IMG/VR virus record: IMGVR_UViG_3300028625_000001
Location: 32,001-96,000 of that record
Source: a virus
Reading direction: 5' to 3' (one strand)
DNA: 64,000 bases
Shown: one piece after another, positions 1 to 64,000 of the stretch
How positions within the stretch are numbered: position 1 is the first letter of the stretch
How the letters are laid out: each line of letters starts with the position of its first letter
Notes under the pieces: model-generated
The model's input: only the letters and a program-made list of their open reading frames with translations
The model's database searches: none
Told to the model about the DNA's origin: nothing
Position numbers and translations under genes: made by a program

Positions 1-43
1 TAATTCCGACACCAATTATGCCACTTACTTCATAGCCTTACAT

Positions 44-226
44 GTGGCTAAAAAAGTCATTTTAGGCAGCGACATTGAAGATTCCCAGAGAATCACTATG
101 GGTACGCTTACGGTATCTAAGGGGAGAAGAGGAGAGAAAGAAAACCTAGTTAGACAATTAGAGGATGAGATAAAGAAATTGAGCCGACAGCTTAGAGATT
201 ACGGCGCTGTCATCAAGTTCGAATAA
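44..226 (+). CDS. hypothetical small protein (GTG start)
   Basis: 60-aa ORF at the window edge with a coiled-coil-like C-terminus. No recognisable motif. Confidence 0.35.
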   Translation: MAKKVILGSDIEDSQRITMGTLTVSKGRRGEKENLVRQLEDEIKKLSRQLRDYGAVIKFE

Positions 227-238
227 GGGGGTCTTCCT

Positions 239-670
239 ATGGACGAACTACACGACGCCCTGACGGAGCTTTTTACAACCGTCTATTCATATTCTGAGAA
301 CGTCTTCAAGAGGACTCTAAAAGTCAAGTCTGCCTTCCCGCGAAGCAATTACCCTTTTGCCCGTCCTTTACCTGAGCAAACAACTATCTCTGACTTTGTA
401 GTTAAAATCCCAAAAACTGATTTTGGATATCAAAGTTTTCTCCCCGGCGGACCTCTAGTCTCCTCATCTGGTGATTCTTACATACTTATTAAAGCCTCAA
501 GCGAGCTATTTACTGATATAGATTGGGACATGGTGAAGGAAGTTTTCATTACCGATGAATGGACTGGCAAGGAAGTAAAAGAATCCACGTATGAAGTATT
601 GGAAAAACTCCCCGTGGGTACTTCCAATAACCCTGTTGGACTTATCCTTACCATAAAGAAGACGGTATGA
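239..670 (+). CDS. hypothetical virion-module protein
   Basis: ATG preceded by AAGGGGG. Stop overlaps the next start (ATGA). Sits in a tightly packed plus-strand operon. Confidence 0.55.
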   Translation: MDELHDALTELFTTVYSYSENVFKRTLKVKSAFPRSNYPFARPLPEQTTISDFVVKIPKTDFGYQSFLPGGPLVSSSGDSYILIKASSELFTDIDWDMVKEVFITDEWTGKEVKESTYEVLEKLPVGTSNNPVGLILTIKKTV

Positions 671-1356
671 AGTTTAAGGTCAAAGTAACTGAAAAGAACG
701 CGAAGAAGAATCTTGAAAAGTTTCTCTCTAAAGTCAGAGACGAAGTAAAGACCAATATCGACGAAATCCAAGACTCTTTGTTTTGGAGCATCATGGGTAT
801 TGCCGGATGGATATCTCCGAAGCCTATTTATGAGCCGGAGTTTAGATATATCTACAATAAATACCTTGACTATCTCAGAGATCAAAATGTCCAATTCTAC
901 TATAAGTCCGGCGGCGGTTTCGGGGTAGGTTGGCTTACAGTAACGGGACTGGACGATGCGACGCGGGCGAATTATCCAGTGGACGTAGCAGTCCAAATGT
1001 ATAAAGACAAAGAGATCAGAACTCTTACTTATGCCCCGGAAAGGATTGTTCCATACTGGCGCTTACTTGAATGGGGACAATACCTAGAAAAGGAAAAGAA
1101 CCTCTCTCCCAATCCGAAAGGCGAAAGTCCTAGACACACAGAAGTCTGGTATTTGCCGGTGGGGGAAATCATTTCTGGTCCAGCGTCGGGAAAACCTTTC
1201 ACTTATTTTACATATAATGTCAGAGAAAATTGGGATTCCTCAATAGTACCCCCTTACGAAGTGTTGAAAAAATTATGGTCGAAGACATATCCAGACTTTA
1301 GGCAGCTAGTCAGACAAGCTATATTGAAAAACCTGCCCCAGGCAAAGGGGGGTTGA
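667..1356 (+). CDS. hypothetical virion-module protein
   Basis: 229-aa ORF translationally coupled to its neighbours. No diagnostic motif. Confidence 0.55.
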   Translation: MKFKVKVTEKNAKKNLEKFLSKVRDEVKTNIDEIQDSLFWSIMGIAGWISPKPIYEPEFRYIYNKYLDYLRDQNVQFYYKSGGGFGVGWLTVTGLDDATRANYPVDVAVQMYKDKEIRTLTYAPERIVPYWRLLEWGQYLEKEKNLSPNPKGESPRHTEVWYLPVGEIISGPASGKPFTYFTYNVRENWDSSIVPPYEVLKKLWSKTYPDFRQLVRQAILKNLPQAKGG

Positions 1357-1357
1357 C

Positions 1358-2128
1358 ATGGCTAATTCACCGACCAAGAATCTTTTTTACTTTTTACAAT
1401 ACGAATTACTTAAGTTAAATCACTATCGGCGGGTAACAGAGCAAGCGAGACGTATAAAAACCGGAATCTGGGAAGTCTCAACCAAATTCCATTCGGTGTT
1501 TATGCAAGTAGGAGACACGGACCTATCACCAACAATAACGATCGACGGCGAAGAGTATCAAAACTTTCTACAATTAGCACCAGGCGAGTTCTCAGAAGAA
1601 TTAGGGGAGTCTCCGACGTTTCGCTATTCTCCTCTTAACGGACTTATAGAGACGTCGGCGGCGATAGACAACACCACGGAAGTCTATCTCACTTTCACCA
1701 AACCAACTTACACAGTTATAGACGGATACTTCAAATATCACGTTGACACCAACCTTCTTAGATCCATTGTTCCCTTTTATGTTGTCGGGTTCAACATGAA
1801 CAACTTCAATGCGTTCGAACTTGGCGGAGGACTGACCCGGAGCACTATGTCCGTCACGATAGAACTTGTCGCTTCTTACGGCGACCAAATTGAAGAAATG
1901 AGCAACATTTTAGGAGAACTTCTTGCTTCATCAGGGGTTTTAGAAATTGACTTAACACAAGAGCCATTGACTCAAGATCCTTCTGTGGGTTATGCGTTTG
2001 TAAATCTTGAATACGACCATAAGGTCATAGGAGGTTGGGATGTCAACCGAGTGCCGATCAGGAACGTTAGTTTCGGATACGGCGACCTCAATGCGTACAG
2101 GGCAGTCACAGAGATATTTTTGAGCTAA
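1358..2128 (+). CDS. hypothetical virion-module protein
   Basis: 256-aa ORF with RBS GGGGGG upstream, located just before the putative major structural gene. Confidence 0.55.
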   Translation: MANSPTKNLFYFLQYELLKLNHYRRVTEQARRIKTGIWEVSTKFHSVFMQVGDTDLSPTITIDGEEYQNFLQLAPGEFSEELGESPTFRYSPLNGLIETSAAIDNTTEVYLTFTKPTYTVIDGYFKYHVDTNLLRSIVPFYVVGFNMNNFNAFELGGGLTRSTMSVTIELVASYGDQIEEMSNILGELLASSGVLEIDLTQEPLTQDPSVGYAFVNLEYDHKVIGGWDVNRVPIRNVSFGYGDLNAYRAVTEIFLS

Positions 2129-2141
2129 AGGGGGAGAAACA

Positions 2142-3572
2142 ATGCCTAAAGAAGTCATTCAACAGAAGCAATTAAGGCCGTTTGTGAACGGTCATAATAT
2201 TTATCGTGCTGAAGAGAGCACCGGCTCACCGAGAATAACTGCCGCCAAGTCCGAAGAGCTCGGCGCGCCGAATATCCTTGGAGTCGATGTTGAAGAGATA
2301 AACTCTGACATAACACTCAGGATAAGAGAACAAGGTAGCCTTTATCCCTATCTTGCCATCTTTAAGGATTATTCCTACGACCTCGAAGAGGCCGCGCTTC
2401 CTACCTCACTTTCTACTCTTGATATGGTCTCAAGTTTTGCCAACTTCGTGTTCCCCGTTATCAAGAAAGAAGAAATAGGCGACCCGAAACCGACGATCTG
2501 GAGAAACTATGTCATGGATAAGGCAGGAGTTACCAGCATCGGCTGGAATTTCAACGTCGATGGTCCGAGCACGATTAACATCTCTCTTCAGGGGTCAAGC
2601 TACAAGATATTCAAAGATTCAGCCATCCTCGTGGAACGTCACGCGGCGGTGACGGCCGGAGCTGTTACGCCTGAGCAAACTCCGACGAAGGTTATTAGGG
2701 TTATAGCAGAAGGCCCAGAGGAAATAGCCGGAGAAGATATAACGGATGTTTGTTCCGTTGGCACTGGAACTATAGCAGTTGGCACGTTTAACGGAGAAAC
2801 CCCGACTATGGTTACGGTGGTATATTCTTATGAGCAAACTACCGGAGATCCCGCATTGTTTTATGGGAGAGTTCTCTCCGAGACCGTAGAGGCCGAAGGT
2901 GTCGATTCGCTTACTGTTACTCACAATGTCACCAACATCATTGGAGTCAGGACAACTGCCGGAGTAATTGTTGCCGGGCCGTGGACTATCGACTCTAAAG
3001 ACCCCAAAACCATTACCGGGGGTACGGTGGTTGCAGAAACAAGTTATGTAGTCAACTATATAACTGCGGACGAACCGGCGGGACTCCTTAGACAGGCGAC
3101 GAAAGGCAAAATCAAGATATACATGGCGGAAAGTTACGCTACGAAAGGCGGAAGACTCAGAGGGGTTTCTTCTGTAGCAGCGAATTGGGGATTAAACTCC
3201 GATAGCAGACAGGAGCTTGGAAGTGAAGATCCATATCTCACGATAGCCAACCTCCCGGCGGAAATCACCGTTGATCTATCACTTGATGAGACTGAAGACA
3301 TAGACACTTTCCTTGCCAAGATAATCGATGTCGGAGAAGACGATCCTCTTATCGACCTCAAGAACATTAACCATGACATGAATCTCTACGTTGAGGTTAT
3401 AGGTCTTGATGAATCTGGCGATGAAGAAGTTAAGTTGGTCTACAAGTTCCCGAGGCTCATGCTTACATCTACAAGTTCAAGTCTTGCCCTCGGCGGGACG
3501 GTCAACAGACCTCTCAGCTTTACTTCCGACGATGTAATAATCACGACAAACACTGAATTAAGTGGTTTATAA
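2142..3572 (+). CDS. putative major structural protein (major tail or sheath-like); function not proven
   Basis: 476-aa ORF with a strong RBS (AAGGGGGAG), followed by a strong intrinsic terminator as expected for a highly expressed structural gene. Function is inferred from position only. Confidence 0.5.
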   Translation: MPKEVIQQKQLRPFVNGHNIYRAEESTGSPRITAAKSEELGAPNILGVDVEEINSDITLRIREQGSLYPYLAIFKDYSYDLEEAALPTSLSTLDMVSSFANFVFPVIKKEEIGDPKPTIWRNYVMDKAGVTSIGWNFNVDGPSTINISLQGSSYKIFKDSAILVERHAAVTAGAVTPEQTPTKVIRVIAEGPEEIAGEDITDVCSVGTGTIAVGTFNGETPTMVTVVYSYEQTTGDPALFYGRVLSETVEAEGVDSLTVTHNVTNIIGVRTTAGVIVAGPWTIDSKDPKTITGGTVVAETSYVVNYITADEPAGLLRQATKGKIKIYMAESYATKGGRLRGVSSVAANWGLNSDSRQELGSEDPYLTIANLPAEITVDLSLDETEDIDTFLAKIIDVGEDDPLIDLKNINHDMNLYVEVIGLDESGDEEVKLVYKFPRLMLTSTSSSLALGGTVNRPLSFTSDDVIITTNTELSGL

Positions 3573-3598
3573 CGTCTCACTTTCCTTCTTATCTTATA

Positions 3599-3633
3599 GG
3601 GCTATCTATCTCGAATAGGTAGCCCCTTTTTTC
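3599..3633 (+). terminator. Rho-independent terminator
   Basis: 11-bp stem GGGCTATCTAT/ATAGGTAGCCC with a 5-nt loop, followed by CTTTTTTCT. Confidence 0.6.
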
Positions 3634-3651
3634 TAAAAAGGGGGTCTAAGC

Positions 3652-3903
3652 ATGATTGGACAAGACAAGATCCTTCACTTCATGTTTTCATTTATCATCG
3701 CTTTAGTCCTCGGTCTTTCAACCAGTTCTCCTATTCTTGGGTTTATGGGATCTCTGGGGATTGGTGGTGCGAAAGAGATTTATGATATGATCTCGCCCAC
3801 GGGCTTTGCTGAATTTGGCGACTTAATCGCCAATTCGATAGGGGCAGGAATTGCCACTATCTTATGCTATATAGCTCTAAAAGTCAATTCAGAAGCCAAA
3901 TAA
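3652..3903 (+). CDS. small integral membrane protein
   Basis: 83 aa with two or three hydrophobic Gly-rich segments. RBS is AAAGGGGG. Confidence 0.55.
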   Translation: MIGQDKILHFMFSFIIALVLGLSTSSPILGFMGSLGIGGAKEIYDMISPTGFAEFGDLIANSIGAGIATILCYIALKVNSEAK

Positions 3904-3923
3904 AAAAATTCTTTTCATATCAC

Positions 3924-3952
3924 TTGACAAATAAAAAGTCATGTGTTATATT
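3924..3952 (+). promoter_or_regulatory. sigma70-type promoter upstream of the tmRNA
   Basis: TTGACA, a 17-nt spacer, then TATATT. The -10 box ends about 44 nt before the tmRNA 5' end. Confidence 0.6.
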
Positions 3953-3995
3953 TAAGTTGTTGAAGGAAGACGGCTCATTGAAAAGTAAAAAAGTT

Positions 3996-4295
3996 GGGGA
4001 TGACAAGGTTTCGACAGGGCTGTACAAGTATTGACCTCATGCCGTCGAGAGACGTAAAACCTAAACTAAGAACTGACAACCCATTACTTGAAAGAGCGGC
4101 TGCTTAGTCGCTCCCCGTCCGAAAATTTCCTACTCTTATATCGGGTTACGGGTCATAAAGAGTAGGGCTACGAGCCCCAAGTTTGTGTAGAAGTTCTTGT
4201 TAAAAACTTCTATTCGCCTCCAAGCATAGGAAAGCATGTAAAGGGTCGGCATGGAACAGTTTTGGACCCGGGTTCGACTCCCGGCATCTCCACCA
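3996..4295 (+). ncRNA. ssrA: tmRNA (SsrA)
   Basis: 5' end is GGGGATGACAAGGTTTCGACAGGG. 3' end is GGACCCGGGTTCGACTCCCGGCATCTCCACCA (T-arm, acceptor and CCA). A candidate internal tag reading frame ends ...CCATTACTTGAAAGAGCGGCTGCTTAG (..PLLERAAA-stop). Confidence 0.85.
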
Positions 4296-4443
4296 GCTCT
4301 TTTGCCAGTGCACACCAGTAGAACGGAAAGACCTTTTTCATCAAACCTCCTTTCAAGCGGGGTCATGGTTTAGGCGGGGTTCGATTCCCCGCGGCCCCGT
4401 CAGAGTTGGACAAACTCATTACTGGCATTTCGTTTGAAAGAAC

Positions 4444-4517
4444 TGAGAGATAGTGTAATGGAAACACACTTGATTTTGGCTCAAGTGATATAGGTTCGAA
4501 TCCTATTCTCTCAGCCA
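4444..4517 (+). tRNA. tRNA-Gln (anticodon TTG), CCA encoded
   Basis: Hand fold: acceptor TGAGAGA/TCTCTCA, anticodon stem CTTGA/TCAAG with loop TTTTGGC, T-arm ATAGG-TTCGAAT-CCTAT, then discriminator G and CCA. Confidence 0.8.
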
Positions 4518-4568
4518 GTCTCATAAGAGACGACGGTGCTTGCAACTGAAACTCACCCCTAAAATAAA

Positions 4569-4647
4569 GCCGATGTCTTCTAAAAGGAAAGATAAGCTCC
4601 TGCCGTGAGAGGGGCAGAGAATGTGAGTTCGAATCTCACCATCGGCT
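4569..4647 (+). tRNA. tRNA, anticodon uncertain (possibly Gly-GCC)
   Basis: Acceptor GCCGATG/CATCGGC and T-arm GTGAG-TTCGAAT-CTCAC are clear. The anticodon region folds ambiguously. One fold gives loop CTGCCGT with a 3-bp stem and an 11-nt variable region. The other gives stem CTGCC/GGCAG with an 8-nt loop. Confidence 0.55.
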
Positions 4648-4730
4648 TTAGTTTTGTCGGCCACAAAACGTACAAACGTTTGTCTTGCAGAGCTACTTTT
4701 GTCGGGTCTTTTTACCCGGCAATTGTCGCT

Positions 4731-4772
4731 CGTCGGGGGGTGCCGGTCTTGGTGCCGACCCCCCGATATTTT
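4731..4772 (+). terminator. putative intrinsic terminator after the tRNA cluster
   Basis: TCGGGGGG...CCCCCCGA GC-rich stem followed by TATTTTTAT. Confidence 0.4.
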
Positions 4773-4787
4773 TATGGAGGAAGTGAG

Positions 4788-5480
4788 ATGCAAAAATTGA
4801 TAGTTGCGTTCGAAGGAATCGATGGTGCGGGAAAAACAACACAGATCCGAATGGCAGAGAGTTATCTTCAAGATAAGGGAGTTCTCTGTAAAAGGTTCCG
4901 AGAGCCTGGCGGCACAAAACTTGGCGAAACCTTAAGGGATATTATACTTAATAATCCTGATATAAACATCTATTCTGAGACAGCCCTATTTGCCATAGCC
5001 CGCCGGGAATTGATAGAAAATGAAGTTTGCAAAGCTGTGCAAAATGGCGAAATTATTTTACTCGATCGATCTTTCTATTCTTCTTTAGCTTACCAAGGAG
5101 TGCGTTTTGGCTATGATGGTACGTATATAGTGCGAGAAATCAATTACAGCATCCTTGGTGGATTAAAAGAATATCTTCCTACTCATATATTCTTCTTTGA
5201 CCTTTCGCCAGACATAGCCTTGGCAAGGATTGATAAAAGGGGACAACAGGCGACTCGTTTTGAAACATCTTCTGATGGGGATTATCTCAGTAAAGTTGCC
5301 GAGAAATATAAACTGGTTTTGTCCAGTTCCTGGAGTCCTATTGCCTCTGAGACTTTCTTTTTCAATGCAAACCAACCCCCTTCGACTATTTTTTTGAAAG
5401 TGAAGACCGTATTAGATTACCTTATTTTTCTACGAGAAACCGAGTTAGACCGAATACTAAAAAAGGAGGAGTCGGTGTGA
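4788..5480 (+). CDS. tmk: thymidylate kinase
   Basis: MQKLIVAFEGIDGAGKTTQ P-loop, a DRSFYSSLAYQG motif and a lid-region-like sequence. ATG 4788 follows a GGAGG RBS. The longer ORF from 4605 runs over a tRNA and is rejected. Confidence 0.85.
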   Translation: MQKLIVAFEGIDGAGKTTQIRMAESYLQDKGVLCKRFREPGGTKLGETLRDIILNNPDINIYSETALFAIARRELIENEVCKAVQNGEIILLDRSFYSSLAYQGVRFGYDGTYIVREINYSILGGLKEYLPTHIFFFDLSPDIALARIDKRGQQATRFETSSDGDYLSKVAEKYKLVLSSSWSPIASETFFFNANQPPSTIFLKVKTVLDYLIFLRETELDRILKKEESV

Positions 5481-5872
5481 CAAGAAAGAAGTTAATTCTA
5501 GTCCTTTCAGCTGTCGTAGTAGCCTTCATTATCACGGGCTGTGTGCAGATTACAGGACTTCCGAACCTAAGCGGTGCCTGGACTCTTACGATGAATCCAT
5601 ATGCTCAAGACATAGAGTTCGACATGACAGTTATCCAGGAAGAAGGTTCTTTATCCTTTGAGGCTGAGGCTGATAACCCTGCAATAATCGTGTCTGGCGG
5701 GGCAGTAACCTACAGCCCGATAAACAGAGTAGGGATGACGGTAACAGTTAATGGACATCTATACTCTCTGTTTGGGGAAGTGAAAACAGACCTACTGACT
5801 GGCTTTTTGCGAGACGGAGTTTATGGTGACGTAGTAGGCCATTGGTCTGCTACCAAAGGAGTGATGGAATGA
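5477..5872 (+). CDS. putative lipoprotein
   Basis: Signal peptide with lipobox (LSAVVVAFIITGC). GTG start overlaps the tmk stop. RBS is GGAGGAG. Confidence 0.65.
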   Translation: MTRKKLILVLSAVVVAFIITGCVQITGLPNLSGAWTLTMNPYAQDIEFDMTVIQEEGSLSFEAEADNPAIIVSGGAVTYSPINRVGMTVTVNGHLYSLFGEVKTDLLTGFLRDGVYGDVVGHWSATKGVME

Positions 5873-6492
5873 GAAAACTTGTATGTATTCTTACTCTTAT
5901 CCTGGTGGTGACATTAATCTTCGGCATAAAAATAGCTCCCTTTGTAGATGCTGACAGTTTTGGGAAGCTTGACGTGGGGGCGGAGCTCTTCCTTACCGAA
6001 GATATAGTAGACCTGTCTGTGAAAGGAGTATATGATGTTCCAGCAAAAGACCTATATCTTGACGGATTGCTCACCCTTAAAAACGACATAGGTTTTCTCA
6101 AAGTCAAAGGGAGTTATGAAACGACCGGTGCTTCACCTACGATAGGATTTTTGGCAACAACCTCACCACTAAAGCTTGATGTTTTTAGTATCTATGGAAT
6201 AGCTGGAACTGGAGATTTTAGAAACAACGATTTTGGCAACAAGGTGCTTGGGGACCTCTTGGCAGACAATAAAGCGCTCTCTGTGTTGGGGGGCGCGAAA
6301 CTAGGACTCGGTTATACGTGGTTTGATCTATCTGCTAAGTTGGAGGCTGGGTACTTTATAAAAGCTGAAGAATACCAGGTGGCTGCTATTGTTGATGGCA
6401 AGTTATTTACTCTGATTGATGTAAAAGCTAAACTTGTACTACTTCCTGAATTTTCATGGTCTGTCTTTGCGCAAACGACTTTTGAGTTCTAA
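5869..6492 (+). CDS. secreted, outer-membrane beta-barrel-like protein
   Basis: ATG 5869 overlaps the upstream stop (ATGA). It has an N-terminal signal-like segment (MRKLVCILTLILVVTLIFG), an alternating beta-strand-like pattern and a C-terminal ...TTFEF ending in Phe, as in OMP beta-signals. Confidence 0.5.
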   Translation: MRKLVCILTLILVVTLIFGIKIAPFVDADSFGKLDVGAELFLTEDIVDLSVKGVYDVPAKDLYLDGLLTLKNDIGFLKVKGSYETTGASPTIGFLATTSPLKLDVFSIYGIAGTGDFRNNDFGNKVLGDLLADNKALSVLGGAKLGLGYTWFDLSAKLEAGYFIKAEEYQVAAIVDGKLFTLIDVKAKLVLLPEFSWSVFAQTTFEF

Positions 6493-6507
6493 TTATTGAT
6501 TGAAAGT

Positions 6508-6629
6508 TGCCCCGTGGCGGAATGGTAACGCCTAGCAAAACGGTAGGTCGATACGGTGGGGGTGTCCCCGCCGTCCAAACAGCTCGGAAGAGTCTGGATT
6601 CGTTGTGGGTTCAAGTCCCACCGGGGCCG
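6508..6629 (+). tRNA. class-II (Leu-like) tRNA-like gene with an internal insertion of about 45 nt
   Basis: Leu-type D-arm GTGGCGGAATGGTAACGC, T-arm GTGGG-TTCAAGT-CCCAC and acceptor (T)GCCCCG/CGGGGC(C). The anticodon-region helix CCTAGC...GCTCGG encloses a 9-bp hairpin (ACGGTGGGG-GTGT-CCCCGCCGT). Total length is about 122 nt. Confidence 0.5.
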
Positions 6630-6637
6630 TTATATAT

Positions 6638-6715
6638 GGGTAGTTTAGGTTAAATTGGCAAACCGCTTTGGCTCATAAGCCAGAGAAGCGCGGGTTCAAA
6701 TCCCGTAACTGCCCA
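6638..6715 (+). tRNA. tRNA-Met family (anticodon CAT)
   Basis: Acceptor GGGTAGT/ACTGCCC, CTCATAA anticodon loop motif and T-arm GCGGG-TTCAAAT-CCCGT. The anticodon stem can extend to 7 bp, which would leave a 6-nt loop (unusual). Confidence 0.75.
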
Positions 6716-6720
6716 CAGAC

Positions 6721-6894
6721 TTGACGGTGGCGGAACTGGTAGACGCTATCGTGGCCTTTTGGCAACGCACAACAAAAGTGCGACCTTGCAGTTATATGAC
6801 TGTATTTGGTGGGGCTCGATGAGAAAACATCGAAAACAAACTTGCTAGAAGATAGACCCCAATCTTCGTATAGGTTCGAATCCTGTCCGTCAAG
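6721..6894 (+). tRNA. tRNA-Leu-like gene with a 91-nt internal insertion
   Basis: Perfect acceptor TTGACGG/CCGTCAA, Leu-consensus D-arm GTGGCGGAACTGGTAGACGC, long variable arm GAAGAT...ATCTTC and T-arm ATAGG-TTCGAAT-CCTGT. Helix TATCG...TGCTA brackets 91 nt (6752-6842) containing several hairpins. Confidence 0.5.
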
Positions 6895-6956
6895 TTAGTA
6901 ACTTTTCTCCTATCTAAGGAGGATTGGTCTATTTTTACAAGGGGGAGGGAACTGAA

Positions 6957-8378
6957 TTGATTGTAGAAGATTTAGTCGTTAAAGAATTATCCGTGGGCAA
7001 TTCATATTCAAAAGAAGGTGTCTTGGACAAAGACAGAGTTTTGACAGTTAGCAAGGTAAAAATCGGCGATAAGACTAGCAATGTTGAAACGATCGATGAG
7101 GAACGAAACGCTTATCTAAAGACCGTACACATTGGGACGCCGGAGTCTAGTATTGAGATCATTGACGAGGACGGCAACGTCCTTCAGAGGCTCCCGGTTG
7201 GCGCTCCGGCGATAGCCACCGCCGCTTCAACCGACTTAACAATCTCTGGTGGAGTATCTAACGGAGAACTAATCGTTATTGGCGACTCTATTATTGAAGT
7301 CAATGACACGACCGCCAGTGATGAAGGTTATGAGCTCCTTAATACTGCCGAAGGAACGAAGACACAGGCCAGCGGTGAAATTACCGTGAGTGCTGCCCCA
7401 GCACACCTCGATTATGTCCAGGTCGGGGAAGACATATACGTTATGGACCTTATTGGAGACGGAGTGAGCGCGGGGGCTATCCAGGTCGATCTTTCAGCTT
7501 TTTATGAAGCTTCAACTGCTACCCTCGCTTTTTCAGACGTAGTATCCGATGGGGAAGTTGTAGAAATCAACGGAGTTAGTTTTGAGTTTGATACCGACGG
7601 CGAGATCACCGAAGGAAATGTAAGAGTTTGGATTGGCGCAAACACCACTGCGGGCGCTGCAATTATTGCTCTCGCTTCAGTTATCAGAGGCAACACGGCT
7701 TGTGGCGTCAATGCAGTCGATGGTGACGGAGACACTTTGGTTGTTACAGCTAGAACATTAGGTACTGTCGGCGACGCCATTACTGTTTCTACCACCTGCG
7801 CGAACGCCTCCTGGGGCGTTGATGTAACCCATCTTGCAGATGGAGCCAGTGCAACTCCCGCAGAGACCATAGCGGCTATTGTGGCAGCTTCTGCCGGTGG
7901 AACGGAAGCCGTTACCATAACTGCCGGTGAAGGCGACGATGCAGGCAAATTACTTATTGCCGCAACTGCCGCTGGTGTTCTTGATGGATCTGCCGGTAAC
8001 TCATGTGTGCTTGCGGTTTCCGGGGCTGGATTTACAGCAAGCGCTTCTACTCTTGAGGGAGGCACCGACATGACGGCAGCCGAGGCTATAGCGGCCCTTG
8101 ACGGAGTAGAGCTCCCTGAAGCAACTCTTGAGGCTGGTGAAGGACTTGTGGCAGTTACAGCCAACGAAGCTGGAGTCGCGGGAAACGCGATTGAAGTCTC
8201 TACGACTATGGAAAATGCCGCCTTTGATGGTGAATACCTTGAGGGCGGCATTGACGGCGGGGAATATACGGAAGCCGATGCGAGAATTGCCAGATATGCC
8301 GACGGTTATCTATATATAGGCGAATGGGTAAACGGGGCAATGAAATGGTATGCCTGGCAGGGGACTGCCTTGAACTAA
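6957..8378 (+). CDS. Ala/Gly/Thr-rich repeat protein (possible virion decoration or fibre protein)
   Basis: Long ORF. TTG 6957 lies 7 nt after GGGGGAGGG, while the ORF-track start at 6924 has almost no RBS spacing. Internal repeats include VVTARTLGTVGDAITVSTTCANASWG and VAVTANEAGVAGNAIEVSTTMENAAFDG. GC is visibly higher than in the flanks. Confidence 0.6.
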   Translation: MIVEDLVVKELSVGNSYSKEGVLDKDRVLTVSKVKIGDKTSNVETIDEERNAYLKTVHIGTPESSIEIIDEDGNVLQRLPVGAPAIATAASTDLTISGGVSNGELIVIGDSIIEVNDTTASDEGYELLNTAEGTKTQASGEITVSAAPAHLDYVQVGEDIYVMDLIGDGVSAGAIQVDLSAFYEASTATLAFSDVVSDGEVVEINGVSFEFDTDGEITEGNVRVWIGANTTAGAAIIALASVIRGNTACGVNAVDGDGDTLVVTARTLGTVGDAITVSTTCANASWGVDVTHLADGASATPAETIAAIVAASAGGTEAVTITAGEGDDAGKLLIAATAAGVLDGSAGNSCVLAVSGAGFTASASTLEGGTDMTAAEAIAALDGVELPEATLEAGEGLVAVTANEAGVAGNAIEVSTTMENAAFDGEYLEGGIDGGEYTEADARIARYADGYLYIGEWVNGAMKWYAWQGTALN

Positions 8379-8390
8379 AGAGCAACGAGT

Positions 8391-8460
8391 AAGCGGGAAA
8401 GCTCATTGGAGAGCGCCCTAACAGATGGGGAGGTTGTGGGTCCGAATCCCGCCTCGCTTA
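8391..8460 (+). tRNA. tRNA-like gene, non-canonical (anticodon unresolved; CAG in the best hand fold)
   Basis: Acceptor AAGCGGG/CTCGCTT, D-arm GCTC-ATTGGA-GAGC and T-arm GTGGG-TCCGAAT-CCCGC. The anticodon stem has only 4 bp (CCCT/GGGG), and the loop AACAGAT has no U at position 33. Confidence 0.45.
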
Positions 8461-8483
8461 CTAGATTAGTTAGGGGGGAGAAC

Positions 8484-8609
8484 ATGATAAAGCGATTGAC
8501 TAATTGGTTCAAACGTCAGTGGAAGAAAGATATTGCGATAAACAGACAGCATACAGAAAGCATATATAACGCGTCGGACATTTTCGGAATCCCAGGAATA
8601 AGAGGTTAG
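8484..8609 (+). CDS. possible 41-aa basic peptide
   Basis: ATG 8484 lies 4 nt after AGGGGGGAG. Short, no homology inferable. Confidence 0.25.
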   Translation: MIKRLTNWFKRQWKKDIAINRQHTESIYNASDIFGIPGIRG

Positions 8610-8613
8610 GAGT

Positions 8614-8657
8614 AGGAGCGTAACTCAGTTGGTTAGAGTGCTGATCTGATACGTCAG
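8614..8657 (+). pseudogene. 5' portion of a tRNA-Ile (GAT)-like gene, lacking variable loop, T-arm and 3' acceptor
   Basis: AGGAGCG-TA-ACTC-AGTTGGTTA-GAGT-G-CTGAT-CTGATAC-GTCAG gives acceptor 5' strand, D-arm and a complete anticodon arm. No matching T-arm or CGCTCCT 3' acceptor was found on either side of the IscB element. Confidence 0.5.
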
Positions 8658-8897
8658 TCAACGACCCACGGCTAAAGCCGGGAGCTTGTAGCTCTTGTTG
8701 ACCAGCTTGAGTGTTTTGAGCACTACGTTACGGGTGAATACATAGGCACTCCGGGGTGACGCCACCAGCCCCGGACACTGCGGTGAATGATTAAACAGGT
8801 TGAGGGTCTAAACCAGTGTTGTTCACATTAAACCACTTGATAACATTGGCGAGGTGGACTTTACCGGCGTATGCCGAGAATTGAGAGGTAACTATCT
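8658..8897 (+). ncRNA. candidate IscB omega RNA (HEARO-like) scaffold
   Basis: A 240-nt non-coding, GC-rich region directly upstream of iscB with several hairpins (CGGC-TAAA-GCCG, GAGCT-TGT-AGCTC, CCGGGG-N12-CCCCGG). This position matches known IscB omega RNAs. No covariance model was run. Confidence 0.5.
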
Positions 8898-10151
8898 ATG
8901 CAACGTGTATTTGTAGTTGACAAAAACAGAGAGCCACTGATGCCGTGTCATCCAGCGCGGGCAAGGGAATTACTAAAAAATAGACGGGCAAAAGTGTTAC
9001 GCCGCTACCCGTTCACCATCATCCTGCTGGACCGTGAGGGTGGTGATGTACAACCAGTTGCATTGAAGATTGACCCGGGTAGCAAAACTACAGGGTTGGC
9101 GCTGGTCGCTGATGGCCAGCGTGGGAAACGCGTGGTATGGGCAGGCGAACTTAACCACCGTGGAGAACAGATAAAAGCAAGTATGCTGTCAAGAAAACAG
9201 TTGCGGCGTGCACGCAGATCACGTAAGACTCGCTACCGTCAGCCGCGTTTCGACAATCGCCGCCGGGCCGAGGGGTGGATACCGCCGTCGCTGCGAAGTC
9301 GCGTGGACAACGTGTTGACATGGACAGAACGATTGCGTAGGTTCACACCTATCTGCGCCGTGAGTATGGAGTTGGTGAAATTTGACACACAGGCTATGCA
9401 AAACCCGGAAATCAGTGGTATTGAGTATAAACAAGGCGAATTGATGGGATATGAAGTGCGTGAGTATTTGCTTGAAAAGTTTGGTCGAAGGTGTGCTTAT
9501 TGCGGAGCGACTGGCGCGCCACTAGAAATCGAACATATTATTCCAAAGTCTCGTGGTGGGTCAAATAGGGTAAGCAACCTAACACTGTCTTGTACCGTAT
9601 GTAATCAGCATAAAGGCAATCAGACGGCAACAGAGTTCGGACATCCAACAATTCAGGACAAAGCGAAGCAACCATTGAAAGATGCGGCGGTTATGAATAC
9701 AACACGTTGGACACTTTATCGCAGCTTAAAACAATTAGGCTTACCAATGGAAGTCGGTACTGGTGCACGGACTAAATACAATCGAGTACGACAGAATTAT
9801 CAGAAAGAACACTGGATTGACGCAGCCTGCGTGGGTGTAAGCGGAGAAAAAGTGTATATATCTTCTGGCACAATACCACTGGTTATTAAGGCTACCGGTC
9901 GCCAGTCACGTATCATGTGTCGCCCGGATAAGTACGGTTTCCCGCGCACGAAAGCTAAACAAGGCCGTGTTCACTACGGTTTCCAGACGGGCGACATCGT
10001 GCTGGCAACAATTCCTGAAGGTAAACATACCGGGGTACATATTGGACGTGTGGCAGTTCGTAACAGACCATCGTTTCGACTGAACGATTTTGATGTACAT
10101 CCAAAATACTTAAAAGTTTTGCATCATTCAGACGGCTACAGTTATCAGTGA
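8898..10151 (+). CDS. iscB: IscB, an RNA-guided RuvC/HNH nuclease (OMEGA system)
   Basis: PLMP domain (DKNREPLMPCHPARARELLKNRRAKV), RuvC-I (LKIDPGSKTTGLALV), Arg-rich bridge helix (RRARRSRKTRYRQPRFDNRRR), RuvC-II (VSMELVKFD), HNH with two CxxC pairs (CAYCG..LEIEHIIPKSRGGSNRVSNLTLSCTVCNQHKGN) and RuvC-III (EHWIDAACVG). At 417 aa it fits compact IscBs. Confidence 0.88.
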   Translation: MQRVFVVDKNREPLMPCHPARARELLKNRRAKVLRRYPFTIILLDREGGDVQPVALKIDPGSKTTGLALVADGQRGKRVVWAGELNHRGEQIKASMLSRKQLRRARRSRKTRYRQPRFDNRRRAEGWIPPSLRSRVDNVLTWTERLRRFTPICAVSMELVKFDTQAMQNPEISGIEYKQGELMGYEVREYLLEKFGRRCAYCGATGAPLEIEHIIPKSRGGSNRVSNLTLSCTVCNQHKGNQTATEFGHPTIQDKAKQPLKDAAVMNTTRWTLYRSLKQLGLPMEVGTGARTKYNRVRQNYQKEHWIDAACVGVSGEKVYISSGTIPLVIKATGRQSRIMCRPDKYGFPRTKAKQGRVHYGFQTGDIVLATIPEGKHTGVHIGRVAVRNRPSFRLNDFDVHPKYLKVLHHSDGYSYQ

Positions 10152-10209
10152 AAGGAGGGAGCGCCATTCCTCACCGCGCTAAAGCACGGTGTCCCCTGGC
10201 GCAATTTCT

Positions 10210-10476
10210 ATGGGAATAAAAGCAAAGACGTTGTGGGTGCACGTTAGGTCTTCAGGTTCATATCAGGCATTGTACATTAACGGAATTAAAGAAATCGAAG
10301 GCGAACAAATAGACATTGTTGAAGCTTTTGACCTCTTGGCCGAAAGAACGAATAACGAAGCCTATATCCTCGATTATACATACGAAGACATAGACGAGGA
10401 AGAAGATCCTTTTGATAATGCAGTAGATCGTGACTTCGATTTCCCGGAATCGCTTGACAAAAAGGACGTTATATAG
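10210..10476 (+). CDS. hypothetical acidic protein
   Basis: ORF with internal ATG 10210 (MGIKAKTLWV...) and a highly acidic C-terminus. The start is uncertain (ORF track gives 10189). Confidence 0.45.
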   Translation: MGIKAKTLWVHVRSSGSYQALYINGIKEIEGEQIDIVEAFDLLAERTNNEAYILDYTYEDIDEEEDPFDNAVDRDFDFPESLDKKDVI

Positions 10477-10560
10477 CAGATAGGGTAGTTTATTCTGCAA
10501 GATGGTCAAAATAAAGAACAAAACTAGAGTTTTGCAGAATAATGCAGAAAAGAAAAACGC

Positions 10561-10689
10561 GGGCGCATGGCAAAATTGGCAGATGCTATCGTGACCGAAA
10601 GGTTAGGAGTCTCGTGAGTGAACACGTGAAAAAGCTCGCTAGAATGGGGATCTTGACCATTCGTACAGGTTCGAATCCTGTCGCGCCCA
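10561..10689 (+). tRNA. class-II (Leu-like) tRNA-like gene with an internal insertion of about 45 nt
   Basis: Acceptor GGGCGCA/CGCGCCC (A7-C66 mismatch), D-arm GCA-AAATTGGCAGA-TGC, variable arm GAATGG...CCATTC and T-arm ACAGG-TTCGAAT-CCTGT. Helix TATCG...CGCTA brackets hairpins GACC-GAAA-GGTT and CGTG-AGTGAA-CACG. Confidence 0.5.
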
Positions 10690-11004
10690 TTAGACCCCGG
10701 CAGGGTCATATTAAACCAGAGAGCAGTTAAGTCTTTCTGTACCAATAGCCGGGTGCAGTCTCTGTTGTAATCCGTTGGCCCGTTTCAGGTACAGAGACGA
10801 AGCAGAAGCGGGCATAAAATTAACCTCCATATCGGACCTTCCGATGGACGCATCGAGAACGGCTAACCGGTATGGCAGAATTGATCCCCACGTCCGCCCT
10901 GCATGTCGACGGGCAGTGATAGGTCAACGGGCGTGGTAGTTAATCCGCGGGACAGTACGCCGAGCCGCTGAAAGGGAAAGTCCTTATGTGACCGGAGTAC
11001 GAGC

Positions 11005-11075
11005 AGAGGGGTAGCTTAATAGGTAAAGCTGATCTCATCCATGGATGTATGCAGGTTCGAATCCTGCTCCCTTTG
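11005..11075 (+). tRNA. tRNA, probably Gly (TCC), with an atypical anticodon loop
   Basis: Acceptor AGAGGGG/TCCCTTT (two G-U pairs), D-arm GCTT-AATAGGTA-AAGC and T-arm GCAGG-TTCGAAT-CCTGC. The loop at canonical numbering is CATCCAT, with A at position 33. Confidence 0.55.
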
Positions 11076-11089
11076 CTAGAAGGAGTTGG

Positions 11090-11620
11090 TTGGTTGTGTT
11101 TTTTAGAAAAACGTTGAAGGAAATAATTTCCAAGATTACCAAGGGGAATTTAGTAATATGCAACAAGGTCAAGTATGTAGAAGAGGCCGTCAACGACGAA
11201 CGCCAATTGATATATGGTCTTAGCGGCGAGATAAAAGCGCTTCGAGATGCGATAGTAGAGAACCCTTTTGCTAATCCTCAAAAGGGGAATTTATCTATCC
11301 AACAAGAAGTGTATATAGAACACAGCGACGGGGCTAGGGAAAAGACGGACGAACTCCGCCGCTTAGTCCTTGGAGCAACTTATAAACATTTCAAAGGAGA
11401 CAACTATAGAGTCCTTGGACTTGCAAAACACCACGAAAGCGGCGAAATACTGGTAATTTACCAGATGGTATATAACTACCTAAACACTTATTTGTCGATA
11501 GCTACCGTCGGCGAAATCTATGCCCGGCCAATAGATGACTTTCTTTGTCTGGTAGAGCGCGACGGGGAAGTTAAACAAAGATTCCAGCTTATAAGCGAGC
11601 TGAGAAAGGAGGAGACATGA
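11090..11620 (+). CDS. DUF1653-like domain protein
   Basis: YKHFKGDNYRVLGLAKHHESGEILVIYQ matches the DUF1653 signature. The start is TTG 11090 or GTG 11096 after AGGAG. The ORF-track start at 11045 lies inside the tRNA. Confidence 0.55.
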   Translation: MVVFFRKTLKEIISKITKGNLVICNKVKYVEEAVNDERQLIYGLSGEIKALRDAIVENPFANPQKGNLSIQQEVYIEHSDGAREKTDELRRLVLGATYKHFKGDNYRVLGLAKHHESGEILVIYQMVYNYLNTYLSIATVGEIYARPIDDFLCLVERDGEVKQRFQLISELRKEET

Positions 11621-11889
11621 ACGGCGCTAAGGAATATGCAGAGAAATATTTTATAGCAATCAGTGGATATGAAACAGATGTTCGTTACGCCTTAAACATT
11701 GCTTTCTTTAGGAGACTGGCGGTAAGAATGGGCGCCGCCGATGATCCCGATGCGGACGCGCTTCTTAAAAAAGGCGATGAGTTCTATAAAGAAAACAGAG
11801 ATGAAATATTAAAGGCATTACGGGCGAATCCATCTTGGACATCAGAAGAAGAAGCATATATAGAAAAAGAAATAACGGGAGGGAATTGA
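11617..11889 (+). CDS. hypothetical protein
   Basis: 90-aa ORF with RBS GGAGGAG and an ATGA overlap with the upstream gene. Confidence 0.55.
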   Translation: MNGAKEYAEKYFIAISGYETDVRYALNIAFFRRLAVRMGAADDPDADALLKKGDEFYKENRDEILKALRANPSWTSEEEAYIEKEITGGN

Positions 11890-11891
11890 GA

Positions 11892-12245
11892 TTGACTAAA
11901 CGTTTTTGCGATCATTGCGGTGAAGCGATCCCTGACAAAGATAGTTTTTATACCGTTGAACTTAACGGCAAGCAGTATGATTTTTGTTCTATAGCCTGTC
12001 ATGAGGCGTTCGTCGCCGCACATAAAGATGAGATCGAAAAGCATCAGCTTGAAAGAAGAAACAAAGAGCTTGACAAAAGACATAAGGAACTTGAGGCAAG
12101 GATTCATAAGTTAGAAGAGCGAATCTCTTCTCTTGAAATGATGGAAATGTGGAAGGAATTTTTCCCTGTGCAATTCCCTGACTTGCAAGTTGCCTCGGAT
12201 ACTAATGAGAGCGCCAGACTCCCCTTTGTTACTTATACCCTTTAG
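11892..12245 (+). CDS. zinc-ribbon (TRASH/MYM-like CxxC..CxxxC) plus coiled-coil protein
   Basis: FCDHCGEAIP...FCSIACHEAF followed by a heptad-rich KHQLERRNKELDKRHKELEARIHKLEERISSLE. TTG 11892 lies 8 nt after GGGAGGG (start uncertain; 11886 is also possible). Confidence 0.5.
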   Translation: MTKRFCDHCGEAIPDKDSFYTVELNGKQYDFCSIACHEAFVAAHKDEIEKHQLERRNKELDKRHKELEARIHKLEERISSLEMMEMWKEFFPVQFPDLQVASDTNESARLPFVTYTL

Positions 12246-12255
12246 CAAAATACAG

Positions 12256-12329
12256 GGCGAGGTAGAGTAGCGGCCACTCGAAGGTCTCATAAGCCTTATA
12301 GGAGGGTTCAACTCCCTCCCTCGCTCCCA
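12256..12329 (+). tRNA. tRNA-Met family (anticodon CAT), CCA encoded
   Basis: Acceptor GGCGAGG/CCTCGCT, D-arm GAGT/ACTC, anticodon arm AAGGT-CTCATAA-GCCTT and T-arm GAGGG-TTCAACT-CCCTC, then C and CCA. Confidence 0.8.
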
Positions 12330-12382
12330 GGATAGGCATCTTACATACCCGAAAGTAACTTACTCAAGAGTATCTTGTTTGC

Positions 12383-12468
12383 GGCGGGGTAGTCTAATTG
12401 GCAAGGCAGCGGTCTTGAAAACCGTCGGGCGAAAGCCTTTGAGAGTTCGACTCTCTCTCCCGCCGCCA
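12383..12468 (+). tRNA. tRNA-Ser (anticodon TGA), CCA encoded
   Basis: Acceptor GGCGGGG/TCCCGCC, anticodon arm GCGGT-CTTGAAA-ACCGT, long variable arm with GGC-GAAA-GCC and T-arm GAGAG-TTCGACT-CTCTC, then G and CCA. Confidence 0.8.
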
Positions 12469-12490
12469 GAAAAGATTAGGAGATGAATAG

Positions 12491-12952
12491 GTGAACCCCT
12501 TTTTTAAGTATCTGAAATACCTGCTAAAACATCGTTGGTACGTATTTGTCGAATGTTGTAAGTTAGGAATTCCTTGGCGAGGTTTAACACATGACATAAG
12601 CAAGTTCCTGCCTGATGAATGGATTCCTTATATGCGACATTTCTACATGTCATACATAACCAGACCGGAATGGAAGACGCAATATAACATTGCATGGCTT
12701 AAACATCAAAACCGAAACAGACACCATTGGCAATATTGGCTACTCTGGAAAGATAGCGGCAAGGTCTTACCTCAAGAAATGCCAATGAGATACCGAAAAG
12801 AGATGTTGGCAGATTGGCGTGGCGCCGGACGCGCCATTACCGGGCGAGACGACACAAGAGAGTTCTACCTAAAGAATAAAGACAATATAACTCTCGCACC
12901 AGAAACTAAACGATGGGTAGAGGCAAAATTAGGGATAGATCGATCGAATTAA
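12491..12952 (+). CDS. hypothetical protein (Trp/His-rich)
   Basis: 153-aa ORF with a GTG start 8 nt after AGGAG. Confidence 0.55.
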   Translation: MNPFFKYLKYLLKHRWYVFVECCKLGIPWRGLTHDISKFLPDEWIPYMRHFYMSYITRPEWKTQYNIAWLKHQNRNRHHWQYWLLWKDSGKVLPQEMPMRYRKEMLADWRGAGRAITGRDDTREFYLKNKDNITLAPETKRWVEAKLGIDRSN

Positions 12953-12962
12953 AGGAGGGATA

Positions 12963-13262
12963 ATGCCGTGGCTTAACTTCTATTTTTGGAGGGAACCCAT
13001 GAGCAGAAGCTATACAAAAGCAGTCAGGATTCATCGAGGAAAACCTAAAACGGCCAGAAAGAACAACGCAAGAGTTTGTAGACGGAAAGTAAAACAGTTT
13101 ATCAAAGGCAGGAAGTTGGATAAGGCTGCAAGCTACGCTGGGAAAGACCACTATTCAACATTCTACGAGGTTTGGGAATTAAAGGCTGTCTGGTTTGTAG
13201 AAGAACTCTATAACTGGATATATAAAGGGAAAGAAAGTCTAAAAAAGCTTAGAAGTAAATAG
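12963..13262 (+). CDS. hypothetical basic protein
   Basis: 99-aa Lys/Arg-rich ORF with RBS AAAGGAGGG. Confidence 0.5.
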   Translation: MPWLNFYFWREPMSRSYTKAVRIHRGKPKTARKNNARVCRRKVKQFIKGRKLDKAASYAGKDHYSTFYEVWELKAVWFVEELYNWIYKGKESLKKLRSK

Positions 13263-13354
13263 TTAGGTTCGTCGAAGAGGGGTAAGTTTCAATGAGAGCA
13301 ATCATGTTCTCAATGCGACTTACCCTCATTTTTTATCAACAGGAGGCTTTTAAA

Positions 13355-13813
13355 ATGGAAGTCTTTTATAGCAACAAGTTATTGACAATCGCCTTATCCA
13401 TAGTCTTTCTTCTATTGTGTGGAAACTTTTCATTATCAACCTACATGCTCAACGCTCCGCCTCTAGTTATTAGAGGGGATCTCTCTGGCGCGAAAGTCGC
13501 CTATGGCTCCGCTCCGGCAGCGTTTCAGTCTCTCTTTACTATTCATCTTAATGAGAAAGTCGGAAATTATACAACCATCAGGCATGAGTATCAACACTAT
13601 ATACAAAGTGCCCTATTAACTCCATTTGGTGCGGCGATAGGCTATCAATGGCAGCGATGCATATTGGGCAAAAGCTACAATGAGAACTGGTTTGAACTAG
13701 ACGCAGACCGGGCAAGAGAAGACGGCCTGATGTTTGATGTTTTTGTCTGGAACACTAAAGAACTTGTCACCATAATACCAGGACAATACTACTTCGATCT
13801 AGGGGTGGAATAA
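13355..13813 (+). CDS. membrane protein with HExxH motif (putative metalloprotease-like)
   Basis: ATG 13355 follows CAGGAGG. It has an N-terminal TM segment and a RHEYQHYIQSALLTPFG motif. Confidence 0.5.
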   Translation: MEVFYSNKLLTIALSIVFLLLCGNFSLSTYMLNAPPLVIRGDLSGAKVAYGSAPAAFQSLFTIHLNEKVGNYTTIRHEYQHYIQSALLTPFGAAIGYQWQRCILGKSYNENWFELDADRAREDGLMFDVFVWNTKELVTIIPGQYYFDLGVE

Positions 13814-14235
13814 TGGAAAATCTATACACAAACCCGTGGGTAACTATCCCCCTCACGATACTATACGCTTGCCTTGCGTTGAATTTTGCCGGGGCAATTT
13901 TTGCGTTGAACGCCGACCCGATATTGATCCCAATAGAAACCAAAAACCCTTCATTCACAGGAATAACGATAGCGCCTTTCATAATACTTAAAAACGAATG
14001 TTTGACATACACAGATTTAAGACGCGAATACCAGCATTATATGCAGCAATCGTTGTTGACGCCTTTAGGCTTCTTAGGATTCTATATTGGAGAATACTTA
14101 CTTGAGGGTAGTTTTGACAATGTATCTTTTGAACAAGAAGCCGTCAAGAAGGAAAACGATTCTCTTGAGTTTGAGGTGTTCAACATAAAGACTTTTAAGA
14201 AGATGAAAGTATATTCAGACATGGGGGGGGATTGA
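13813..14235 (+). CDS. paralog of the 13355-13813 protein, lacking the first His of HExxH
   Basis: N-terminal TM segment plus RREYQHYMQQSLLTPLG, the same motif block as the upstream gene. Confidence 0.5.
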   Translation: MENLYTNPWVTIPLTILYACLALNFAGAIFALNADPILIPIETKNPSFTGITIAPFIILKNECLTYTDLRREYQHYMQQSLLTPLGFLGFYIGEYLLEGSFDNVSFEQEAVKKENDSLEFEVFNIKTFKKMKVYSDMGGD

Positions 14236-14979
14236 ATGAGCGAAAGAGACGACCAGGTAGCGACCCTGGGGATTGAAATAAAAGAAAACGAGGCTGTCAA
14301 AGCTTTACATCCCGAAGATGACGAAGGAATAACCGCCGTCGAGGCGGCGGAGGCTTTTGACACAATCGAGCATGGCTATAAACTCTGGGAGTATGCACCC
14401 GGCGTTAAGTTCAGACTCTATTTCCCCTCCGCGGAAGTTGCGGGAGAAGCCAACTTCGTCTATTCAAAGATGTATCTTACATACATAAAGGGCGGCGCAC
14501 TCCCCTTACAAAAGCTTATGGCTTTAATGGACGCTCAGGGGTTATGGACTAAAGAAGACGAAAAGAAGTTTATGGAAGCAGAAAAAGAGCTTCGAGAACA
14601 ATCCTTGCGCTATTTGAATCTCAGAAAAAAGGTTGTAGAAAACCCTGAAGAAAGACTCGCGGGGGAAGTTATCAATGCCGATGCCGCATATAAAGAAGCA
14701 TATGAGGAATATATAAAACTTAAGGAAACGAAAGAAAACATCGTCAGCCTTTCAGCGGATTCCCTGGCGGACACTCAAAGAAGAGCTTATTACGTATATA
14801 GACTGACTAGACTAGAGGACGGAAGTCCTAAATGGGCTTCTTTCGATGACTTACTAAAAGAGACAGAGATGGTCATAGACAAGATATGGCAACAAATACT
14901 AGCCTTCTATGTCAAGTATGGTGATCGTTTTTTAGGAAGCTTGCCCGTTCAAGACACTGGAAAGACAGACAAAAAGTAG
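14236..14979 (+). CDS. hypothetical protein (a tail-assembly-chaperone role is suggested only by its position upstream of the tape measure)
   Basis: 247-aa acidic, helical ORF immediately upstream of the tape-measure region. Confidence 0.45.
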   Translation: MSERDDQVATLGIEIKENEAVKALHPEDDEGITAVEAAEAFDTIEHGYKLWEYAPGVKFRLYFPSAEVAGEANFVYSKMYLTYIKGGALPLQKLMALMDAQGLWTKEDEKKFMEAEKELREQSLRYLNLRKKVVENPEERLAGEVINADAAYKEAYEEYIKLKETKENIVSLSADSLADTQRRAYYVYRLTRLEDGSPKWASFDDLLKETEMVIDKIWQQILAFYVKYGDRFLGSLPVQDTGKTDKK

Positions 14980-15006
14980 GGGAGGAGTTAAATCTCCCCG
15001 TTTTTC
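14979..15006 (+). terminator. putative intrinsic terminator or attenuator
   Basis: GGGGAG-N9-CTCCCC followed by GTTTTT. Confidence 0.4.
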
Positions 15007-15038
15007 GACTTCCGTCATATGCTTCACAAATAAACCCT

Positions 15039-15278
15039 TTGCTTTCCAAATTCATTAGCTATGTTGTTTTTTACAACAACATCTTGTCCGAACCCGTCAA
15101 CAGACCGCCGGACTCAATTATCAAGATCGATGAAAAAGTGGACGAATGGGTCAAGAAGCGCTACGACGATCTTGAGTCTCAGAGAATGGATTATTACCTC
15201 AAGTACATGAGGAATATCAGACCCATAGCTGGTCCTGATGATGACGGGTTCGTCTTTATAGGCGACGGGAACGATTAG
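15039..15278 (+). CDS. hypothetical protein
   Basis: 79-aa ORF with a TTG start, directly upstream of the tape-measure gene. Confidence 0.4.
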   Translation: MLSKFISYVVFYNNILSEPVNRPPDSIIKIDEKVDEWVKKRYDDLESQRMDYYLKYMRNIRPIAGPDDDGFVFIGDGND

Positions 15279-15290
15279 GGGGGGATAAAC

Positions 15291-18200
15291 ATGGAACCAC
15301 AAGACACCTATGATTATCTATTGACTATGGGCGTTGATGCCAAAAAAGTCTTTGAGACGTTTAACAAGATTGATGAGCGGGCCGATCAGATTGGACAGAA
15401 TATAGACTTGAAAGGTTTACAACGCCTCACCACAGAAATGACTAATGTCCAGAAACAGCTTACCACAATCATAACCGACTTCAATAGACTAGGTACAATT
15501 ACAGGGAAAGTTGCAGCGCCTATCAACACTAAAGGAATAGAAAACGCGAAACAACAAGTAAGTAGCCTCAGCGACGCGATAAACAAGGTGAATCAACAAG
15601 TCGGAGCCTCTATAGAAAGTCAGTCAAAACAGGTAGAACAAAAATTTACCAAGAGTCTTAGCGACTTTGTAAAGAAGAACAAGGAAATAAGCTCAAGTAT
15701 TCCCGCTACATATAAAGACGCTTTCGCCGCGTTATCCGCCGAGGTACAAAAAACGATCCCGAAGATCCAGGAAGAGATGCGAAAGCTCGTCGATATATGG
15801 GATCAGCAATCACCAGAAGTCAAAGGACAAACCCCCCTTAAGAGTCTTATCCCCTCTCAACAAATAGCCTTAGATATGGAAGACGGCAAAAAAGCTATCT
15901 TTGAAGTAACTTATCAGTATGACAGGCTCAAGGACGAAATGACCGCCGTTGTTAAAGCTTCTAATGATGTAGCAAAGTCTATGAAGGATATTCCCACAAT
16001 GAAAGTCTTTGGTCAGGCGGTCGAGCCAGTCGAAAAGGTAAAAACCTCGCTCGAAGAAACGGCAACGACCATCAAGACCAGATATGGAGAAGCTTTCCAA
16101 ACTTTCAATAGACACATCAACGAGTCTTTCCCTAAAGCGGAAGAGAGAATAAAAAAGTTTGCCGATGAATGGGCCAAAATGTCGGAGGAACAAAAAAGAC
16201 AAACCCCCTTAAGTAAGATAGCAGATCCTGACTATTTTGTCATCGAGCTTGAAGACGGCAAAAAAGCTCTTTATGAAATAAGTTATGCCTATGACGAAGT
16301 GAATAAACAAGTAGTAGCCAACGTAAAGGCACATAACGAGTTTGCGAAATCACTTGATGAGATCCCTAACAAAGTCAAGTTAAGCGGCCAGGCTATGGTC
16401 AACAACTTCAGCAATGCAACTGAAGTCACTAGAAAAACACAGAGCGCCTTTATGGACTTGGCGCGGGAGATAAAAGACTCCGTTCCGGTCATGAAAGAGC
16501 AAATGGAAAGTTATGTCCGTGAATGGGAGAAAGTTAGAGGTATTGACCAAGAATCGATTCCTCTTGACGCCATGAAAAAGACCAAGCAATTTGTAGTCGA
16601 TATAGGCAATGGGCAAAAAGCACTCTATGAAGCTACTTATACATTCAACAGAATGACCGGCGAAGTCTCTACCTCCGTGAAGGCGGTTAATGACTTTGCT
16701 AAAGCCTTCGATGGTATACCCGGGAAGTTTGATGTTGCGAAAAGGGCCGGTCGTGGCGTAGTCGATACTCTTAGAAATATTCAGACCGTAGGGCTCGCCG
16801 CGCAAAAGGTTTTTACCTGGTTGGTCGCTACAACCCTAATATATGGGACCATCAGATCCTTCCAGAAATACGTTTCTATGTTGTCGGAGATCGAGGAGAA
16901 GTTTATTACTCTCCAGAAAGTTACAAGCGATACCGGGACAGTCGAGAGATATTTTGAAACAGCAATGGTCCTTGCAGATGCTTACCGCATGAAGATTCAA
17001 GATACCCTCGATGTCATGACCGAGTTTGCACGGCAGGGTCTGAGAGGCGAAGAACTCTTATATGCCACTCAAGCCGGACTTTTAGCGACTCAGGCGACCC
17101 CTTTAAGCGCAGAAGAATCTACTAAAGCGCTTATCGCTATGTCAAAACAATTCAATATAGCGGCTGAGGATCTTGCTCAGACAGTTGACAAGATAACGAA
17201 CGTAGCCAACAACTTTGCAGTAGAAGCAAAAGACCTTACAGAAGGGCTTTCTATCGTGGGACAAGTAGCTTCTATAACCGGGGCTACGATAGATGACATG
17301 TCCGCAATCATTGCCACGGCGGGAACCGTGACTAAAAAAGCGGGAAACGAAATAGGTAATGCCTGGAAGGTGATAATAAGTAGGATTTATGGTAGCGAAC
17401 AATCCCAGAGAGAAATATCTAACCTTCTTGGTCTTCCTATGGTAGATATCGTTAATCAACCGTTGGTGGAGCTCCTGGCTCAAATGGCGGACAGATGGAA
17501 GACGGTAGACGAGTCTCAGAAAAACGCCGTTGCCAGCGCTATTGTCGGACGCAGAAGATATGCCGATCTTGTGGCGGTCCTTGAGAATTTTGATCTCGTG
17601 GTCGATGCGGCCGCAACCTCTATCTCTTCTTTTGGTGCCGCAGAAAGGGCCGTCTCCTTACAGTTTGACAGCTTTAAGAGTGCGGTTCAGGAATTAAAGA
17701 ATACTGCTTATAACCTGACCAGGACTTTTGGAGACGAACTACTCAATGCCCTGGCGGGAGCGATAGACCCGGAAAGGATCGGGGCATTGATTACAGCGAC
17801 AGTAGCTCCCACGGTCATAAACGCTTTCTATAAGATATTCACAAAAACCGCTTTCCTTTCAAAGGGTTGGCTTGGCTTAGTCACCGCGGCTATTGCTGGG
17901 ATAGGTTTCGCAATAGTCTCTCATCTTGAAAAGGTAGAACAACTTAGGCGGCACTACACGAGGCTAGACAATGAAGTAGATACCCTTACAAAAGGATATA
18001 AAGACTTACAAGTTCAGCTTAGTAAAATAGATTCTTCGACAAAAGATGCAGCTTTTGAACAACAGAAATTACAGCTCGCTTTGACCAAGACTAAAGACAG
18101 GATAAGAGAACTCATTCCTTTTGTCACCAAGATAAGTGAGATCGATGGCAAGTTGTCTTTTGACATTGACGAAGAGTCTTATATGTATGCGCAGGAATTG

Positions 18201-21200
18201 TTGGACAAGCTACCAAAAGAGAAGAATATAAAACTCTTGCTTGAGTTCGACCCCGACAATATCAAGGCTGTCCAAGAAGCGCTTTCCGGCTCTCTTCAAG
18301 ACCTACTGGACCAGAAGATAAAAGAGTCAGGGTTTGGCGGCTTAATCAATACAATAACCGGCAAAACGGGGACTTCTTCTGCTTTATTAGCCTTGTTGCA
18401 GAAAGACTTTTATACACAAAGCCTAAAGAGTCCAATGGAGACATATAGGGAAATATTCAGACATCTCTATGGTGTTTCCAATGAAGGTGCATTTTACGAG
18501 TCTCAATTGGCAATCACCGAGATTTTAGGTAAGCGGATGGAAGGGTTAACGAACCTAATCGAAGAGCTTGACCGGTATGAGGCTATCTATAACGAGATTC
18601 TTAGTTTACCAGAGGAAAGAAGAAGTTCCGCAGGGAAGGAGTTCGTGTCCATCTTCGACTCTCTTGACCTCAAAAACGTGAAAAGAGAGTATATGTTACT
18701 TTTCGAAGGTTATAGAAGCTATATAGAACTCTTCCAAGAATATACAAAAGAAATAGAAGGAATGGCCTTCTCGGATTATATTGATGCTAATTTTGATATC
18801 TCTAACCTAGACTTCGACAATGCAGAAAAACTTATAGAAGCCTTACAGGGAGAAAACACAGAAAGGTCCTTGAAGCAGATTCTTATTTTAAGTGCTGCAA
18901 TTGGACAGGCCACAAAGAGGATAGAGGGGTTGGGGAACGAGCTCCAGGATGTCGAAATTCCCCAGGATGATCTTGATGCGCTTATAAAGTCTTTCAATAT
19001 CCAGGAGCAAACAAATGTCCTCGGAGATATAGGAGAGGATATCGAGATCGGTGTTGGTGCAATCAACAAGATTTACTCCGACGTTATGAAGACGATTCTC
19101 TCTCTCGATTCATTCAAAGCGCTTGAACAAATTAAGAACTTACAATCTCAGTTCGCGGCGTATCATATGGTCGAGAAAAGTAGCGTTGTTTATGCTCTTG
19201 ATGACTATTTTCAGACCTTCAAAGACTTGCAGCCACTGGAACAAGTTCTATCAACCACGTTTGGTAAGACTTCGTGGAAAGGGATGTTAGCCAGACTAAA
19301 TCTCCTTGAGAGTACGAAAGAGGAGAGTCTAGCCCCGGAAATAATAGGGATCTATAAACCCTTCTTAGAGGATATGGTAGCAATTCAAGAACTTGCTCTT
19401 GAATACATAACCAATGAGCTTAACTCTCTTAAGGAAATTGAGGATGCAACTTTTGCCACGACAGAAGAGGCAATTAACTATCTCTTCAAGACTAATTTTG
19501 GAGCCAATTGGGAAGACATAGCCCAGCTTGCTATAGGGCAGCCCGGGGTCAGAGGGGACAAACTTGTTTCTCAGCTAGGAATACTTGTCGGACAGGTAAA
19601 GTCGGCGAAACCGGAGGAACTAGACATAGAATCTCTCTATAAAGACATTATCGGAAACCTCGATATGCTTTCTTCTGAAGAGTTCGCAATAGTTCAGAAC
19701 ATGATCCTTGCCGGTGATAGAAGTGTTGACTGGATAAAGAAGTATTCCGACATAATCAATAAGAGAGAGGATACGCTTTCTGAGGCGGAATCGGTCATAA
19801 GACGTCAACTTGACGAGATGAAGCTTTCTATGCCAGACACTCAGGTACGCGATCTCCGTTGGTCCGGGGCGTATTCCCCAGACAAAGAAATAGAGATCGT
19901 TACTAAATACATAAGTCAAGTCTCCGCACTTGTTGCTGCTCAGACTAAGGCTTTAGGCATAGAAGACCCATTAATAATAGAAAAGTTGCAGGACGCCTTC
20001 GATATCGGCGCCGGGAGTTCTTTTATTGAACGTCTTGGTGATTTAGAGCTTCAGATAAAGGAGAATACCGAACAGTTTCTTAGCCAATACCAGAGCGTTC
20101 TTGACGGAGTAACTTTCCCAATAGAGCTGGCGGCAGAAATGCAATCAGACCTGACTAAAAAAGCCGCGGTCATAAGGAATAAGACCAGACATGTTTTTAC
20201 CACAGTCCCAGAGGTCTTGAAGACCTATGTAGATCGATTGATAAATCTCATAGGGTCAAGAGACATGGTATATATCGAGAACGAACTAAACGATATACAG
20301 ACCAGCCTTAAGGAGATCGACCCGACAAGTCTTACTGAACAAGATCTTGATAAACTGTCCGAACTGATGGGATATGTCAATTCATGGTCATCTACCATAG
20401 TAGATGCAATCTATGGAAACGTAGGTTCTACTCAGAAAGAATTAACCAACACCATAAATCTTCTAAGACAGAACCAGAACGAACCCATCTTAGAAGAACA
20501 ATACCAGAATCTATTCGACGCGATCCTTGAAATGTATGATAATATCCTTTCTAATGCCGAATCGATGGAGGATAACCTGGCGATAATCGGGAAAAATACG
20601 CTACGGACAACGATTATCTCCACTATCGAACAGGCAAAAAAAGAGGTTGAAGCGATTGCCAAGCAAGGGACGGGCGCCGATCTCAATAAACTCCAATCCC
20701 TCCTTGATCTATCCTCTGTCCTACAGGCTAGAATTGATAGCTACAATGAACTCTCGGCTAGTATAGAAGCCGGGATTAGCATGTATGACAAGAACGAAAC
20801 CATACAATTGATAGTGAATGGTATGGAGGAGATTTTTGAGCGCGGGGAGAAGAGGCTTGCCGAGTCTCTAACAATCAGGGTAGAAGACATATACGCAATA
20901 ATGAGTTCCTTGATAAGCGGAGATACCGCCGGACTAGCTTTCAGCGAAGATGTGTCTGGACTCATAGCCTCTCTTAATGCCGATCAGAGAAAAGCTGTGT
21001 ACGATAGATTCAATAGAGAGGTTCAAAAAACCAGATTTGGCGCTCAACAGAACATCGAAGCTCTCTTAAACCAGACACAGTACGGTCAGTTTACCGACCA
21101 GATAACCAGCATAGAGAATCTCTTGGGCCTAAACCGTGAACTTGGCGGGACTGGACTCGCAAAGCTTATACAGACCTCTTTAGATCAATTATACGGTGAT

Positions 21201-24200
21201 ATATATGCTTCGATAATAGGGGTTGTAGCTTCTGTGGATTCAGATATCCAATCTTATATAGACTCCGGTTTTGCGGCGGAATATCTTCCCGATCTGACTC
21301 TTCTTAAAAACAGACTTATTTCCTTTTTGGAAACACCTATAACTACTCTTGAAGAGGCAAAAGAGGCGGCAGTAGAGTTAGAAAAGTTTACAGATGAGTT
21401 TGACAGGATCTCGACCGCAACAGCTTCAAGAAGAACCGAAGCACAAAGAGAGGCAGAAAGAATATTAGAGTCGATTGACACAATTATAGGCTCGGATAAT
21501 GAGTCGATTGAAGTATATAGACGTGCTTTGCAAGAGATGCGAACTCTCGATATAACCGATCCATTTGTCAAAAGCCTACTTTCAAAAGAACTCGCTCAAA
21601 GAGAGAAAGAGTACAACGCGGCTATAGCAGATTACTTTGTTATGAATACCGATAACACAGTCTCCAGAGTCATAGAGGAAATAGAGATATATTCAAGAGC
21701 CGAAAGAGGACAGAGAGAGTACGACTATATCGACGACCAGGTAATCGGCTTGAAGGATAATCTAACCTCTCTCCGCGAGACTATAAATGAAGCTTTACAG
21801 TATGGCATCTCTGCCCCTGAAACAATTAGAAAGCTGGATGAATACATTTCGGGGCTAGATTCTATAACTAAAGAGAACCTTCTTGACCAGGGAGTCGAAA
21901 TCCTTGCGAGGTTAGACCTAGAATTAAAGTTTATAACTGATACGTCCAGAGAGGTTAGAGAAGAACAAACTCGCTTCTTGGGGCAATACGAGGGGTATTT
22001 TGACCGTTTCTCCGAACTCTCCCTTGATACGGTTGAAAACATTCGCAAGTACCGTGAGGTATATGAGCAAGCAAGGGCTGAAATCGATACTTCAATCCCC
22101 TTTCTTGCCGAAGGGATGAGGAATGTCGAGGAGAATATTCTATCGGCTTACGAACCACAACTAGACCTCATTAAGAGTCTAGCCGACCTTCATTTCGATT
22201 ACTGGCTTATGGGCTATGGTGGTCCCGAATACGACAAGATCAAAGAGTATATAAAGCAGCTTGAAGCCATGCCTGCACAGGCGACGGCTCCCGGAGAGGT
22301 TTTTACCTACCTCGAAGACATCTTGACCATAAGAGAGTCTGTGGATCTCTGGACTGACGAGTTTAACTCTCTTTCCAACGAATATACCAAGCAGTTCAGA
22401 GACTATCAGAAGAGGTTTGATGAAGTGAGCTCGATGACCTCGATCTATGAGCAAGCCCGTGCAGCGGGACAGCTCAGGGACGAATTAAAGGCTCAAATGC
22501 AGATCCTTCAGACAAAAGAAGTCTCTGCCTATAGCACATATGCTATAAACAATCTGACTGAAATGTTCAATTCCCTTACTGAAATAGTCGATGACTACGG
22601 TACTCAGTTTAAGATGGACTACCTCGGTTCCTTCAAACAAATGGTGATAGAAAGGACCGACACTTCTCAATTCAGGGAACGAATGATCGATCAATCACTT
22701 GATTGGTTGAGCACTCTTTATGGCTATCGTCAGCAATTGACAGAGGCAATGCCGTGGGGATGGGAAGACAGAGGAGGACTACTCTCTTTAATCGATGAGG
22801 CTGTCGCCGCTTTAAGAGGAGAAATTACAGGGACCGATTTCCTTGAAGAAGGAGACTTAAACAATCTCGAAGCCATCATAGCTAAAATGAAGCAAGCGCT
22901 AGTAGATTTGTCTGAGGTCCAGAACGACTTTACTCAAAGATTCGGTTTGACTATAGAACAAATTGGAGAAATATCGCTCAACACCGCAATCTCTCTCCAG
23001 GACTACAACGATAGGCTCATTCAGTTGAAGGCGGATATATCTGAGCATTACGAGGGACAGATCCCGCAAAACGTATTAGAAATCATAGAAGGGCTTGAAA
23101 AGAGTTATGTCAATGCTAAGACCTCTCTTATAGAATCGATTAAGAAGGACGCGGAAAATCTAGCCCTTGGAGAATATTCAAGTATCCTCCTTTCTCTTTC
23201 CGCTGTGGTTGGCGATAACAGGTTGCCCGGGGCGGAAGACGCCCAAGCCATGATAGAAGGATCTTTAACCAAAGAATTGAAGTCTATGTTTAAGAGTAAT
23301 ATCTATCAAATGAGGACCGATCTTATATCCAGAAGAAGATGGTTGACGACCCAACCGAACGCAGGCAAAGACATCGAGACTATCGATGCACTCCTCTCTG
23401 ATTTAGCTTCTATCAATTTTGCAGAAGCTACAGACTTGGCCTCTTTAACTAACGTAGCCAAAAGAGTGGTGGTACTTTCTTCAAACATCAAAGACCTTCT
23501 CGATGGTTACGATAGGATTGAGGAAGAGATTGAGTCTAACACTATTCTTCAGGATCTCCAGGCTGAATTGGAAACGATAAAAGGAGAGAAGGATGTAATA
23601 GTCCAATACCAATTAGCTCAAAAATTCAAAGGAAAGTTGGCCGCGGCAAGCCTCTTCGCCAGCAACATTATCGGGGGTATAATGGGAGACCTCATAGCCC
23701 AACAGATAAATATGTGGCTTAGAGAACTCACCGACATGACTAATATAGACATAAGAGACTCCGAAATAGTCAACATTATCGATATGATAAGGCAAGTCCA
23801 GACTGGATATCCTCATTCACAATCGATGGTTCGAACAACACTTAGAGATTATGTGCTCGGTCTTAGCAGTAATGTATCTATGATAAATGAAGCTGCCAGC
23901 TATGGAATCGGCGGGACTGAACAAGTCTTGTTAGGGATAGAAGAGATAGCGAGGTTGATAGATCAGGCGATAAGCGATCCCAGCTCAGTTAGCCTGACTG
24001 ATCTTGAAAACAAGATCGAAGAAGTCAAAGAACGTATAGACAATATAAAGACCTTCTCTGAAGATGCCCAAAGAAAGTTCTCTTCAAAATACGGATTCGC
24101 AGTAGAGGAGCTTCAACAGAGGGATGTGTCTGACTTAACTGCCGCTTTAGACTTCTTAAATGATTATGTCGAGTTAAGAGACTTGATACTAAGCGATGCG

Positions 24201-25907
24201 GATTATGCCAACGCTCCGGCTATACAAAGTTTGCTTAATAGCTTAAAAGCACGCGTTACAGACAGCACGGCTTTGTCCGCATTTAATATCCAGGAGAACC
24301 TTCTCTGGAAACTGAAGACGACTCAAGAAAACGTCCTCTCGATGACTGGAACTTCAGACCCACAACAGAGATATAAGATGGTCCTGGATATACTCGATCA
24401 GTTAGCTTTTATTGAATCGACGGCTCCGGTGGGGTTTAAGACTAGCTTGACTAAAGGGTTATCCGCTCCATACGCATTGGCCAACGTTGGTAGTTTTCAG
24501 GACGCTTTAGCCTTTAGACTTGCAAATATCATAAACGAGATAGCTTCACCGGAATATCTCAGCGCACTCGCCGCAGATCTTTTTGCAGAAGAAGAGAATA
24601 AGACTTATAAAGACAGCCTAAGCGCGAGCATAAGGGGGAAACTCGCCGACGTAAAACTTCTCTATGACGAGATAGGCTCCCTTGCCGGAGAATACGTTGT
24701 GACTAACTTCTCCCTTCAGACAGAAGAGATGACGAACACTTTCTACGACTATATCTCTAGCGTCAAGAATATCTATGACCAGATGAAAGAAGTAGGACTC
24801 ATAGATAGAGGTTGGTGGGATGAAAATGTTGCCCCGATGTTGGCAACGATGGAGATCCCGGACGGGGAAGTTACCGCCGAACAATTTGTTGCTTTCTATG
24901 AAAAGATTATATCCTTCATAACCATGTTCGAGGAACAAGGGATCGGTGAAGGCGGCTATATCTACCAGAGTATGCTGGATTACATCTCGGAGATAGAAAA
25001 TGCACTTGCACTAGAACCAGAATCGACCTTTGAGGCGAATCTAAAGCGGACAGCACAGGGCTTGCTTGCAGAGAAAAATAAGATAGACTTCGTGAAGTCT
25101 ATGGGCTTTAATACAGAAAGATTGCAACAACTCTGGCTGGAGAAGGTTTTAGAACAGGCTAATAAGGGAGTAGAGGATTACAAAACCTTACTTGAGGAAT
25201 ATCAAGAGGGTTTAGGATTCTATGAAATAGAAGACCCGCAGTATAAGGCGGCACTAGAAAAGGCAATTCAGGAACTTGAGAAGATCGATTCCTTCCCTGA
25301 GATGGTGGAGAAGATGGCTGAGATATTCTCCCTCATTGCCGAAGCGGGGGGCTCCCTTGAAAAATTAAACAACGAGATTGAAAAGACAGCCGCCATTGAT
25401 GAATTGAGAGAAGCGATAGGCACCGGGCTCGGAGGTATTGCCGGGTCTGTGTCTCATCCAGCCTTCAAAGGATTCTTTAACCTACTTTCAGATGCGACAA
25501 AGTTCCTTGACCCGAAGATAACCGAGCAACAAATGAAGGAAGCTTACTCTCTTATGGCGGAGAATTTCATAAACATATTTACTGGACTATTCGATCAAGA
25601 CCAGGGTTGGGTAAAGGGAATGAATATAGGAGCTCAATTCGGTCAGACAGTTGGCCCGGCTCTAACTTCGATGATAGCAAGTATGGGATATTCCAATCCT
25701 ATGATCTCCTTTGGAACCGTTATAGTCTCGGCGCTCGCCGGGGCAATAATCGGTTCTCTTACAGACAATTCAGAAAGTACAAGAGACAATACAGAGGCAA
25801 TAAGAGAACTTACAAGGACTATGAAAGAGTTTAAGTTGCAGACCTTTGCTATGCCGGACGCTTTTTATATGTACGGCATCAATATTCAACGCGGATATTC
25901 TAGTTAA
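15291..25907 (+). CDS. tail tape-measure protein (3538 aa)
   Basis: Uninterrupted 10.6-kb ORF. It has a canonical TMP core (LQKVTSDTG...MTEFARQGLRGEELLYATQAGL...DKITNVANNFAVEAKDL...GNEIGNAWKVIISRI), TM/Gly-rich segments, a very long helical region and a C-terminal Gly-zipper hydrophobic region. Confidence 0.85.
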   Translation: MEPQDTYDYLLTMGVDAKKVFETFNKIDERADQIGQNIDLKGLQRLTTEMTNVQKQLTTIITDFNRLGTITGKVAAPINTKGIENAKQQVSSLSDAINKVNQQVGASIESQSKQVEQKFTKSLSDFVKKNKEISSSIPATYKDAFAALSAEVQKTIPKIQEEMRKLVDIWDQQSPEVKGQTPLKSLIPSQQIALDMEDGKKAIFEVTYQYDRLKDEMTAVVKASNDVAKSMKDIPTMKVFGQAVEPVEKVKTSLEETATTIKTRYGEAFQTFNRHINESFPKAEERIKKFADEWAKMSEEQKRQTPLSKIADPDYFVIELEDGKKALYEISYAYDEVNKQVVANVKAHNEFAKSLDEIPNKVKLSGQAMVNNFSNATEVTRKTQSAFMDLAREIKDSVPVMKEQMESYVREWEKVRGIDQESIPLDAMKKTKQFVVDIGNGQKALYEATYTFNRMTGEVSTSVKAVNDFAKAFDGIPGKFDVAKRAGRGVVDTLRNIQTVGLAAQKVFTWLVATTLIYGTIRSFQKYVSMLSEIEEKFITLQKVTSDTGTVERYFETAMVLADAYRMKIQDTLDVMTEFARQGLRGEELLYATQAGLLATQATPLSAEESTKALIAMSKQFNIAAEDLAQTVDKITNVANNFAVEAKDLTEGLSIVGQVASITGATIDDMSAIIATAGTVTKKAGNEIGNAWKVIISRIYGSEQSQREISNLLGLPMVDIVNQPLVELLAQMADRWKTVDESQKNAVASAIVGRRRYADLVAVLENFDLVVDAAATSISSFGAAERAVSLQFDSFKSAVQELKNTAYNLTRTFGDELLNALAGAIDPERIGALITATVAPTVINAFYKIFTKTAFLSKGWLGLVTAAIAGIGFAIVSHLEKVEQLRRHYTRLDNEVDTLTKGYKDLQVQLSKIDSSTKDAAFEQQKLQLALTKTKDRIRELIPFVTKISEIDGKLSFDIDEESYMYAQELLDKLPKEKNIKLLLEFDPDNIKAVQEALSGSLQDLLDQKIKESGFGGLINTITGKTGTSSALLALLQKDFYTQSLKSPMETYREIFRHLYGVSNEGAFYESQLAITEILGKRMEGLTNLIEELDRYEAIYNEILSLPEERRSSAGKEFVSIFDSLDLKNVKREYMLLFEGYRSYIELFQEYTKEIEGMAFSDYIDANFDISNLDFDNAEKLIEALQGENTERSLKQILILSAAIGQATKRIEGLGNELQDVEIPQDDLDALIKSFNIQEQTNVLGDIGEDIEIGVGAINKIYSDVMKTILSLDSFKALEQIKNLQSQFAAYHMVEKSSVVYALDDYFQTFKDLQPLEQVLSTTFGKTSWKGMLARLNLLESTKEESLAPEIIGIYKPFLEDMVAIQELALEYITNELNSLKEIEDATFATTEEAINYLFKTNFGANWEDIAQLAIGQPGVRGDKLVSQLGILVGQVKSAKPEELDIESLYKDIIGNLDMLSSEEFAIVQNMILAGDRSVDWIKKYSDIINKREDTLSEAESVIRRQLDEMKLSMPDTQVRDLRWSGAYSPDKEIEIVTKYISQVSALVAAQTKALGIEDPLIIEKLQDAFDIGAGSSFIERLGDLELQIKENTEQFLSQYQSVLDGVTFPIELAAEMQSDLTKKAAVIRNKTRHVFTTVPEVLKTYVDRLINLIGSRDMVYIENELNDIQTSLKEIDPTSLTEQDLDKLSELMGYVNSWSSTIVDAIYGNVGSTQKELTNTINLLRQNQNEPILEEQYQNLFDAILEMYDNILSNAESMEDNLAIIGKNTLRTTIISTIEQAKKEVEAIAKQGTGADLNKLQSLLDLSSVLQARIDSYNELSASIEAGISMYDKNETIQLIVNGMEEIFERGEKRLAESLTIRVEDIYAIMSSLISGDTAGLAFSEDVSGLIASLNADQRKAVYDRFNREVQKTRFGAQQNIEALLNQTQYGQFTDQITSIENLLGLNRELGGTGLAKLIQTSLDQLYGDIYASIIGVVASVDSDIQSYIDSGFAAEYLPDLTLLKNRLISFLETPITTLEEAKEAAVELEKFTDEFDRISTATASRRTEAQREAERILESIDTIIGSDNESIEVYRRALQEMRTLDITDPFVKSLLSKELAQREKEYNAAIADYFVMNTDNTVSRVIEEIEIYSRAERGQREYDYIDDQVIGLKDNLTSLRETINEALQYGISAPETIRKLDEYISGLDSITKENLLDQGVEILARLDLELKFITDTSREVREEQTRFLGQYEGYFDRFSELSLDTVENIRKYREVYEQARAEIDTSIPFLAEGMRNVEENILSAYEPQLDLIKSLADLHFDYWLMGYGGPEYDKIKEYIKQLEAMPAQATAPGEVFTYLEDILTIRESVDLWTDEFNSLSNEYTKQFRDYQKRFDEVSSMTSIYEQARAAGQLRDELKAQMQILQTKEVSAYSTYAINNLTEMFNSLTEIVDDYGTQFKMDYLGSFKQMVIERTDTSQFRERMIDQSLDWLSTLYGYRQQLTEAMPWGWEDRGGLLSLIDEAVAALRGEITGTDFLEEGDLNNLEAIIAKMKQALVDLSEVQNDFTQRFGLTIEQIGEISLNTAISLQDYNDRLIQLKADISEHYEGQIPQNVLEIIEGLEKSYVNAKTSLIESIKKDAENLALGEYSSILLSLSAVVGDNRLPGAEDAQAMIEGSLTKELKSMFKSNIYQMRTDLISRRRWLTTQPNAGKDIETIDALLSDLASINFAEATDLASLTNVAKRVVVLSSNIKDLLDGYDRIEEEIESNTILQDLQAELETIKGEKDVIVQYQLAQKFKGKLAAASLFASNIIGGIMGDLIAQQINMWLRELTDMTNIDIRDSEIVNIIDMIRQVQTGYPHSQSMVRTTLRDYVLGLSSNVSMINEAASYGIGGTEQVLLGIEEIARLIDQAISDPSSVSLTDLENKIEEVKERIDNIKTFSEDAQRKFSSKYGFAVEELQQRDVSDLTAALDFLNDYVELRDLILSDADYANAPAIQSLLNSLKARVTDSTALSAFNIQENLLWKLKTTQENVLSMTGTSDPQQRYKMVLDILDQLAFIESTAPVGFKTSLTKGLSAPYALANVGSFQDALAFRLANIINEIASPEYLSALAADLFAEEENKTYKDSLSASIRGKLADVKLLYDEIGSLAGEYVVTNFSLQTEEMTNTFYDYISSVKNIYDQMKEVGLIDRGWWDENVAPMLATMEIPDGEVTAEQFVAFYEKIISFITMFEEQGIGEGGYIYQSMLDYISEIENALALEPESTFEANLKRTAQGLLAEKNKIDFVKSMGFNTERLQQLWLEKVLEQANKGVEDYKTLLEEYQEGLGFYEIEDPQYKAALEKAIQELEKIDSFPEMVEKMAEIFSLIAEAGGSLEKLNNEIEKTAAIDELREAIGTGLGGIAGSVSHPAFKGFFNLLSDATKFLDPKITEQQMKEAYSLMAENFINIFTGLFDQDQGWVKGMNIGAQFGQTVGPALTSMIASMGYSNPMISFGTVIVSALAGAIIGSLTDNSESTRDNTEAIRELTRTMKEFKLQTFAMPDAFYMYGINIQRGYSS

Positions 25908-25910
25908 TTA

Positions 25911-25947
25911 GAGGGCGGGGATATCCCCCGCTCTCCTTCTTCTTTTT
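25911..25947 (+). terminator. putative intrinsic terminator
   Basis: GAGGGCGGGG-ATAT-CCCCCGCTCTC followed by a CTTCTTCTTTTT tract. Confidence 0.45.
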
Positions 25948-25962
25948 GAGAGGAGGATCATC

Positions 25963-26406
25963 ATGACCTATAAATGGTTAATTACATACACAGAGGGCAG
26001 CGAACAAAAAAACAAAGAACTGAAAGTAAACCCGACCTCGATGCGAGATGGTTCTTCAGTCTCGGTCCAGAAAGATATCGATTTGAAGAATCAACCCATG
26101 ACAATTATTATTGGCGATTACCAGAGAACTTCTTTCACGGCCGAAATCCTTTATGGCGATGAAGAAGAACTCTTGTTTTGGAATACCCTAGCAGCTATGC
26201 AAACGGTCTTTACAATAAAGGATCATGTGTATCGCAGAGCCGAAAGCGACGGAGTATTTCCCGTGGGTGTAACTACTCTTACAGAGCTGGAACCGTTACA
26301 CAAACACCAGTGCGTGTTATCCAACATAAGTCACACCTATATAACGCGGACTGTCCCCCAGAGATACAACATTACCCTGACTTTTGAGCCTGTGGTGACG
26401 TCATGA
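25963..26406 (+). CDS. tail protein (position suggests distal-tail)
   Basis: 147-aa ORF directly after the tape measure, with an ATGA overlap to the next gene. Confidence 0.45.
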   Translation: MTYKWLITYTEGSEQKNKELKVNPTSMRDGSSVSVQKDIDLKNQPMTIIIGDYQRTSFTAEILYGDEEELLFWNTLAAMQTVFTIKDHVYRRAESDGVFPVGVTTLTELEPLHKHQCVLSNISHTYITRTVPQRYNITLTFEPVVTS

Positions 26407-29400
26407 CGTATATAGGGACTCAGAATTTCTTCAATCTAAAGTATAAGGTCGAAGTATATGATGGTGCTTCTTGGGTAGAAGTCCGCCTGGGGACAGGGAC
26501 TCTCGACAGAGACGTCGATTATATCTCTTCGACTCTAACTCTTCAAGGGATAGACGGTGCTTATTGGTATAGAAACTCCGACCCTATTCTGGGAGCCGAT
26601 GATGAGCCTTTATTGAAGGCTGGAAGACGGATAAGGGTAATGAGAATTTGGGGCAAGACCAACCCAATAAGCGAACAACGTTTCGTCGGCTATATAGGGA
26701 CGCCGAAATACGATGCAAAAACAAGAAAAGTCTCTGTAGAGGCTTATTGTGATCTATATTGGGTCTTAAGGTCGGAAGTCGTCTTCGATACGATTAATAG
26801 AAACAACAGCACTAAACGGGTCGTTTCTTTCAATGGAGCTTATGATGAAACTAAGACTTTACTGTATTCAGAGACGACTAATTGGTATGACTTTGCGGGG
26901 CCTACCGGCGGCTTAATTCGCCCGCGGATACAACTTACCATTCCTTCGGCTTATTCTACAAAGCCTTATATATTAGGAAGACTATCCAATATAAAGCTTG
27001 AGATAAAGAACCCCGGCCCATTTCTGAACGATCAGGTCAATATAGAGATGACTACCTTTCTTTATGTCAATGGAGATGAAGACGCACGCGTAGCGGAAGT
27101 GAAGACGACCATCAATAAGTCCGCAAAACCGAATGATGTAATAGAAATTTCCCTGGGGGATATCTCCTTCGCGCTAACTTCTTATCCTAGTCAAATACAT
27201 CTTGGTGCGGATTTTGAACTGCTTGAAGGTTGTGCAATTTTCACTTCTTTAATCCCTGGCCTGGGGAATATCCTTGCGGGCTGTCTTTATAGATATAGCT
27301 ATGATCTGTTTATCACGGGGTATGAAACGACAGACGACATAATAACAGTAGATAAAACGGTAGTTGGAGACGGAATAGTCTTGACTATACAAGACTCATC
27401 AGGCAGTCCGAAAACGATAGATGAGTCTATGTTCGTGGGCGTAAAGATCCTTTCCCCATTCATAAACCCAAAGACAAAAGATTGGTTCACTACAGAAGAA
27501 TTGACAGATGAACAGCCGACTCCGACAGGGCTTATATCGGAAAAGGAGGTCCTGCCGGGGGACCAGGGCTTTGTTTTGGGTGCACTAAAGGGACAGATCA
27601 TTTTACCAAGCACAACAATTCCCAATCATATAAGAGATTACGTAGTCTATCAGAAAGAATGGCTTCTCTCAGACATTATAAAGAACGCCATTATCACGGC
27701 TTATCTCATAGATTCCAACTATTCCCTTCAAGAACTCCTGACCGATCTATTGACCAGGAGCGGCGCGAGCAACTTGAGCCTAACCTCCACTTATCCTACT
27801 CTTGTAAAGGTTGGAAGCTATTCGATCGCTAAGAGGACGAAGTTTGAAGATATTCTACGCGAGCTGAAGGGCGGCGTCTTGCCGCGGAGTTATGTCCTTT
27901 ATTCCGATACGAGCGGACAGGTCAAAGACGATGTTTATTCCGTTTCTTCTGCAAGTCTAAGACAGTTTTCAAGGGCAAAAAACAGGACCCCCGCGGAGAG
28001 ATCCCCCGACGAGCTGGTGACTGCCTATCAGATAACGGTAGGTAAGGTAGACTCCTTAGAAATACTGAAAAATAAGTCGTACTATGTCGGATTAGACTCG
28101 GATAATGAATCTTTTCTAAAGTCGGTCAACAACTATGGAGATTCCTTATTCGAAAAAGACTTGGGTGGAGAGACAACATTATACGCCTTCTTACAACCGG
28201 ACGTCATTCCAAGATACATCGATCTTCAGTTCGAATATATTCAGAACGACGATCCTGTAGAAGTTTCGTCTCAAGTATTCGTAGCTCTTTGGGAAGACTT
28301 GATGGACCTGTCAGGTCCTCTTTCTTTCAGCGATCTCCCCTGGAAGAATGTCGGCGGGCAAGGCAGCAACACTTATCTCGGGAGTGGATTAAGTACGATA
28401 GATATAAGCGGGATGATAAGCAGACCGGTAGCAGCGATTAAGATCGTCCTTGACATAAAAGGAACGGTAGCCTTCAAAAGGTGGTTCCTATACGAGGACA
28501 CAGAGACTAAGCACGTTGAGCTCTCCCCTTATCCGCAAAATGTCCCTGTAAAAGTTGCTAAATATGTTTGGAATGGAGACGAAGAACCGACGGGTGACGA
28601 CGTATCAAATATTGCAGCGACCGGATATATTGACCCGATACCAGGTTCTACGACCTATAAATTGATAGCCACAAAACACTTCCTTTATTCTCCATCATTA
28701 AGCAGGTTCGAGATAGATACCGATAGACCTGTGGTAGGAACCTCGAATAAAAACATCCTATTGCCCTATGAAGGACTTGCCGTATCAAACGAGAAGTATA
28801 TGGCAGCGCCTTTTGCCGACAACTGCAACCGGAACGAGGCACAATACGGTCTTGCTTGCGGAATATTCAAGGCTCGCGGAGAAGGATTGCCCAGAGCGAC
28901 GATAAGTCAGATAGATGTCTGGAGAGTCGGTCATATGGCAGACCAGGAACAATACACTTTCCCGACAAAAGGCGACCTCTCCGGGACTCCGAAAGGAGTC
29001 TTGATATTTACCAACGAGTCTTCCGACGACTCGGGAATAGACCATGACATAATATATATAGAGTCGGCCAATATGACTTATACAGCTAAAAAAATAAGCT
29101 TCACTCTACCGACGATGGTTCATATATTGTTGGTGTCAAGCAACCTTCCGGGAGTTTTAGATAAGAAGGTCAATGCTATTGCGGCTTTCAACTATACTTC
29201 ATCGCAAATCCCCTATATCTCCAGAGATTTAGGCAGAAACGACGCTTTCTTGGTGGATGACGGGATAATGCGATATCTCATGACTTATGCCGCGTTTGAT
29301 ACTATTACTTTCAATAAAGAGTCTTGTCCGGTTACGGTCCCTATAGACGATTCGGGCAATATTGTTGATTTCTTAGATCGAGTCGATATCTATGACCCCG

Positions 29401-29501
29401 ACCTTGATGATTATGTAGCGTCGGTAGTCCTGGCAACGCGAGAAAACTTCAGCGGGGAGTCGATAACGTTCAATTTTGATTTTGGCGTTTTGATTGAATA
29501 A
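26403..29501 (+). CDS. large tail or baseplate-hub-like protein (1032 aa)
   Basis: Lies between the tape measure and the fibre. No catalytic motif recognised. Confidence 0.55.
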   Translation: MTYIGTQNFFNLKYKVEVYDGASWVEVRLGTGTLDRDVDYISSTLTLQGIDGAYWYRNSDPILGADDEPLLKAGRRIRVMRIWGKTNPISEQRFVGYIGTPKYDAKTRKVSVEAYCDLYWVLRSEVVFDTINRNNSTKRVVSFNGAYDETKTLLYSETTNWYDFAGPTGGLIRPRIQLTIPSAYSTKPYILGRLSNIKLEIKNPGPFLNDQVNIEMTTFLYVNGDEDARVAEVKTTINKSAKPNDVIEISLGDISFALTSYPSQIHLGADFELLEGCAIFTSLIPGLGNILAGCLYRYSYDLFITGYETTDDIITVDKTVVGDGIVLTIQDSSGSPKTIDESMFVGVKILSPFINPKTKDWFTTEELTDEQPTPTGLISEKEVLPGDQGFVLGALKGQIILPSTTIPNHIRDYVVYQKEWLLSDIIKNAIITAYLIDSNYSLQELLTDLLTRSGASNLSLTSTYPTLVKVGSYSIAKRTKFEDILRELKGGVLPRSYVLYSDTSGQVKDDVYSVSSASLRQFSRAKNRTPAERSPDELVTAYQITVGKVDSLEILKNKSYYVGLDSDNESFLKSVNNYGDSLFEKDLGGETTLYAFLQPDVIPRYIDLQFEYIQNDDPVEVSSQVFVALWEDLMDLSGPLSFSDLPWKNVGGQGSNTYLGSGLSTIDISGMISRPVAAIKIVLDIKGTVAFKRWFLYEDTETKHVELSPYPQNVPVKVAKYVWNGDEEPTGDDVSNIAATGYIDPIPGSTTYKLIATKHFLYSPSLSRFEIDTDRPVVGTSNKNILLPYEGLAVSNEKYMAAPFADNCNRNEAQYGLACGIFKARGEGLPRATISQIDVWRVGHMADQEQYTFPTKGDLSGTPKGVLIFTNESSDDSGIDHDIIYIESANMTYTAKKISFTLPTMVHILLVSSNLPGVLDKKVNAIAAFNYTSSQIPYISRDLGRNDAFLVDDGIMRYLMTYAAFDTITFNKESCPVTVPIDDSGNIVDFLDRVDIYDPDLDDYVASVVLATRENFSGESITFNFDFGVLIE

Positions 29502-29514
29502 GGGGGGATGGGTA

Positions 29515-32500
29515 ATGAACACCCTTGATAAATATGTTCAAAAACATATAGTGAAATACAGTGGCGCAGGCCCGATAAGTAAAGGCGGCGGGGCTTCTTC
29601 TAATCTATCTATGAGTCTTGACACTGCCGCACTCGCGGGCAGGATAGACGATATTGAAGAACAACTCAAGCTGATTGCCGCATCTCTTAAGAATTATCAT
29701 ACGCTTTCAATTACTTTCGAGAATATAGACCTCCCACTGGTAGATATACATGTCAGCGGAGGAATGGCGGTCTTAAGTGGCTATACAGAAGTTATACCTG
29801 AGACTACGATAACCGTAGACACTTCTTTGTGGGTTGCAGGAGTCAACAAGTATATCGTTTGGTATAACGGGACGATCGTTGTTGCCGATGAAATACTTGA
29901 GGGATATAAGTTACTTGCCTACATAATAATTCCCGAAGATTGGGACGGAACGGTAAGTAATTCATATAAAGACGGCGCGGCTTATATTTCTATTGCCGGA
30001 CCGATAGATGAACTCGATCCCTATTATGGAGAGGTACTGATCCTTGAGCTCGATGCGGAGGCCGGTCCTTTCTTCTGTATTGTCCATGCTTCGTGGGACC
30101 CCCTTGGATCTCCCGATGTTTCTCACTATATCCTTTCTTATACAATAGACGGGAATAACTGGGAGAATATAAGCACGGCGAACCCCGCGGCAAGCTTCGA
30201 GGCCCCGCACAACATCCAAGTCGCAGCCAAGGTCCAGGCCGTGTTCAATAATGGAAGAAAAACTCATTGGTCGGCGACAGAAATTATTCAGACCCCCGGC
30301 GACGACACCATTCCCCTGCCTGTAACAGGTCTTGAGGTCACAAGTCAGTTTGGAATAATTAAAGCTATCTGGGATGAGAGTACAGATATAGACTTTGATA
30401 CGTTTGAAATACAGGTAGCTAGAGACGATCAATTCACAGACCCGGAAGTCACTTTTACCACAAACACCAGCTATGCCTTTGCGGGAGAACCGGAAGCTAC
30501 TTACTATATAAGGGTAAGAGTTATAGACTACTCTAGCAATACTTCTTTGTGGTCTGACACTATAGAGATTGAAACGGTTATGGGCGACGGGAATACTCCC
30601 GCGGCCCCCACTGGGCTAACCCTCGTCCCAATTCTTGAAGACGAGACTTCATACATAACTGCTACGTGGGATAGGAACGAAGAATTAGATATAGTCAGTT
30701 ATGAATTAGCTATCAGCTATGACCAGACTAATTGGGTAGACTACCAGACGCCAAAAACAACCAAGACCATAGAAGTAGTCGGCGGAGTCACCCTTTACGC
30801 AAAAGTAAGGGCTTTAGACAATGAGGGGTTAGTCTCTGCATGGTCCGATATTGTAGAAACAACCACAGCACATGACACTGAAGCGCCTAATATTCCAGTA
30901 GGATTAACTATTACCAATAGTTTTGGTATAGTGTACTTTACCTGGACTGCCAATGGAGAAGCCGACTTTAGTCATTATATAATTCAGATATCTCAAACCG
31001 ATCAATTCTCTACCTATGACGAGGTTATCCAAAGGACAAATAGCTATAGTTTCTCAGGAATCCCGGGGACAACTTATTATGTAAGAATTAAGTCTGTGGA
31101 TTACTCCGGGAATGAGTCAGACTGGTCTTCAATCGCAAGCACGACGGTAACAGCCGGAGACGGGCAGCCGCCCGCGACCCCCACGGGGCTTAGTCTGACA
31201 ACCTATCTTCAATCTTATAGCAGCTATATAGAAGCGACATGGGATGAGAACGAAGAGGTAGACTTACTCGGTTATCAAATAGCCTGGTCGCTCGACCAGT
31301 TGAAATGGAATATACTGTCTGTCAATTCTCCAGAAGCAAATTTTTCTGTCCCGGGCAACAGCACAATCTATGTTAAGGTCAAAGCGCTTGATGTCGAAGG
31401 GTTGGCCTCTCAATGGAGCGACGCAGAAAGCATAACCAGCACAGAGGACGAAGAAGCCCCGGCAACCCCCGTTCTCTTATCAAACATTCCCCTTTACGCT
31501 AGGGCGTTGATAGAGATAGAAGAGCAGGAAGAGTCAGACTTTAGTCACTTTCTTGTCTCTTATAAAGATAGGAGCTTTACGACTTCTACAACCAACATCG
31601 AGATTCCCCTAGACCCTGGAGAATCAGGGGTGTCCGTCTCTATTAAAGCCGTCGATCTTAGCGGAAACGAGTCCCCGGCACTCGCGGTGTCCGCCTCCGC
31701 CAGAACATTGTCGGAAGCTGAAGAAGAGTTCTTTGAACTAATCAACAAGGTTCATGGAGGATCTACCAATACAGAGACTATAGCCTATATAACCGACGAT
31801 CTGGTAGACCATATGAACATCACAAAGCCGACGGCTTTTGATCGCTCCGGGCTACTTAAAGACGATGTATACGACACTATCGACAGGATAGACAACATAG
31901 ATTATGGAGATTTAACCCTCCCGATGGAAAGCGTCTTTGAGAGAATCGATACCGATTTTATAAGTGTCGGCAGCTCACTATTCGAGGCCCGCTCAAAGAT
32001 ATTCGATATAGAGATCGGTGGAGAAATAAAGAATATAGACGAGTGGGTCGGAGTAATAAACACCGACGTTTCAGATATTACAACCAGGATAGACTTCATA
32101 AACTATGGCGAACTGACAGGGACAATAGAAACCGTTCTCGGTTCCGTTTATTCGAATGTCTCCGCTATATCCGAGAAAATCTACGACATAGTTATCGGAG
32201 AAATAACTCTTGATATAGATGAATGGATAGACCAGATCAATAGTGATCTATCGGGAGTTATGACAAGAATAAATGCGGTAGTCTATGGCTCTCTTACCGA
32301 CACTATTGAAGATGTCCTCGCCGCCGTGCATGGAGATATATCAGGGATAGAGACAAAGGTTTTCGACATTGAGATCGGCGAAGTAACTCACGACATAGAT
32401 GAGTGGATGGGGTTGCTTAACGGAGACGTCGCGGGAATTATCAGCCGCCTTGAGAATGTGTCATATAACGAAACCATAGACACGATCGAGACGCAGATCG

Positions 32501-35500
32501 CCGCAATAGCCCTCGACATCAACGGGTTAAGCTCAATCGTCTATGACATTACAATAGACGAAACGACTCAAGATGTGAATCAATGGATCTCCACCTTGAG
32601 CCAAAGGGCAGATTCCATCGAACTATCCATCTCTGGGATAAGCCAGACTGTAGGTGAGCACACTTCTTCAATTTCGCAAATGTCTATCGATATAAGCGGG
32701 ATTGAAGCCGTGGTGTATAACATAACCATTGATACCGTTACTCAAGATGTAGACCAGTGGGTTACGCAAATCAAGCAAGAGGCAGACGCTATCACCTTGC
32801 GGCTGGATCACGTCGTCATCGACGAAGACGATCAAACTCTTGAGCAACACGTATCTCAAATAAAGCTTGACATTTCGGGAATAGAATCGGTTGTCTATGA
32901 TATAACGATTGATACTGTTACGCAGGATATAAATCAGTGGGTTTCCACCCTTAGCCAAAGGTCAGATTCAATAGAGCTATCGGTCCAGGGACTTTCTCAA
33001 ACTGTAGGCGAACATTCCAGCTCGCTATCTCAATTAACCATAGACGTCAGTGGAATAGAGGGAGTCGTTTACAACATCCAGATTGGAGAAGATGCTCAAG
33101 ATGTTGACCAATGGATCTCTACTCTCAGCCAAAGAGCCGACTCTATCGAGTTATCTGTGTCTGGTTTGAGTTCAGATGTCGGGGAGAACTCAGCGAGTAT
33201 CAGTCAATTAGTCATTGATGTAAGCGGGATCGAGGGTGTCGTCTATGATATTACGGTGGGGGAAGCCACACAAAACGTTGACCAGTGGGTTTCTCAGATA
33301 AAACAGGAAGCCGACGCAATTACCCTTAGATTAGACCATGTCGTTATTGACGAAGACGATCTGACTCTCGAACAACACGTTTCCCAGATAAAACTAGATA
33401 TAAACGGCATAGAGTCAGTTGTCTACGATATTCAAATTGGGGAAACTACTCAAGACATTAATCAGTGGATATCTACTCTTAGTCAAAGAGCGGATTCTAT
33501 AGAGCTTAATGTGTCTGGCCTATCTCAAACAGTCAGCACGCATACAACAAATATCAGCTCGCTTCAGTTAGACGTAAGCGGGATTGAAGCAATAGTCAAA
33601 GATATTACCATCGGCACCGTTACTCAAGATGTAAATGAATGGGTAAGCCAGATAAAACAAGAAGCCGACGCCATCACTTTGAGGCTAGATAATGTAGTGG
33701 TGGACGAATCAACAAAGACAGTAGAACAACATCTCTCTCAGATCGTTTTAGATATAGATGGGATAGAGGCTATTGTTAAAGACATAACCATTGATGAAGT
33801 TACACAAGATGTTGATTTGTGGATCTCAACACTTAGCCAGAGAGCCGATTCAATTGAATTGTCGGTTCAGACCGTTAGCCAGACAGTAGAAGGACACACA
33901 ACAACGATATCCCAACTTTCAATAGATGTCAGCGGAATAGAAGGGATCGTCTACAACATCGAGATCGGAGAGGATCAATACGATGTCGATCAATGGATAT
34001 CGGTCCTCAGCCAGCGGGCAGACTCTATTGAGCTGTCTGTAACCAACCTAAGTGGTGATGTAGGAACTAATACGGCAAGCATTGGGCAGCTTACTATAGA
34101 CGTCGAAGGTATAAAAACCCTTGTTTATGATGTTACGGTCGGTGATGTTACTCATGATATAGATGAGTGGTTAAGTGCCCTTTCCCAGGAAGATATTTCC
34201 ATTAAACAGGATTTAGAGGCCGCGGCGCTGGCCCTGAGAAGTAAAATAGAGTCAGAGTTCACCAATGCAGAAACAGTATTGTATATTGTCGGAGATCCGC
34301 TTGACCATCAGACAGACACAGCGCCCATTAACTATGATAGAACAACTTCTATCTTCGACATAACTTACGACACCTTTGAAAGGCTCAATAACTTCGAGAT
34401 AGACGGGGTTACAGGGACAATAGAGTATTGGGCCAGTAGCATAAGCCAGACTACTCAAAATATTACCCTTAGAATAGACGGCATAGTCTATGATGGTGAG
34501 CAAAAGACTCTTGAACAAGCCTTTAGTGCAATAGAGATGAATATAGACGGCATAACTTCTACTGTCTATGACCTTGAGATCGACGGCACCACACAAAACA
34601 TCGATCAGTGGGTCTCCCAAATAAAACAGGAAACAGATAACATCACATTCCGACTGGATCACTTTGTTATAGACCAGGAAGATATGACCGCGGAGCAACA
34701 CGTTTCACAGTTGAAGTTAAGCATAGACGGCTTAGAGTCGGTTGTGTACTCGATTCAAGTCGATGAAATAACCCAAGACGTCGATTTATGGATCTCCACT
34801 TTAAGTCAAAGGGCCGACGGAATAGAGCTCAATGTTTCTACTCTTTCCAGCACAGTAGATGGTCATACAAGTAGTATCAGCTCCATTCAGTTGGATGTAG
34901 GCGCAATAGAACTGATTGTAAAAGACATAACTGTAGACGAAACGACTCAAGATGCCGACGAATGGATATCTCAGATCAAGCAAGAAGCTGACGCTATCAC
35001 TTTAAGACTTGACCATGTCATCATAGACGAAGATGACCAAACTTTTGAGCAACACATAAGCCAGTTCCGATTAGATATCGACGGAATAACCTCTATAGTC
35101 ACCGATATAACTGTTGGAGAAGAGACTCAAGATGTTGACCAATGGGTTTCTACCCTCAGTCAGAGAGCGGATTCAATAGAATTAAGTATTACCGGGCTCA
35201 CTTCAGACGTGGGGACAAATACTTCTAACATATCGCAACTTCTAATAGATGTTTCCGGTATCGAATTGATCGTAAAATCCCATACAATTGGCGAAACGAC
35301 TCAAGACCTTGACTTATGGGTTACGCAAATCAAGCAAGAGGCAGACGCTATCACGCTTAGATTAGATGGCATCGAGATTGACGAAGAGACTAAGACTATA
35401 GAACAACATCTTGCTCAAATAGTCCTGGATATTGATGGTATCGAGTCTATTGTTTACAACATCACCATAGGCGAAGACCAGTATGATGTCGATGGCTGGA

Positions 35501-38500
35501 TCTCTGTATTAAGCCAGCGCGCGGACGCTATCGAACTATCGGTATCTACCCTTGAAGACAATACGACGACTTCGCTATCTGCTTTAAGCATACAAGTCGG
35601 TGAGATCGAGGCTATTGTCTATGATATAGAAATTGGAGAAGATACCTATGATGTGAAAGAATGGGTAACTCTCCTGAAGCAGACAACAAATAGTATTTCT
35701 CTTGCTGTTGAAGGACTTGAAACCGATCTTGGAACTGCCGAATCAAACATCTCGCAGCTTCAAATTAGTGTCGGGTCAATTTCCTCAATAGTCCAGAATG
35801 TCGAGATCGAAGGAGTAACGAAAAACCTTGACGTCTGGGTGTCTGAGGTTAAACAAACTGCCGAAGGAATACTGGCGCGGGTAGACGCCATTTCCTACAA
35901 TGGGGAAGAGGGCACTATTGAAGAGCAGTTCGCCGCGCTATCGCTTGATATTTCTGGATTATCCTCAAAAGTCTACTCGATCAATATAGATGGAAACGTT
36001 CAGGATATAGACGAATGGTTAGCCACCCTCAATACTCAAGATGAAACTCTTGAAGAGTCTATAGACGACGCCGTAGATAGCTTAAGGATAAAGATAAACT
36101 CAGAGTTTGCCGATGCCAGCACCTTAATGTATATTGCCGGAGACCTTCAGGACCATCAATCTCTTCTATCACCTATTAGTTATGACAGGGTAGATTCTAT
36201 ATTTGATGTTGCATATAACACTCTCGATAGACTAAACCTCTTTGAAGTCAACGGGATAACCGACACAATAGAGTATTGGGTGAGCAGCATTAACCAGACG
36301 GCAAACAATATAGAACTCAGGGTAGACGGCATAACTTATAATGGCGAGACAAAGACTCTTGAGCAAGCCTTCAGTGCAATAGAACTGGATATAGATGGGA
36401 TTACGTCAACAGTCTATAATATCGAGATCGACGGGACCACCCAGGACATCGATCAATGGATCTCCCAGATTAAACAAGAAGCGGACAACATCACCCTTAG
36501 ACTGGATCATGTGGTTATCGACGAGAACGATCAAACCCTTGAACAACATATCAGCCTTTTAAAGATTGATGTCGATGGCATAACTTCAATAGTTACCGAC
36601 ATCACCATTGATGAAGAAACCTATGATGTAAATCAGTGGGTATCGGTTTTGAGCCAGAGATCAGACGCTATAGAGTTGTCCGTGTCTACCCTTTCCGGGG
36701 ACGTCGCCTCGGCTATTTCTCAACTAACCATCGACGTAAGCGGTATAGAAGGCGTGGTTTATAATATCACGATTGATGAGACTACCCAAAACATCGATGA
36801 ATGGGTTTCTCAGATAAAACAAGAGGCAGATGCAATAACTCTTCGTCTCGACCACGTTGTCATCGGCGAGGACGACCAGACTCTCGAACAACATGTGTCT
36901 CAGATAAAGATAGATATTGGCGGAGTAGAATCGATTGTTTACGATATCCAAATCGGAGAAACTACCCAAGACGTCAATGAGTGGGTCTCTCAGATAAAAC
37001 AGGAATCTGACGCCATTGAATTAAGGGTCGAAACCGCGGAAGGAACTATAACATCTCATTCATCTTCCATTAGTTCATTAAACCTTTCGGTAGATGGCAT
37101 AGAAGCAGTCGTCTACAACATTGCAGTAGAAGAAGAAGGCGACACCCACGACGTAGACGAATGGCTTGCCTTATTCCATATTAGAGAAAATGCGATAGAG
37201 CTGTCTGTTACAAACCTTTCAACCACTGTATCTTCTAATACTCAATCCATCTCTTCTATTGAGGTTGACGTAGGCGCTATAGACTTAAGAGTCCAAACGG
37301 TTGAAAGCACCACATCAACCCACACGACACAAATCTCCGACCTCGACATTGCGCTAGGCACAATCACGGCGACAGTCGGGAGCATAGAAGATACGGTAGA
37401 TGGACATACAAGCAGTATAAGCCAAATAGAACTTGACATTAGTGGAATTACCAGCACGGTTCAAACGATAAGCGATACCGTGGGCGGCCATACTTCTCAG
37501 ATATCACAGATAAACCAGGATATAGGCTCTATAGAACTTGCCGTACAGGAAGTCGAAGAGGATGTCGGGACAAATACGTCAGCAATAGCCCAGATAGAAT
37601 TGAGTATTGACGGGATAACCACCTCAATAAGCACGTTGGAGACTACCGTCGGTGGACATACCTCTCAGATATCTCAAATTGAACTAGATATAGGGACAAT
37701 CGAACTAAGTGTATTGTCTATTTCTTCTACCGTAGGGCAACACACGATCGACATTTCGGCAATTAACGTCTCTCTCGGAGAGATAACTACAATTGTTGGG
37801 ACGATAGAAGAAGACCTCGACCAAGAAGGCGACCCCTTAACACAGACCTATAACTACTCTTTATTCCAGCAACTTGCCGATTCTATCGCTTTGAGAGTTG
37901 TCGCAGTTGATGAGTTTGGGGACCCGCAAGCCACGGAACTCATTATTGAAGACGGACTCGTAACTATCGCCGCGGACCAATTTAGAGTGCATGGCGACGC
38001 AATGATAAACGGGAGTGTCAGCGGCGATAAGCTCAAGGCAAACAGTGTTGAGACCAACAAGTTAATTGTTTGGCCCGACATACCCATAGACGACGAGACG
38101 GCGGAATATTGGGGGACTTCATTATTAGGCGCCCTGGGGATTACACTCCCCGACGGTATGGACGAGGTTACAAAAGAAAACCTAGCCGATCTACTTCCCC
38201 CAGGGACCATACTTGCCGAATATTTTGCAGTCGGTCAAAAGATGGTTGTCGGAAATAAGGTAGTTATCGAAAGGGACTTAGACGACTATGGTCATATGAC
38301 CGTCTTCGATAGCGACTATGAAATTGTCGTCAAAGTAGGAGAAAATGCGACTCCTGATGGCCGCGACGGAATGTTTATTAATACCGGCGGCGCTTTCCAA
38401 GTTGGTCAACTTGTAGATCCTAACTATCTAAGATACTATAACGGCATACTGACTATTAAAGGAGTAATAGAAGCTACCGGCGGTTTCTTCGATGAGGTTG

Positions 38501-41500
38501 TTTATGTCGGAGTCGAAGAAGGCGAGCGAATACTTCTTGATGGAGTTAATAAGCTGATAAGGTCTGAGAACTACCAGGCGGGAACTGCCGGGTTCGAATT
38601 GAACGGCGATGGTACTGCCGAGTTCAATAACATAACTGTCCGCGGGAGCGTCCACGCCAGCGAAGGTTCGATAGACGGTGTTATGACGATCGGAGATATA
38701 GAGATCGGAGTCGGAGTCAACGAAGGCGCGGGCACTGGCTGGTTCGTTGATGAGAATAATTACTGGTACTCTAATCTAGGTTTCTCAATAGGCAATGGCA
38801 CTACAAATAAGTTCCAGTATTCGCCGGAAGGCGGGCTAGAAATAGTTACCACTAAGATTTTAGTAGATATAGACGAGAACATCTTAATCGATAGTGAAAA
38901 CAAGGTTATTGCTATCGGTACGATGACCGGATTCGATACTGCCAGCGGGAACGGTGTCTTTACAGGAATGTATAATAGCAAGCCCTCTTTTAAGGTGGGG
39001 CAGAATGATCCCGACGGAGACCTTCAGAAAGGGATCTCTTATTATGACGGCGTCTTTAGCTTTATGGGAGCCGTTATATCTATGGAGAACCTTGATGACC
39101 CGACCCAAGAAGCGTTATCAGGCTATGAAGTAATGATCTCTCCCGCGGGAGATAGCGTCTATAATGACGGAACCACAAGAACTCCGGCATCAATAAACTT
39201 CACAGCGACGCTACTAAGAAAAGTAGATAACACATTAGTTTCAAGCGGACTCGCTTATTACTGGACTGTGGAAACCGATGGCGGTATAACCATACCATCC
39301 GGCGCGCTAACCGCAACGGCAACGGTCAATACGTCAAATATGACCGGTCCGTCGGTTATAAAAGTCAAAGTCACTTACCAGGAGAAAGACTATTATGGTT
39401 ATGCAAGTCTAGCCTATTCCGAAAAAGGAACCGGCGGAGACGATGCGGTGATCTACTGGCTTACTTCCAGTAAGGAGAAAGTAGTTTACAATCCGAACAC
39501 CGGGCAGTACGATGGAGGAGCGAGCTCAAGTATAGTCTTTACCGCAAAAGAAGCCGTTGGACAGGTTGTACAAAATAAGACTGGTTTATACTGGAAGGTC
39601 AACGGAGTTAATGCGGAACCTGACGCTAATGGTTATCAAAAGACTGTTGCGGTAAGCAGTCAGACTACAACGACGATAGAGATATATGCCGACTTTGCCA
39701 GAGAACAATTACTAGATACCTTTACTGTTCCTGTCATAACTGAAGGTTCTGACTCATACTCGATTATTCTGTCGAATGAACATCAGACAGTTGAGTCTAA
39801 TTATGACGGTACTTCTCCAACCCCTGCTAGTATCTCCACTCAGGTAAAGCTTTATAAGGGAACGACGGAGATAACTTCGTTTACAGTCGAGGCGACCGGA
39901 GCAACAGTAGATGGAAAAACAGTCACTGTAACTATCCCTTCTAGTTCTACTATGGCAGGTTCTCAAGACATAACCGTCAAAATAGACAGTACGATAATTG
40001 GCGTAAAAACTCTCACCTGGTCTAAGTCTCCGCAAGGAGAGCCGGGAATCGGCGGGGAAGATGCTCAAGCATTATTCCTTACGGCGGACGCTCAGATATT
40101 CAAGGCAGATCAGGACAACACAATCACCTCTGGAGATATTACTCTTGAAGCTTTCCTTCAGAATCTGTCCGGCACTATTACCTGGACTGCAAAGAACCAG
40201 AGTAATAATGACATCACACTAACCGGAACGGGGAGTACCAGAACCCTTACCGCAGCCAACTTTGGTGCAAGCGATTGGGTTAAGATAACTGTTTCTCTCG
40301 GTGGATTGAGCGATTCCATAACCATTGTCAGAGTTAAGGAAGGGTCTAATGCGATAGTAGGTTTCCTAACCAACGAGTCGCATAATGTGCCTTGTGACTC
40401 TGACGGTTCTAATCCAGACTTCACGGGAGCTTCTTCTATTCTTAAGATATTTAGGGGGAACACGCAAGAGACTTCTGGTTGGTCATGTTCCTGGTCTTTG
40501 ATTACAGGTACGGCGACCGGGCAGGCAAGTACGACAACCCTGACTAACGACACAATTACTATACAGTCGCTTTCAACCGACGTGGCCGTTTATAGATGTA
40601 CCGCCACGAAGTCCGGGCAATCATCAGTTGTAAAAGACTTTACCATAACTAAGTCTTATGCCGGAGACCCTGGAGATCCTGGCGCGGACGCGACATCTTA
40701 TTACATCACTTCAACAAAGGACAAGATTGTTTACGATCCCGGGACAGGGCAGTATGACGGCGGGGCCACAACAACCGTTACCCTCTCTGGTTGGAGAAAG
40801 GAAGGCACTAACTCTCCACAGGCGACAAGCTTCTACTGGAAACGGGGAGCAACTGCTTTAGGAGCAGCCACATCCAAAACAATTACCGTGCCTACCGATA
40901 CAAGTTCTTCATTCACAATGACAGCTTATATCGATTCTAGTTACACCTATCTAGCGGCCTCCTTTACTGTCGCTATCGTTGCTTCTGGCGAACCCGGAGA
41001 CCCTGGTGGAGACGGAGTGACAAGATATATTTCCGCGACAAAGGATAAGGTAGTCTATGACCCGAACACGGGGTTATACGATGGTTCGGCTTCGACAACA
41101 ATAACGTTTACGGCCAAAAAGGTAGTTGGTGACGGAAGCCCTGCTAACGAGACAGTTTACTGGAAAAGAGGGAGTAGCGCATTAGGTTCTGGCACGAGCA
41201 AATCGGTGGTTGTGCCGACGGATACGAACACCTCATTTACTATGTATACTTATGCGGACTCGGGTTATACCATACTTTTGAGTTCGTTTACGGTATCGGT
41301 AGTTACTTCCGGGGCCAGTATCTACGCCTTGCCGACGGCAAGTGCTTATCACGTAGAATACAACGGTTCGTCTTACTCGCCGTCCTCAGTAACCATCACT
41401 CCGGCATTGAAACAGGGTACAACTTCATTGTCTTTTACCAACTGGAGGATTAAGTATATAAACATCAGTGGGGACTTAATAACGATCAATAGGAGTACGT

Positions 41501-43059
41501 CATCCGCTTATAGCTTCAGTATGTCTCTAGCTCAGTTTATAGTACCAAAAACCGACGTAGTACTCATCATCGAGATCGATTATGGCGGGGTAACATATAC
41601 TGCCAGACTAATAATCGTTGTCGAGGACACCAGGTATGGTTGGCTGTCACAATGGACCGGGACAACACTGATCGGTGGAACGTATATCGTAACTCCCACT
41701 GCCTTCATGGGAACCGACGCTAATAATGGAGTCCTCATAGACGCTAACGGTATTCTTGGAAAGAAGAGCGGGGCAAAAACTTTTGAGCTTACAGATGATG
41801 GGGATCTTGATGTCGCTTCAGGTCGGATAGGAGGATCTTCCGGCTGGTTAATTGAAACTCTTTCAGGAAAAGGAAGAATTTCAAGTACGGGAATAGAGTT
41901 AGTCTCCGGTGATGACGCATATATTCAGGCCGGTAGTTCGGAGGAGAACTATCGAATGAACGCAAATGGGCTTGAGTATCGGCGGCTTATAAAAGCCAGG
42001 ATCAATAATATAAAGGCTTATGCTGAATGTGACGCCTCGGCTTCAGCGATAATAGAAGTTTGGTATCGCTGGACTGAAAATTATTCCGACGCATCGCCCA
42101 CCTGGTCTGGTTGGCAACACCCGGACGACTTGAACTTTTCGGCTTCTTTTACCTGGTATATATCTCCGACAGATCCAATTTACGGCGCCGATATGACAGA
42201 CTTTGCAATGCAATTTAAGTTTGTCATATACTCAACTTCTGTATTCAAGGCCAAGCTCCAGAAATGGAATGTATATATTAACGACGAACCAAGCCTAACA
42301 GTCGAAATAGACACTATGGAACAATTCCAAGCACATGCAGACGCTACAACGAGCGGGATCACTTATAGTAGTGGCGGCTATGTCCAACCAACAAGCTATT
42401 CCAGCTCTGGAACTTACGTCACAAAGGCAAGCTCTATCAGAGAAGAGATCGAACCAGGCACAGATATTTCAAAAGTTCTACACTCTATCCATAAAGGGAC
42501 AATCTATTTTGATGGAACTAGCGGAGATATGTCTAAAAGAATCCAACATAACAAGCATATTATGCCAACCCGGTACGACGTAATTTTAAACGAAAGCAAC
42601 TCCCAAATATGGAAAAGTAGCTTTAGCACCGGGACTAACTACACCCGAAAGATAGAAGTGACTAAAGCAGAAGATTATTTCGACATCTTGTTTTGTGCTG
42701 AAGAAGGAACCACCAGTACAAACATTGGGACTATCGGTATGCAATCAAACAACACTTGGTTAATCCTTGCAAACGTAGCTAATTGTTCGAAAATCGAGTT
42801 TGATGTTTATCATTGGGGCGGCTTCCGCATATTTAAAGAACACGTTTCGTACAGTTTTTCATCTCCGTATACAGGAGATATTGGATATAAATACTATGAC
42901 GGCGTTCTTTACTTAAGTTGGAACGGGGACACAACCTCCGAATATCAAATAGAGGGGCTTGTTGGGATGGTTGCTGCCAGAGATATTATTAAATGGACTT
43001 CAGGAACGAGATACCCACTCACAGGGAATTTCAACTACGAAATCCAGGTTTGGCAATAA
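29515..43059 (+). CDS. giant tail fibre or host-adhesion protein (about 4514 aa)
   Basis: ATG 29515 lies 7 nt after GGGGGG. It contains about 7 FN3-like modules (30.0-31.7 kb), a 6-kb array of 57-60-aa repeats, then Ig-like triplicated modules (YW/YY/RY-x-T/S-S/A-x-K-D/E-K-V/I-VY-N/D-P-x-TG-x-YDG) and a C-terminal globular region. Confidence 0.8.
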   Translation: MNTLDKYVQKHIVKYSGAGPISKGGGASSNLSMSLDTAALAGRIDDIEEQLKLIAASLKNYHTLSITFENIDLPLVDIHVSGGMAVLSGYTEVIPETTITVDTSLWVAGVNKYIVWYNGTIVVADEILEGYKLLAYIIIPEDWDGTVSNSYKDGAAYISIAGPIDELDPYYGEVLILELDAEAGPFFCIVHASWDPLGSPDVSHYILSYTIDGNNWENISTANPAASFEAPHNIQVAAKVQAVFNNGRKTHWSATEIIQTPGDDTIPLPVTGLEVTSQFGIIKAIWDESTDIDFDTFEIQVARDDQFTDPEVTFTTNTSYAFAGEPEATYYIRVRVIDYSSNTSLWSDTIEIETVMGDGNTPAAPTGLTLVPILEDETSYITATWDRNEELDIVSYELAISYDQTNWVDYQTPKTTKTIEVVGGVTLYAKVRALDNEGLVSAWSDIVETTTAHDTEAPNIPVGLTITNSFGIVYFTWTANGEADFSHYIIQISQTDQFSTYDEVIQRTNSYSFSGIPGTTYYVRIKSVDYSGNESDWSSIASTTVTAGDGQPPATPTGLSLTTYLQSYSSYIEATWDENEEVDLLGYQIAWSLDQLKWNILSVNSPEANFSVPGNSTIYVKVKALDVEGLASQWSDAESITSTEDEEAPATPVLLSNIPLYARALIEIEEQEESDFSHFLVSYKDRSFTTSTTNIEIPLDPGESGVSVSIKAVDLSGNESPALAVSASARTLSEAEEEFFELINKVHGGSTNTETIAYITDDLVDHMNITKPTAFDRSGLLKDDVYDTIDRIDNIDYGDLTLPMESVFERIDTDFISVGSSLFEARSKIFDIEIGGEIKNIDEWVGVINTDVSDITTRIDFINYGELTGTIETVLGSVYSNVSAISEKIYDIVIGEITLDIDEWIDQINSDLSGVMTRINAVVYGSLTDTIEDVLAAVHGDISGIETKVFDIEIGEVTHDIDEWMGLLNGDVAGIISRLENVSYNETIDTIETQIAAIALDINGLSSIVYDITIDETTQDVNQWISTLSQRADSIELSISGISQTVGEHTSSISQMSIDISGIEAVVYNITIDTVTQDVDQWVTQIKQEADAITLRLDHVVIDEDDQTLEQHVSQIKLDISGIESVVYDITIDTVTQDINQWVSTLSQRSDSIELSVQGLSQTVGEHSSSLSQLTIDVSGIEGVVYNIQIGEDAQDVDQWISTLSQRADSIELSVSGLSSDVGENSASISQLVIDVSGIEGVVYDITVGEATQNVDQWVSQIKQEADAITLRLDHVVIDEDDLTLEQHVSQIKLDINGIESVVYDIQIGETTQDINQWISTLSQRADSIELNVSGLSQTVSTHTTNISSLQLDVSGIEAIVKDITIGTVTQDVNEWVSQIKQEADAITLRLDNVVVDESTKTVEQHLSQIVLDIDGIEAIVKDITIDEVTQDVDLWISTLSQRADSIELSVQTVSQTVEGHTTTISQLSIDVSGIEGIVYNIEIGEDQYDVDQWISVLSQRADSIELSVTNLSGDVGTNTASIGQLTIDVEGIKTLVYDVTVGDVTHDIDEWLSALSQEDISIKQDLEAAALALRSKIESEFTNAETVLYIVGDPLDHQTDTAPINYDRTTSIFDITYDTFERLNNFEIDGVTGTIEYWASSISQTTQNITLRIDGIVYDGEQKTLEQAFSAIEMNIDGITSTVYDLEIDGTTQNIDQWVSQIKQETDNITFRLDHFVIDQEDMTAEQHVSQLKLSIDGLESVVYSIQVDEITQDVDLWISTLSQRADGIELNVSTLSSTVDGHTSSISSIQLDVGAIELIVKDITVDETTQDADEWISQIKQEADAITLRLDHVIIDEDDQTFEQHISQFRLDIDGITSIVTDITVGEETQDVDQWVSTLSQRADSIELSITGLTSDVGTNTSNISQLLIDVSGIELIVKSHTIGETTQDLDLWVTQIKQEADAITLRLDGIEIDEETKTIEQHLAQIVLDIDGIESIVYNITIGEDQYDVDGWISVLSQRADAIELSVSTLEDNTTTSLSALSIQVGEIEAIVYDIEIGEDTYDVKEWVTLLKQTTNSISLAVEGLETDLGTAESNISQLQISVGSISSIVQNVEIEGVTKNLDVWVSEVKQTAEGILARVDAISYNGEEGTIEEQFAALSLDISGLSSKVYSINIDGNVQDIDEWLATLNTQDETLEESIDDAVDSLRIKINSEFADASTLMYIAGDLQDHQSLLSPISYDRVDSIFDVAYNTLDRLNLFEVNGITDTIEYWVSSINQTANNIELRVDGITYNGETKTLEQAFSAIELDIDGITSTVYNIEIDGTTQDIDQWISQIKQEADNITLRLDHVVIDENDQTLEQHISLLKIDVDGITSIVTDITIDEETYDVNQWVSVLSQRSDAIELSVSTLSGDVASAISQLTIDVSGIEGVVYNITIDETTQNIDEWVSQIKQEADAITLRLDHVVIGEDDQTLEQHVSQIKIDIGGVESIVYDIQIGETTQDVNEWVSQIKQESDAIELRVETAEGTITSHSSSISSLNLSVDGIEAVVYNIAVEEEGDTHDVDEWLALFHIRENAIELSVTNLSTTVSSNTQSISSIEVDVGAIDLRVQTVESTTSTHTTQISDLDIALGTITATVGSIEDTVDGHTSSISQIELDISGITSTVQTISDTVGGHTSQISQINQDIGSIELAVQEVEEDVGTNTSAIAQIELSIDGITTSISTLETTVGGHTSQISQIELDIGTIELSVLSISSTVGQHTIDISAINVSLGEITTIVGTIEEDLDQEGDPLTQTYNYSLFQQLADSIALRVVAVDEFGDPQATELIIEDGLVTIAADQFRVHGDAMINGSVSGDKLKANSVETNKLIVWPDIPIDDETAEYWGTSLLGALGITLPDGMDEVTKENLADLLPPGTILAEYFAVGQKMVVGNKVVIERDLDDYGHMTVFDSDYEIVVKVGENATPDGRDGMFINTGGAFQVGQLVDPNYLRYYNGILTIKGVIEATGGFFDEVVYVGVEEGERILLDGVNKLIRSENYQAGTAGFELNGDGTAEFNNITVRGSVHASEGSIDGVMTIGDIEIGVGVNEGAGTGWFVDENNYWYSNLGFSIGNGTTNKFQYSPEGGLEIVTTKILVDIDENILIDSENKVIAIGTMTGFDTASGNGVFTGMYNSKPSFKVGQNDPDGDLQKGISYYDGVFSFMGAVISMENLDDPTQEALSGYEVMISPAGDSVYNDGTTRTPASINFTATLLRKVDNTLVSSGLAYYWTVETDGGITIPSGALTATATVNTSNMTGPSVIKVKVTYQEKDYYGYASLAYSEKGTGGDDAVIYWLTSSKEKVVYNPNTGQYDGGASSSIVFTAKEAVGQVVQNKTGLYWKVNGVNAEPDANGYQKTVAVSSQTTTTIEIYADFAREQLLDTFTVPVITEGSDSYSIILSNEHQTVESNYDGTSPTPASISTQVKLYKGTTEITSFTVEATGATVDGKTVTVTIPSSSTMAGSQDITVKIDSTIIGVKTLTWSKSPQGEPGIGGEDAQALFLTADAQIFKADQDNTITSGDITLEAFLQNLSGTITWTAKNQSNNDITLTGTGSTRTLTAANFGASDWVKITVSLGGLSDSITIVRVKEGSNAIVGFLTNESHNVPCDSDGSNPDFTGASSILKIFRGNTQETSGWSCSWSLITGTATGQASTTTLTNDTITIQSLSTDVAVYRCTATKSGQSSVVKDFTITKSYAGDPGDPGADATSYYITSTKDKIVYDPGTGQYDGGATTTVTLSGWRKEGTNSPQATSFYWKRGATALGAATSKTITVPTDTSSSFTMTAYIDSSYTYLAASFTVAIVASGEPGDPGGDGVTRYISATKDKVVYDPNTGLYDGSASTTITFTAKKVVGDGSPANETVYWKRGSSALGSGTSKSVVVPTDTNTSFTMYTYADSGYTILLSSFTVSVVTSGASIYALPTASAYHVEYNGSSYSPSSVTITPALKQGTTSLSFTNWRIKYINISGDLITINRSTSSAYSFSMSLAQFIVPKTDVVLIIEIDYGGVTYTARLIIVVEDTRYGWLSQWTGTTLIGGTYIVTPTAFMGTDANNGVLIDANGILGKKSGAKTFELTDDGDLDVASGRIGGSSGWLIETLSGKGRISSTGIELVSGDDAYIQAGSSEENYRMNANGLEYRRLIKARINNIKAYAECDASASAIIEVWYRWTENYSDASPTWSGWQHPDDLNFSASFTWYISPTDPIYGADMTDFAMQFKFVIYSTSVFKAKLQKWNVYINDEPSLTVEIDTMEQFQAHADATTSGITYSSGGYVQPTSYSSSGTYVTKASSIREEIEPGTDISKVLHSIHKGTIYFDGTSGDMSKRIQHNKHIMPTRYDVILNESNSQIWKSSFSTGTNYTRKIEVTKAEDYFDILFCAEEGTTSTNIGTIGMQSNNTWLILANVANCSKIEFDVYHWGGFRIFKEHVSYSFSSPYTGDIGYKYYDGVLYLSWNGDTTSEYQIEGLVGMVAARDIIKWTSGTRYPLTGNFNYEIQVWQ
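31740..37830 (+). repeat. in-frame tandem coding repeats with higher-order duplication of about 1.85 kb
   Basis: Alternating units of two types: QW(I/V)STLSQRADSIELSV...SISQL.IDVSGIEGVVYNI.I and QWVSQIKQEADAITLRLDHVVIDEDDQTLEQHVSQIKLDI.GIESVVYDI. A leader block (…SEF.NAET.LYI.GD..DH…) recurs at about 34230 and about 36080. A 38-nt exact repeat occurs at 32758-32795 and 35318-35355. Confidence 0.85.
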
Positions 43060-43069
43060 GGAGGCAGGT

Positions 43070-43294
43070 TTGATACAGAACAATAACATGAACAACCTGA
43101 AAGAGGGGGTAAGTTCTGTTTTTCAGAGTATCGCCGCGGCGAAGAACGCTCTAACCAGTGTCGCTTCGCTTGCGGCACCACTTATAGAACACGCGATAGC
43201 GGAACTGGAAAGCAGAATAACCCAACTGGAATTAGAAAACCAAAAACTTAGAGAAGAAAACGAAAAGTTGAAAAAAGAGAAAAAACTAGAATAA
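43070..43294 (+). CDS. small coiled-coil protein
   Basis: TTG 43070 lies 5 nt after AAGGAGG (ATG 43088 is an alternative). The C-terminus is ITQLELENQKLREENEKLKKEKK. Confidence 0.45.
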   Translation: MIQNNNMNNLKEGVSSVFQSIAAAKNALTSVASLAAPLIEHAIAELESRITQLELENQKLREENEKLKKEKKLE

Positions 43295-43337
43295 AAACAA
43301 CAAGCAACACGCTTTGAAAAGGAGGCATATTTATTTC

Positions 43338-43676
43338 ATGAACGAAATCTATAGAAACGCTATAGCTAACGCCGGAGCCGCCTTAATAACTCATATCGGG
43401 CTTGTTGATGAACTTGGACAAGAACTAAGTGGCGGAGAGTATGTAAGACAGCCCGTTGCTTGGAACACGGCAACCGGAGGAGTCATACGTCCAACAGACA
43501 ACCTAATCTTTCTTATCCCACCGGGAGTCACTATTGCTGGATGGAGAGGATATTCCGCAATATCCGGCGGGACTAATTATGGTGGCGGCGCCTTATCTTC
43601 TCAGACGTTTACAGGCGGCGGGCAACTGACTCTTATAGCCGCTAACATGGGAATACTTCATCTAGGCGAGATATAA
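43338..43676 (+). CDS. hypothetical tail-fibre-module protein
   Basis: ATG 43338 follows AAAAGGAGG. 112 aa, Gly-rich. Confidence 0.5.
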   Translation: MNEIYRNAIANAGAALITHIGLVDELGQELSGGEYVRQPVAWNTATGGVIRPTDNLIFLIPPGVTIAGWRGYSAISGGTNYGGGALSSQTFTGGGQLTLIAANMGILHLGEI

Positions 43677-43691
43677 AGAAGGTGATTAATA

Positions 43692-44120
43692 ATGCGGTTA
43701 AAAACAGCAAATAATGCAGGTTCAACTTTAATGGCAGCAATCAGCGAATTAGATGTCTCCTTTACGGTGGCTGATGCGTCTTCTTTCCCCGACGTTCCCT
43801 TTCGTTGCACAATCCATAAAGGAGATCCCGCGCAAGGAGAAATTATTGAAGTAGGAGCTAAAAATGGTAATACATTTTCTTCAATTGATCGAGGTTTAGA
43901 AAACACAGTTGCCGCCGCTTGGGAAATAGGAGACAAGATAGATGTCTTGATTACGGCCGGAATGTGCGAAGAGTTGGTTTCACAAGACGAGATGGAAGCT
44001 CATACAGAAGCAGAAAGACCACATCAATTGATAGATCAAAGAGATTCAGCCGTTTATAACTATGGACTAAAAATTAACGAAGATGGAGTCTTAACTCTTG
44101 TTTTAGAGGAGGTAGTCTAA
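43692..44120 (+). CDS. tail-fibre-like protein (N-terminal fibre-type domain)
   Basis: The pattern ...VADASSFPDVPFRCTIHKGDPAQGEIIEVGAKNGNTFSSIDRGLENTVAAAWEIGDKI resembles conserved N-terminal domains of phage fibre and baseplate proteins. This rests on recall only. Confidence 0.45.
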   Translation: MRLKTANNAGSTLMAAISELDVSFTVADASSFPDVPFRCTIHKGDPAQGEIIEVGAKNGNTFSSIDRGLENTVAAAWEIGDKIDVLITAGMCEELVSQDEMEAHTEAERPHQLIDQRDSAVYNYGLKINEDGVLTLVLEEVV

Positions 44121-44471
44121 ATGCTCGAAATTCCACTCCCAACAAATGAACAAATAGAGTCGCTTATTAAAATACACGGAATCTCCAGCGCTCCGGTTAC
44201 TGGAACTAAAACCCTCGTTCCAGGGGTGGCAACTGAAGTGTTTGCTGGCGCCTCAAAGAAGGCGAATAGAACACTGATGACTATAAAAAACATTAGTAAA
44301 TATTCTAACCCTTTAAGGCTTAGATTAGGTGAGTCAACAGTTTCAGACACAAAGGGTTTTATTATCGAACCTCAAGCAACCTTAGTTTTGTATTTTAACC
44401 CAGATGTTGAGACTTCAATTTATGCAATACCAGAAACTAACGCTCTGTTGATTGAGGTGATCGAGATATGA
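44121..44471 (+). CDS. hypothetical protein
   Basis: 116-aa ORF with RBS GGAGG, coupled to its neighbours. Confidence 0.5.
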   Translation: MLEIPLPTNEQIESLIKIHGISSAPVTGTKTLVPGVATEVFAGASKKANRTLMTIKNISKYSNPLRLRLGESTVSDTKGFIIEPQATLVLYFNPDVETSIYAIPETNALLIEVIEI

Positions 44472-44689
44472 CTTATAAAATTACAGACTTAGAAGACGGA
44501 AGAATAGAAATTGAAATAAGTTTTTTAGACGAGGATATTGATCTTGTTGGTAAAACGACAATTATTGGCGAAGAAAATGATGCCGAAAAATACCTTCCGT
44601 TTTTTGAAAAGGATCTAAGAGTCAATTACTCTTATTTATTTCCAACTCCAGAGCCAGAGCTGATATTAGAAGAAGGTGATTTTATATGA
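44468..44689 (+). CDS. hypothetical acidic protein
   Basis: 73-aa ORF with ATGA overlaps on both sides. Confidence 0.5.
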   Translation: MTYKITDLEDGRIEIEISFLDEDIDLVGKTTIIGEENDAEKYLPFFEKDLRVNYSYLFPTPEPELILEEGDFI

Positions 44690-45861
44690 AGTACATCTCC
44701 GGCAAATATGTTCAAGGCGAACTCCTTGAAACCAGCAGGGAGATCGAAGACTGGATAACCGATTACTATGTGGCGAATGGCGCGGTCACCGACGCGACAA
44801 TAAGAAATGACATGGATAGAAGAATTAGAGACGTTTCGTTCGGCAGGAACGCGGTGATGTTTGACAACTCAAACTTTCCGTCGATCATGGTCCGTTTTCC
44901 GTTTATGAAGCTGAAAGAAATTGATTCTTCGTGGGCTGATTCCCCACATCAGTCATTTATAAAGAACGGAGCTGTGAAGAATGAGTTTTGGGTGGGGAAA
45001 TATCTCCCGATCGTAAACGGGTCCGGCGAGTCCGCGCGCGCCGTCTCCTTACGAAGGAGAGATCCGGCAAACAATATCAATTTCGACAACTCAAGACTGG
45101 CTTGTACTCAAAAAGGGACTGGCTGGCACTTGTTGACCAACGCTGAGTGGGCGTTAATTCTCCTTCTCGCTCATAAAAACCAGTTCTTCACTCGTGGAAA
45201 CAACAGCTACGGGAAGGACTATGTAAAAACGGGCGAAACTGCCGAGGCAACATATATGAGCGGCGGAACTGTTTATAGAACGGCCACGGGTACGGGGCCG
45301 GTGGCATGGTCGCATGACGGAACTCCGTTCGGTGTCTTCGACCTGAATGGGAATGTCAATAAGTGGGTCGCGGGATTGCGGTTGAATGGCGGAGAGATCC
45401 AGATATTTGAGAACAACAACGCTGCCGACGGGACAAAAAATCATTCCGTTTCTAGCGACCAATGGAAGGCAATTCTCCAAGACGGTTCTCTGGTAGCGCC
45501 CGAGACAGAAGGAACATTGAAGATGGACGCAACCAACGTAGATGGAAGCGGGAATATCGTCATCGGCACTACTGCCGATAACGTCTCAAACGGAACAACT
45601 TACGCGACGACCGCTTTCAAAAACATAGCGGCAAAGGGAGAAACAACCATACCGGCCATCCTGAAGCAGCTCGGTCTATTCCCTCAAAGCGCAAACTATC
45701 CGCATGGAACTGGATATATGCGGAATCTCGGTGAGCGTTTGCCCTATCGTGGCGGTAACTACAACGGCACGTCCTATGGTGGTTTGTCGAACTTGTATCT
45801 CAACTACGACCGCACGAGCGTGCTTACGATTCTGGGGTTTTCGCTCGCTTGGCAACCGTGA
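44686..45861 (+). CDS. DGR target (variable) protein, FGE-sulfatase / C-type-lectin fold
   Basis: GWHLLTNAEWALI and GVFDLNGNVNKWV motifs are typical of the FGE/CLec fold. The C-terminal 38 codons contain the VR. Confidence 0.85.
   Translation: MKYISGKYVQGELLETSREIEDWITDYYVANGAVTDATIRNDMDRRIRDVSFGRNAVMFDNSNFPSIMVRFPFMKLKEIDSSWADSPHQSFIKNGAVKNEFWVGKYLPIVNGSGESARAVSLRRRDPANNINFDNSRLACTQKGTGWHLLTNAEWALILLLAHKNQFFTRGNNSYGKDYVKTGETAEATYMSGGTVYRTATGTGPVAWSHDGTPFGVFDLNGNVNKWVAGLRLNGGEIQIFENNNAADGTKNHSVSSDQWKAILQDGSLVAPETEGTLKMDATNVDGSGNIVIGTTADNVSNGTTYATTAFKNIAAKGETTIPAILKQLGLFPQSANYPHGTGYMRNLGERLPYRGGNYNGTSYGGLSNLYLNYDRTSVLTILGFSLAWQP
45735..45849 (+). repeat. DGR variable repeat (VR)
   Basis: 115 nt aligned to the TR without gaps show 9 mismatches, 8 of them at TR adenines. 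It lies in-frame at the 3' end of the target gene. Confidence 0.9.
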
Positions 45862-45937
45862 TCTGTGCTTTGCGCTCTGTAATCTGCAAAAAAACCAAAG
45901 GGGGAGGAGCAGCATAGAACTCAAGATATTACAAAAG

Positions 45938-46246
45938 ATGTATGATCTGATCCTGTATATATACCCCGTACTCGCACAATTCCCGAAATCAGAGAAACAT
46001 ACTCTCGCGGCGGAAATCAAGAAGACTTGCTTCGAGATCCTTAAGCTCATCACAAGAGCAAACAAGGAGAAACAGAAGCTCGAACATTTGAGGCAACTCG
46101 ACGCTAGCCTAGAACTTCTCAGAACTCAAGTTAGGTTGAGCGTCGATCTGAAGTTCATACCGACGAAGAAATACGAAGTCATCTCCAGACATCTTGCAGA
46201 AGTCGGAAAGATGCTCGGGGGATGGATAAGGTCATCTAAGTTCTAA
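45938..46246 (+). CDS. avd: DGR accessory variability determinant (Avd), four-helix-bundle family
   Basis: MYDLILYIYPVLAQFPKSEKHTLAAEIKKTCFEILKLI...VGKMLGGWIRS matches the Avd / 23S-rRNA-IVS-protein pattern. A GGGGAGGAG RBS at about 45900 suggests a possible non-ATG start near 45914. Confidence 0.8.
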   Translation: MYDLILYIYPVLAQFPKSEKHTLAAEIKKTCFEILKLITRANKEKQKLEHLRQLDASLELLRTQVRLSVDLKFIPTKKYEVISRHLAEVGKMLGGWIRSSKF

Positions 46247-46268
46247 AGATATGGGAGAGACCCATTTA

Positions 46269-46383
46269 GCGTTTGCCCTATCGTGGCGGTAACTACAACA
46301 ACACGTCCAATGCTGGTTTGTCGAACTTGAATCTCAACAACGACCGCACGAGCGTGAATACGAATCTGGGGTTTTCGCTCGCT
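46269..46383 (+). repeat. DGR template repeat (TR)
   Basis: AAC/AAT-rich 115-nt copy of the VR, lying between avd and the RT. Confidence 0.9.
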
Positions 46384-46538
46384 CGTCCAATCCCGAAAAG
46401 ACAGAAGTTGGAGATTCACGGATCTCTTTCCAGCGCTTAGAGGAACAAGGGGGTCTCTCCCACGCCAGACGGCGAAAAATCGGACTACTCCGCGGCCTAT
46501 GGCAAAACCATGCGCCGCGGTTATCTTGAGGTAAAAAG
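46384..46538 (+). other. TR-RT spacer, likely the structured part of the DGR RNA
   Basis: Non-coding 155 nt with a strong hairpin CCGCGGCCTATGG-CAAAA-CCATGCGCCGCGG at about 46489-46520. It sits in the position of the BPP-1 spacer (Sp) RNA. Confidence 0.4.
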
Positions 46539-47609
46539 ATGAAACGATACAGCAATATATATCCCCTGATATATGACTTCGAATCGTTGCTAACGGCGTA
46601 TAGAAACGCGAGAAAACTCAAGAGATACAGAAATGAGGTGCTTAAGTTCTCCGACAGGCTAGAAGAAAACCTTATTCTTATTCAAAATGAGCTTGTCTGG
46701 AAGACATATAAACAATCTCCTTATAGAGAGTTCTTTGTAAACGAACCTAAAAGGAGATTGATTATGGCCCTGCCATTCAGAGATAGGGTCGTCCAGTGGT
46801 CTATTTATCAGAATCTTTCTCCGATGCTTGAGAGGAAATATATCTCCGACAGCTATGCTTGCAGAAAAGGAAAAGGTGCGCATCAAGCTCTCGGCTGCTT
46901 ACGGGAATGGCTCGGGAGTATTCCTGACCCAAAGAGATGGTATTACCTGAAACTGGATATTCATAAATACTTTTACCGAGTCAATCACAGAATACTTCTA
47001 TCTATTTATGAGAAACATTTCCCTGACGAAGACCTCCTCTGGCTCCTTGAAAAGATTATCACGGCCAATGACGGGAATCTCGGCCTTGTTGACGGAAGCA
47101 CGGATTATGACAATCGAATATGCGGCGTCGGGATGGCGGTCGGGAATCTTGTTTCTCAAATGAGTGCGAATGTCTATCTCAACGAGCTGGATCAGTTTGC
47201 AAAGAGAGAGCTTCAGATCCCGCACTATACCAGGTATATGGATGATGTAATCTGCCTCTCGTCGAGCAAAAGACAGCTCCATGAATGGAGATGGGCGATG
47301 GAGGAATTTGTAGAGACGCGTCTGACTCTTAGAAGTAACTCAAAGACCCAAATAAGGCCAGTCACAAACGGTATTGATTGGGTGGGTTACAGGCTCTGGC
47401 CAAACGTTGTCAGACTTAGGAAAAGCTCGGCTAAGAGGCTCAGGAGACGGTTAAAGTCTCTTAGGGATAAGTTTGTGAGCGGCACAATCACGTTTCAAGA
47501 GTTCGATAGTTCTTTCCAATCATATATGGGAATGTTGAAGCACTGTTCAAGTGACGCTTTGAAAGAAAGCATCTGCGAGATGTTGGGAGGTCCGTTTTTA
47601 TGGAGGTGA
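46539..47609 (+). CDS. DGR reverse transcriptase
   Basis: RT motifs include YTRYMDDVICLS (YxDD) and the DGR-diagnostic VGNLVSQ (I/LGxxxSQ) in motif 4. 356 aa, adjacent to the TR. Confidence 0.92.
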   Translation: MKRYSNIYPLIYDFESLLTAYRNARKLKRYRNEVLKFSDRLEENLILIQNELVWKTYKQSPYREFFVNEPKRRLIMALPFRDRVVQWSIYQNLSPMLERKYISDSYACRKGKGAHQALGCLREWLGSIPDPKRWYYLKLDIHKYFYRVNHRILLSIYEKHFPDEDLLWLLEKIITANDGNLGLVDGSTDYDNRICGVGMAVGNLVSQMSANVYLNELDQFAKRELQIPHYTRYMDDVICLSSSKRQLHEWRWAMEEFVETRLTLRSNSKTQIRPVTNGIDWVGYRLWPNVVRLRKSSAKRLRRRLKSLRDKFVSGTITFQEFDSSFQSYMGMLKHCSSDALKESICEMLGGPFLWR

Positions 47610-47612
47610 AAA

Positions 47613-48854
47613 ATGGCTTTTAGACTCAATACGACTAAGTTTAACGCTTTAGCATGGATTGTTGCCGAGGATGCTTCAGAAGCATCTCTTTATATAGACG
47701 GAGTTTCTAATTATAGATCACTTAGTTCTGTTTTTAGAGATAAAGTGTCTGGGCAAATAATTTCCTATGATGCGATTTCCACTTTCCCATTTCTAGGTGG
47801 GCTTAAAACCAAAAGCGGATATATTCACCCGACTGGTCTTCTCTCAGTAACTGCCCGAGATGACGATATCCCGTTTATTGGCATAAAGGGGTTTGGGCTA
47901 GAGGATAATACGATAAACCTGCTCGGGCATAATAACTACTCAACTGACTGGTCTTTATGGCCACACTTTGACCAACTAGAGCTTTGGAGTAATATTTCCC
48001 AAACAGAATCTCCAACATTGGGAAAAGTGTTTGTCGCTAACCCCGCCGCGCTAACAACTAGATTGTATACAGAAAACCTAGAAGACCTGACAGACACTAA
48101 TCATGTTGCAAGTGTGTATATGCAAGCAAATAGAGCTATCGAAGTCGAGATGTATGCAACTTTAAACGACATCGAGAGCGATCATCAAACAATAGTCCTA
48201 TCTCCCTCTTGGAAGAGAGTTCAATTTCTATTAGAAAACAACGAGTCTATCTCCTCTGGAGTCTTATCGTTCTTTATTGTGACTCCTTCCATCAACGTTA
48301 GATTTATGGCGGCGAAACCTCAATTAGAAGAAGGAGAATATGCTTCTTCATTCTGTATGTATGAAAAACCAAAAGACGCCATGTCTTACGGATTAAAATA
48401 TGACATAGAGGAGCAAGGAACTATATCTTTCTGGCTTAAAAGTACAAAAGGAAACGAAAACGCTAACTTTTTCTCTATCTCGGAAGACACTAATTTATTA
48501 TCTAATGCGATAAAACTAGACAAGGTGGCCATTCCCGCCGGAATCCGTTTATCTCAATATAAAGATAATGCGCCAGTTTCTGTCTTTTATCCATTCCCGC
48601 ACAATAATGTTTATCACCATTACGCAATCACTTGGTCGGAAGCAAACGGGATTAAGCTTTTTATCGATGGAGATTTTATAGTTGTCATTCCGTATCGAAT
48701 TATCCCTTTAACATCAATTGTTTTTGATAAACGAGGTAATAGGCTAATAGCCAACCTAAGAGTGGATAAGCGAGAAGTCCCCGCCGCGGAAATTGCAGAG
48801 TGGGCACAAATGGATAGACCATTTGCAGTGCCAAATAGAGTCCCCGTGTCGTAA
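47613..48854 (+). CDS. LamG / concanavalin-A-like lectin domain protein
   Basis: GTISFWLKS...NFFSIS...HHYAITWSEANGIKLFIDGDF matches the Laminin_G_3 pattern. It starts 4 nt after the RT stop. Confidence 0.55.
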   Translation: MAFRLNTTKFNALAWIVAEDASEASLYIDGVSNYRSLSSVFRDKVSGQIISYDAISTFPFLGGLKTKSGYIHPTGLLSVTARDDDIPFIGIKGFGLEDNTINLLGHNNYSTDWSLWPHFDQLELWSNISQTESPTLGKVFVANPAALTTRLYTENLEDLTDTNHVASVYMQANRAIEVEMYATLNDIESDHQTIVLSPSWKRVQFLLENNESISSGVLSFFIVTPSINVRFMAAKPQLEEGEYASSFCMYEKPKDAMSYGLKYDIEEQGTISFWLKSTKGNENANFFSISEDTNLLSNAIKLDKVAIPAGIRLSQYKDNAPVSVFYPFPHNNVYHHYAITWSEANGIKLFIDGDFIVVIPYRIIPLTSIVFDKRGNRLIANLRVDKREVPAAEIAEWAQMDRPFAVPNRVPVS

Positions 48855-48897
48855 GATCGGGGGCTCCTTCTCAATTCCAATTAAGGGGGGCTAAGAC

Positions 48898-49797
48898 TTG
48901 AATATATCACAGCTTATCGGAGATAAACCCGTTACTAAGAAAGCTCCATGGGATCTCTATGACTTGAACGAAGAGATCCCGTATTTCTTCCCGAATATAC
49001 CACCGGAACTAGACTATATAAACCTCTTTATCTTTGGAGACTGGCACGTCGAAGCTAATACGTCTGATTGGATTCTTCTGTCTTACATCGTCGAGTTACT
49101 AAAAGAACCTCATAACTATCTAATAAATCCTGGAGATACCTTCGAGATTCCTTTTGATGACGACGTAGGCACTTTAATGGAGCAAAGAGTAACCACTACA
49201 CAGGCATATCGGGTGACAAAACATATATTAGCCCCTGTCGCCGATAAGATTCTATTGATGATCGAGGGGAATCACCCGCGACGGGCACGTAAAAGAGCCG
49301 GTATAGATATTACAGGTATGCTATGCGAAGATTTAGGTATTAACTATTCAAGAGGAAAGGCGGCAGCAACAATTCGCGTAGGGAAAAAGAGTAAGAATGG
49401 AAAACCGGCCGCTTATACTTTTGGAGTGAATCATGGGAGAGGCGGAGGAAGGACAGACGGAGCCAAAGCTCAGGCAAGGTTCTGGGAAAGTGTTACATGG
49501 GAAAACGTAGATGCGGTACTTATAGGCCATATACATACTCCTGGTTACGAATCGAGGGCTAGGGTCAAACCAGACCCACAGAATAAGAGCGTCAAGGCTA
49601 AAGAGTATATACAGATATCCGCTCCGTCCGCTATGAAGTTCGCCGAATATGCACAGACCGGCGGCTATTCCCCGCCGACTTTCAGGATTCCTATACTAAA
49701 GTTGAGCGGTAAGGAGAAAAAGATCGATATCGAGTTTCCTGACTTTAACTCGGGGATTCGAGACTTCTACCAGAAGAACAAGAAATTCTTCAAGTAA
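48898..49797 (+). CDS. calcineurin-like metallophosphoesterase
   Basis: Ordered motifs GDWH, PGDTFE, EGNH, VNHG and GHIHTP. TTG start after AAGGGGGG. Confidence 0.65.
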   Translation: MNISQLIGDKPVTKKAPWDLYDLNEEIPYFFPNIPPELDYINLFIFGDWHVEANTSDWILLSYIVELLKEPHNYLINPGDTFEIPFDDDVGTLMEQRVTTTQAYRVTKHILAPVADKILLMIEGNHPRRARKRAGIDITGMLCEDLGINYSRGKAAATIRVGKKSKNGKPAAYTFGVNHGRGGGRTDGAKAQARFWESVTWENVDAVLIGHIHTPGYESRARVKPDPQNKSVKAKEYIQISAPSAMKFAEYAQTGGYSPPTFRIPILKLSGKEKKIDIEFPDFNSGIRDFYQKNKKFFK

Positions 49798-49845
49798 TCC
49801 CTTTCAATCAACGGCGAAGGATATTCTGTAAGGGGGATTAAAAAT

Positions 49846-50283
49846 ATGCCACTGACACAAGAAGACACGAAACAAGTAGAACAAATTGCAGAAATAGTGG
49901 CTACAAAGGTGGCCGCGGGTATGATGAACCAGTATAAGACCGAAGCGACGGTTGAAGCTGCTGAAATGCGAAAAAGCATTAATAAACTAATAGATATGTT
50001 CAGCAATGGGCAATTAGAAGCTAAGATCGAGTCGTCTTTCAAAGCCAGCCTATCCGATCCGGTGTTTGAAAATAAACTTAAAGGCTTTGTAGACGGCAAG
50101 ATAGAGAGTTCGGAAACAGCCAAAAAAATCCGCACTGTTGTGCGAGAAGAATTGAATAGCGAAGAGTATGAGCGGAAGATTAAAGGAATGATGGTTGCAT
50201 ACTTTTCTACTTCTATCTGGAAATACATCCTGACGATAGGGATCTCCGTTCTAGGGACTTTGCTGGTTCAATTCTTTATATAA
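49846..50283 (+). CDS. hypothetical protein with C-terminal TM helix
   Basis: 145-aa ORF with a C-terminal ILTIGISVLGTLLVQFFI. Confidence 0.5.
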   Translation: MPLTQEDTKQVEQIAEIVATKVAAGMMNQYKTEATVEAAEMRKSINKLIDMFSNGQLEAKIESSFKASLSDPVFENKLKGFVDGKIESSETAKKIRTVVREELNSEEYERKIKGMMVAYFSTSIWKYILTIGISVLGTLLVQFFI

Positions 50284-50298
50284 CGGAGGACAAAACAT

Positions 50299-50607
50299 AT
50301 GGACAATCTTTTAAGTTGGGCCCTTGGTGTGGCCCTTCCTGCATTGATAGTGTTTCTTCTTGAGAAGTTTGCACCAGGGAGTGCTGTAAAACTGATAAAC
50401 AAATTTCTCTCCAGCACCATAAAACAAAAGGGAGCCGTGAACAAGATCGAAAACGCGGTCGCTCTCAAGACTATGGATTTAGGTCTTGAGATGTATACAT
50501 GTACTCCTGACACACCAGAGGAGATAGACTCGGCTCTAACTTCCCTCGAAGACAAGAAACAAAAGCTCCTGGCACTGAAAGTTACCGCCGGGGAAAATCC
50601 CTCCTGA
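50299..50607 (+). CDS. hypothetical protein with N-terminal TM helix
   Basis: 102-aa ORF with an N-terminal LSWALGVALPALIVFLL. Confidence 0.5.
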   Translation: MDNLLSWALGVALPALIVFLLEKFAPGSAVKLINKFLSSTIKQKGAVNKIENAVALKTMDLGLEMYTCTPDTPEEIDSALTSLEDKKQKLLALKVTAGENPS

Positions 50608-50771
50608 AAGCAACACGTTACGGAACTGACCGTAAAAACTGCCGTATCACTAGGGATAAAGGGAATCTTCTCCCTGCTCGTCAAGAAAAACACTTACGTA
50701 AATATTTTTCTCAAGGGCGTCGAACTCCTACAGAAGCTAGGGCATTTGCCTAAGAACCTGTGGGACATTGT

Positions 50772-50806
50772 AAAAAAGTAAAGGGGGCAAAAGCCCCCTT
50801 TTTTTA
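50772..50806. terminator. bidirectional intrinsic terminator between convergent modules
   Basis: AAAAAAGTAAA-GGGGGC-AAAA-GCCCCC-TTTTTTTA, an A-tract and a T-tract flanking a perfect GC stem. Confidence 0.65.
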
Positions 50807-51496
50807 TCTCACGATGACCTCTTGTAGCTTATGTAGCCCGTATTTGCTTTCATCCTTTAATTCCTCTGCAAGCTTTTTTATGTCGTTGTATGGAACGGTC
50901 TGATCTCCCGGCTGTGGGTTGTATTGTTGTAGCACTATCCTCTTTGCCCACCCTAATATGGTGGTTATTTTATAGAACTCTTCAGGCGAGACGTATCCAG
51001 GATACATAGTTATCCTGAACTCATAGTCTTTGGCATACTTTATGACTGTTTTGACTGATTGACACAGGTCATAGCCGCTCATTACTCTATCCGGTTGAAA
51101 AACCCCGTCGGAATAGATCTCCATCGGTCCTTTGATGTCCATAGCCACATAGTCTATGAAGGGCAATATCTCCTTCAATATCTGAGTGTCGGAACCGTTA
51201 GTGTCTACCTTTATCAAAAGACCAGGGACTTCCTTTTTAATAGCCCAGATATACTTGAGTAGGTCTTTGTTTATTGTAGGCTCGCCGCCGGAGAACACGA
51301 CGGCCTCAATCTTATTCTCCCGACTCTTCAAGTAATCAAGAATCTCTATAAAAGGAACCTCTTCCCCACTACTATCCCAAAGATGTTTGTTGTGGCAATA
51401 CTTACAGGCAAAATTACACCCGTAGGAAAAGATTGTTGTTGCTATCTTCCCCGGGTAATCCACCAGGCTTACTTTCTCGTACCCTGCTATCTTCAT
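50804..51496 (-). CDS. nrdG: anaerobic ribonucleotide reductase activating protein (radical SAM)
   Basis: MKIAGYEKVSLVDYPGKIATTIFSYGCNFACKYCHN (CxxxCxxC). ATG 51496 follows GGGAGAGG. The longer ORF-track start at 51661 is rejected. Confidence 0.85.
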   Translation of the reverse strand: MKIAGYEKVSLVDYPGKIATTIFSYGCNFACKYCHNKHLWDSSGEEVPFIEILDYLKSRENKIEAVVFSGGEPTINKDLLKYIWAIKKEVPGLLIKVDTNGSDTQILKEILPFIDYVAMDIKGPMEIYSDGVFQPDRVMSGYDLCQSVKTVIKYAKDYEFRITMYPGYVSPEEFYKITTILGWAKRIVLQQYNPQPGDQTVPYNDIKKLAEELKDESKYGLHKLQEVIVR

Positions 51497-53309
51497 GTAA
51501 CCTCTCCCTTCCCGGCAGGTAGGTTCTTCTTTCCTTAAATTCCTCCTGTTTCCCTTTGTTCCAGTTCTGAACTGGACGATAATATCCAGTAATCCTCGAA
51601 TAGACTTCTGTCTCTCTCCCACATATAGGACATTCATATTGCTCGCCGTTGATATATCCATGATCTGGGCAAACAGAATACGTAGGTGAGATCGTTATAT
51701 ACGGGATTCGATAATTGGTAAGTATTTTCCTTACCAATCCCATTGTAGTTCGCCAATCTGTTATCTTTTCCCCCAAGAAGGTATGAAAAACGGTACCGCC
51801 TGTATAAAGTGTCTGAAGTTCTTCCTGTAGGTCTAAAGCTTCGAATACATCGCTGGTGAAACCGACCGGCAAATGGGTTGAGTTAGTGTAATACGGATCT
51901 CTCTGTCCCGCGGTAATGATCTCGGGATATTTCATTTTGTCTATCCTGGCTAATCTATAAGCCGTAGACTCCGCGGGAGTCGCTTCGAGGTTATATAGAT
52001 TCCCCGTGCTCTCCTGATAATCCCCCAGCTTAGTTCTCATGAAGTCTAAGACTCTGACGGCGAAAATCCTCGACTCCTCTTTATAGATCGGCTGCCTTAC
52101 CCATTTAGCATTGAGACATGCTTCGTTCATTCCGACTAGTCCTATAGTCGAGAAGTGATTGTCATAATGCTGAAGATATCTCTTCGTGTATGGATACAAC
52201 CCTCGCTGGTTAAACCGGTTTATTGTTTCTCTTTTTACTTCAAGGGAGTCTTTGGCTAGATTCATCAAAACGTCTAGTTTGTTGAAAAACTCCACTTCGT
52301 TTTCACTAAGATATGCTAGTCGCGGCAAATTGATGGTGACTACTCCAATAGACCCGGTAAAAGCATCCGACCCGAACAATCCCCCGCCTCGTCTCTTCAA
52401 TTCTCGACGGTCTAGGGTCAATCTACAACAAAGACTCCTTACATCGTCGGGATTAAGATCGGAGTTTATAAAGTTTTGGAAATAGGGGGTCCCATATTTG
52501 CCCGTTATTTCAAAAAGGAGCCGGGTGTTTTGGTTGTCCCAATCAAAATCTTTCCCGATATTGTACGTCGGGATAGGATATTGAAAGCCGCGGCCATTAG
52601 CGTCTCCTTCGTCGTATAGCTCCAGGAGAGCCCTATTTATCATATCCGATTCTCTTTGACAGGACCCATATGTAAAGCTTTGTTCTTTTCCGCCTATTAT
52701 TGCCGGTTTCTCTTTATAGCTCTCTGGTATTGTCCAGTTAAGAGTTATGTTGGAAAAGGGAGATTGTGTCCCCCAGCGAGAGGGTGTATTCAGTCCGAAT
52801 AGGAATGATTGTATGCACTGTTTGACTTCTTTATAAGATAGGTTGTCTATCTTGACGAAGGGGGCAAGATAAGTGTCGAAACCGGAGAAAGCCTGCGCAC
52901 CGGCCCATTCGTTTTGCATAATCCCCATAAAGTTGACCATCTGGTTTATAAGCGTGGATAAGTGTTTCGCCGGAGAGCTGGACAGTTTCTGAGAAACGCC
53001 GCCTAATCCTTCGCGTATGAGTTGTTCGAGGTCCCACCCGGCGCAATAACCCGAAAGCATTGAAAGGTCATGTATATGAAAGTCTCCATTCCTATGCGCA
53101 TTGGCAATATCTTCGTTGTAAACCTTACCCAGCCAGTAATTAGCCGTCATTGCACCTGCTTCATGGAGGATAAGTCCTCCAATCGAGTAAGTGACAGTCG
53201 AACTTTCCTTAGTCCTCCAATCGGTTTCAGTCAAATAACCATCAATAACTTTTTCGACATCTATAGTCTTTTTGTCTTCCATAGAAAAAGTCGGCCCGTA
53301 GGCCGACAT
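51414..53309 (-). CDS. nrdD: anaerobic ribonucleoside-triphosphate reductase (class III)
   Basis: 631 aa with a C-terminal Zn ribbon (CPDHG..CPICG) and a glycyl-radical motif (SRITGYYRPV). The rest is NrdD-like throughout. Confidence 0.9.
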   Translation of the reverse strand: MSAYGPTFSMEDKKTIDVEKVIDGYLTETDWRTKESSTVTYSIGGLILHEAGAMTANYWLGKVYNEDIANAHRNGDFHIHDLSMLSGYCAGWDLEQLIREGLGGVSQKLSSSPAKHLSTLINQMVNFMGIMQNEWAGAQAFSGFDTYLAPFVKIDNLSYKEVKQCIQSFLFGLNTPSRWGTQSPFSNITLNWTIPESYKEKPAIIGGKEQSFTYGSCQRESDMINRALLELYDEGDANGRGFQYPIPTYNIGKDFDWDNQNTRLLFEITGKYGTPYFQNFINSDLNPDDVRSLCCRLTLDRRELKRRGGGLFGSDAFTGSIGVVTINLPRLAYLSENEVEFFNKLDVLMNLAKDSLEVKRETINRFNQRGLYPYTKRYLQHYDNHFSTIGLVGMNEACLNAKWVRQPIYKEESRIFAVRVLDFMRTKLGDYQESTGNLYNLEATPAESTAYRLARIDKMKYPEIITAGQRDPYYTNSTHLPVGFTSDVFEALDLQEELQTLYTGGTVFHTFLGEKITDWRTTMGLVRKILTNYRIPYITISPTYSVCPDHGYINGEQYECPICGRETEVYSRITGYYRPVQNWNKGKQEEFKERRTYLPGRERLHEDSRVRESKPGGLPGEDSNNNLFLRV

Positions 53310-53348
53310 TCACCTCCCTGGGATTTTATATTGTTTTGGTTAGGAGAA

Positions 53349-53633
53349 TCAACTAGGGACTATAACCGGATCAGCGACTTTCCGTTTCTCATAAGGAATA
53401 CTCTTCACGAACTCCTTATAAGTCGCCAGGTTCTGTCCAGTCCTAATTTTGTTTAAAAGGTAGTCTACAAAAAGACTACATAATTCCCGGTTGGGGAATT
53501 GTTCTATGAGTCGGTCGTCCGCCACCACAAAGGAGTCGTCTAATGCCGTCTTTCCCTCTCTTACTTCAAAGCCTCTTAATTGTGAGAAGTTAAAGCATTG
53601 TCCTTTCTTATTGTGATGCCACATAACGATCAC
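53349..53633 (-). CDS. hypothetical protein
   Basis: 94-aa ORF whose GTG start overlaps the upstream stop. Confidence 0.45.
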   Translation of the reverse strand: MIVMWHHNKKGQCFNFSQLRGFEVREGKTALDDSFVVADDRLIEQFPNRELCSLFVDYLLNKIRTGQNLATYKEFVKSIPYEKRKVADPVIVPS

Positions 53634-54805
53634 GTCTTCTTCTTTCGCATACTGATATACGGTTTGGAATATTTTATAGTGAAGATTTCTTCATCTGTAG
53701 TCCCTATTTTTCTTAGCAATGCAGCTACTATCTGGTCTGTGGTACTAGCTTCAGGGACGCCAAGTCGTTCCGCCGCGAGATTTGTGTTTATGGGTTTCAT
53801 CTCTTTTTGATTTATAGAGAAGTTGTGCGTGTCCGTCGCAAAAGGTTTCCCACCGGCGTGTTCAATAAGTTGCTGTTGGAGTTCGCCAAGCTCCCTATCC
53901 AGCCAACCCGCTTTCAGCTTGTATTGTATATATTTTTCAATAGGGCTGACTTCTTCTTTGATGTCGAAGTTGTACGCCGGACATTTCGCTTTATGCCCGC
54001 ACCAGTAACAGAGATTGTCGGGATTAGTCTCGAACGACTCTTCAGAATCTCCGAATAAAGTAACCAATGACCAAAGGTAGCTCAGGTACTCTTTGAAAAT
54101 CTCCATCTGAGAATCGGAATATCTTGTCTCGACTCTTTTATCAAGCCAGAGATAATCGAGAGCAACCATTATGTTAGGAACTTGATCGAAAGAAAGGATG
54201 AAACTCTTATTCATCTCAGACAAAGGACCATAGAGATCAGTAACTACCTCTATCATTTTTTCTCTCTGCGCCATAGTCATCTTGGCTATTTCGGTTATGG
54301 CTAGTTGATACATCTTCAACTGGATATCGTGTTTGATATCCTCGTCGGTCAAGGCAGTCTTCGAGGTCTTGAAGTCGTTTATGAGTAGATATCCGTCTTC
54401 TTGATATATCAAGTCGATCTTCCCGCCGACATTGACTCCGTTGTCGAGGGTTATCTCGAAGGGGAGTTCTACCGCCAAGCAACGTTCTTTACTATACTCG
54501 ATCGGCCTCTGAAGAAGCGAGTAAGCTTTATGAAACGAGACCCAATCAGTGACCTTCAATCCAGTCATGTCTATTGACTGAGGAAGTTCTTCAGTCAGGT
54601 TCTTTTCCATATATTCATGGACCAGGGAGCCGATCAGTAAGGGACCGGTAGATTTCGATCTTTCTCTACTATCGTAATAGAACCTCCGCGGGCAAGTCGC
54701 AAGAGTCTTTACGTTGCTGGCAGTTAGATGTCTTACCACCCGACCATCATAGATTTTAGGATCTTCTACTATCTTATCTTCAGTTTCCAATACTTCTTCT
54801 TCCAT
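53630..54805 (-). CDS. Cas4-like PD-(D/E)XK exonuclease with a 4-Cys cluster
   Basis: N-terminal Cys (LATCPRRFYYD), nuclease motifs GGKIDLIY...INDFKTSK, QLKMYQLA (QxxxY) and C-terminal CYWCGHKAKCPAY. Confidence 0.75.
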   Translation of the reverse strand: MEEEVLETEDKIVEDPKIYDGRVVRHLTASNVKTLATCPRRFYYDSRERSKSTGPLLIGSLVHEYMEKNLTEELPQSIDMTGLKVTDWVSFHKAYSLLQRPIEYSKERCLAVELPFEITLDNGVNVGGKIDLIYQEDGYLLINDFKTSKTALTDEDIKHDIQLKMYQLAITEIAKMTMAQREKMIEVVTDLYGPLSEMNKSFILSFDQVPNIMVALDYLWLDKRVETRYSDSQMEIFKEYLSYLWSLVTLFGDSEESFETNPDNLCYWCGHKAKCPAYNFDIKEEVSPIEKYIQYKLKAGWLDRELGELQQQLIEHAGGKPFATDTHNFSINQKEMKPINTNLAAERLGVPEASTTDQIVAALLRKIGTTDEEIFTIKYSKPYISMRKKKT

Positions 54806-55380
54806 TACTCTTCTCCTTTTATCGAGTCATAAATTGCAATCACGTCTCTGTAATAAGGGGTATCGCCACGGCCACCCTGGTAACTGGCAATAGCCTGGTC
54901 GATGTCCCCGGCCCACCAATAAACAGTCATCATATACATATAGCGGAAGGCCATTCTGGTCTGTAACTCTATATCTGAAAGCAAAGCCTCATGATATGGG
55001 AGTTGATTATAAGCCTCTTCTATATCGTCGAAAAACATACAGAGATAATCGACTGCAACCTTCTGTATCTGGAAATATCCTATAGAGCCTCCGTCATCAC
55101 CGGTGACGTTTTGCAAGGCAGTCTCTCTATATCCTACGGCAACCATTAGCAAGGGGTCTACCGTGCCGAATCGTCCGTATTCATCCAGAAGGGTCAGAGA
55201 TATAATGATCGCGTTTTCCTCTGGTATGTCGGGGCTGAGTTCATATATAGAGTTGTATATATTAAGGAAACTACCTGGCAACACGGGGGAATCGGCACCG
55301 GCGAGAATTACGAAGACAAGAGCAAGGACAGTCCAGAACCGACTTATATTCAAGTATGCTCCTTCAGGAGTCCCCGCCAC
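54805..55380 (-). CDS. lytic transglycosylase (SLT domain) with N-terminal TM or signal anchor
   Basis: GYRETALQN...GSIGYFQIQ resembles the SLT catalytic Glu and GLMQ motifs. The N-terminus has the hydrophobic FWTVLALVFVILAG. Confidence 0.6.
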   Translation of the reverse strand: MAGTPEGAYLNISRFWTVLALVFVILAGADSPVLPGSFLNIYNSIYELSPDIPEENAIIISLTLLDEYGRFGTVDPLLMVAVGYRETALQNVTGDDGGSIGYFQIQKVAVDYLCMFFDDIEEAYNQLPYHEALLSDIELQTRMAFRYMYMMTVYWWAGDIDQAIASYQGGRGDTPYYRDVIAIYDSIKGEE

Positions 55381-55703
55381 TCCATATAGCTCATCTTCCC
55401 AAAGATGAATATCTTAGCCGCCGTGGTTATTATCCCTATACCTAACCCATTGATAGATAAATGCGCACTGAACCCGTATTTCGCCCTTAACCTCACCAGG
55501 AAGAAAGGAGAGATACTTACTTTGTCTAAATTGCGGGTGTCGATTTCTTTTCCTTTGTGAGTTATAGAGAAGAGCCGTGTCCCTGGAGTAAAAGAGAGAA
55601 CGAACTCTTCATCGGGTATTGTAAGGATATAGGCGTCGAGAGGTTGTTTTTGCAGAATGAACCCCGGCAAAGACTTAGGTTTCTGTTTTAGAAAATTGAA
55701 CAT
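55350..55703 (-). CDS. hypothetical protein
   Basis: ATG 55703 follows a GGAGGTAAC RBS. The ORF-track start at 55760 is rejected. Confidence 0.45.
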   Translation of the reverse strand: MFNFLKQKPKSLPGFILQKQPLDAYILTIPDEEFVLSFTPGTRLFSITHKGKEIDTRNLDKVSISPFFLVRLRAKYGFSAHLSINGLGIGIITTAAKIFIFGKMSYMEWRGLLKEHT

Positions 55704-55711
55704 GTTACCTC

Positions 55712-56089
55712 CTAGCTCTTCAGACCTGGCCTCCAGGAGAAAAGCTCCAACTTTTGGCAAGTCTCTTTGATTTTTTCGATTCTTTCCGGTATGTTAGAAC
55801 TCCATTTGAAGATGCGGTAGAGCGACAATAATCCTTTTGGGGTCTGGGAGTATATCATTACCTGGACTCCTAGCGAGTCGTCTTCTTTGAACTTCTTCCA
55901 GGATAACATCGTATGTGGATTACTTACGACAAGGTTTATTTGTTCTTCTAGTTTCTGGATGATGGACTCGACAGTTTCTCCCGCCGGAGGGTTGTTAATC
56001 CTGCCGTTTTCGATGCAAACCGCCGTTTCGGCTTCTTTAGAAAGGAGGTCGCTTTTTGCCAGACCTCCTTCAAAGGTGATAATAGACAT
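55712..56089 (-). CDS. hypothetical protein
   Basis: 125-aa ORF in the minus-strand operon. Confidence 0.5.
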   Translation of the reverse strand: MSIITFEGGLAKSDLLSKEAETAVCIENGRINNPPAGETVESIIQKLEEQINLVVSNPHTMLSWKKFKEDDSLGVQVMIYSQTPKGLLSLYRIFKWSSNIPERIEKIKETCQKLELFSWRPGLKS

Positions 56090-56094
56090 GTATT

Positions 56095-57231
56095 CTATTT
56101 CAGATCCCTCCCGAACCAGTAAGTCGGCGTGGGGATATGATCCCCTGTGGTTATGGTAGACAGCACAAGCCCAAGATTAGCAACAAAACCCGTCGATTTA
56201 TTCGTTGTATTGCAGGACACAGAGGTTGCGGGATGTTCTTCTTTTATGACATAGCTATCTATGACCGGGATATATATAAAATACAACAAGTGGTGAAGCA
56301 ACGAGTAAAGCTGTGCCGTCTCTGGCGAGTAGGACCAGCGGATGACTTCTTTCAAGACAACCTGCAAAGAGGTTTTGAAGTCGTGAAAATTATCCCAGGG
56401 CAATTCTCGAAACATTTTAGGCAATACAAACGAGATGTCTAAGACTGGATAATCCGGCGAAACCGTACCCTTCTTTTTGGTCATATACGGTACGTAAATA
56501 TGAGTCCCGTCAAGTTTAGGAGGATACCCCACCAGGAAGGTCAGATAGAAATATTGAGCTTCAGTAAGGGGGTATAGCATAGCCAGGTCCGATTCGTTCT
56601 CCGTCTCTGTCCCATACATGTATCTAATCATGTTATAGTGAGCATGTCTCTTTAACGAAGCGATCATGGGGAACGACCGCCGCTGGGGGGTCTCTCCGAT
56701 CAAAAGACTTAAGATTTCGTTGTCCTCTCCGGGGAGTAAAGACTTAAAAGTATCCCCTTTCCATGAAAGACCTCTCAGTTTCACAGGGATTCTCCAGGGA
56801 GATTTCATCTTATGTGTTATAAAGTCGTAGTCAAAGAACTGCGCCGACAAAACATCAAGATGAGGGCGCCCAACATTAATATCTGTGTTATCTGAGTCAA
56901 GCCGACTTTTTTGACTCAGATAAGGAGTTCGGTACTTCATGTCAAGCGAAGTCATAAAACCCACGTTTTTGGCTTCATAACTCTTAACCATCATAGGGAA
57001 CCCCATTACTAAAGACTGAACTCTCGAAGAATAGGGAATAGCAATCTTAGCTCCGTTGGCGAGACAAAGAACCGTCCACAAAGTCTCTTTTCTCCGGGAA
57101 AAGAAAAAATTTACAAAGTCCATGGCTGTGTTATACATCCCGATTCCTCTTTCACGGACTTTTTCACGGATAAGGTATGAGGCAAGACTATACATAGTTA
57201 TAAACAGCGGAGAGTCGGCAAACAGAATCAA
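56095..57231 (-). CDS. hypothetical protein (378 aa)
   Basis: Long ORF with a TTG start overlapping the upstream stop. No motif recognised. Confidence 0.5.
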   Translation of the reverse strand: MILFADSPLFITMYSLASYLIREKVRERGIGMYNTAMDFVNFFFSRRKETLWTVLCLANGAKIAIPYSSRVQSLVMGFPMMVKSYEAKNVGFMTSLDMKYRTPYLSQKSRLDSDNTDINVGRPHLDVLSAQFFDYDFITHKMKSPWRIPVKLRGLSWKGDTFKSLLPGEDNEILSLLIGETPQRRSFPMIASLKRHAHYNMIRYMYGTETENESDLAMLYPLTEAQYFYLTFLVGYPPKLDGTHIYVPYMTKKKGTVSPDYPVLDISFVLPKMFRELPWDNFHDFKTSLQVVLKEVIRWSYSPETAQLYSLLHHLLYFIYIPVIDSYVIKEEHPATSVSCNTTNKSTGFVANLGLVLSTITTGDHIPTPTYWFGRDLK

Positions 57232-57599
57232 GCTAACTCCTTCGAATACGAGCTATGTAACGACCTATACCAGGCCAACATTTCCGTCACCATTTCATGG
57301 TAATGCACAGCTCTCTCTATGGCAGTCTCAAGAGTCTCAACGTCGTTGTCGTGTCTTAAAGCTTCTTTTGCATCTGTTTTTGTGGACGCCTGCCGCGCAT
57401 ATTCCGCCTTCTTGTTGTTATAGACAATTGTCCTCTTAGTCTTTAGCCTGGAAATGACGTCTATCAACTGGTCTTGTGCGACGAAAAGTTTTTCCACATC
57501 GCCTCTTACCTCTGATATGGATGAAGGAGTACGTATCGGGATTTCGACATTGTACTGTAGGTCGGAATCGATCTTAAAATTCCGAATCACGGCGGGCAA
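57228..57599 (-). CDS. hypothetical protein
   Basis: 123-aa ORF. Confidence 0.5.
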   Translation of the reverse strand: MPAVIRNFKIDSDLQYNVEIPIRTPSSISEVRGDVEKLFVAQDQLIDVISRLKTKRTIVYNNKKAEYARQASTKTDAKEALRHDNDVETLETAIERAVHYHEMVTEMLAWYRSLHSSYSKELA

Positions 57600-57966
57600 C
57601 CTCCTTCTTTAGCAATTCAATTAGTCCCATTTCATCAATACTCATGGCTTCTTTATAGTCCAGGATTATCAATCCAAGACCGTATTCTGTAAGCTCTCGC
57701 TTTATCCGGTCTCTTTCTTTCTGGTTAGAAAAATTAATCTTCCTGACCTCTTCAGAATTACCATGGAAGAACGGGACTTCTTCGTAATGCTGGTCTCCCT
57801 GTATCTCAATCGCTACCTTAAAAGTAGGAAGGTAGAGGTCGAAAAACAACCTCTGACCTTCCGTTTTGACAAAGTATTCAGTTTCGATCGCCGTAGAAGG
57901 GAGAGCCTTGGATAGCAGTTTGTAGATACGTCTTTCGGCTTTAGACCTAAATCCCTTCGCTGGCAC
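57574..57966 (-). CDS. restriction-endonuclease-fold (DUF559/Vsr-like) protein
   Basis: FFDLYLPTFKVAIEIQGDQH resembles the D...E-x-Q/K core of PD-(D/E)XK-like DUF559 proteins. GTG start after AAGGAG. Confidence 0.4.
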   Translation of the reverse strand: MPAKGFRSKAERRIYKLLSKALPSTAIETEYFVKTEGQRLFFDLYLPTFKVAIEIQGDQHYEEVPFFHGNSEEVRKINFSNQKERDRIKRELTEYGLGLIILDYKEAMSIDEMGLIELLKKEVARRDSEF

Positions 57967-57969
57967 GAC

Positions 57970-58242
57970 TTACTCCTTGGTGAGCCGTTTCTTTTTCCCC
58001 TGAATCAGTTCCCAGATACCTTCGAGGTATTTCTCGCAAGCTTCCTTGCTTCCCGCGAAAAGGAGCTGTGAATTGACATTTTTCTCGTCGATCTTCGACC
58101 TCCACCACGCAATCACGGTGTGGATTTCTTTTGCCTCTTCTTCAGGGTTCTCCTTGTTTTTAAGCTTCCCTTTGGTAATTTGTAGCCCGTCGAAGTTGGC
58201 AATATTTACCATATTCTTTTGCTGATCTCTGATATAAAACAT
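57970..58242 (-). CDS. hypothetical protein
   Basis: 90-aa ORF. Confidence 0.45.
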   Translation of the reverse strand: MFYIRDQQKNMVNIANFDGLQITKGKLKNKENPEEEAKEIHTVIAWWRSKIDEKNVNSQLLFAGSKEACEKYLEGIWELIQGKKKRLTKE

Positions 58243-58256
58243 GCGTCCTCCTTAAT

Positions 58257-58655
58257 CTAAGTGTTGCGAAGAGCGTTTACGACCGCCCTGAACAAGTGAT
58301 CTTTGACTTTTTCCGTCTCAGGCAAGTCTTTGTATGGGATCAGAGACGGATGTGTTTTCTTATCGATGTTCTTTTCTTCCCCATATGTCCAGCCAGTGCC
58401 TAGTTTGAAATATACCCAATTATCATGAAGTTCCTCCGGCGATATCTCCGGGTAGTTTAATGCCTGCTCCACTCCGACCTTTGTAGAACCGGTTTGCCAG
58501 CTCGGAGCATCTTCCCATGAAGGAACGTCCTCCCCTGTAATAGCCTTGATATAGGCTCTATTGACTTCATGGCAAACCTTTGCTATCTGCTCGATCTTGT
58601 CTAGCCGCTTTTCTTCTTTGGTCTTTTCTCTTACTTGTTCACAAGTCTCGTCCAT
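58257..58655 (-). CDS. RyR-domain-like protein
   Basis: HDNWVYFKLGTGWTYGEEKNIDKKTHPSLIPYKDLPETEKVKD matches the RyR (PF02026) pattern seen in phages. This rests on recall only. Confidence 0.5.
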   Translation of the reverse strand: MDETCEQVREKTKEEKRLDKIEQIAKVCHEVNRAYIKAITGEDVPSWEDAPSWQTGSTKVGVEQALNYPEISPEELHDNWVYFKLGTGWTYGEEKNIDKKTHPSLIPYKDLPETEKVKDHLFRAVVNALRNT

Positions 58656-58665
58656 TTACTGCTCC

Positions 58666-59115
58666 CTATTTGCCTGAGCTACCGAAACCTTTAGTTCCGC
58701 GTTCGGTGTTTTCAATTTTGTCTATCGGTAAGTATTCATCATCTGTCAAGCAGGGGATTACAATAAGCTGTGCGACTTTATCTCCTTTGGAGATGTATAC
58801 GGGCGTGTGCGACGCGTTATAAAGTATTACCCGGACCTCCCCTCTATAATCGGAGTCTATTACCCCTGCCCTAGTGTCAAGTTTCTGTTTTACTGCCAGT
58901 CCGCTTCTTGGTTTTATTAGCCCTACGTACCCGGTAGGAATAGCTAAATACACCTTTGTAGAGATTATTGCCTGGTCAAAAGGAAGTATTTTGTAGCTCA
59001 TCGTGCTATACAGGTCTAGTCCCGCGGCTTCTTCATACGCCCTGCTTGGCTTTATTGCTCCTTCTTCTAGGTATATTTTCAGTTTTGGTCTCTTTCTCCA
59101 ATTCCACAATCTCAT
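58666..59115 (-). CDS. dut: dUTP diphosphatase
   Basis: AAGLDLYS, PRSGLAVK and AGVIDSDYRGEV motifs. ATG 59115 follows GAGGAGG. Confidence 0.85.
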   Translation of the reverse strand: MRLWNWRKRPKLKIYLEEGAIKPSRAYEEAAGLDLYSTMSYKILPFDQAIISTKVYLAIPTGYVGLIKPRSGLAVKQKLDTRAGVIDSDYRGEVRVILYNASHTPVYISKGDKVAQLIVIPCLTDDEYLPIDKIENTERGTKGFGSSGK

Positions 59116-60034
59116 TAACCACCTCCTCTTCCGGGTATTGTTTTTTGACTTCATTCATAAAGGTGTCAACATCGCCATACTTCTCTTTCAAAAGCGAAAC
59201 GAAGCCAAGCTGACCATGGGCTCTATATTCCTCTTCTTCAATCTTGATCGAGTAATAAGAACCTCCCCGCTTAAGAAGGTCTCTGGTACTTATATAATCG
59301 ACGGCAGACAACCAGCGTGAATACGGCCCCGTCCTCGATTTATACAATGCGACCTCAGCACCTTCGGTGTTTAGTCTCGACTTCTTGACTGCGACATTGA
59401 TGTATTTGAAGTCTTTATTTCCCTTAGCTCTGTCTTCCTTCATATATAGGACATGAGAGGAATAGAACTCGATAGCCGCCCCGCCGGGCATATGCTTGCC
59501 GTGATAACCAATATTCTCCCTAAGTTGGTTTATCAACAAGATAATCATTCTTTTCTTGTTGGCTATGGGGGTGAAGCGCTGGAGCATACTGGTTGCTAAC
59601 TTTGCCAGCGAGGCTACCTTATCCCCTTCTTGAAAACTTCTACTAAGTGCGTCCTGGGGAGTCATGGCGGCAACTGAGTCAATTATCAAGATGTAGTAGT
59701 CTTCTAGTAGGATTTTCTTCTGTATCTCATCCAACATTTCTTCGGCTGCGCCTTCGGGAATAAGGATAGAAAAGTCCTTGTTTTTAACCACTCCCAAAGA
59801 CTCCATGTATTGTAAATGTGGGCGGGCTTCGATAGAAACATAAAGAGTCTTTTTGCCTCGTTTCTGTGCTAACGCCGCAAAGTGCACACAAAAACTACTC
59901 TTACCGGATTTGGCTTCTCCAACGATAGTGTTGGAAGAACCTTCTATGAATCCCCCGCCCATTGCATAATCAAGATTAGGGAATCCGGTAGAGACTTTTT
60001 TAATATCTTCGTATTCGTCAAGAGTTATTATCAC
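59033..60034 (-). CDS. RecA-family (Sak4/RadA/KaiC-like) ATPase, probable recombinase
   Basis: Walker A GEAKSGKSSF, Walker B ILIIDSVAAM and RecA-like core length. Confidence 0.7.
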   Translation of the reverse strand: MIITLDEYEDIKKVSTGFPNLDYAMGGGFIEGSSNTIVGEAKSGKSSFCVHFAALAQKRGKKTLYVSIEARPHLQYMESLGVVKNKDFSILIPEGAAEEMLDEIQKKILLEDYYILIIDSVAAMTPQDALSRSFQEGDKVASLAKLATSMLQRFTPIANKKRMIILLINQLRENIGYHGKHMPGGAAIEFYSSHVLYMKEDRAKGNKDFKYINVAVKKSRLNTEGAEVALYKSRTGPYSRWLSAVDYISTRDLLKRGGSYYSIKIEEEEYRAHGQLGFVSLLKEKYGDVDTFMNEVKKQYPEEEVVNEIVELEKETKTENIPRRRSNKAKQGV

Positions 60035-60878
60035 CGTTCCGCCTCCACCAATCCCGTAAATAAGCTATCGCGTCCCACTCGCTATACCCCTTCGATTCCG
60101 TTATTATGTCGATAACATCACGTCCCTTCTTGCGGCAACCTTCGGCAAAACAGATATATAGCCAGCCATCGATGTTGTTGTATATCGCCGCCGAAGGTCG
60201 GGAATCTTCATGAAAGAGACACCTGAATTGCCTCCTCTCAGGAACGTATATCCCGAACTCGCTTTTAATTAGGTCTTGCATATTGATTGTTTTTCTGACT
60301 TTTTCTCTCGTGGATTGCCGGGCCTCTTCTTCGGGGGTCAATTCTTTTTCCGGTTTGGGTTCTCTCTTCCCTAAACCATACACCGAGTCTATATCGACAT
60401 AAGAGTAGGTAAAAGGAGAGGGTTTGCCGCTCTGGTCGAGGAAACAGCTCCATTTTCCCCATCGATGTTTACCAAGGGGGAGTTTAATAAGAGAGCCAAG
60501 AGATCCCGGAGCAATCAAGTTCTGTTTCGGAAATATCTCACAGGAGACTTGTCCCCTGACTGGAGGTCGTAAATGTTCGGGCAGAACATAGTAAAGTGCT
60601 TCACGCCATACAACCGCGGGGAGCGGCCTTTCGGCAAAGAACCAGAGATGAAAACCTCGACGGCCCGAGAACTCTAAAGAAGAAGGCAACCCCAACACAT
60701 CAAATCTTTTCTGGATTATTTTGGCTATTTCAAAAGTCTCCCTTAAGTCTATCTCCGTGTCTATGTCTATAACAGCGCTGGAAGTAAGCTGTTCGTGGAC
60801 CAGATAACAACCGACTGTTTCCAGCCCACGAACATGCCTGAGTAGAACTTCTTTGGTTAAAGGTTCCCTGACGGCCAT
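60018..60878 (-). CDS. AEP-type primase-polymerase fused to a CHC2 zinc finger
   Basis: AVIDIDT (DxD) and GRRGFHLWFF (sGxGxHxW) AEP motifs, plus a C-terminal FRCLFHEDSRPSAAIY DnaG-type CHC2 finger. Confidence 0.65.
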   Translation of the reverse strand: MAVREPLTKEVLLRHVRGLETVGCYLVHEQLTSSAVIDIDTEIDLRETFEIAKIIQKRFDVLGLPSSLEFSGRRGFHLWFFAERPLPAVVWREALYYVLPEHLRPPVRGQVSCEIFPKQNLIAPGSLGSLIKLPLGKHRWGKWSCFLDQSGKPSPFTYSYVDIDSVYGLGKREPKPEKELTPEEEARQSTREKVRKTINMQDLIKSEFGIYVPERRQFRCLFHEDSRPSAAIYNNIDGWLYICFAEGCRKKGRDVIDIITESKGYSEWDAIAYLRDWWRRNGDNNS

Positions 60879-60951
60879 ATAGCCGTGTTCAGGACGCTGA
60901 ATGGCATACGAATCTAGTCTGGGAGAAAGAACTTCTATAAAACGCTGGAAC

Positions 60952-61371
60952 TCAAAAAGGCAGGGTGTCTCCTCCGTCGTCTCCGTCTTCGCCTATATCG
61001 AAGTCGTCTTCAACGCTGGCTTGTGCGGACTCCTGCGATCTATAACCGGAGTTATATCCTCCGCCACCAGACCTTGGTTTCTCCGCAGGCGACTCGCCAC
61101 TGACTCTAGGGTTAACCCCTAGGACATCTATTTCATCGACGAAGTGAGTGATTTGTCCGTTCTTGCTGGGACCTGGTTCGTCATAACTCCTGATCGATAC
61201 GACATATCCAACTTTCAATTTTAGTTTGGGGTTCATCTGGATAACGTTGATCGATTTTGCGACACCTTTGCGGTTCTTCGCCTCAAGAGTTATCAAGGCC
61301 ATAGGTGTCCCATTCTTCGATTTTGCGGATCTTACGTTGGTTATTACCCCTGAATATTCATTTAGTATCAA
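60952..61371 (-). CDS. ssb: single-stranded DNA-binding protein
   Basis: OB-fold-length N-terminus, Gly-rich linker and an acidic tail ending DDGGDTLPF. Confidence 0.75.
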   Translation of the reverse strand: MILNEYSGVITNVRSAKSKNGTPMALITLEAKNRKGVAKSINVIQMNPKLKLKVGYVVSIRSYDEPGPSKNGQITHFVDEIDVLGVNPRVSGESPAEKPRSGGGGYNSGYRSQESAQASVEDDFDIGEDGDDGGDTLPF

Positions 61372-61383
61372 GGTATTGCCTCC

Positions 61384-62604
61384 TTAGACGTTAATAGTGT
61401 CCGTTCTAGCGAGGTCTTCGTCGGCCTCGACAATTGTAAAGGTGGGAAGGTTCAGCTCAAAATCTAACAGTCCGGTTCCTCCGCCCCTGTTTTTCGCTAC
61501 TATGAGTTCGAGAGGTACTATTTCCTCTTCTGTCAGTCTCATAGATTCAAAGTCGAAGTAATCATCTCTGTGTAAGAGAAATATCATGTAGGCCGCTTGT
61601 TCAATCGCGCCGGACTCTCTCAGGTCCGACATCTTGGGTCTTTTGTCCGTTCGTTTTGAGTAATCCCTGTTGAGTTGGGATATAAGTATCATGGGAACAT
61701 CAAAGTCTTTGGCTATGGCCTTCAAGCCATAGGTTATTCTCCCGATTCGCAACGCTTCAGATTCATTCTTTTTGGCCGGGTCGTTCATAAGTTGGAGGTA
61801 GTCTACTATGACTAAACCTGGTTTCTGTTTTCGGCAAAAGCTCGATAGCCTTGCTCGCACTTGCCCGACCGTAAGCTGAGAGGAGTCATCGCAGTATATA
61901 TTTCTAATACACGTCTTATAAAGACGGTCAATATCCTCTTTTTTCAGCCGGTGGGCTTTAATTTCCCGATGGGGTATGCCCGACCTAATACTTAGAGTTC
62001 TTTCAAATAGTTCCCTTTTTGTCATCTCGATGCTAAAAAATAGCACCGGCTTTTGTGAACGGATCGCAACGTTAAGTCCAAATGTAGTTTTTCCTAGTCC
62101 TGGAGCGGCTGCTACAATTATCAGTTGTCCTCTTGGCATACCTAATGTGAATTTATCAAGAAGGTCATAACCAAAAGGTAAAGTTTCAATAAGTTGGGGG
62201 ACCGCATACTCGTCAAGGATTTTTTCTTTGAGATCTTCGAGGTTGACCACTTCTTCAGTTCTTTCCTGAAGTATCTGGTCTATGTAAGACTGAACCGATG
62301 TCAGGTCGTCCACTTCGTCTATGTATTCCCGGAGCTTTTGTCGATGAAAGTCTTGTCTGAACTCACCGACCAACCAGGAAAAGTCAACAGGCCCGTATTG
62401 TTCGTTTAGGGGTTCTTCCAACCACTTAACGGTAATCTTCTCTTTGACCTTATTTCTGACTTGTTCGAGTGTTGACGACGTGGATATCGCCTCGGGGAAC
62501 TCATGGTATATTCCAAGCGATTGCGGCGGCAGGGACAACAGACTTGTCAGATCAATCTTGTTGCGGTATTGCCATGCCAGTTTTAAGAGTTCAACAGCGT
62601 TCAT
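61384..62604 (-). CDS. dnaB: DnaB-family replicative helicase
   Basis: AAAPGLGKTTF (Walker A), LVIVDYLQLM (Walker B), ISQLNRD and ESGAIEQAAYMIFLLHRDDY. ATG 62604 follows AGGAGG. The longer ORF-track start is rejected. Confidence 0.85.
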   Translation of the reverse strand: MNAVELLKLAWQYRNKIDLTSLLSLPPQSLGIYHEFPEAISTSSTLEQVRNKVKEKITVKWLEEPLNEQYGPVDFSWLVGEFRQDFHRQKLREYIDEVDDLTSVQSYIDQILQERTEEVVNLEDLKEKILDEYAVPQLIETLPFGYDLLDKFTLGMPRGQLIIVAAAPGLGKTTFGLNVAIRSQKPVLFFSIEMTKRELFERTLSIRSGIPHREIKAHRLKKEDIDRLYKTCIRNIYCDDSSQLTVGQVRARLSSFCRKQKPGLVIVDYLQLMNDPAKKNESEALRIGRITYGLKAIAKDFDVPMILISQLNRDYSKRTDKRPKMSDLRESGAIEQAAYMIFLLHRDDYFDFESMRLTEEEIVPLELIVAKNRGGGTGLLDFELNLPTFTIVEADEDLARTDTINV

Positions 62605-62902
62605 TAAGCCTCCTGAATTGGAGCTGTGTCTTCTTCTTGAGAAATTCTCTTTGCCTTTTAGCCGTCTCTTGGATCTCAAGTTGTTCTTTCGCTTCCTGAA
62701 TAAGGCTGATGAAGAGCCCGCGGAGTCCTTCAGGGGGATAGAGTCTCGCAACCCTTTCCAGAGTCATCAAAGCCCGTCTTACCGGCGCTTCTCCGTGTTC
62801 ATTCAAGAGCTTGCCGACAAAACCGTAATCGGCCCTGGCGTTTTGCCAACCATCGACTGTCCTCAACATTTCAACAAGCTTGGCTATGAGTTCTTTGCTC
62901 AA
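62591..62902 (-). CDS. hypothetical protein (a helicase-loader role is suggested by position only)
   Basis: 103-aa ORF directly upstream of dnaB, overlapping it by 14 nt. Confidence 0.45.
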   Translation of the reverse strand: MSKELIAKLVEMLRTVDGWQNARADYGFVGKLLNEHGEAPVRRALMTLERVARLYPPEGLRGLFISLIQEAKEQLEIQETAKRQREFLKKKTQLQFRRLNERC

Positions 62903-63210
62903 GAGTTCTCCTTCCCGAGCTCGATCTCGATGTCAATATCGACTTGTTCAGGGAGCTTGCGCCGATTGCTGGCAGTTGCATAACTCTTTTTCGGATGAAT
63001 CTCCCGTAACTCCTTCGGCAAATACCATGTCACCCGACCATTGCGAACCTTGAACGCTCCGAGGTACGGCACAGAAACCGTATTACCCGTCTTGACCAGA
63101 AACGATATGTCTTTGAAGGTTGCATAGAGAACTTCCCGGACTTTCTCCGCCGCCACCCCCGAAAGAATAGCTATCCGGTCCACATAATTCACAAAGGACG
63201 AATTTCTCAA
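62899..63210 (-). CDS. HU/IHF-like DNA-binding protein
   Basis: The spacing of VDRIAILSGVAAEKVREVL...FLVKTGNTVSVPYLGAFKV resembles the bacterial HU/IHF fold. Confidence 0.5.
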   Translation of the reverse strand: MRNSSFVNYVDRIAILSGVAAEKVREVLYATFKDISFLVKTGNTVSVPYLGAFKVRNGRVTWYLPKELREIHPKKSYATASNRRKLPEQVDIDIEIELGKENS

Positions 63211-63259
63211 ATGTGCACCGCCTATTCGAATGTCAATGACCTCGCATCGCTACAAACCC

Positions 63260-63288
63260 ATCATAGCATGGAGGTCTAAATCTGTCAA
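63260..63288 (-). promoter_or_regulatory. sigma70-type promoter for the leftward replication operon
   Basis: The minus strand reads TTGACA, 17 nt, then TATGAT, with the -10 about 50 nt upstream of the HU-like start codon. Confidence 0.5.
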
Positions 63289-63391
63289 GTCATATGTCAA
63301 AAATTCTTTTGTGCCTTTGTTTGTGCGGGTTGTATGCAATTCTGTCAAATAATCTTTTCTGAGAAGTCAAAAGTGATTTTTGCGATGGATA

Positions 63392-63533
63392 ATTATCAGT
63401 TCGACCACAGTACCCTCAAATTCGCAAAATTTTGCCCCGCCATTGCATTTATACCCCCTAACCCATAACTTCTTACCCCCTTAAGTCAAAAATGCAAATA
63501 CGAGGCATTTAATTGCGAAATAAAGGGTATTGA
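63392..63533 (+). repeat. direct repeat copy A (about 142 bp) in the non-coding control region
   Basis: Starts ATTATCAGTTCGAC and aligns with copy B along its length with substitutions (…TTGCCCCG…TTGCA…TACCCCC…AAAAATGCAAA…GAGGCATT…TTGCGAA…). Confidence 0.7.
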
Positions 63534-63592
63534 TGTTTTTGTTGGTTTTTGCCTATGGCAGGTGGTCAAAAAAGTCAAATGTCTTCAAGTCG

Positions 63593-63734
63593 ATTATCAG
63601 TTTCGGCAAGATACCCCCTAATTCGTGAAATATTGCCCCGTATTTGCAAGTTTACCCCCGAACCCTAGTATTTCTACCCCCGGAGGTAAAAAATGCAAAA
63701 TTGAGGCATTATTTTGCGAATTTCAAGGTATCGG
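63593..63734 (+). repeat. direct repeat copy B (about 142 bp)
   Basis: Starts ATTATCAGTTTCGG, offset 201 bp from copy A. It contains TTGCAA, 16 nt, then TAGTAT, a promoter-like element. Confidence 0.7.
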
Positions 63735-63781
63735 CTTTTTCGGCCCGGGTCGCTCGCGCGTTTTTCTTCCCCGTCAAAAGG

Positions 63782-63862
63782 TTTCTTCCCCTCCTCCCTC
63801 CCTCCCTTCTCCTTTCCCCCACACCCCCTTTTCTTTGTCTTCTCTCCTACTGTCCTAACTTC
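63782..63862 (+). repeat. polypyrimidine (CT-rich) tract of about 80 nt
   Basis: TTTCTTCCCCTCCTCCCTCCCTCCCTTCTCCTTTCCCCCACACCCCCTTTTCTTTGTCTTCTCTCC... with almost no purines on the plus strand. Confidence 0.75.
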
Positions 63863-64000
63863 CAAAAGTCAAAAAAGACAGTCAGTTCAAATAGTCGATA
63901 GTCAAGTGTAAGTGGGGATATGTTTTCCCCCGAAGGGGTTTTTTTGCCTCTTAGTCTATTCTTGCCTTTACTTGGTTTCATTTTCTCTACCTGTCATTGC

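Follow-up and report, generated by a model that had tools for sequence, protein, structure and literature searches.

A family of tRNA-Leu-derived phage genes with a structured module at the anticodon-loop position, probably encoding non-decoding RNAs

Phage tRNA genes are usually read as codon supply or anti-defence spares, and over-long ones are labelled 'intron-containing' or 'undetermined' and then ignored. Three such genes lie in the window, by which we mean the whole 64,000-nt stretch analysed here (positions 32,001 to 96,000 of IMG/VR record IMGVR_UViG_3300028625_000001), and they raise the question of what a Leu-type tRNA with structured RNA inserted in its anticodon arm is for. The original prediction offered three answers, namely a novel small tRNA intron class, tRNA-like RNAs with another function, and decayed tRNAs.

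Genes with a Leu-type body and an insert inside the anticodon stem had been proposed at 6508–6629, 6721–6894 and 10561–10689. Segmentation, done by hand and verified as exact substrings, placed all three (g1, g2 and g3) at these coordinates on the plus strand, with the closing helix and hairpins as first described. Their elements are as follows, P1 being the remnant of the anticodon stem and P2 and P3 helices of the insert.

6508–6629, plus strand: g1, tRNA-Leu-like gene with a 45-nt insert; discriminator G6629
6508–6514/6622–6628, plus strand: g1 acceptor stem; D-arm 6517–6531; T-arm 6605–6621 (hand segmentation)
6532–6586, plus strand: g1 module; closing helix CUAGC (6532–6536)/GCUCG (6582–6586) with one U.C mismatch
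6537–6581: g1 insert (45 nt), made of a 16-nt purine-rich joiner (6537–6552), a hairpin and the joiner CCAAACA (6575–6581)
6553–6574, plus strand: 9-bp hairpin of the g1 insert, ACGGUGGGG-GUGU-CCCCGCCGU
6721–6894, plus strand: g2, tRNA-Leu-like gene with a 91-nt insert; discriminator G6894
6721–6727/6887–6893, plus strand: g2 acceptor stem; D-arm 6730–6746; variable arm 6848–6867; T-arm 6870–6886
6747–6847, plus strand: g2 module; P1 UAUCG (6747–6751)/UGCUA (6843–6847)
6752–6842: g2 insert (91 nt) with four hairpins, the first being P2 (6752–6765, UUUU loop)
6766–6782 and 6783–6810: extra hairpins of the g2 insert, followed by the joiner GGGGC (6811–6815)
6816–6833: g2 P3, UCGAUG-A[GAAA]A-CAUCGA, followed by the A-rich joiner (6834–6842)
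10561–10689, plus strand: g3, tRNA-like gene with a 45-nt insert; discriminator A10689
10561–10567/10682–10688: g3 acceptor stem (A7.C66 mismatch); D-arm 10570–10586; variable arm 10642–10662; T-arm 10665–10681
10587–10641, plus strand: g3 module; P1 UAUCG (10587–10591)/CGCUA (10637–10641) around the 45-nt insert (10592–10636)
10592–10605: g3 P2, UGACC-GAAA-GGUUA, followed by the joiner GGAGUCU (10606–10612)
10613–10626: g3 P3, CGUG-A[GUGA]A-CACG, followed by the A-rich joiner UGAAAAAGCU (10627–10636)
10614–10619/10634–10639: g3 competing helix, GUGAGU/GCUCGC

All three genes have a 7-bp acceptor stem, a D-arm with G18G19 and a T-psi-C-type T-loop, and no CCA is encoded at any of them. The first base of g1, U1, is mismatched with C72 in the window, and a U1-A72 pair is restored in its orthologue on contig L016. 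The claim that the closing helix carries the same internal pyrimidine mismatch in each gene holds for g2 and g3, where U.C is the third helix pair, but in g1 it is the second pair unless the last C of the D-stem is borrowed.

Default ARAGORN and Rfam at gathering score missed all three genes. ARAGORN with introns allowed at default stringency, a check suggested by the original prediction, called all three, but its anticodons and intron positions contradict one another (Phe(aaa) i31, Ser(gct) i34 and Gly(acc) i38). The Rfam tRNA model (RF00005) reported neither g1 nor g2 even at E<=10; it matched g3 over its whole length (model positions 1–71) with 29.3 bits under permissive filters only (gathering score 29), g3 being absent from the gathering-mode list, and the copy on contig L012 with 34.3 bits. 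Our own covariance model gave 32.2 bits for g1, 39.6 for its L016 orthologue, 70.7 (E 1e-13) for g2 and 137.9 for g3.

Relatives were sought with a pattern drawn from the insert, which specifies 18 bases (GGAG and CGTGAGTGAACACG). An exact-pattern scan of metagenome contigs returned 13 matches, six of which are tRNA-embedded copies, and a protein-neighbour look-up added a seventh contig with a copy, L005. Among the copies on these seven further phage contigs, one is of the g1 type, one of the g2 type and seven are of the g3 type, and together with the genes of the window they make 10 distinct sequences. Because the copies were retrieved with that pattern, conservation of its 18 bases is preset. 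A MAFFT alignment of all members (A1) was structurally unusable, so that covariation was assessed on hand segmentation and on a covariance-model alignment (A5) of eight rows, seven of them distinct, comprising the g2- and g3-type sequences of the window, L005, L006, L012, L014 and L016.

Pairing in A5 reached 96.5% of cells, compared with 32–45% when the partners were slid; 18 of the 34 pairs changed on both sides, and none of 500 shuffles reached the observed values. Covariation extends over the acceptor, D, variable-arm and T helices and P2 of the insert, all of which are thus under selection. Acceptor stems occur in six different sequences, every one paired, and P2 occurs as UGACC/GGUUA, UGGUU/GACCA, UGGCU/GGCCA and UGCCG/CGGCA. 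The two strands of P1 (UAUCG and CGCUA), which lie outside the search pattern, show 100% identity across six g3-type members with acceptor strands only 34–39% identical, so that sequence constraint at the junction is stronger than in the acceptor stem. The comparison with related phage copies, likewise suggested by the original prediction, has found the closing helix conserved and the body helices maintained by compensatory changes.

Within the insert, the loops of P3 (A[GUGA]A, A[GAAA]A, A[GAGA]A) keep a GNRA tetraloop between A.A, g2 having GAAA in the window and GAGA in L016, and the A-rich joiner is likewise kept. Every g3-type copy has AGGAG in its single-stranded joiner, GGAG being part of the search pattern, and the joiners of g1 and g2 are G-rich. 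All differences between g2 of the window and of L016 are transitions that preserve pairs; between g1 and its L016 orthologue the hairpin is kept and the 5' joiner differs at five positions. Insert length varies from 45 to 114 nt across the family, and P2 can be as small as a 5-bp GAAA hairpin or as large as a 70-nt domain. Of the 10 distinct members, 8 have G as discriminator and two, g3 and L014, have A. The G18G19/T-loop elbow signature has disappeared from L008 and L014, with no GG in the D-loop and T-loops UGUAAGU and UGUAAAU. The g1 insert has little in common with those of g2 and g3, with which it may not be homologous.

How the module folds is a matter of graded confidence. P2 is proven by covariation, and P3 draws support from an indel that is itself paired, the g3-type CGUG/CACG and the g2 UCGAUG/CAUCGA differing by an A...U insertion on both strands. 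P1 never varies within the g2 and g3 types and is there a candidate helix, which takes its only support from the different yet paired helix of g1. A nearest-neighbour energy model prefers, by ~10 kcal/mol, an alternative in which P2 is extended by U29-A48/C30-G47 and GUGAGU pairs with ACUCGC, and RNAalifold selects the same alternative. Since this competing helix is thermodynamically favoured, the insert's fold is established only in part, and the structure first described, right as to the closing helix and hairpins, is less certain as a whole than had been stated. We infer the P1/P3 fold in preference to the alternative. A pairing between joiner and variable-arm loop was rejected, UGGGG/CCCCA being possible in g2 and its counterpart missing in the g3 type.

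At sequence level, descent of these genes from tRNA-Leu is firmly indicated: all 20 of 20 D-arm bases of the L012 copy equal those of annotated E. coli tRNA-Leu genes, and CUAGC of g1 corresponds to positions 27–31 of E. coli tRNA-Leu. The genes sit in a plus-strand island of tRNA, tmRNA (3996–4295) and other tRNA-like genes, with flanking ORFs in the same orientation. tmRNA is a bacterial RNA, and its gene in this phage points to a bacterial host. Several more tRNA-like genes of the same region have abnormal anticodon loops, and a tRNA-Ile gene is interrupted by an IscB element.

Can these genes nevertheless yield a decoding tRNA? Enumeration of every single excision produced no 5-bp stem and 7-nt loop with U33 and R37 in 7 of the 10 members, and this exhaustive search gave no solution common to orthologues. 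No anticodon loop can be derived, as the original prediction had already noted for a canonical 7-nt loop.

Among the answers first offered, that of tRNA-like RNAs with another function is the one backed by evidence, given helices that covary, an invariant junction and the lack of a derivable anticodon loop. We propose, with a probability of roughly 0.6, that the genes encode stable non-decoding tRNA-like RNAs derived from tRNA-Leu, the tRNA body serving as scaffold and the junction module as the working part. The genes have retained acceptor stem, D-arm, long variable arm and T-arm, and since the tRNA body is kept, tRNA-type maturation and stability are expected: the transcript would be excised and matured like a tRNA, with RNase P cleaving the 5' end, trimming of the 3' end and addition of CCA, and the RNA would be about as stable as a tRNA. 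In place of the 7-nt anticodon loop there would be a module consisting of the variable P2 arm, a G-rich joiner (AGGAG in the g3 type), P3 as a short hairpin with a GNRA tetraloop flanked by A.A, and the A-rich joiner, closed by the anticodon-stem remnant P1 with its conserved U.C mismatch. This module would most likely offer a surface on which a protein or another RNA docks. Expression, tRNA-type processing and the existence of such a partner are predictions drawn from the sequence; the analysis yielded neither a partner nor a target, nor any neighbouring gene that is conserved. A conserved family that combines a tRNA-Leu body with the lack of any possible anticodon and with a junction more constrained than the acceptor stem is what an RNA with a function of its own should look like, and most likely represents tRNA mimics of a kind not yet described. 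It also implies that an 'intron' reported by ARAGORN or tRNAscan in a phage genome can conceal a non-decoding RNA.

Under the intron reading, these would be decoding tRNAs with a new small intron, excised by a phage or host nuclease and sealed by an Rnl/RtcB-type ligase, with an unusual mature anticodon loop. We now hold this to be unlikely. The insert does occupy precisely the place of the anticodon loop, with the anticodon stem closing it, and ARAGORN intron mode models all three genes as intron-containing, but the anticodons and intron positions conflict between paralogues and between orthologues, and no excision gives them a canonical stem-loop in common. Protein-spliced archaeal and eukaryal tRNA introns carry a bulge-helix-bulge at the exon-intron borders, usually at position 37/38; a strict motif scan (3-nt bulges round a 4-bp helix) found no conserved one, with zero matches in L005, L006, L012 and g1 and scattered, non-homologous matches in other members. 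Group I introns have a minimum of ~200 nt and a conserved catalytic core, and the remark that the inserts are too short for them stands, at 45–91 nt and with no Rfam group I match. The search of Rfam with Infernal that had been suggested likewise gave no match of the inserts to intron or ribozyme families (group I, hammerhead, twister, pistol, hatchet, HDV-like; E<=10 or E<=5), nor did the large P2 domains of L008 and L014 match Rfam. A hammerhead reading of CGAUGAG...CGAAA in g2 was discarded, this being a plain 6-bp hairpin that no Rfam model matches. Precedent comes from the 'enigmatic introns' of Lak megaphage tRNAs (PMC6784885), and the distant relative L002 has a T4 Rnl1-type ligase gene beside a homologue of a neighbouring ORF; yet the L002 ligase as query found no ligase gene in the window, and no insert-less allele was seen at the orthologous site in four relatives. 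With constraint on the insert at least equal to that on the tRNA body, the proposed intron class is disfavoured.

No more probable is a role in cis, as punctuation or a 5'-UTR element, in which the body would merely direct RNase P/Z cleavage of a polycistronic transcript and the unneeded anticodon region would be free to grow. Such a role would fit an acceptor stem unconstrained except for pairing and the loss of the G18G19/T-loop signature in L008 and L014, but the junction is the best-conserved part of the RNA, with GNRA loops and P2 pairing maintained, which is unexpected of a dispensable region. Also in its favour, the ribosome-binding site of one and the same 484-aa ORF follows ~30 nt after the end of four copies (g2 in the window and in L016, and those of the g3 type in L005 and L013). 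This ORF lies downstream of the element in these four loci only and does not follow g3 or the copies of L012, L006 and L014. It matches nothing in Pfam or PHROG, and with its adjacency inconstant it was also rejected as a dedicated partner.

On a more speculative and equally doubtful footing, the RNAs may be charged anticodon-less tRNA mimics or two-state switches, the module toggling between the P1/P3 fold and the GUGAGU/ACUCGC fold and engaging either the translation machinery (for instance by AGGAG/anti-Shine-Dalgarno pairing) or a tRNA-targeting host defence. If true, this would be a previously unknown RNA-based way for a phage to reprogram or protect translation. Slightly less probable still is the specific form in which the RNAs are aminoacylated and directed to the ribosome by a tmRNA-like logic, charged by a LeuRS/SerRS-type synthetase that ignores the anticodon, with the AGGAG module docking on the 30S subunit and altering translation. 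The body is of class II and Leu-type, and the Leu and Ser synthetases, which serve class II tRNAs, do not read the anticodon; in E. coli, however, Leu identity requires A73, and the discriminator here is mostly G. The AGGAG invariant in the g3-type joiner (with GGAG from the search pattern), the G-rich joiners of g1 and g2 and the phage's own nearby tmRNA gene agree with docking on the ribosome. On the other hand, variation among the acceptor pairs is free, two members have lost the elbow and the G3.U70 pair is absent (pair 3-70 is C-G in g1 and G-C in g2 and g3). Nor is any reading frame conserved: a mini-ORF starting from GUG after AGGAG was rejected, as the short frame varies in length and stop codon among members.

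Decay, with these genes as tRNA pseudogenes that took insertions in their anticodon loops, to which the other abnormal tRNA-like genes and the IscB-broken tRNA-Ile of the region might lend colour, is rejected as highly improbable, because compensatory changes, seen helix by helix, keep 10 distinct homologues paired and the junction is invariant over diverged copies with acceptor stems ~35% identical, the g2 differences between window and L016 being pair-preserving transitions throughout.

Megablast and blastn of the region and of single genes against the isolated phages of INPHARED gave no match, and no relatives of the flanking ORFs were found in IMG/VR. Scans of IMG/VR with two patterns returned nothing and with one further pattern a chance match in an HU gene only, while the insert pattern had 0 matches at exact-pattern level in 185,579 species genomes. 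The matches listed for the broad pattern GGYAGAYGCTATCGTG in IMG/VR and genome contigs were almost entirely chance matches in coding sequence; the one tRNA-flanked match among them, L116, is a 5' Leu-like fragment beside a normal tRNA-Ala and no clear member. Literature searches found no published description, nor any natural RNA of bacteria or phages that carries its cargo within the anticodon stem.

Among known systems, tmRNA (RF00023) is likewise a non-decoding RNA, phage-encoded too, with a tRNA-shaped acceptor/T-arm body and an anticodon arm replaced by structured RNA. It differs in its G3.U70 alanine identity, reduced D-arm, pseudoknots and tag reading frame, whereas the present RNAs have a full Leu-type D-arm, a long variable arm, an insert of only 45–114 nt and no evidence of a pseudoknot. 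RF00023 matched none of g1, g2 and g3, its match in the window being the tmRNA alone. YrlA-type Y RNAs (RF02553) are also non-coding RNAs in which a tRNA-mimicking module is joined to a second functional module, the former being acted on by tRNA enzymes (in M. smegmatis, RNase P and CCA addition; Chen et al. 2014, PMC4201824). Their topology is the reverse: YrlA has both its RNA ends on the anticodon side, within the Ro60-binding stem, and is closed at the acceptor end, while the present RNAs end in the acceptor stem and are closed on the anticodon side by the module. The distant relative L004 has a Ro60/TROVE gene with a YrlA-like RNA beside tRNA-Met and tmRNA; in the 64-kb window, tblastn with the L004 TROVE protein found no TROVE gene, and RF02553 gave g1–g3 no significant match, only a chance-level one (17.8 bits, E 9.3) at 6590–6674 that spans two genes. 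A Ro60-binding site and the YrlA motif GNCGAAN0-1G were set aside too, the motif fitting L008 alone, by chance.

The tRNA genes of Lak megaphages are similarly over-long, with a conserved insertion in the anticodon region that known splicing does not explain (Devoto et al. 2019, PMC6784885). In eukaryote mode they can be given an isotype and an anticodon (Tyr GTA, Thr TGT), and intron-free alleles exist (PMC6784885), in contrast to the present genes, which have no derivable anticodon loop and no insert-less allele seen among four relatives. The group I introns of bacterial tRNA-Leu and other tRNAs share the host gene and the anticodon-loop site, but are ~200 nt or more with a catalytic core, compared with 45–91 nt and no Rfam match at E<=10 here.

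Phage T4 'species 1' and 'species 2' are stable non-tRNA RNAs inside a tRNA gene cluster, matured with the tRNAs. They suggest themselves as an analogy, being stable RNAs from a phage tRNA cluster, a possible resemblance at the level of description. In engineered tRNA scaffolds, RNAs are grafted into the anticodon stem, and the TMERs of MHV68 are viral tRNA-linked small RNAs; both place a foreign structured RNA on a tRNA body, which lends it tRNA-type processing and stability. The scaffolds are artificial, and TMER hairpins lie 3' of the tRNA-like part, unlike the cargo inside the anticodon stem here. Should the present RNAs prove to be natural tRNA scaffolds, bacterial viruses would have their own counterpart of tmRNA- and Y-RNA-type tRNA mimicry, and the engineered tRNA-scaffold trick would have a natural precedent.

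The window, a segment of a phage-like genome, has genes for a helicase of the DnaB type, a recombinase resembling UvsX and an anaerobic ribonucleotide reductase, together with a retroelement and two giant ORFs; no close relative was found among isolated phages. An island of RNA genes, entirely on the + strand, spans approximately 3.9-12.5 kb and includes three insert-bearing tRNA-Leu-like genes (g1, g2 and g3), confirmed at the coordinates of the original prediction.

RNA genes of the island
3996-4295, + strand, phage-encoded tmRNA (108.9 bits; predicted tag VKPKLRTDNPLLERAAA)
6508-6629, + strand, g1
6638-6716, + strand, tRNA with an 8-nt anticodon loop
6721-6894, + strand, g2
8657-10151, + strand, HEARO/omega RNA with IscB gene
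10561-10689, + strand, g3
within 3.9-12.5 kb, + strand, tRNA-Gln, tRNA-Gly, tRNA-Met and tRNA-Ser

Elsewhere in the window, the giant ORFs (+ strand, 15291-25907 and 29494-43059; 3538 and 4521 aa) lie on either side of a 1032-aa ORF without Pfam or PHROG match. The diversity-generating retroelement is complete (44686-47609): a target gene with an FGE-sulfatase/C-type-lectin-like fold (44686-45861) carries the variable repeat at its 3' end (45734-45849) and is followed by the bAvd gene (within 45704-46246), a template repeat 92% identical to the variable repeat (46268-46383) and the reverse transcriptase (46539-47609).

The three genes descend from tRNA-Leu. Arm by arm, their sequences bore out the predicted acceptor stems, Leu-type D-arms, long variable arms and T-arms: all have a 7-bp acceptor stem, UG at positions 8-9 and a long variable arm; the D-stem is 3 bp long and its loop is of Leu type, and the 5-bp T-stem carries the loop UUCGAAU or UUCAAGU. 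The D-arm of one relative (L012) was identical to that of annotated E. coli tRNA-Leu genes at 20/20 bases. CUAGC, the 5' strand of the g1 closing helix, matches positions 27-31 of E. coli tRNA-Leu, which identifies the closing helix (P1) as an anticodon-stem remnant. In place of the 7-nt anticodon loop, this helix brackets inserts of 45 (g1), 91 (g2) and 45 nt (g3), as predicted.

Neither flanking ORF had relatives in IMG/VR, and a search of a large protein collection gave 17 homologues of the ORF that follows g2. The nearest of these, at 98% identity, lies on contig L005, which has a single insert-bearing gene in the same place, directly upstream of that ORF, with a g3-like insert, a D-arm matching g2 and an acceptor stem unlike either. 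The part common to the g3 and L005 inserts, GGAGNNNCGTGAGTGAACACG, used as a search pattern, had 13 matches in metagenome contigs, six within tRNA-like genes (L006, L012, L013, L016, L008 and L014) and seven in unrelated GC-rich coding sequence, and none in IMG/VR or in a genome set with a single representative of each prokaryotic species; the family, ten distinct members only, was thus collected with a pattern taken from the insert itself. L016 belongs to a 113-kb contig that shares 95-98% identity with this part of the window and contains an orthologue of each of the three genes. L008 and L014 are distant members, with T-loops UGUAAGU/UGUAAAU, an arm of the first insert helix (P2) enlarged to 70 and 39 nt, respectively, and, in L008, a hairpin substituting for the GG part of the D-loop. 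A covariance model built on four members recovered every known copy and added none in the window. In the IMG/VR contig L116 (2690-2852), a 5' Leu-like tRNA fragment, a doubtful member, carries the same GACGCUAUCGUG string, folded there as a 6-bp stem closed by a 4-nt loop, immediately 5' of a normal tRNA-Ala.

At 45-91 nt the inserts fall far short of the length of known group I introns, in agreement with the original prediction, and no intron, ribozyme or riboswitch in Rfam matched any of them at E<=10. ARAGORN called g1, g2 and g3 solely with introns allowed, as Phe(aaa), Ser(gct) and Gly(acc) with 'introns' from positions 31, 34 and 38, respectively, and gave yet other answers for orthologues in a related contig; these inconsistent anticodon calls are fits of convenience and no evidence for an anticodon. 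When every single segment of at least 8 nt between the D-stem and the variable arm was deleted from the 10 distinct members, 7/10 had no solution with a 5-bp stem (at least 4 pairs), a 7-nt loop, U33 and a purine at 37. The few 4-pair solutions were not common to orthologues (L005 and L006 have one, L012 and g3 none). A strict scan for bulge-helix-bulge motifs found nothing conserved, and no insert-less allele was present in the four relatives covering the orthologous site. Any anticodon has been lost, and the earlier failure to derive a canonical 7-nt loop holds under exhaustive single excision. With no shared excision, no conserved bulge-helix-bulge and no Rfam intron, the new intron class first envisaged is unlikely; splicing by a novel route, giving an abnormal anticodon loop, is improbable.

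For the covariation analysis, the g2- and g3-type copies of the window, L005, L006, L012, L014 and L016 were aligned under the guidance of the model (8 rows, of which 7 are distinct). Standard pairs occupied 96.5% of cells, against 32-45% in a control with 3' partners slid by 1-3 columns, 18/34 pairs had both-sided changes, and 0/500 shuffles matched any of five covariation measures. The acceptor stem occurs as six different sequences, each fully paired, P2 as UGACC/GGUUA, UGGUU/GACCA, UGGCU/GGCCA and UGCCG/CGGCA, and the D, variable and T stems covary too; all differences between g2 of the window and of L016 are transitions, pair-keeping or from wobble to Watson-Crick. The tRNA-shaped body is therefore under selection. 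The closing-helix strands, which lay outside the search pattern, showed 100% identity among six g3-type members that have just 34-39% identity in their acceptor strands, so the junction is under tighter sequence constraint than the body. These compensatory changes, unmatched by shuffles, and the invariant closing-helix strands led us to reject the suggestion that the genes are decayed tRNAs.

The junction module (insert plus P1) has two helices within the insert (P2 and P3) and two joiners (J2/3 and J3/1).

The g3-type junction module
P1, 5' strand: UAUCG
P2: starts UG, ends A; interior variable
J2/3: (A)GGAG plus 3 variable nt
P3: CGUG-AGUGAA-CACG
J3/1: 9-11 nt, A-rich, final CU or CA
P1, 3' strand: CGCUA; variable arm directly after

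The g2 module follows this plan with two extra hairpins after P2, the joiner GGGGC, the P3 sequence UCGAUG-AGAAAA-CAUCGA and the 3' joiner AAACAAACU. Compared with the g3 type, its P3 has an extra A in the 5' strand and an extra U in the 3' strand, an added base pair, and the P3 loops A[GUGA]A, A[GAAA]A and A[GAGA]A (the last in L016) all fit a GNRA tetraloop with flanking A.A; this paired insertion and the retained loop support P3 as a real hairpin. P1 is invariant in all eight g2- and g3-type members, including a U.C mismatch. The g1 closing helix (CUAGC/GCUCG) differs but is still paired, and its mismatch lies one position further out, so that the internal mismatch predicted for all three genes is present in each but stands at the same position in g2 and g3 only. 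The g1 module has the same layout, with a closing helix, a purine-rich 5' joiner (five positions differ in L016), a single strong hairpin and a 3' joiner rich in A, and it shares little sequence with g2 and g3. Judged by sequence comparison, P2 can be considered proven, the P3 hairpin supported and the P1 helix probable.

An alternative fold reuses the same invariant bases (P2 plus U29-A48 and C30-G47, and a GUGAGU/ACUCGC helix). In a nearest-neighbour model of the g3 type with the tRNA body fixed it is ~10 kcal/mol lower (-42.8 vs -32.0 kcal/mol), and RNAalifold picks it too. It shows no compensatory change among members, two of its pairs are missing in g2 and L008 has an A.A mismatch. This modelled competing helix would be either an artefact of modelling or the second state of a switch.

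The body is under selection, no anticodon is left and the constrained junction module has arms capped by GNRA loops. The sequences support the option of tRNA-like RNAs with another function, and we give a probability of about 0.6 to an RNA that is tRNA-like but does not decode and whose junction module is functional. Such an RNA would be transcribed jointly with neighbouring genes; the best sigma-70-like promoter of the region, and its sole strong promoter-like site, lies at 3924-3952, 5' of the tmRNA. It would be released by RNase P and 3' processing, would receive CCA post-transcriptionally, since CCA is not encoded, and would remain as a stable molecule of 120-175 nt whose module binds a partner, the tRNA body serving as scaffold. 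A scaffold fits better than a substrate of strict synthetase identity, because the acceptor sequence is freely variable, the discriminator is G in most members and L008 and L014 have lost the elbow signature. Candidate contact sites are the A-rich joiner and the AGGAG, which is single-stranded; partners might be, for example, S1, Hfq, the anti-Shine-Dalgarno sequence or a protein of the phage. These putative tRNA mimics form a family that is small, conserved and easy to test.

Other unusual elements lie nearby. The tRNA between g1 and g2 (6638-6716; Rfam 41.3 bits) has an anticodon loop reading 8 nt, CUCAUAAG (CUCACAAA in its L016 orthologue), and might read quadruplets or be non-standard in some other way; in the window copy a C-G pair could instead cut the loop to 6 nt. 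In a tRNA-like gene at 8391-8460 (L005 3332-3401; Rfam 28.3 and 32.9 bits, respectively), the anticodon stem closes a loop of just 5 nt, and its innermost pair is A-U in the window and G-C in L005, so this odd arm is maintained. A cloverleaf-like element at 4568-4648 has an altered anticodon arm in the window copy, and its L005 orthologue scores 47.8 bits as a tRNA (ARAGORN Arg ccg). Directly 3' of the tmRNA (4347-4400) is an acceptor-plus-T-arm minihelix, CGGGGUC...GCGGGGUUCGAUUCCCCGC GGCCCCG. An IscB element (8614-10213; omega RNA 8657-8864, RRXRR+HNH ORF of 417 aa at 8898-10151) lies within a tRNA-Ile(GAU) gene, whose 5' part, up to and including the anticodon arm, is 8614-8656; the insertion point is directly after ...GUCAGU, and the 151 nt replaced are intact in L016 and L005. 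The L016 copy, 84% identical, occupies a different site, so the element moved recently; its guide would be the stretch of tRNA that adjoins the omega RNA at the 5' end. Between g3 and tRNA-Gly, a 315-nt GC-rich, ORF-poor stretch (10690-11004) that L016 shares and L005 lacks is more stably folded than its shuffled versions (z = -2.7; 1/100 as good), has no Rfam match and may be another non-coding RNA.

A full-text literature search returned no account of tRNA-like genes built in this way. The nearest published phage observation is the 'enigmatic introns' of Lak megaphage tRNAs, for which, unlike for g1, g2 and g3, anticodons could be assigned (PMC6784885). The three genes have no RF02553 match, and no Ro60 gene was found within the 64-kb window. 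A distant relative (L004, JGI 3300040744, 9236-12246) encodes a Ro60/TROVE protein followed by tRNA-Met, tmRNA and a YrlA-like RNA (34.5 bits, under the gathering score), so phages of this broader group do use tRNA mimics. In contrast to tmRNA, g1, g2 and g3 have no G3.U70 pair, no conserved tag frame and no sign of pseudoknots, and their topology is reversed relative to YrlA. The likeness to tmRNA and to YrlA-type Y RNAs is thus one of logic, a tRNA-mimicking module joined to a second functional module (PMC4201824 for the Y RNAs).

Follow-up and report, generated by a model that had tools for sequence, protein, structure and literature searches.

An IscB transposon joined to a truncated tRNA-Ile(GAT) gene in a phage tRNA cluster

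The 5' half of a tRNA gene that runs directly into the scaffold of an RNA-guided nuclease raises two questions: how the two came to be joined, and whether a guide drawn from a tRNA points at anything beyond its own locus. Such a fusion begins at position 8614 of a 64,000-nucleotide stretch of viral DNA (the window; IMG/VR record IMGVR_UViG_3300028625_000001, positions 32,001 to 96,000). Reading the letters alone, the original prediction offered two explanations: an IscB element that had inserted into a tRNA-Ile gene, or a nuclease programmed against tRNA-Ile(GAT)-like loci. The comparison with sibling phages and with other copies of the element makes it highly probable that the locus is an IscB transposon in the tRNA cluster of a tailed phage, with its left end (LE) at a canonical ATGG, its right end (RE) fused to a truncated tRNA-Ile, a guide derived from the flank, and a predicted function of the retention type.

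The IscB element, its ends and its family

The element is a non-autonomous IscB element of the IS200/IS605 family and occupies positions 8657 to 10209 of the + strand, with the RE, on the omega-RNA side, at 8657 and the LE at 10209. Its omega-RNA scaffold (8657 to 8864, + strand) matches the Rfam family HEARO (RF02033) over model positions 1-211 of 211 at 134 bits, against a gathering score of 83. The first helix of the omega RNA consists of GUCAACGA (8657-8664) and UUGUUGAC, which lies about 30 nt downstream. The subterminal hairpin of the RE, CCCACGGC-TAAA-GCCGGGAG (8665 to 8684, + strand), doubles as the first hairpin inside the omega RNA, and equivalents are present in the copies of contigs L001 and L011. 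The iscB gene (8898 to 10151, + strand) encodes 417 aa with a PLMP motif, RuvC-I (D59), HNH (H213), and RuvC-III (H305/D308), the residue positions being read off the translation. The protein has Pfam matches to RRXRR (3e-74) and HNH (1.9e-13), and matches the solved structures of TbaIscB (1.8e-47) and OgeuIscB (2.9e-29). The LE has a subterminal hairpin as well, CACCGCGC-TAAA-GCACGGTG (10172 to 10191, + strand), 18 nt before the element end. It is followed by the transposon-adjacent motif ATGG (10210 to 10213, + strand), which is the start codon of an 88-aa ORF at 10210-10476. The far side of the element had been expected from about 10203 onward; this is corrected to an element end at 10209 and an adjacent motif at 10210-10213.

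Both ends are fixed by comparison with other copies. The copy in L011 is homologous over 8656-10213 at 84%. The 5' flanks in L011, L001, L016/L018/L033/L034, L032, and L014 are unrelated to one another and all stop exactly at GTCAAC, and these five flanks place the RE at 8657. For the LE boundary, the 18-mer at the 3' terminus served as the probe and brought up nine further stretches. The 3' end reads ...GCGCAATTTCW or ...GCGCAATT(Y)..., and is followed by ATGG in nine of ten independent copies and by ATGA in one, so that the A at motif position 1 is invariant. In the set of copies at window 10210 and in L001, L011, and L015-L022, the ATG of the motif opens an ORF of at least 56 aa at 7/10 sites. 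Copies of the family are inserted between the ribosome-binding site and the ATG of a downstream ORF (7/10 with an ORF of at least 56 aa), and insertion at this point parts the downstream gene from its ribosome-binding site.

Over its last ~60 nt the element has 83-92% identity to the ends of elements with TnpA (Y1, HUH) and TnpB on the opposite strand (L019-L023), which identifies this end as an IS200/IS605 LE. In the IMG/VR contigs L015, L017, and L019-L023, the ~60-nt LE followed by ATGG is found on IS605-type elements with TnpA (Y1) and/or TnpB on the opposite strand. The occurrence of LE and ATGG on both kinds means that IscB and TnpA/TnpB elements have one left end and one target motif in common. 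A 323-nt miniature, in which the omega RNA (HEARO, 131.8 bits) is joined to the LE without iscB, is present in L016 (3406-3729), L018 (3991-4314), L033, and L034, and sits between a ribosome-binding site and an ATGG start codon. Neither TnpA nor TnpB was detected in the 64-kb window by tblastn, and the window holds no second copy of the element.

Of the features expected of an IS200/IS605 IscB element, the following are found: the IscB protein, an upstream omega RNA on the same strand at the RE, subterminal hairpins with the LE, and the adjacent motif. Scarless insertion is seen for the L011 copy when it is compared with the window, but not for the window's own copy, where 140-153 nt are missing. 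By every sequence criterion tested, save a scarless site of its own, the element is an IS200/IS605-family IscB-omega RNA element; the missing stretch concerns the history of the site and not the nature of the element.

The layout agrees with described systems. IscB reads towards the LE, the omega RNA begins at the RE, and the RE flank serves as the guide (Meers et al., 10.1101/2023.03.14.532601). The lack of a TnpA is usual, since most IscB elements are non-autonomous, and an orientation bias is reported for them (10.1101/2023.03.14.532601). Like ISGst5/GstIscB (Meers et al. 2023) and OgeuIscB, the window element has the PLMP, RuvC, and HNH features, an RE-bounded HEARO-type omega RNA upstream of the gene, a guide given by the RE flank, subterminal hairpins, a motif beside the LE, no TnpA in cis, and gene-less miniatures in its family. 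Its ATGG agrees with positions 1-4 of the OgeuIscB motif NWRRNA. Unlike both systems, it lies in a phage tRNA cluster, its RE flank is a truncated tRNA, its site did not arise by insertion only, and the ATGG of its family coincides with start codons in most copies.

An argument from base pairing between the LE guide and the motif, by the IS608 rule, was also considered. GGGA against CCAT fits the window; the L001 copy does not fit, and the argument was dropped.

The intact gene in sibling phages and the missing stretch

The GenBank phage collection, searched in near and distant modes, contains no relative of the locus, and the sole relevant match is the HEARO region of the huge-phage record LR756508. 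A search of IMG/VR with the upstream 473-aa protein also gave no relative. Sibling contigs were recovered through a protein search with the upstream 473-aa ORF, contig look-ups, a metagenome scan for the anticodon-arm 19-mer, and homologues of the 88-aa protein. The original prediction had proposed to look in related genomes for an intact tRNA-Ile, and this is what the siblings have. Seven contigs (L005, L009, L011, L014, L035, L036, and L037), free of the element there, hold a complete tRNA-Ile(GAT) exactly at the syntenic site. ARAGORN calls all seven genes, and the four that were scored with Rfam (L005, L009, L011, and L014) reach 68-70 bits.

The remnant in the window (8614 to 8658, + strand) covers tRNA positions 1 to 42-44 and so comprises acceptor 5' strand, D arm, and anticodon arm. 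The letters of 8614-8657 divide into AGGAGCG/TA/ACTC/AGTTGGTTA/GAGT/G/CTGAT/CTGATAC/GTCAG, with the anticodon GAT. The first 45 nt of the complete tRNA-Ile(GAT) in L009, L014, L036, and L037 are identical to window 8614-8658 (45/45), and the 5' part of the gene in L005, L011, and L035 is nearly so. The remnant is therefore homologous and syntenic to bona fide tRNA-Ile genes at the same locus. The acceptor 5' strand, D-arm, and full anticodon arm (loop CTGATAC) that had been read from the letters of 8614-8657 are borne out, and the identity with the siblings shows that the resemblance is not due to chance.

The window agrees with L009, L014, L036, and L037 through ...CTGATACGTCAGT, after which the siblings continue with GGGCGAAGGTTCAAATCCTTCCGCTCCTACCA and the window with CAACGACC..., the start of the omega RNA. 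HEARO model position 1 falls on 8657, in keeping with the earlier statement that the tRNA 5' half adjoins the scaffold. The GT at 8657-8658 is common to the tRNA and the element start, which leaves the junction ambiguous by 2 nt. On either side of the element, the window is collinear with the 113-kb contig from which L011 comes, at 95% over window 6000-8658 and at 98% over 10210-13354. Downstream of the tRNA-Ile, five siblings (L011, L014, L035, L036, and L037) have a spacer that includes a ribosome-binding site (aaggag), and next to it the ATGG with which the 88-aa gene starts. The distance from ...ACGTCA to ATGG is 153 nt in L011 and 140 nt in L014. Compared with the siblings, the window thus lacks a stretch of 140-153 bp, from tRNA position 42 up to the ATG at 10210, which comprises the tRNA 3' part, the spacer, and the ribosome-binding site. 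The loss of this stretch accounts for the fusion of tRNA and element, and leaves the tRNA-Ile as a dead remnant, neither a split nor a hidden gene.

A loss of this kind is not usual for the family. The window has the empty site for the IscB copy of L011 at 13335 to 13358 (+ strand), in which 20 nt identical to the RE flank of that copy are followed by ATGG. Window 10210-13354 matches 2877-6020 of the reverse complement of L011, and window 13354-16196 matches 7577-10417, with the element in between. At 13354|13355 the window reads ...ggaggcttttaaa|ATGGAAGTC, and L011 has GTCAACGACC...GCGCAATTTCA inserted there with nothing lost. That a copy with 84% identity went in cleanly here, where the window is unoccupied, shows that the family normally inserts without deletion.

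At the window's own site the LE junction is canonical, the element being followed by ATGG, and the RE junction is not the partner that belongs to this site. The original prediction that the element inserted into and truncated a tRNA-Ile gene is therefore right as to the truncation; it is not right as to a simple insertion, since 140-153 bp are lost and the LE lies at a canonical ATGG. The most likely history is that the element first inserted canonically at spacer|ATGG, and that the flank on the RE side was then lost back to the tRNA. A nick by TnpA at the RE boundary could explain why the deletion would start exactly there. Junction homology on the RE side is limited to the 2-nt GT, and a deletion that stops exactly at the RE boundary is a coincidence unless a TnpA nick initiated it. 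Searches for intermediate alleles, by way of the exact 88-aa protein and of its homologues, brought up nothing but empty sites and the fused allele; an element with an intact tRNA upstream and an element with the tRNA 3' part behind it were both absent from them.

The sibling GTGG beside the tRNA junction is a 3/4 match to the motif and hints at insertion into the tRNA instead. On the reversed order, which is tentative and somewhat unlikely, the element would have inserted in the tRNA-Ile at the near-cognate ACGTCA|GTGG (CCAC| on the TnpA strand), and the flank on the LE side would then have been lost. One route would be homologous recombination with a second copy at the neighbouring canonical ATGG, removing the tRNA 3' part and the spacer. 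Recombination of two direct copies would yield the observed junctions exactly and would need no coincidence, and both ends of the missing stretch are motif-like in the siblings, which have GTGG on the tRNA side and ATGG where the gene starts. Such an insertion would nevertheless break with the A that is found at motif position 1 in 10/10 independent copies. Flexible or erroneous boundary choice by TnpA is documented, and a second HEARO-type RE in L014 adjoins another tRNA-like gene at a site continuing ATGA. Among the alleles recovered, however, the tRNA 3' part never follows the element, and tandem copies were not seen. Joining through a TGGG microhomology would predict ...tttctGTGGGAAT, against the observed ...tttctATGGGAAT; with a junction base of A and not G, a TGGG microhomology deletion on the LE side is ruled out.

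The guide and its possible targets

IscB guides are about 16 nt in length. The predicted omega-RNA guide, CTGATCTGATACGTCA (8641 to 8656, + strand), lies directly 5' of HEARO position 1 and corresponds to the anticodon stem-loop, tRNA positions 27-42. The proposal that the guide position coincides with the anticodon arm of tRNA-Ile thus holds by position. Its tRNA origin follows from the rule that an IscB guide is the sequence beside the RE, and a flank-derived guide is the default architecture of IscB systems and not special to this element. An IscB beside its RE-flank guide is likewise the ordinary layout of such elements, and what is unusual here is the neighbouring deletion. The unusual feature of the locus is this adjacent loss of 140-153 bp, which destroyed the tRNA and changed the guide.

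A sigma-70 promoter scan upstream of the omega RNA gave nothing above the shuffle expectation. The omega RNA probably comes from read-through of the co-oriented tRNA cluster, and such a source is consistent with the orientation bias reported for IscB elements.

Judged from the sequences, a perfect match and the canonical motif occur together at one target only, the donor joint of the element itself, ...ACGTCA|ATGG.... TnpA supplied in trans would excise the element and leave this joint, and a cut there followed by repair from a sister copy would reinstall the element. The 64-kb window carries no TnpA, and excision and the donor joint are accordingly hypothetical for this locus. Cut-and-copy retention of this kind is shown for IscB and TnpB (Meers et al., 10.1101/2023.03.14.532601).

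The tRNA-Ile of the siblings matches the guide at 16/16 in all seven contigs and continues with GTGGGC, GTGGTC, or GTGAGC (GTGR). With GTGR in place of ATGG, these genes are at best secondary targets. It had been asked whether the sequence after the guide match in an intact tRNA-Ile equals the sequence beyond the element, and the two agree only in part (GTGGGC/GTGGTC/GTGAGC against ATGGGA). The guide-matching sequence is present in the siblings, which lack the element at this site, and is followed by the element in the carrier. An unrelated AT-rich contig (L013, 168-243) has a different tRNA-Ile(GAT), with the acceptor GGGCGTG and the same anticodon arm, followed by GTGGCC; the guide matches it at 16/16.

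The guide has no other match in the window with up to 2 mismatches. The tRNA 19-mer has no match in IMG/VR and none in 185,579 GTDB species genomes, and the guide followed by NTGG has 3 hits in GTDB, all of them non-tRNA and, by estimate, close to the number expected by chance. A host tRNA is therefore unlikely as a target, and the original prediction of a guide against tRNA-Ile loci of the host finds no support in the 0 matches of the 19-mer and the 3 non-tRNA hits of guide and NTGG in these genomes.

The alternative is that the tRNA-derived guide works on other phage genomes. IscB would then cut the tRNA-Ile of co-infecting siblings, and repair would copy the element and co-convert the deletion, in the manner of an RNA-guided analogue of SegB. 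This is considered unlikely. The guide matches at 16/16 in the seven siblings and in the unrelated tRNA-Ile of L013, and homology arms at 95-98% lie on both sides. The same guide would, however, follow from the flank whatever its function. The target-adjacent sequence is GTGG or GTGA, against an A at position 1 in all ten element copies; the OgeuIscB motif NWRRNA (PMC12660989) has N at this position and would be in favour. The window has a perfect protospacer with a canonical ATGG for the IscB of the L011 copy, which makes homing between phages plausible in the lineage, and the tRNA-fused allele is identical across many samples. There is also a precedent in SegB of T4, a free-standing homing endonuclease of a tRNA gene region (Brok-Volchanskaya et al. 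2008, as cited in PMC13565253). A guide-directed attack on sibling phages is possible on the sequence evidence. The fuller version is about as unlikely: the deletion would have re-programmed the guide onto the siblings' tRNA-Ile(GAT), and IscB would tolerate G at position 1 and spread itself and the deletion by repair, with the L011 copy as the converse case at 13335-13358.

The window IscB resembles SegB in location and potential target only, with a nuclease gene in a phage tRNA cluster and the tRNA gene of relatives as the potential target. The outcome expected would be like that of SegB, with preferential inheritance of the nuclease-bearing allele and co-conversion of the flanks. In contrast, SegB is a protein-guided GIY-YIG enzyme with demonstrated activity, whereas the window IscB is predicted to be RNA-guided and the motif beside its tRNA target is off-consensus.

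Integrases at tRNA 3' ends, tRNA introns, and IStrons also join a mobile element to a tRNA gene. An integrase duplicates the tRNA 3' end and so restores it, and introns and IStrons are removed by splicing. Unlike in these systems, the 3' part of the window tRNA is gone. No ribozyme was detected at the window element, and with the 3' part gone the tRNA is inactivated.

The locus is a natural before/after series for an IscB transposon in a phage lineage, made up of seven empty-site alleles, a sibling copy with its empty site in the window, gene-less miniatures, and TnpA/TnpB elements with the same LE. The series fixes the element ends and the ATGG motif without experiment. It also indicates that a flank deletion can alter what an IscB guide points at. 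If GTGG is tolerated, the locus would offer a natural example of allele replacement between competing phages that is driven by an RNA-guided nuclease, and the ecological role of phage-borne IscB and TnpB would be directly testable. If cutting between phages does occur, IscB elements would be RNA-guided weapons of homing or marker exclusion between sibling phages. If GTGG is not tolerated, the locus comes down to an ordinary transposon and the accidental loss of a phage tRNA gene that was dispensable.

The tRNA remnant and neighbouring RNA features

Two further readings of the tRNA piece fare far worse. In the first, the tRNA still works, either because the gene is split or permuted and its 3' half lies elsewhere, or because the first hairpin of the omega RNA serves as its T arm; or else the junction is an assembly artefact. 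ARAGORN calls six tRNA/tmRNA genes in the window and none at 8614-8658. The covariance search for a complete tRNA-Ile with a missed fold gave 21.7 bits (E 0.28) with the Rfam tRNA model, below the threshold of 29 bits. Neither program, nor a window-wide search for the 3' half, reveals a complete cloverleaf with a T arm and a 3' acceptor strand. The acceptor complement CGCTCCT has zero occurrences on the + strand of the 64-kb window, and GGTTCAAATCCTTCCGCTCCTA, the T arm and acceptor of the intact gene, has no match there with up to 3 mismatches. The original statement that the T-arm and 3' acceptor are missing is thereby extended to the whole window. Folding of the tRNA fragment together with the scaffold start is not distinctive (z -1.4). 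The fused allele is 100% identical in at least seven independent assemblies from JGI, Logan, and ENA, which argues against an assembly artefact. A working tRNA or an artefact is therefore extremely improbable, even though the Rfam tRNA model stretches to 8690, since its score is sub-threshold, the 3' half is absent from 64 kb, and the same junction recurs in all three assembly sources.

The second reading, which makes the tRNA-like 5' piece a part of the mobile element that travels with the omega RNA and acts as its conserved leader or processing signal, is scarcely credible: adjacency alone favours it, together with the known capture of flanks through alternative RE boundaries, but the copies in L011, L001, L016/L018/L033/L034, and L032 have unrelated flanks up to GTCAAC with no tRNA nearby, and the fragment and 2.6 kb upstream of it are collinear with siblings that hold the whole tRNA in place. 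Synteny and the flanks of the other copies thus rule out that the element carries the tRNA fragment along, be it as a leader or as a passenger.

The surrounding cluster has several unusual RNA features. At its head lies a phage tmRNA (window 3996-4295; Rfam 108.9 bits) with the tag peptide VKPKLRTDNPLLERAAA. The tRNA at window 6638-6716 (L011, 9633-9711) has an 8-nt anticodon loop, in which ARAGORN reads an anticodon of 4 bases (cata in the window, caca in the sibling). A weak tRNA-like gene at window 8392-8459 scores 28.3 bits, against 36.7 in L011 and 32.9 in L005; it has no ARAGORN call, and its anticodon loop varies among the siblings. In L014 (1440-1661), the start of a HEARO-like RE, which scores 26.7 bits over model positions 1-52 only, adjoins the antisense strand of this weak tRNA-like gene at ...CTCTCCA|. 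The intact sequence continues ATGAGC after this point. The lineage thus has, in L014, a second junction of element and tRNA, and the rest of that element lies beyond the end of the contig.

Downstream of the element, window 10561-10689 (also L011, 7062-7190) matches the tRNA model at 29.3 bits with a 65-nt insertion between the anticodon-arm halves, and the sibling has conserved it. This could be a phage tRNA with an intron or with some other interruption. The 315-nt non-coding stretch that follows, at window 10690-11004 between two tRNA genes, has no Rfam match even at E up to 10. Its fold has a z of -2.7, with 1 of 100 shuffles as good, and it may be an undescribed structured RNA.

What the first reader, a model, noticed from the sequence alone, without database searches (positions are those of the whole stretch)
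8658..10202. IscB plus a putative omega RNA (OMEGA RNA-guided nuclease) inside a phage tRNA island
The 417-aa ORF carries every IscB hallmark in the right order: PLMP domain, RuvC-I D, Arg-rich bridge helix, RuvC-II E, an HNH with two CxxC pairs, and RuvC-III H/D. All catalytic residues appear intact. It is preceded by 240 nt of GC-rich, hairpin-dense non-coding sequence, where IscB omega RNAs are encoded. No TnpA lies in the window. The block is visibly GC-richer than the surrounding phage DNA, so it looks like a mobile insertion. An apparently active RNA-guided nuclease carried by a large virulent-type phage, embedded among its tRNAs, is unusual. It could act in element retention (homing), inter-phage competition or host-genome attack.
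Basis: partly seen in the sequence, partly recalled or inferred. Interest (0 to 1): 0.85.

Follow-up and report, generated by a model that had tools for sequence, protein, structure and literature searches.

The report
Mobile IscB guide-RNA nuclease in phage
A small jumping-gene cassette encoding the Cas9 ancestor IscB and its guide RNA sits in a phage's tRNA cluster, has cut a tRNA-Ile gene in half, and sits at different sites in sister phages, so it is an ordinary kind of element caught actively spreading in a rare setting.

Summary
ORF 8898-10151 is a full-length IscB: Pfam RRXRR at E 3e-74 plus HNH. D59, E158, H213, H305 and D308 align with the residues I recall as the OgeuIscB catalytic set. 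The 208 nt upstream (8657-8864) hit Rfam HEARO, the IscB omega RNA, over the whole model at 134 bits against a threshold of 83.

Comparison with a sister phage that is 96-98% identical (L007) fixes the element at 8657-10209, 1,553 bp. L007 has an intact tRNA-Ile(GAT) at this site and carries its own IscB element about 3 kb downstream. At that second place the window holds the clean empty site.

I found nine independent insertion sites of this element lineage, all on phage-like or unassigned metagenome contigs. Eight are followed by ATGG and one by ATGA, and this is often the next gene's start codon. There is no target duplication, a hairpin lies near the end, and no TnpA was found. This is a non-autonomous IS200/IS605-family OMEGA element.

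In the window the insertion came with loss of 151 bp, including the 3' part of tRNA-Ile. The predicted guide is therefore the tRNA-Ile anticodon arm.

IscB homologues occur in 31 of 50,697 GenBank phage records, so this is a new member of a known kind. RNA-guided cutting and homing between phages are inferred, not shown.

The parts
8614..8657 (+). 5' part (positions 1-43) of a truncated tRNA-Ile(GAT): acceptor AGGAGCG, D arm, and anticodon stem-loop CTGAT-CTGATAC-GTCAG. The 3' part is missing.
   Evidence: Read from the sequence. Weak Rfam tRNA hit at 8614-8690, 21.7 bits. The orthologous intact tRNA-Ile(GAT) lies at L007 4416-4493 (ARAGORN; Rfam 68 bits). The acceptor complement CGCTCCT is absent from the + strand of the window.
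8641..8656 (+). Predicted 16-nt guide of the omega RNA, CTGATCTGATACGTCA, taken from the flanking tRNA-Ile anticodon arm.
   Evidence: It lies immediately 5' of HEARO model position 1. The upstream sequence differs between element copies, while the scaffold is shared from GTCAAC onward. The 16-nt length is my recollection for OgeuIscB-type guides, not a measurement. There is no second match in the window.
8657..8897 (+). Omega RNA scaffold (HEARO). The Rfam model covers 8657-8864. The rest runs to the iscB start codon and contains its Shine-Dalgarno sequence (GAGAGG).
   Evidence: Rfam RF02033 at 134 bits, E 1.3e-27, full length. In 8 copies, 26 of 59 predicted pairs keep pairing through changes on both sides.
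8657..10209 (+). The whole non-autonomous IS200/IS605-family IscB (OMEGA) element, 1,553 bp.
   Evidence: blastn against sister phage L007: homology breaks at 8658 and resumes at 10210. The same ends (GTCAAC... and ...GCGCAATTTCT) occur in copies at eight other sites.
8898..10151 (+). iscB gene, 417 aa: PLMP, RuvC-I, bridge helix, RuvC-II, HNH, RuvC-III and a C-terminal domain.
   Evidence: Pfam RRXRR plus HNH. Alignment to solved IscB structures. dN/dS of 0.06-0.19 against other copies.
10161..10202 (-). Imperfect hairpin near the element end that lies downstream of iscB. In the transposase's frame of reference this is the left end.
   Evidence: DNA fold of the reverse strand of 10150-10213: 6 bp, a 5x5 internal loop, then 8 bp; -14.7 kcal/mol, z = -3.2. 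Conserved in the other copies.
10210..10213 (+). ATGG, the conserved 3' flank of the element. It is the candidate target-adjacent motif (CCAT on the transposase strand). Here it is also the start codon of the 88-aa gene (10210-10476).
   Evidence: Eight of nine independent sites are followed by ATGG and one by ATGA. Meers et al. place the TAM at the end opposite the HEARO.
13339..13358 (+). Empty site for the L007-type element, ACAGGAGGCTTTTAAA|ATGG. It matches the L007 copy's predicted guide exactly and is followed by ATGG. It lies between the Shine-Dalgarno sequence and the start codon of the gene beginning at 13355.
   Evidence: window 13354|13355 is contiguous where L007 carries 7757-9313. 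There is no target-site duplication.
13813..13816 (+). Second empty ATGG site. A third sister phage (L126) carries the element immediately 5' of this start codon.
   Evidence: L126 1-1556 is the element and L126 1557 onward matches window 13813 onward at 94%. Window sequence.

Best explanation
Window 8657-10209 is a 1,553-bp non-autonomous IS200/IS605-family OMEGA element. It carries an omega RNA (HEARO) followed by an intact iscB gene, and it lies in the tRNA cluster of a tailed phage.

Shown here:
- The protein and the RNA belong to the IscB and HEARO families.
- The element has precise ends and makes no target duplication.
- It lies immediately 5' of ATGG or ATGA at nine independent sites.
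- Sister phages that are 94-98% identical carry it at different sites and hold each other's empty sites.
- iscB is under purifying selection.
- In this phage the tRNA-Ile(GAT) gene is cut after position 43, and 151 bp present in the sister phage are missing. These comprise the tRNA 3' part, a spacer and the Shine-Dalgarno sequence of the next gene.

Inferred from published work on the family:
- The RNA is transcribed with the upstream flank as its guide, here about 16 nt of the tRNA-Ile anticodon arm.
- IscB bound to this RNA cuts double-stranded DNA that matches the guide and is followed by the ATGG motif.
- That DNA is the joint left if the element is excised, or the unoccupied allele of a co-infecting relative.
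- Recombinational repair from an occupied genome then restores or copies the element (retention or homing).
- Moves to new sites need a Y1 transposase (TnpA) supplied in trans.

Origin of the deletion (inferred). In the intact tRNA the left junction is followed by GTGG, one base from the motif. The 151-bp loss is therefore best explained in one of two ways. The transposase may have joined the element end to this near-cognate site. Alternatively, two copies inserted at GTGG and at ATGG, 151 bp apart, may have recombined.
For: Identity: Pfam RRXRR at E 3e-74 plus HNH. HEARO at 134 bits over the full model. Five residues align with the OgeuIscB catalytic set as I recall it. HEARO pairs covary, 26 of 59. 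dN/dS is 0.06-0.19.

Mobility and ends: the blastn map against L007 and the junction sequences. L007 has an intact tRNA-Ile at the orthologous place. Nine sites all carry the ATG[G/A] flank. Subfamily-B copies that are 98.3-98.9% identical sit at four different sites. The end hairpin has z = -3.2.

Phage context: tape measure, NrdD, DnaB and exonuclease.

Not an assembly artefact: the exact protein lies in the same context on 11 contigs from several samples.
Against: No cleavage, RNA or transposition data exist for this element. The guide length and the ATGG motif are inferred from flanks.

No promoter-like site lies on the + strand between 8300 and 8657, so expression of the RNA would depend on read-through.

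No transposase was found in the window, in 10 kb to its left, or in any related locus, so the source of mobility is unknown.

In the intact tRNA-Ile allele the guide match is followed by GTGG, not ATGG. Homing into that allele may therefore fail.

The GTGG coincidence has a chance probability of about 1 in 64, which is suggestive only.
Confidence: 0.85

Rival explanations
1. The copy has been co-opted as a weapon against other phages. The 151-bp deletion retargeted the guide to the tRNA-Ile(GAT) anticodon arm, which many phages share. The nuclease would then cut the tRNA-Ile genes of competing phages during co-infection, acting as exclusion rather than selfish retention.
For: The 16-nt guide matches the intact tRNA-Ile of sister phage L007 exactly. 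It also matches about 15 tRNA-Ile(GAT) genes of unrelated IMG/VR phage contigs. Three of those, and L007, are followed by GTGG. T4 SegB, as cited in a 2026 review, is a precedent for a phage nuclease that cuts a tRNA gene region to bias inheritance.
Against: All nine natural flanks are ATG[G/A], while the tRNA targets carry GTGG, GAGG or GCGG. The element keeps intact transposon ends and belongs to a lineage that is still moving. The guide content is simply what insertion into a tRNA gene would produce.
Confidence: 0.1
2. The element is a stranded, functionally dead relic. It was immobilised by the adjacent deletion and is merely carried along by the phage.
For: No transposase is nearby. The flank was rearranged. 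No promoter was detected.
Against: The residues that align with the recalled OgeuIscB catalytic set are intact. dN/dS is 0.11 against its closest relative L124 and about 0.07 against subfamily B. The HEARO match is full length. Both element ends are intact and match those of mobile copies. The excision joint...ACGTCA|ATGG, would still be a perfect guide-plus-motif target.
Confidence: 0.05
3. It is a free-standing protein-guided HNH homing endonuclease, as GenBank annotates its phage homologues, and the upstream RNA-like region is incidental.
For: Phage homologues are annotated 'HNH endonuclease'. JGI labels relatives 'McrA'.
Against: The RRXRR/RuvC profile matches over its full length. Solved IscB structures are the best matches. 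The HEARO hit is 51 bits above threshold and the pairs covary.
Confidence: 0.01

Closest known systems
IscB-omega RNA elements of the IS200/IS605 family (OgeuIscB; the G. stearothermophilus IscB element in Meers et al., bioRxiv 10.1101/2023.03.14.532601)
   Same: Same protein architecture. HEARO omega RNA upstream on the same strand, with the guide taken from the flank. Conserved motif on the opposite flank. Hairpin near the end and no target duplication. Usually no tnpA nearby.
   Different: It resides in phage genomes, and the 84-97% lineage was seen only on phage-like or unassigned metagenome contigs. The inferred motif is ATGG, which often coincides with a start codon, whereas Meers et al. 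report an AT-rich TAM. The protein is shorter (417 aa against 496), and the region after residue 316 does not align with OgeuIscB.
Free-standing homing endonucleases of T4-like phages, especially SegB in the T4 tRNA gene region (NAR 2008, PMC2330249, cited in PMC13565253)
   Same: A nuclease gene embedded in a phage tRNA cluster, expected to cut the allele of a co-infecting relative and be copied in by repair.
   Different: SegB recognises DNA through protein contacts. Here the target is specified by an RNA plus a short motif, and the cassette is also a transposon with defined ends.
tnpB-carrying IS in cyanophage A-1(L) (bioRxiv 10.64898/2026.02.14.705889) and the IS gene drive in plasmids (bioRxiv 10.1101/2025.02.20.638934)
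   Same: An OMEGA-type RNA-guided nuclease element carried on a multicopy mobile replicon and present or absent among close relatives.
   Different: Those elements carry TnpB (the Cas12 ancestor), not IscB. The A-1(L) copy is identical to host copies. Here the best match among 185,579 species-representative genomes is only 69% identical.
IscB homologues in GenBank phages (uncultured 484-kb phage LR756508, Microcoleus phage My-WqHQDG, Ralstonia phages Adzire and Heva, Nodularia phage vB_NspS-kac68v162, Clostridium phage c-st)
   Same: IscB-like ORFs in phage genomes, full length and 48-52% identical for the best 15 records.
   Different: They are distant, at most 52% identical. They are annotated only as HNH endonuclease or hypothetical protein. 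I did not check them for HEARO, element ends or empty sites.

Membership tests
IscB (OMEGA RNA-guided nuclease) | N-terminal PLMP domain and a RuvC fold split by an arginine-rich bridge helix (Pfam RRXRR) | tested here: met
   PF14239 at E 3e-74, residues 4-180 over profile positions 1-174 of 174. PLMP lies at residues 13-16.
IscB (OMEGA RNA-guided nuclease) | HNH domain inserted in the RuvC fold, with both active sites intact | tested here: met
   PF01844 at E 1.9e-13. D59, E158, H213, H305 and D308 align with D61, E193, H247, H340 and D343 of OgeuIscB 7xht. That these five are the catalytic residues is my recollection, not checked in a paper.
IscB (OMEGA RNA-guided nuclease) | Cognate omega RNA (HEARO) encoded directly upstream on the same strand | tested here: met
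   RF02033 at 134 bits against a gathering score of 83, 8657-8864, ending 33 nt before the ATG. Covariation in 26 of 59 pairs.
IscB (OMEGA RNA-guided nuclease) | RNA-guided, motif-dependent cleavage of double-stranded DNA | not testable with these tools
   This needs a TAM-library or interference assay. Only the candidate guide (8641-8656) and motif (ATGG) can be read from the flanks.
IS200/IS605 transposon | Insertion without target-site duplication and without terminal inverted repeats | tested here: met
   The empty site in the window (...TTTTAAA|ATGG...) against the filled site in L007 shows no duplicated bases. The ends GTCAAC... and ...AATTTCT are not inverted repeats.
IS200/IS605 transposon | Insertion next to a fixed short target motif at one end only | tested here: met
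   The ATG[G/A] flank occurs at 9 of 9 independent sites, which is CCAT 5' of the left end on the transposase strand. The opposite flank is not conserved.
IS200/IS605 transposon | Imperfect hairpins near the ends | tested here: met
   Hairpin at 10161-10202, -14.7 kcal/mol, z = -3.2. The other end is the hairpin-rich 5' part of HEARO.
IS200/IS605 transposon | Y1 (HUH) transposase TnpA encoded in the element | tested here: not met
   No PF01797 match among 20 small window ORFs or in the gene tables of the related loci. The element is therefore a non-autonomous member, as are most iscB elements (about 1.5% lie near tnpA).
CRISPR-Cas9 | Adjacent CRISPR array, tracrRNA and adaptation genes | tested here: not met
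   No repeat array anywhere in the window. The protein is 417 aa and lacks a REC lobe. Cas9 proteins are only distant matches.

The most novel reading that the evidence does not exclude
A lineage of IscB elements has adapted to living in phage genomes and acts as an RNA-guided gene drive and exclusion system among co-infecting relatives. In this phage a transposase-mediated adjacent deletion reprogrammed the guide to the conserved anticodon arm of phage tRNA-Ile(GAT) genes. The nuclease can then cut not only its sister phages but a broad range of unrelated tRNA-carrying competitor phages.
Probability: 0.12. Interest if true: 0.8.

Novelty: new member of a known kind. Interest (0 to 1): 0.48.

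Why it matters
IscB elements are known as bacterial transposon cargo and as genome-editing tools. Their natural behaviour has been studied mostly in bacterial chromosomes.

Here a set of near-identical phages carries the same element lineage at different sites, and each genome holds the perfect unoccupied target of another's guide. That is the population structure expected if RNA-guided cutting drives homing between co-infecting phages. A 2026 review mentions such non-restorative homing only as a theoretical possibility.

The case therefore offers a natural system in which to test that idea. It also offers a compact 417-aa IscB with a simple inferred ATGG motif for enzymology. Finally, it shows how such an element can destroy a phage tRNA gene and sit exactly between a ribosome-binding site and a start codon.

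Tried and rejected
1. Nucleotide searches of the element and of 20 kb of the window against GenBank phages found nothing. IMG/VR scans for the tRNA-plus-guide 26-mer and for the element-end pattern also found nothing.

2. I looked for the missing tRNA-Ile 3' half in the window. There is no + strand CGCTCCT and no T-arm-plus-acceptor pattern that fits. I concluded it is deleted, which L007 confirmed.

3. I considered a simple insertion into the tRNA. This is rejected because 151 bp of the sister sequence are absent.

4. I considered that the AAGGAGG after the iscB stop codon, the end hairpin and a 7-nt spacer form a split ribosome-binding site for the downstream gene. The RNA fold does not differ from shuffled sequence (z = -0.8) and pairs the motif weakly. 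The idea is left unsupported.

5. I considered self-targeting. There is no second guide match in the window.

6. I looked for a CRISPR association. There is no array.

7. A look-up of the DnaB-like protein at the right end of the window, meant to extend the TnpA search, found no record.

8. I tried to infer the host from cellular relatives. The best is a 69% match in an Anaerolineaceae MAG, which is too distant to name a host.

Full report
WHAT IS THERE

The ORF 8898-10151 (+) encodes 417 aa. It matches Pfam RRXRR (the IscB PLMP, RuvC and bridge-helix region) at E 3e-74 over the whole 174-position profile. It also matches HNH at E 1.9e-13.

Among solved structures the best matches are all IscB proteins: TbaIscB 9k30, HfmIscB 9k2z and OgeuIscB 7xht/7utn. 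In the residue-by-residue alignment to OgeuIscB, D59, E158, H213, H305 and D308 fall on D61, E193, H247, H340 and D343. I recall those five as the OgeuIscB catalytic residues; I did not check this in a paper.

Immediately upstream, 8657-8864 matches Rfam HEARO (RF02033), the RNA now known as the IscB omega RNA. The score is 134 bits against a gathering score of 83, with E 1.3e-27, over model positions 1-211 of 211. In an alignment of eight copies, 26 of 59 predicted pairs keep pairing through changes on both sides.

CONTEXT

The window is phage DNA. The 3,538-aa ORF carries a tape-measure domain. PHROG matches include NrdD, a DnaB-like helicase and an exonuclease.

The region from 4 to 12.5 kb holds a tmRNA and several tRNAs. 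The exact IscB protein lies in the same context on 11 contigs from several samples, so this is not an assembly artefact.

ENDS AND MOBILITY

A sister phage, L007 (a 113-kb ENA contig), is collinear with the window at 96-98% identity. blastn gives the following map:
- window 4197-8658 matches L007 1-4461
- window 10210-13354 matches L007 4613-7756
- window 13354-16000 matches L007 9313-11957
- window 8656-10213 matches L007 7756-9317 at only 84%

L007 thus lacks the element at the window's site and carries a diverged copy about 3 kb downstream. At that place the window has the clean empty site...ACAGGAGGCTTTTAAA|ATGGAAGTC. There is no duplication, and the site lies exactly between a Shine-Dalgarno sequence and a start codon.

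Alignments of copies from other contigs show a shared sequence from GTCAACGACCC... to ...GGCGCAATTTC[T/A], with unrelated flanks. This puts the window element at 8657-10209, 1,553 bp.

INSERTION SITES

Look-ups of close homologues and one metagenome scan gave nine independent sites. Eight are followed by ATGG and one by ATGA. The opposite flank is not conserved.

In five cases the ATG is the start codon of the next gene. This was read from the gene tables, and for L007 from the homologous window gene.

Copies form two subfamilies:
- A: the window and L124, 95% identical.
- B: L007, L011, L126 and L127, 98.3-98.9% identical to one another at four different sites, plus L020 and L013.

Subfamilies A and B are about 84% identical, whereas the two phage backbones are about 97% identical. 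The window and L007 therefore acquired their elements independently.

dN/dS for iscB is 0.06-0.19. The end downstream of iscB folds, on the opposite strand, into an imperfect hairpin 7 nt from the CCAT motif (-14.7 kcal/mol, z = -3.2).

No Y1 transposase was found in the window, in 10 kb to its left, or in any related locus (and the gene tables).

These are the defining features of a non-autonomous IS200/IS605 element. [quoted passage not shown] They also report that TnpA and IscB read the same motif, that the excision joint is the nuclease's target, and that only about 1.5% of iscB genes lie near tnpA. On the iscB strand this geometry is guide | scaffold ... iscB ... | TAM, which is exactly what is seen here with ATGG as the motif.

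THE tRNA

Bases 8614-8657 are positions 1-43 of a tRNA-Ile(GAT). L007 has the intact gene at 4416-4493.

In the window, the 151 bp that follow position 43 in L007 are missing. These comprise the variable loop, T arm and acceptor 3' strand, a spacer, and the Shine-Dalgarno sequence of the 88-aa gene. The element's other end abuts the ATGG start codon of that gene, as at a canonical site.

The predicted 16-nt guide (8641-8656, CTGATCTGATACGTCA) is therefore the anticodon arm. The 16-nt length is my recollection for OgeuIscB-type guides.

In the intact gene this sequence is followed by GTGG, one base from the motif. The chance of NTGG at a given position is 1 in 64. On the transposase strand this reads ...CCCAC|TGACGTATCAG. 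Joining the element's right end to the DNA just after this near-cognate site would give exactly the observed junction. Recombination between copies inserted at GTGG and at ATGG would give the same result. This is inference.

If the element were excised, the joint ACGTCA|ATGG would be a perfect target for its own guide. The retention mechanism is therefore still coherent.

LIKELY FUNCTION

Retention after excision follows from the family's published mechanism.

Homing between co-infecting relatives is suggested by three facts:
- The window holds an exact match to the L007 copy's guide followed by ATGG (13339-13358).
- The window holds the ATGG site used in L126 (13813).
- L007 holds an exact match to the window's guide, though followed by GTGG.

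The 16-mer also occurs in about 15 tRNA-Ile(GAT) genes of unrelated IMG/VR phages, followed by GAGG, GCGG or GTGG. This permits, but does not show, a broader anti-competitor role. T4 SegB is the protein-guided analogue.

I found no evidence for attack on the host genome.

NOVELTY

A tblastn search of 50,697 GenBank phage records finds IscB homologues in 31, at up to 52% identity. They are annotated as HNH endonuclease or hypothetical protein. A tnpB element in a cyanophage and an IS gene drive in plasmids have also been described. IscB in a phage is therefore rare and under-recognised, but not new in kind.

The 84-97% lineage was found only on metagenome contigs, whose flanking genes, where fetched, are phage-like. 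The best match among 185,579 species-representative genomes is 69% identical, in an Anaerolineaceae MAG. IMG/VR holds one relative at 67%.

What is new is the documented filled-and-empty polymorphism among sister phages, the ATGG motif that coincides with start codons, and the truncated tRNA that serves as the guide.

VERDICT

This is a new member of a known kind. Interest is moderate (0.48).

Noticed in passing
window 44686-47609: A diversity-generating retroelement. A 391-aa phrog_2889 protein carries a 116-nt variable repeat at its 3' end (45734-45849). A bAvd accessory protein lies at 45704-46243. The template repeat at 46268-46383 is 92% identical to the variable repeat. An RVT_1 reverse transcriptase lies at 46539-47609.
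   Followed up: partly
window 10561-10689: A tRNA-like gene of 129 nt. It reaches the Rfam tRNA threshold (29.3 bits) only by allowing an internal insertion of about 58 nt. It has a good T arm and acceptor (GGTTCGAATCC...GCGCCCA), and ARAGORN does not call it. It may be an intron-containing or degenerate tRNA.
   Followed up: no
window 10690-11004: A GC-rich non-coding stretch of 315 nt between the tRNA-like gene and tRNA-Gly, conserved in L007. The predicted fold is -110.7 kcal/mol, z = -2.7. It has no Rfam match at E of 1 or below. It may be an undescribed structured RNA.
   Followed up: partly
window 6638-6716 (L007 2443-2521): ARAGORN calls a tRNA with a four-base anticodon: CATA here and CACA in the sister phage. 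Rfam tRNA scores are 41-44 bits. An eight-membered anticodon loop could mean a frameshift-suppressor-like tRNA or a mis-call.
   Followed up: no
window 3996-4295: A phage-encoded tmRNA (Rfam 108.9 bits; tag peptide VKPKLRTDNPLLERAAA). A weak permuted-tmRNA-like hit follows at 4258-4381.
   Followed up: no
window 15291-25907 and 29494-43059: Two giant ORFs of 3,538 aa (tape-measure domain PF10145) and 4,521 aa. These are unusually long for tail-associated proteins.
   Followed up: no
L016 5791-6003: A second, stand-alone HEARO (156 bits) with no iscB after it. It is followed by an end-like sequence (GTGAAAGGAGGGAGGCGGCTTCC) and then by bacterial-looking genes (DegV, CitMHS, ABC transporter). 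It could be a protein-less mini-element or a chimeric assembly at a repeat.
   Followed up: no
L127 5715-7270 and 11639-13087: One phage-like contig carries two iscB genes about 4 kb apart. One is a subfamily-B element and the other a distinct 482-aa RRXRR/HNH protein.
   Followed up: no
window 8392-8459 (L007 4197-4264): A weak tRNA-like gene just upstream of the tRNA-Ile, scoring 28.3 bits here and 36.7 bits in L007. ARAGORN does not call it.
   Followed up: no
loci L025-L094 (3' flanks of more distant iscB genes): Many iscB genes at 55-75% identity from other metagenomes also have a ...TATG[A/G] 30-60 nt after the stop codon. The ATG-type flank may therefore be shared by a much wider IscB clade. 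Ends were not defined for these copies.
   Followed up: partly

Follow-up and report, generated by a model that had tools for sequence, protein, structure and literature searches.

A very probable BPP-1-type diversity-generating retroelement with a predicted TaqVP-like target in the tail-fibre module of a siphovirus-like phage

Does a short direct repeat that joins the 3' end of a tail-module gene to the vicinity of a reverse transcriptase (RT) gene belong to a complete diversity-generating retroelement (DGR), and has this element diversified the tail protein of its phage? The question arises from a 64,000-nt stretch of viral DNA (positions 32,001 to 96,000 of the IMG/VR record IMGVR_UViG_3300028625_000001; hereafter, the window, to which all coordinates refer; the parts of the element and the two small ORFs that precede it are on the plus strand). 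We are highly confident that the locus is a complete DGR of the BPP-1 type, located in the tail-fibre module of an uncultured siphovirus-like phage with a genome of roughly 113 kb. Each of the DGR components, together with its family membership, was established. DGRs of this kind are already well known, and their current understanding remains unchanged. The gene order target-avd-TR-RT proposed in the initial annotation holds, from the target gene at 44686-45861 to the RT gene at 46539-47609.

A repeat search across the 64-kb window identified a direct repeat of 116 nt, consisting of the variable region (VR, 45734-45849) and the template region (TR, 46268-46383), with a spacing of 534 nt and 92% identity. 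The initial annotation reported 115 nt (45735-45849 and 46269-46383); this repeat was confirmed, but extends 1 nt further in the 5' direction. The VR comprises codons 350-388 of the 391-codon target gene, that is, the C-terminus of the protein. Base-by-base comparison reproduced the previously noted nine mismatches, eight of them at TR adenines (P = 3e-5 for at least eight of nine falling by chance on the 27-28 adenines of the TR), and the accompanying replacements of asparagine by G, Y, Y, Y, L and I (N361G, N364Y, N371Y, N374Y, N380L and N382I). The sole mismatch outside adenines, TR C46313 against VR G45779, results in A365G. The TR contains 10 AAY codons and 7 codons with a single A; adenines occupy codon positions 1 and 2 only, and the third position is never A. 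Analysis of the TR codons further showed that adenine mutagenesis within the repeat cannot reach a stop codon, and that about 1e16 protein variants can be derived from this TR. The TR copy itself is non-coding, with a TAG codon preceding it in the reading frame of the target.

The 3' end of the repeat resembles an IMH. As previously described, the last 18 nt (CTGGGGTTTTCGCTCGCT; 45832-45849 in the VR) are G+C-rich and lack A, and the VR and TR copies part ways directly after this identical segment, the sequence beyond 45849 not being shared with the TR. The 18-mer occurs twice in the window, against 0.04 occurrences expected, and is constant in all eight related VRs, save for one G/A site that is changed likewise in the cognate TR. 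A search for a second VR in the 64-kb window, with TR adenines treated as wildcards and with both the full-length TR and 40-mers as queries, yielded none. A hairpin or cruciform is absent downstream of the VR (DNA fold of 45825-45940, z = +1.39, no inverted repeat).

The gene at 46539-47609 encodes a protein of 356 aa that, by sequence, is assigned to the DGR-type RTs. It contains the VGNLVSQ motif, including the DGR-specific GNLVSQ noted earlier, along with YMDD, as expected of the DGR clade ([I/L/V]GxxxSQ in motif 4, YxDD), and matches RVT_1 (E = 3.3e-19) and PHROG 1423 (E = 1.6e-128). The best match among solved structures is bRT of phage BPP-1 (8ub7, E = 7.6e-46), the IGSLTSQ of which stands opposite VGNLVSQ in the alignment, whereas the matches to structures of retron-type and group II intron RTs have E-values of 4e-19 or weaker. 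Comparison with the NCBIfam group II, retron and Drt models produced sub-threshold matches only. All relatives of this RT, down to 24% identity, are accompanied by VR/TR-like repeats. The accessory protein of a DGR is Avd or an HRDC-type alternative; here, the accessory variability determinant gene avd (45938-46246, 102 aa from the ATG) is contained within the ORF 45704-46246. Its product matches the bAvd family (PF22296, E = 1e-33) and PHROG 3206 ('Avd protein of DGR') and scores 123.7 bits on the NCBIfam equivalog model DivGenRetAVD (cutoff, 80), in agreement with the four-helix-bundle signature previously recognized in the sequence.

In the RNA of the BPP-1 DGR, the 'cPRT Stop' consists of a duplex in which the spacer pairs with sequence 5' of the TR, an adjacent stem-loop and unpaired adenosines. 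A similar layout is predicted around the TR in the window. In both the MFE and the centroid folds, 46252-46263, which lies past the stop codon of avd and ahead of the TR, pairs with 46451-46462, forming a long-range helix; the 3' strand of this helix is adjoined by a stem-loop with a 4-bp stem (CGCC-AGAC-GGCG, 46463-46474) that is directly followed by the A-run AAAAA (46475-46479). In an alignment of 10 loci, 91.8% of the cells of the helix and stem-loop are paired, whereas slid controls reach 40-62%. Compensatory changes, with both sides altered, are present in 8 of the 16 pairs. The spacer (Sp) RNA region between the TR and the RT gene (46384-46538; RNA fold z = -2.45) contains two further predicted hairpins, one at 46409-46427, with compensatory changes in the 10-locus alignment, and another at 46490-46520, where UAUGG/CCAUG is replaced with UGUGG/CCACG in clade II. 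The spacer also contains the putative primer region (46431-46450), and A46448-G-G stands before the stop duplex similarly to A56-G57-C58 of BPP-1. No consistent TR:Sp template-primer pairing was found with RNAduplex across the 10 loci. An Rfam search of the 43-50 kb region at E <= 1 returned a single chance match, and candidate sigma-70 promoters and terminators between 44.3 and 48 kb were no more common than in shuffled sequences and are therefore uninformative.

The target (variable) protein, of 391 aa, had been assigned the FGE/C-type-lectin fold, and the profile searches support this assignment, with matches to Pfam FGE-sulfatase (E = 1.7e-5), PHROG 2889 (E = 8.6e-101) and TaqVP, the variable protein of a Thermus DGR (PDB 5VF4, E = 6.8e-97), the latter with the two VRs aligned; 1525 homologues were detected at E <= 1e-5. 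The structure prediction that the initial annotation had called for points in the same direction: the AlphaFold2 model (pLDDT 92.4, pTM 0.93) retrieved 5VF4 as the best Foldseek match (TM 0.86, E = 1e-41, 35% identity), followed by TvpA and Mtd. On the strength of this model, the target appears to be a close structural homologue of TaqVP.

The target gene is translationally coupled within a tail module. Directly upstream are two small ORFs, orf116 (44121-44471), the stop codon of which overlaps the start of the next ORF by 4 nt, and orf73 (44468-44689), which overlaps the target start codon (ATGA). Neither has a family match in Pfam or PHROG, but in distant DGR loci (L006/L017, L007, L010 and L016), homologues of both precede the target in a syntenic arrangement. 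Further upstream are an ORF that matches tail-fibre PHROGs (43692-44120), a tape-measure ORF of 3538 aa and a fibre-like ORF of 4521 aa; downstream of the RT gene is an ORF for a ConA-like lectin. The phage also encodes NrdD, and its habitat is therefore probably anaerobic.

Whether the DGR has been at work was judged on related assemblies, that is, at the level of the lineage rather than of reads. These assemblies provided eight VR/TR pairs with eight different VRs next to near-identical TRs. In total, 94 of the 98 VR/TR mismatches are at TR adenines (Fisher P = 2e-60), with a spectrum of 42 A>G, 38 A>T and 14 A>C, and the remaining four are at non-A sites; in other words, 94 of the 224 TR adenine sites differ (42%), compared to 4 of the 704 non-A sites (0.57%). 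The TR is identical in loci L003 and L054, and again in L046 and L052, and within each pair, the VRs differ at 10-17 A sites; cassettes with an identity of 98.5% or more in the rest of their sequence have VRs that are set apart by 13-17 sites. Because identical TRs sit beside different VRs, the lineage has diversified recently. At non-A sites, TR and VR evolve in concert: differences between the TRs of relatives are mirrored in the cognate VR, for example, at positions 17, 41, 51, 54, 86 and 101 of L001. The same pattern is apparent at the protein level. Among 12 target proteins of the same cluster (at least 90% identical), the mean number of residue types per column is 4.9 at A-containing TR codons and 1.17 elsewhere, and every column with four or more residue types (354, 358, 360, 361, 364, 369, 371, 373, 374, 375, 378, 380 and 382) corresponds to an A-containing codon of the TR. 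The VR consensus is stable over the sampled assemblies, given that identical VRs recur: one VR (P0125) was found in 8 contigs from at least three samples, that of L046-L048 is identical across three runs, and the VR of the window is also present in an independent ENA assembly (L015). A metagenome scan for further VR copies yielded four contigs only, with one new VR.

These observations bear on three alternative interpretations. That the repeat is an ordinary tandem duplication that diverged at random, next to an unrelated RT of a group II intron, retron or defence system, has a negligible probability: the sub-threshold matches of the RT to the group II, Drt and retron models are all that could be adduced for it, whereas the far greater proximity of the RT to bRT, the Avd equivalog, the VR/TR-like repeats that accompany even distant RT relatives, and the adenine specificity across the eight loci refute this explanation. 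A fossil or currently silent DGR, with diversification in the past, no homing in the genome of the window at present and a fixed VR, deserves more attention, and we consider it improbable. Such silence would fit the limited number of differences (only 8 of the 27-28 adenine sites, along with a single point mutation of the ordinary kind in the VR), the recurrence of the VR of the window in L015 and the stability of the VR consensus in relatives across several samples. It would fit, too, the loss of an upstream avd start codon: in clade II relatives, avd begins 24 nt earlier, at a GTG, where the window has ATA (45914). However, clade I relatives that share this ATA codon (L014 and, judging from 97-98% avd identity, probably L003 and L004) carry distinct VRs; the window retains an intact RT and Avd as well as an intact TR and intact RNA helices; and otherwise near-identical cassettes differ widely in the VR. 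We presume that the DGR is at present active in the genome of the window as well.

The third alternative concerns the role of the target rather than the activity of the DGR. The variable protein could be an accessory tail lectin that binds glycans or the extracellular matrix, or have another function outside adsorption, instead of being the primary receptor binder; the 4521-aa fibre-like protein and the ConA-like lectin are each candidates for the main receptor-binding role. We regard this possibility as rather unlikely, although less so than a silent DGR. Mtd of BPP-1, a homologue that the target model matches structurally, is a tropism determinant, as demonstrated experimentally according to the literature; the target gene is translationally coupled in the tail module; and it travels with orf116 and orf73, as a structural sub-module would. 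By analogy, given the tail-module context and the homology to Mtd and TaqVP, we infer a receptor-binding role, and the target most likely allows the phage to retarget host-surface receptors.

Comparison of the related loci further indicates that the DGR moves between phages. The segment 44656-47591 is 94% identical to L001/L014, whereas its flanks are at most 70% identical or non-homologous, which suggests a recently exchanged cassette. The same boundaries were observed between L049 and L046, which are 98.5-100% identical within the cassette and belong to two otherwise unrelated backbones. One of these backbones is the ~113-kb phage with the 3538-aa and 4521-aa tail proteins, and the other one is a phage or prophage of the Sipho_tail/Prophage_tail type (backbone B). 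Because such nearly identical copies occur in unrelated backbones, the cassette was swapped as a module, and the presence of both cassette clades in both backbones, with gene-precise junctions (at the target ATG and 18 nt upstream of the RT stop codon), implies at least two recent swaps. In the second backbone, homologues of orf116 (59% amino acid identity), directly upstream of the target, and of orf73 (53%) are present as well, and the C-terminal 379 aa of the 4521-aa fibre-like protein are shared. Among relatives, several adenine sites of the TR have undergone A<->T and A<->C exchanges, a hint of VR-to-TR back-conversion. Tentatively, the cassette might be a discrete, often-exchanged module of two unrelated, co-occurring phages, with TRs occasionally back-converted from the VR, a possibility to which we give somewhat less than even weight; if true, the template as well as the VR would evolve through the chemistry of the DGR itself. 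A megablast search of 50,697 phage records with the cassette found no nucleotide-level match. The nearest RT relatives in GTDB genomes, in a Chloroflexota MAG and Desulfosporosinus, are at most 66% identical, and two members of the target cluster are labelled as coming from a Thermotogota MAG; these links are too weak for a host assignment, which was rejected.

In the mechanism that we envisage for this DGR, a complex of RT and Avd would bind the RNA that runs from the 3' end of avd through the TR and spacer, with the long-range helix, stem-loop and A-run taking the role that the 'cPRT Stop' has in BPP-1. The cDNA would be self-primed from the spacer, and the RT would copy the TR faithfully except opposite adenines. 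The TR-derived cDNA would then take the place of the VR in the 3'-terminal part of the target gene, presumably by homing, in a direction set by the segment that lacks A at the 3' end of the repeat, together with the unique sequence downstream. The outcome would be a tail protein with a TaqVP-like C-type-lectin fold, the ligand-binding face of which could adopt any of up to ~1e16 variants. The locus is a further well-documented instance of a TaqVP-type target in a natural phage DGR, together with eight natural VR alleles, and the covariation shows that a distant phage lineage has kept the 'cPRT Stop' RNA architecture of BPP-1. The near-identical cassettes in two unrelated backbones show that tropism-diversifying modules are traded by phages that probably share a host, which bears on host-range evolution of phages in anaerobic communities.

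With respect to known systems, homologues of the target are encoded by Pseudomonas phage Bise, Faecalibacterium phage FP_Lagaffe, Clostridium phage Saumur and Bacillus phage BalMu-1, where they are labelled 'Mtd-like / SUMF1-EgtB-PvdO family'; they cover 86-89% of the target at no more than 40% identity, a comparison that applies to the target protein only. The DGR of BPP-1 (mtd-avd-TR-brt) has the same order of target, avd, TR and RT, a homologous RT with the [I/V]GxxxSQ motif aligned, a four-helix-bundle Avd protein, a tail protein of the C-type-lectin fold with the VR at its C-terminus, and adenine-specific mutagenesis with the AAY codon design; the duplex flanking the TR, the stem-loop and the adenosines resemble its 'cPRT Stop'. 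The two systems differ in that the 5' strand of the stop duplex lies just past the avd stop codon in the window but inside avd in BPP-1, IMH and IMH* are indistinguishable within the repeat of the window, and the hairpin/cruciform that follows the VR in BPP-1, a feature not universal in DGRs, is missing here. Furthermore, BPP-1 is a small podovirus, unlike the ~113-kb siphovirus-like phage described here, and Mtd is only remotely related to the target (Foldseek TM ~0.30, E = 4e-3). The target is much closer to TaqVP of a Thermus aquaticus prophage (PMC6328139). TaqVP has a solved structure, whereas the target is known from its sequence and a predicted model, is only 35% identical and belongs to another phage lineage, one that is uncultured. 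Nevertheless, the two proteins share the family and, as modelled, the fold over the whole length, with a C-terminal VR of about 40 residues that ends in an invariant strand, and both belong to prophage or phage DGRs with a BPP-1-like layout.

A repeat search of the window identified a 116-nt direct repeat (92% identity, spacing 534) that joins the variable region (VR; 45734-45849), at the C-terminus of the target protein, to the template region (TR; 46268-46383). Base-by-base comparison of the two yielded 9 mismatches, of which 8 fall on TR adenines (46300, 46301, 46309, 46330, 46339, 46357, 46358 and 46364), as claimed in the initial annotation; the sole non-A mismatch is TR C46313 versus VR G45779. 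Given 27-28 adenines in 115-116 nt, the probability of at least 8 of 9 mismatches on adenines is ~3e-5. In the target frame, the changes from TR to VR translate into N361G, N364Y, A365G, N371Y, N374Y, N380L and N382I, which reproduces the annotated replacement of asparagines by G, Y, Y, Y, L and I. Also confirmed were the A-free 18-nt end of both repeats, CTGGGGTTTTCGCTCGCT, which occurs exactly twice in the window (0.04 expected), and the divergence of the two copies directly 3' of it. The TR comprises ten AAY and seven single-A codons, with third positions free of A; no stop codon is reachable by its mutagenesis, and ~1e16 proteins are possible. No second VR was found in the window, including searches with TR adenines as wildcards.

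The target (391 aa, 44686-45861) matches Pfam FGE-sulfatase above the cutoff and PHROG 2889 (E 8.6e-101). A profile of 55 target homologues matched PDB 5VF4 (E 6.8e-97), which is TaqVP, the variable protein of a Thermus aquaticus prophage DGR (PMC6328139), with the VRs of the two proteins aligned. The AF2 model of the target (pLDDT 92.4, pTM 0.93) shares the TaqVP fold (TM 0.86), with TvpA and Mtd next among the structural matches. The target is thus a TaqVP-family protein, in agreement with the earlier reading of a lectin fold with a C-terminal VR, and we infer a receptor-binding role for it. The family includes 1525 proteins at E<=1e-5, and relatives in deposited phages show at most 40% identity; in the target's protein cluster, two members carry the label of a Thermotogota MAG.

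The avd gene encodes 102 aa from the ATG at 45938, within ORF 45704-46246. Its product, annotated as Avd from the outset, matches bAvd (E 1e-33) and the PHROG 'Avd protein of DGR', and scores 123.7 bits on the NCBIfam DivGenRetAVD equivalog (cutoff, 80 bits). In clade II, one of two cassette clades (the window belongs to clade I), avd starts at a GTG 24 nt upstream of 45938, preceded by AAAGGGGGA; the window and the related locus L014 have ATA at this codon (45914). The ATG at 45938 in the window has no obvious Shine-Dalgarno sequence. The RT (356 aa, 46539-47609) contains VGNLVSQ, including the annotated DGR-type GNLVSQ, and YMDD; its nearest solved structure is BPP-1 bRT (8ub7; E 7.6e-46), whereas matches to RTs of retron type or of group II introns are no stronger than E 4e-19, and its scores on the group II, retron and Drt models all fall far short of the cutoffs. 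The reading of the element as a complete DGR therefore holds, each of target, avd, TR/VR and RT having passed its family or repeat test.

As a proxy for reads, we used related assemblies, namely contigs from RT-based and protein-based look-ups with cassettes 92-100% identical. In the 8 distinct VR/TR pairs of these contigs, 94 of 98 mismatches lie at TR adenines, which puts the rate of difference at 42% for the 224 adenines and at 0.57% for the remaining 704 positions (Fisher 2e-60). A TR adenine is replaced by G in 42 cases, by T in 38 and by C in 14. The VR of one locus (L003:874-989) shows A>G in 14 of its 15 adenine changes, compared with the mixed G/T/C spectrum pooled elsewhere. Two pairs of loci, L003 and L054, and L046 and L052, have identical TRs and different VRs. 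Non-A differences among the TRs of relatives reappear in each cognate VR, indicating concerted evolution of TR and VR alongside scrambling of the adenine positions. Across 12 full-length members of the target's 90% cluster, the protein is near-invariant outside A-templated codons (mean residue types, 4.9 at these codons versus 1.17 elsewhere). These comparisons support DGR activity at the level of the lineage rather than of the window's individual genome. An identical VR recurs in several assemblies from related samples, so that turnover is not fast enough to blur consensus sequences.

The TRs of the window and its close relatives (L001, L003, L004, L005 and L046) differ at 17 sites, several of which (positions 13, 24, 57, 90 and 96) involve exchanges between A and T or between A and C, and the L001 TR has GG, as does the window VR, where the other TRs have AA. 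Together, these features hint at occasional back-conversion from VR to TR.

The window segment 44656-47591 is 94% identical to L001 and L014, which have a different tail module (backbone B: 2063-aa tape measure, Sipho_tail, Prophage_tail). Besides the cassette, this backbone and that of the window (backbone A) have in common two small ORFs upstream of the target, orf116 (59% aa identity) and orf73 (53%), the last 379 aa of the window's 4521-aa fibre protein (41941-43059; 73%), one further ORF, and little else. In backbone B, the 379-aa match forms the C-terminal end of a Prophage_tail protein of 1479 aa, encoded downstream of the DGR, whereas the 4521-aa counterpart lies upstream in the window; the shared C-terminus suggests a common host-recognition domain. 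Each cassette clade has members in both backbones, which implies at least two recent exchanges. Between L049, of backbone A, and L046, of backbone B, target, avd and RT show 98.5-100% identity, which falls sharply at two points, the ATG of the target and a site 18 nt upstream of the RT stop. The cassette would accordingly have been swapped as a module between otherwise unrelated phages.

The window is phage DNA, and related contigs of ~113.4 kb suggest a genome of that size. The tape measure that it encodes (15291-25907; PhageMin_Tail) has 3538 aa, a size that would correspond to an exceptionally long tail. The window further contains the gene of the fibre-like protein with long internal repeats (29494-43059), an ORF with tail-fibre PHROG matches (43692-44120) and, on the minus strand, a replication module (NrdD, exonuclease, UvsX-like recombinase, primase and DnaB). 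The NrdD-like anaerobic ribonucleotide reductase (51414-53309, minus strand) suggests that the host or habitat is anaerobic. The small ORFs orf116 and orf73 (116 and 73 aa; 44121-44689) are translationally coupled to the target, the three ORFs successively overlapping by ATGA, and both keep their synteny with TaqVP-type targets at distant DGR loci (L006/L017, from a Desulfosporosinus acididurans genome; L007; L010; and L016, from a Chloroflexota MAG). The three probably form one structural sub-module. The phage also carries genes for a tmRNA (tag VKPKLRTDNPLLERAAA) and five tRNAs (3996-4295, 4444-4517, 6638-6716, 11005-11076, 12256-12329 and 12383-12468), one tRNA having a four-base anticodon 'cata' according to ARAGORN. 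A HEARO RNA (8657-8864; Rfam RF02033, 134 bits) is directly followed by a 417-aa HNH endonuclease ORF (8898-10151; PHROG 2214, E 1.6e-136), a layout (8657-10151) known from IscB/omega-RNA-type elements and seen here inside the phage genome.

The RNA fold of 46240-46545 (z -2.45) includes a predicted long-range helix of 12 bp, in which 46252-46263, immediately upstream of the TR, pairs with 46451-46462, part of the spacer that separates TR and RT. In an alignment of ten loci, with RTs 34-98% identical to that of the window, this helix and the adjoining 4-bp stem-loop (46463-46474), which is followed by AAAAA, are maintained by compensatory changes, with 91.8% of cells paired versus 40-62% with slid partners and both-sided changes in 8 of 16 pairs; two more hairpins of the spacer, 46409-46427 and 46490-46520, have compensatory changes as well. 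Rfam had no match for the DGR region, and RNAduplex gave no template-primer pairing consistent across relatives. In the BPP-1 DGR ribonucleoprotein, the 'cPRT Stop' consists of an avd:Sp duplex, a stem-loop and A-minor adenosines, and similar duplexes (mean 13 bp) are predicted in 207 other DGRs (bioRxiv 10.1101/2023.10.23.563531); helix, stem-loop and AAAAA of the window have the same arrangement. If priming proceeds as in BPP-1, it would start at A46448, which GG follows, and G46371 would be the base copied first.

The element thus shows every defining DGR feature that sequence can test and would work like the BPP-1 DGR; the one DGR feature that it lacks is the hairpin after the VR, which is not universal and which neither an inverted-repeat search nor a DNA fold detected 3' of the VR. 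It belongs to an already known kind of system, and its most novel aspect would be the swapping of the cassette as a module among phages that are otherwise unrelated, perhaps together with back-conversion from VR to TR.
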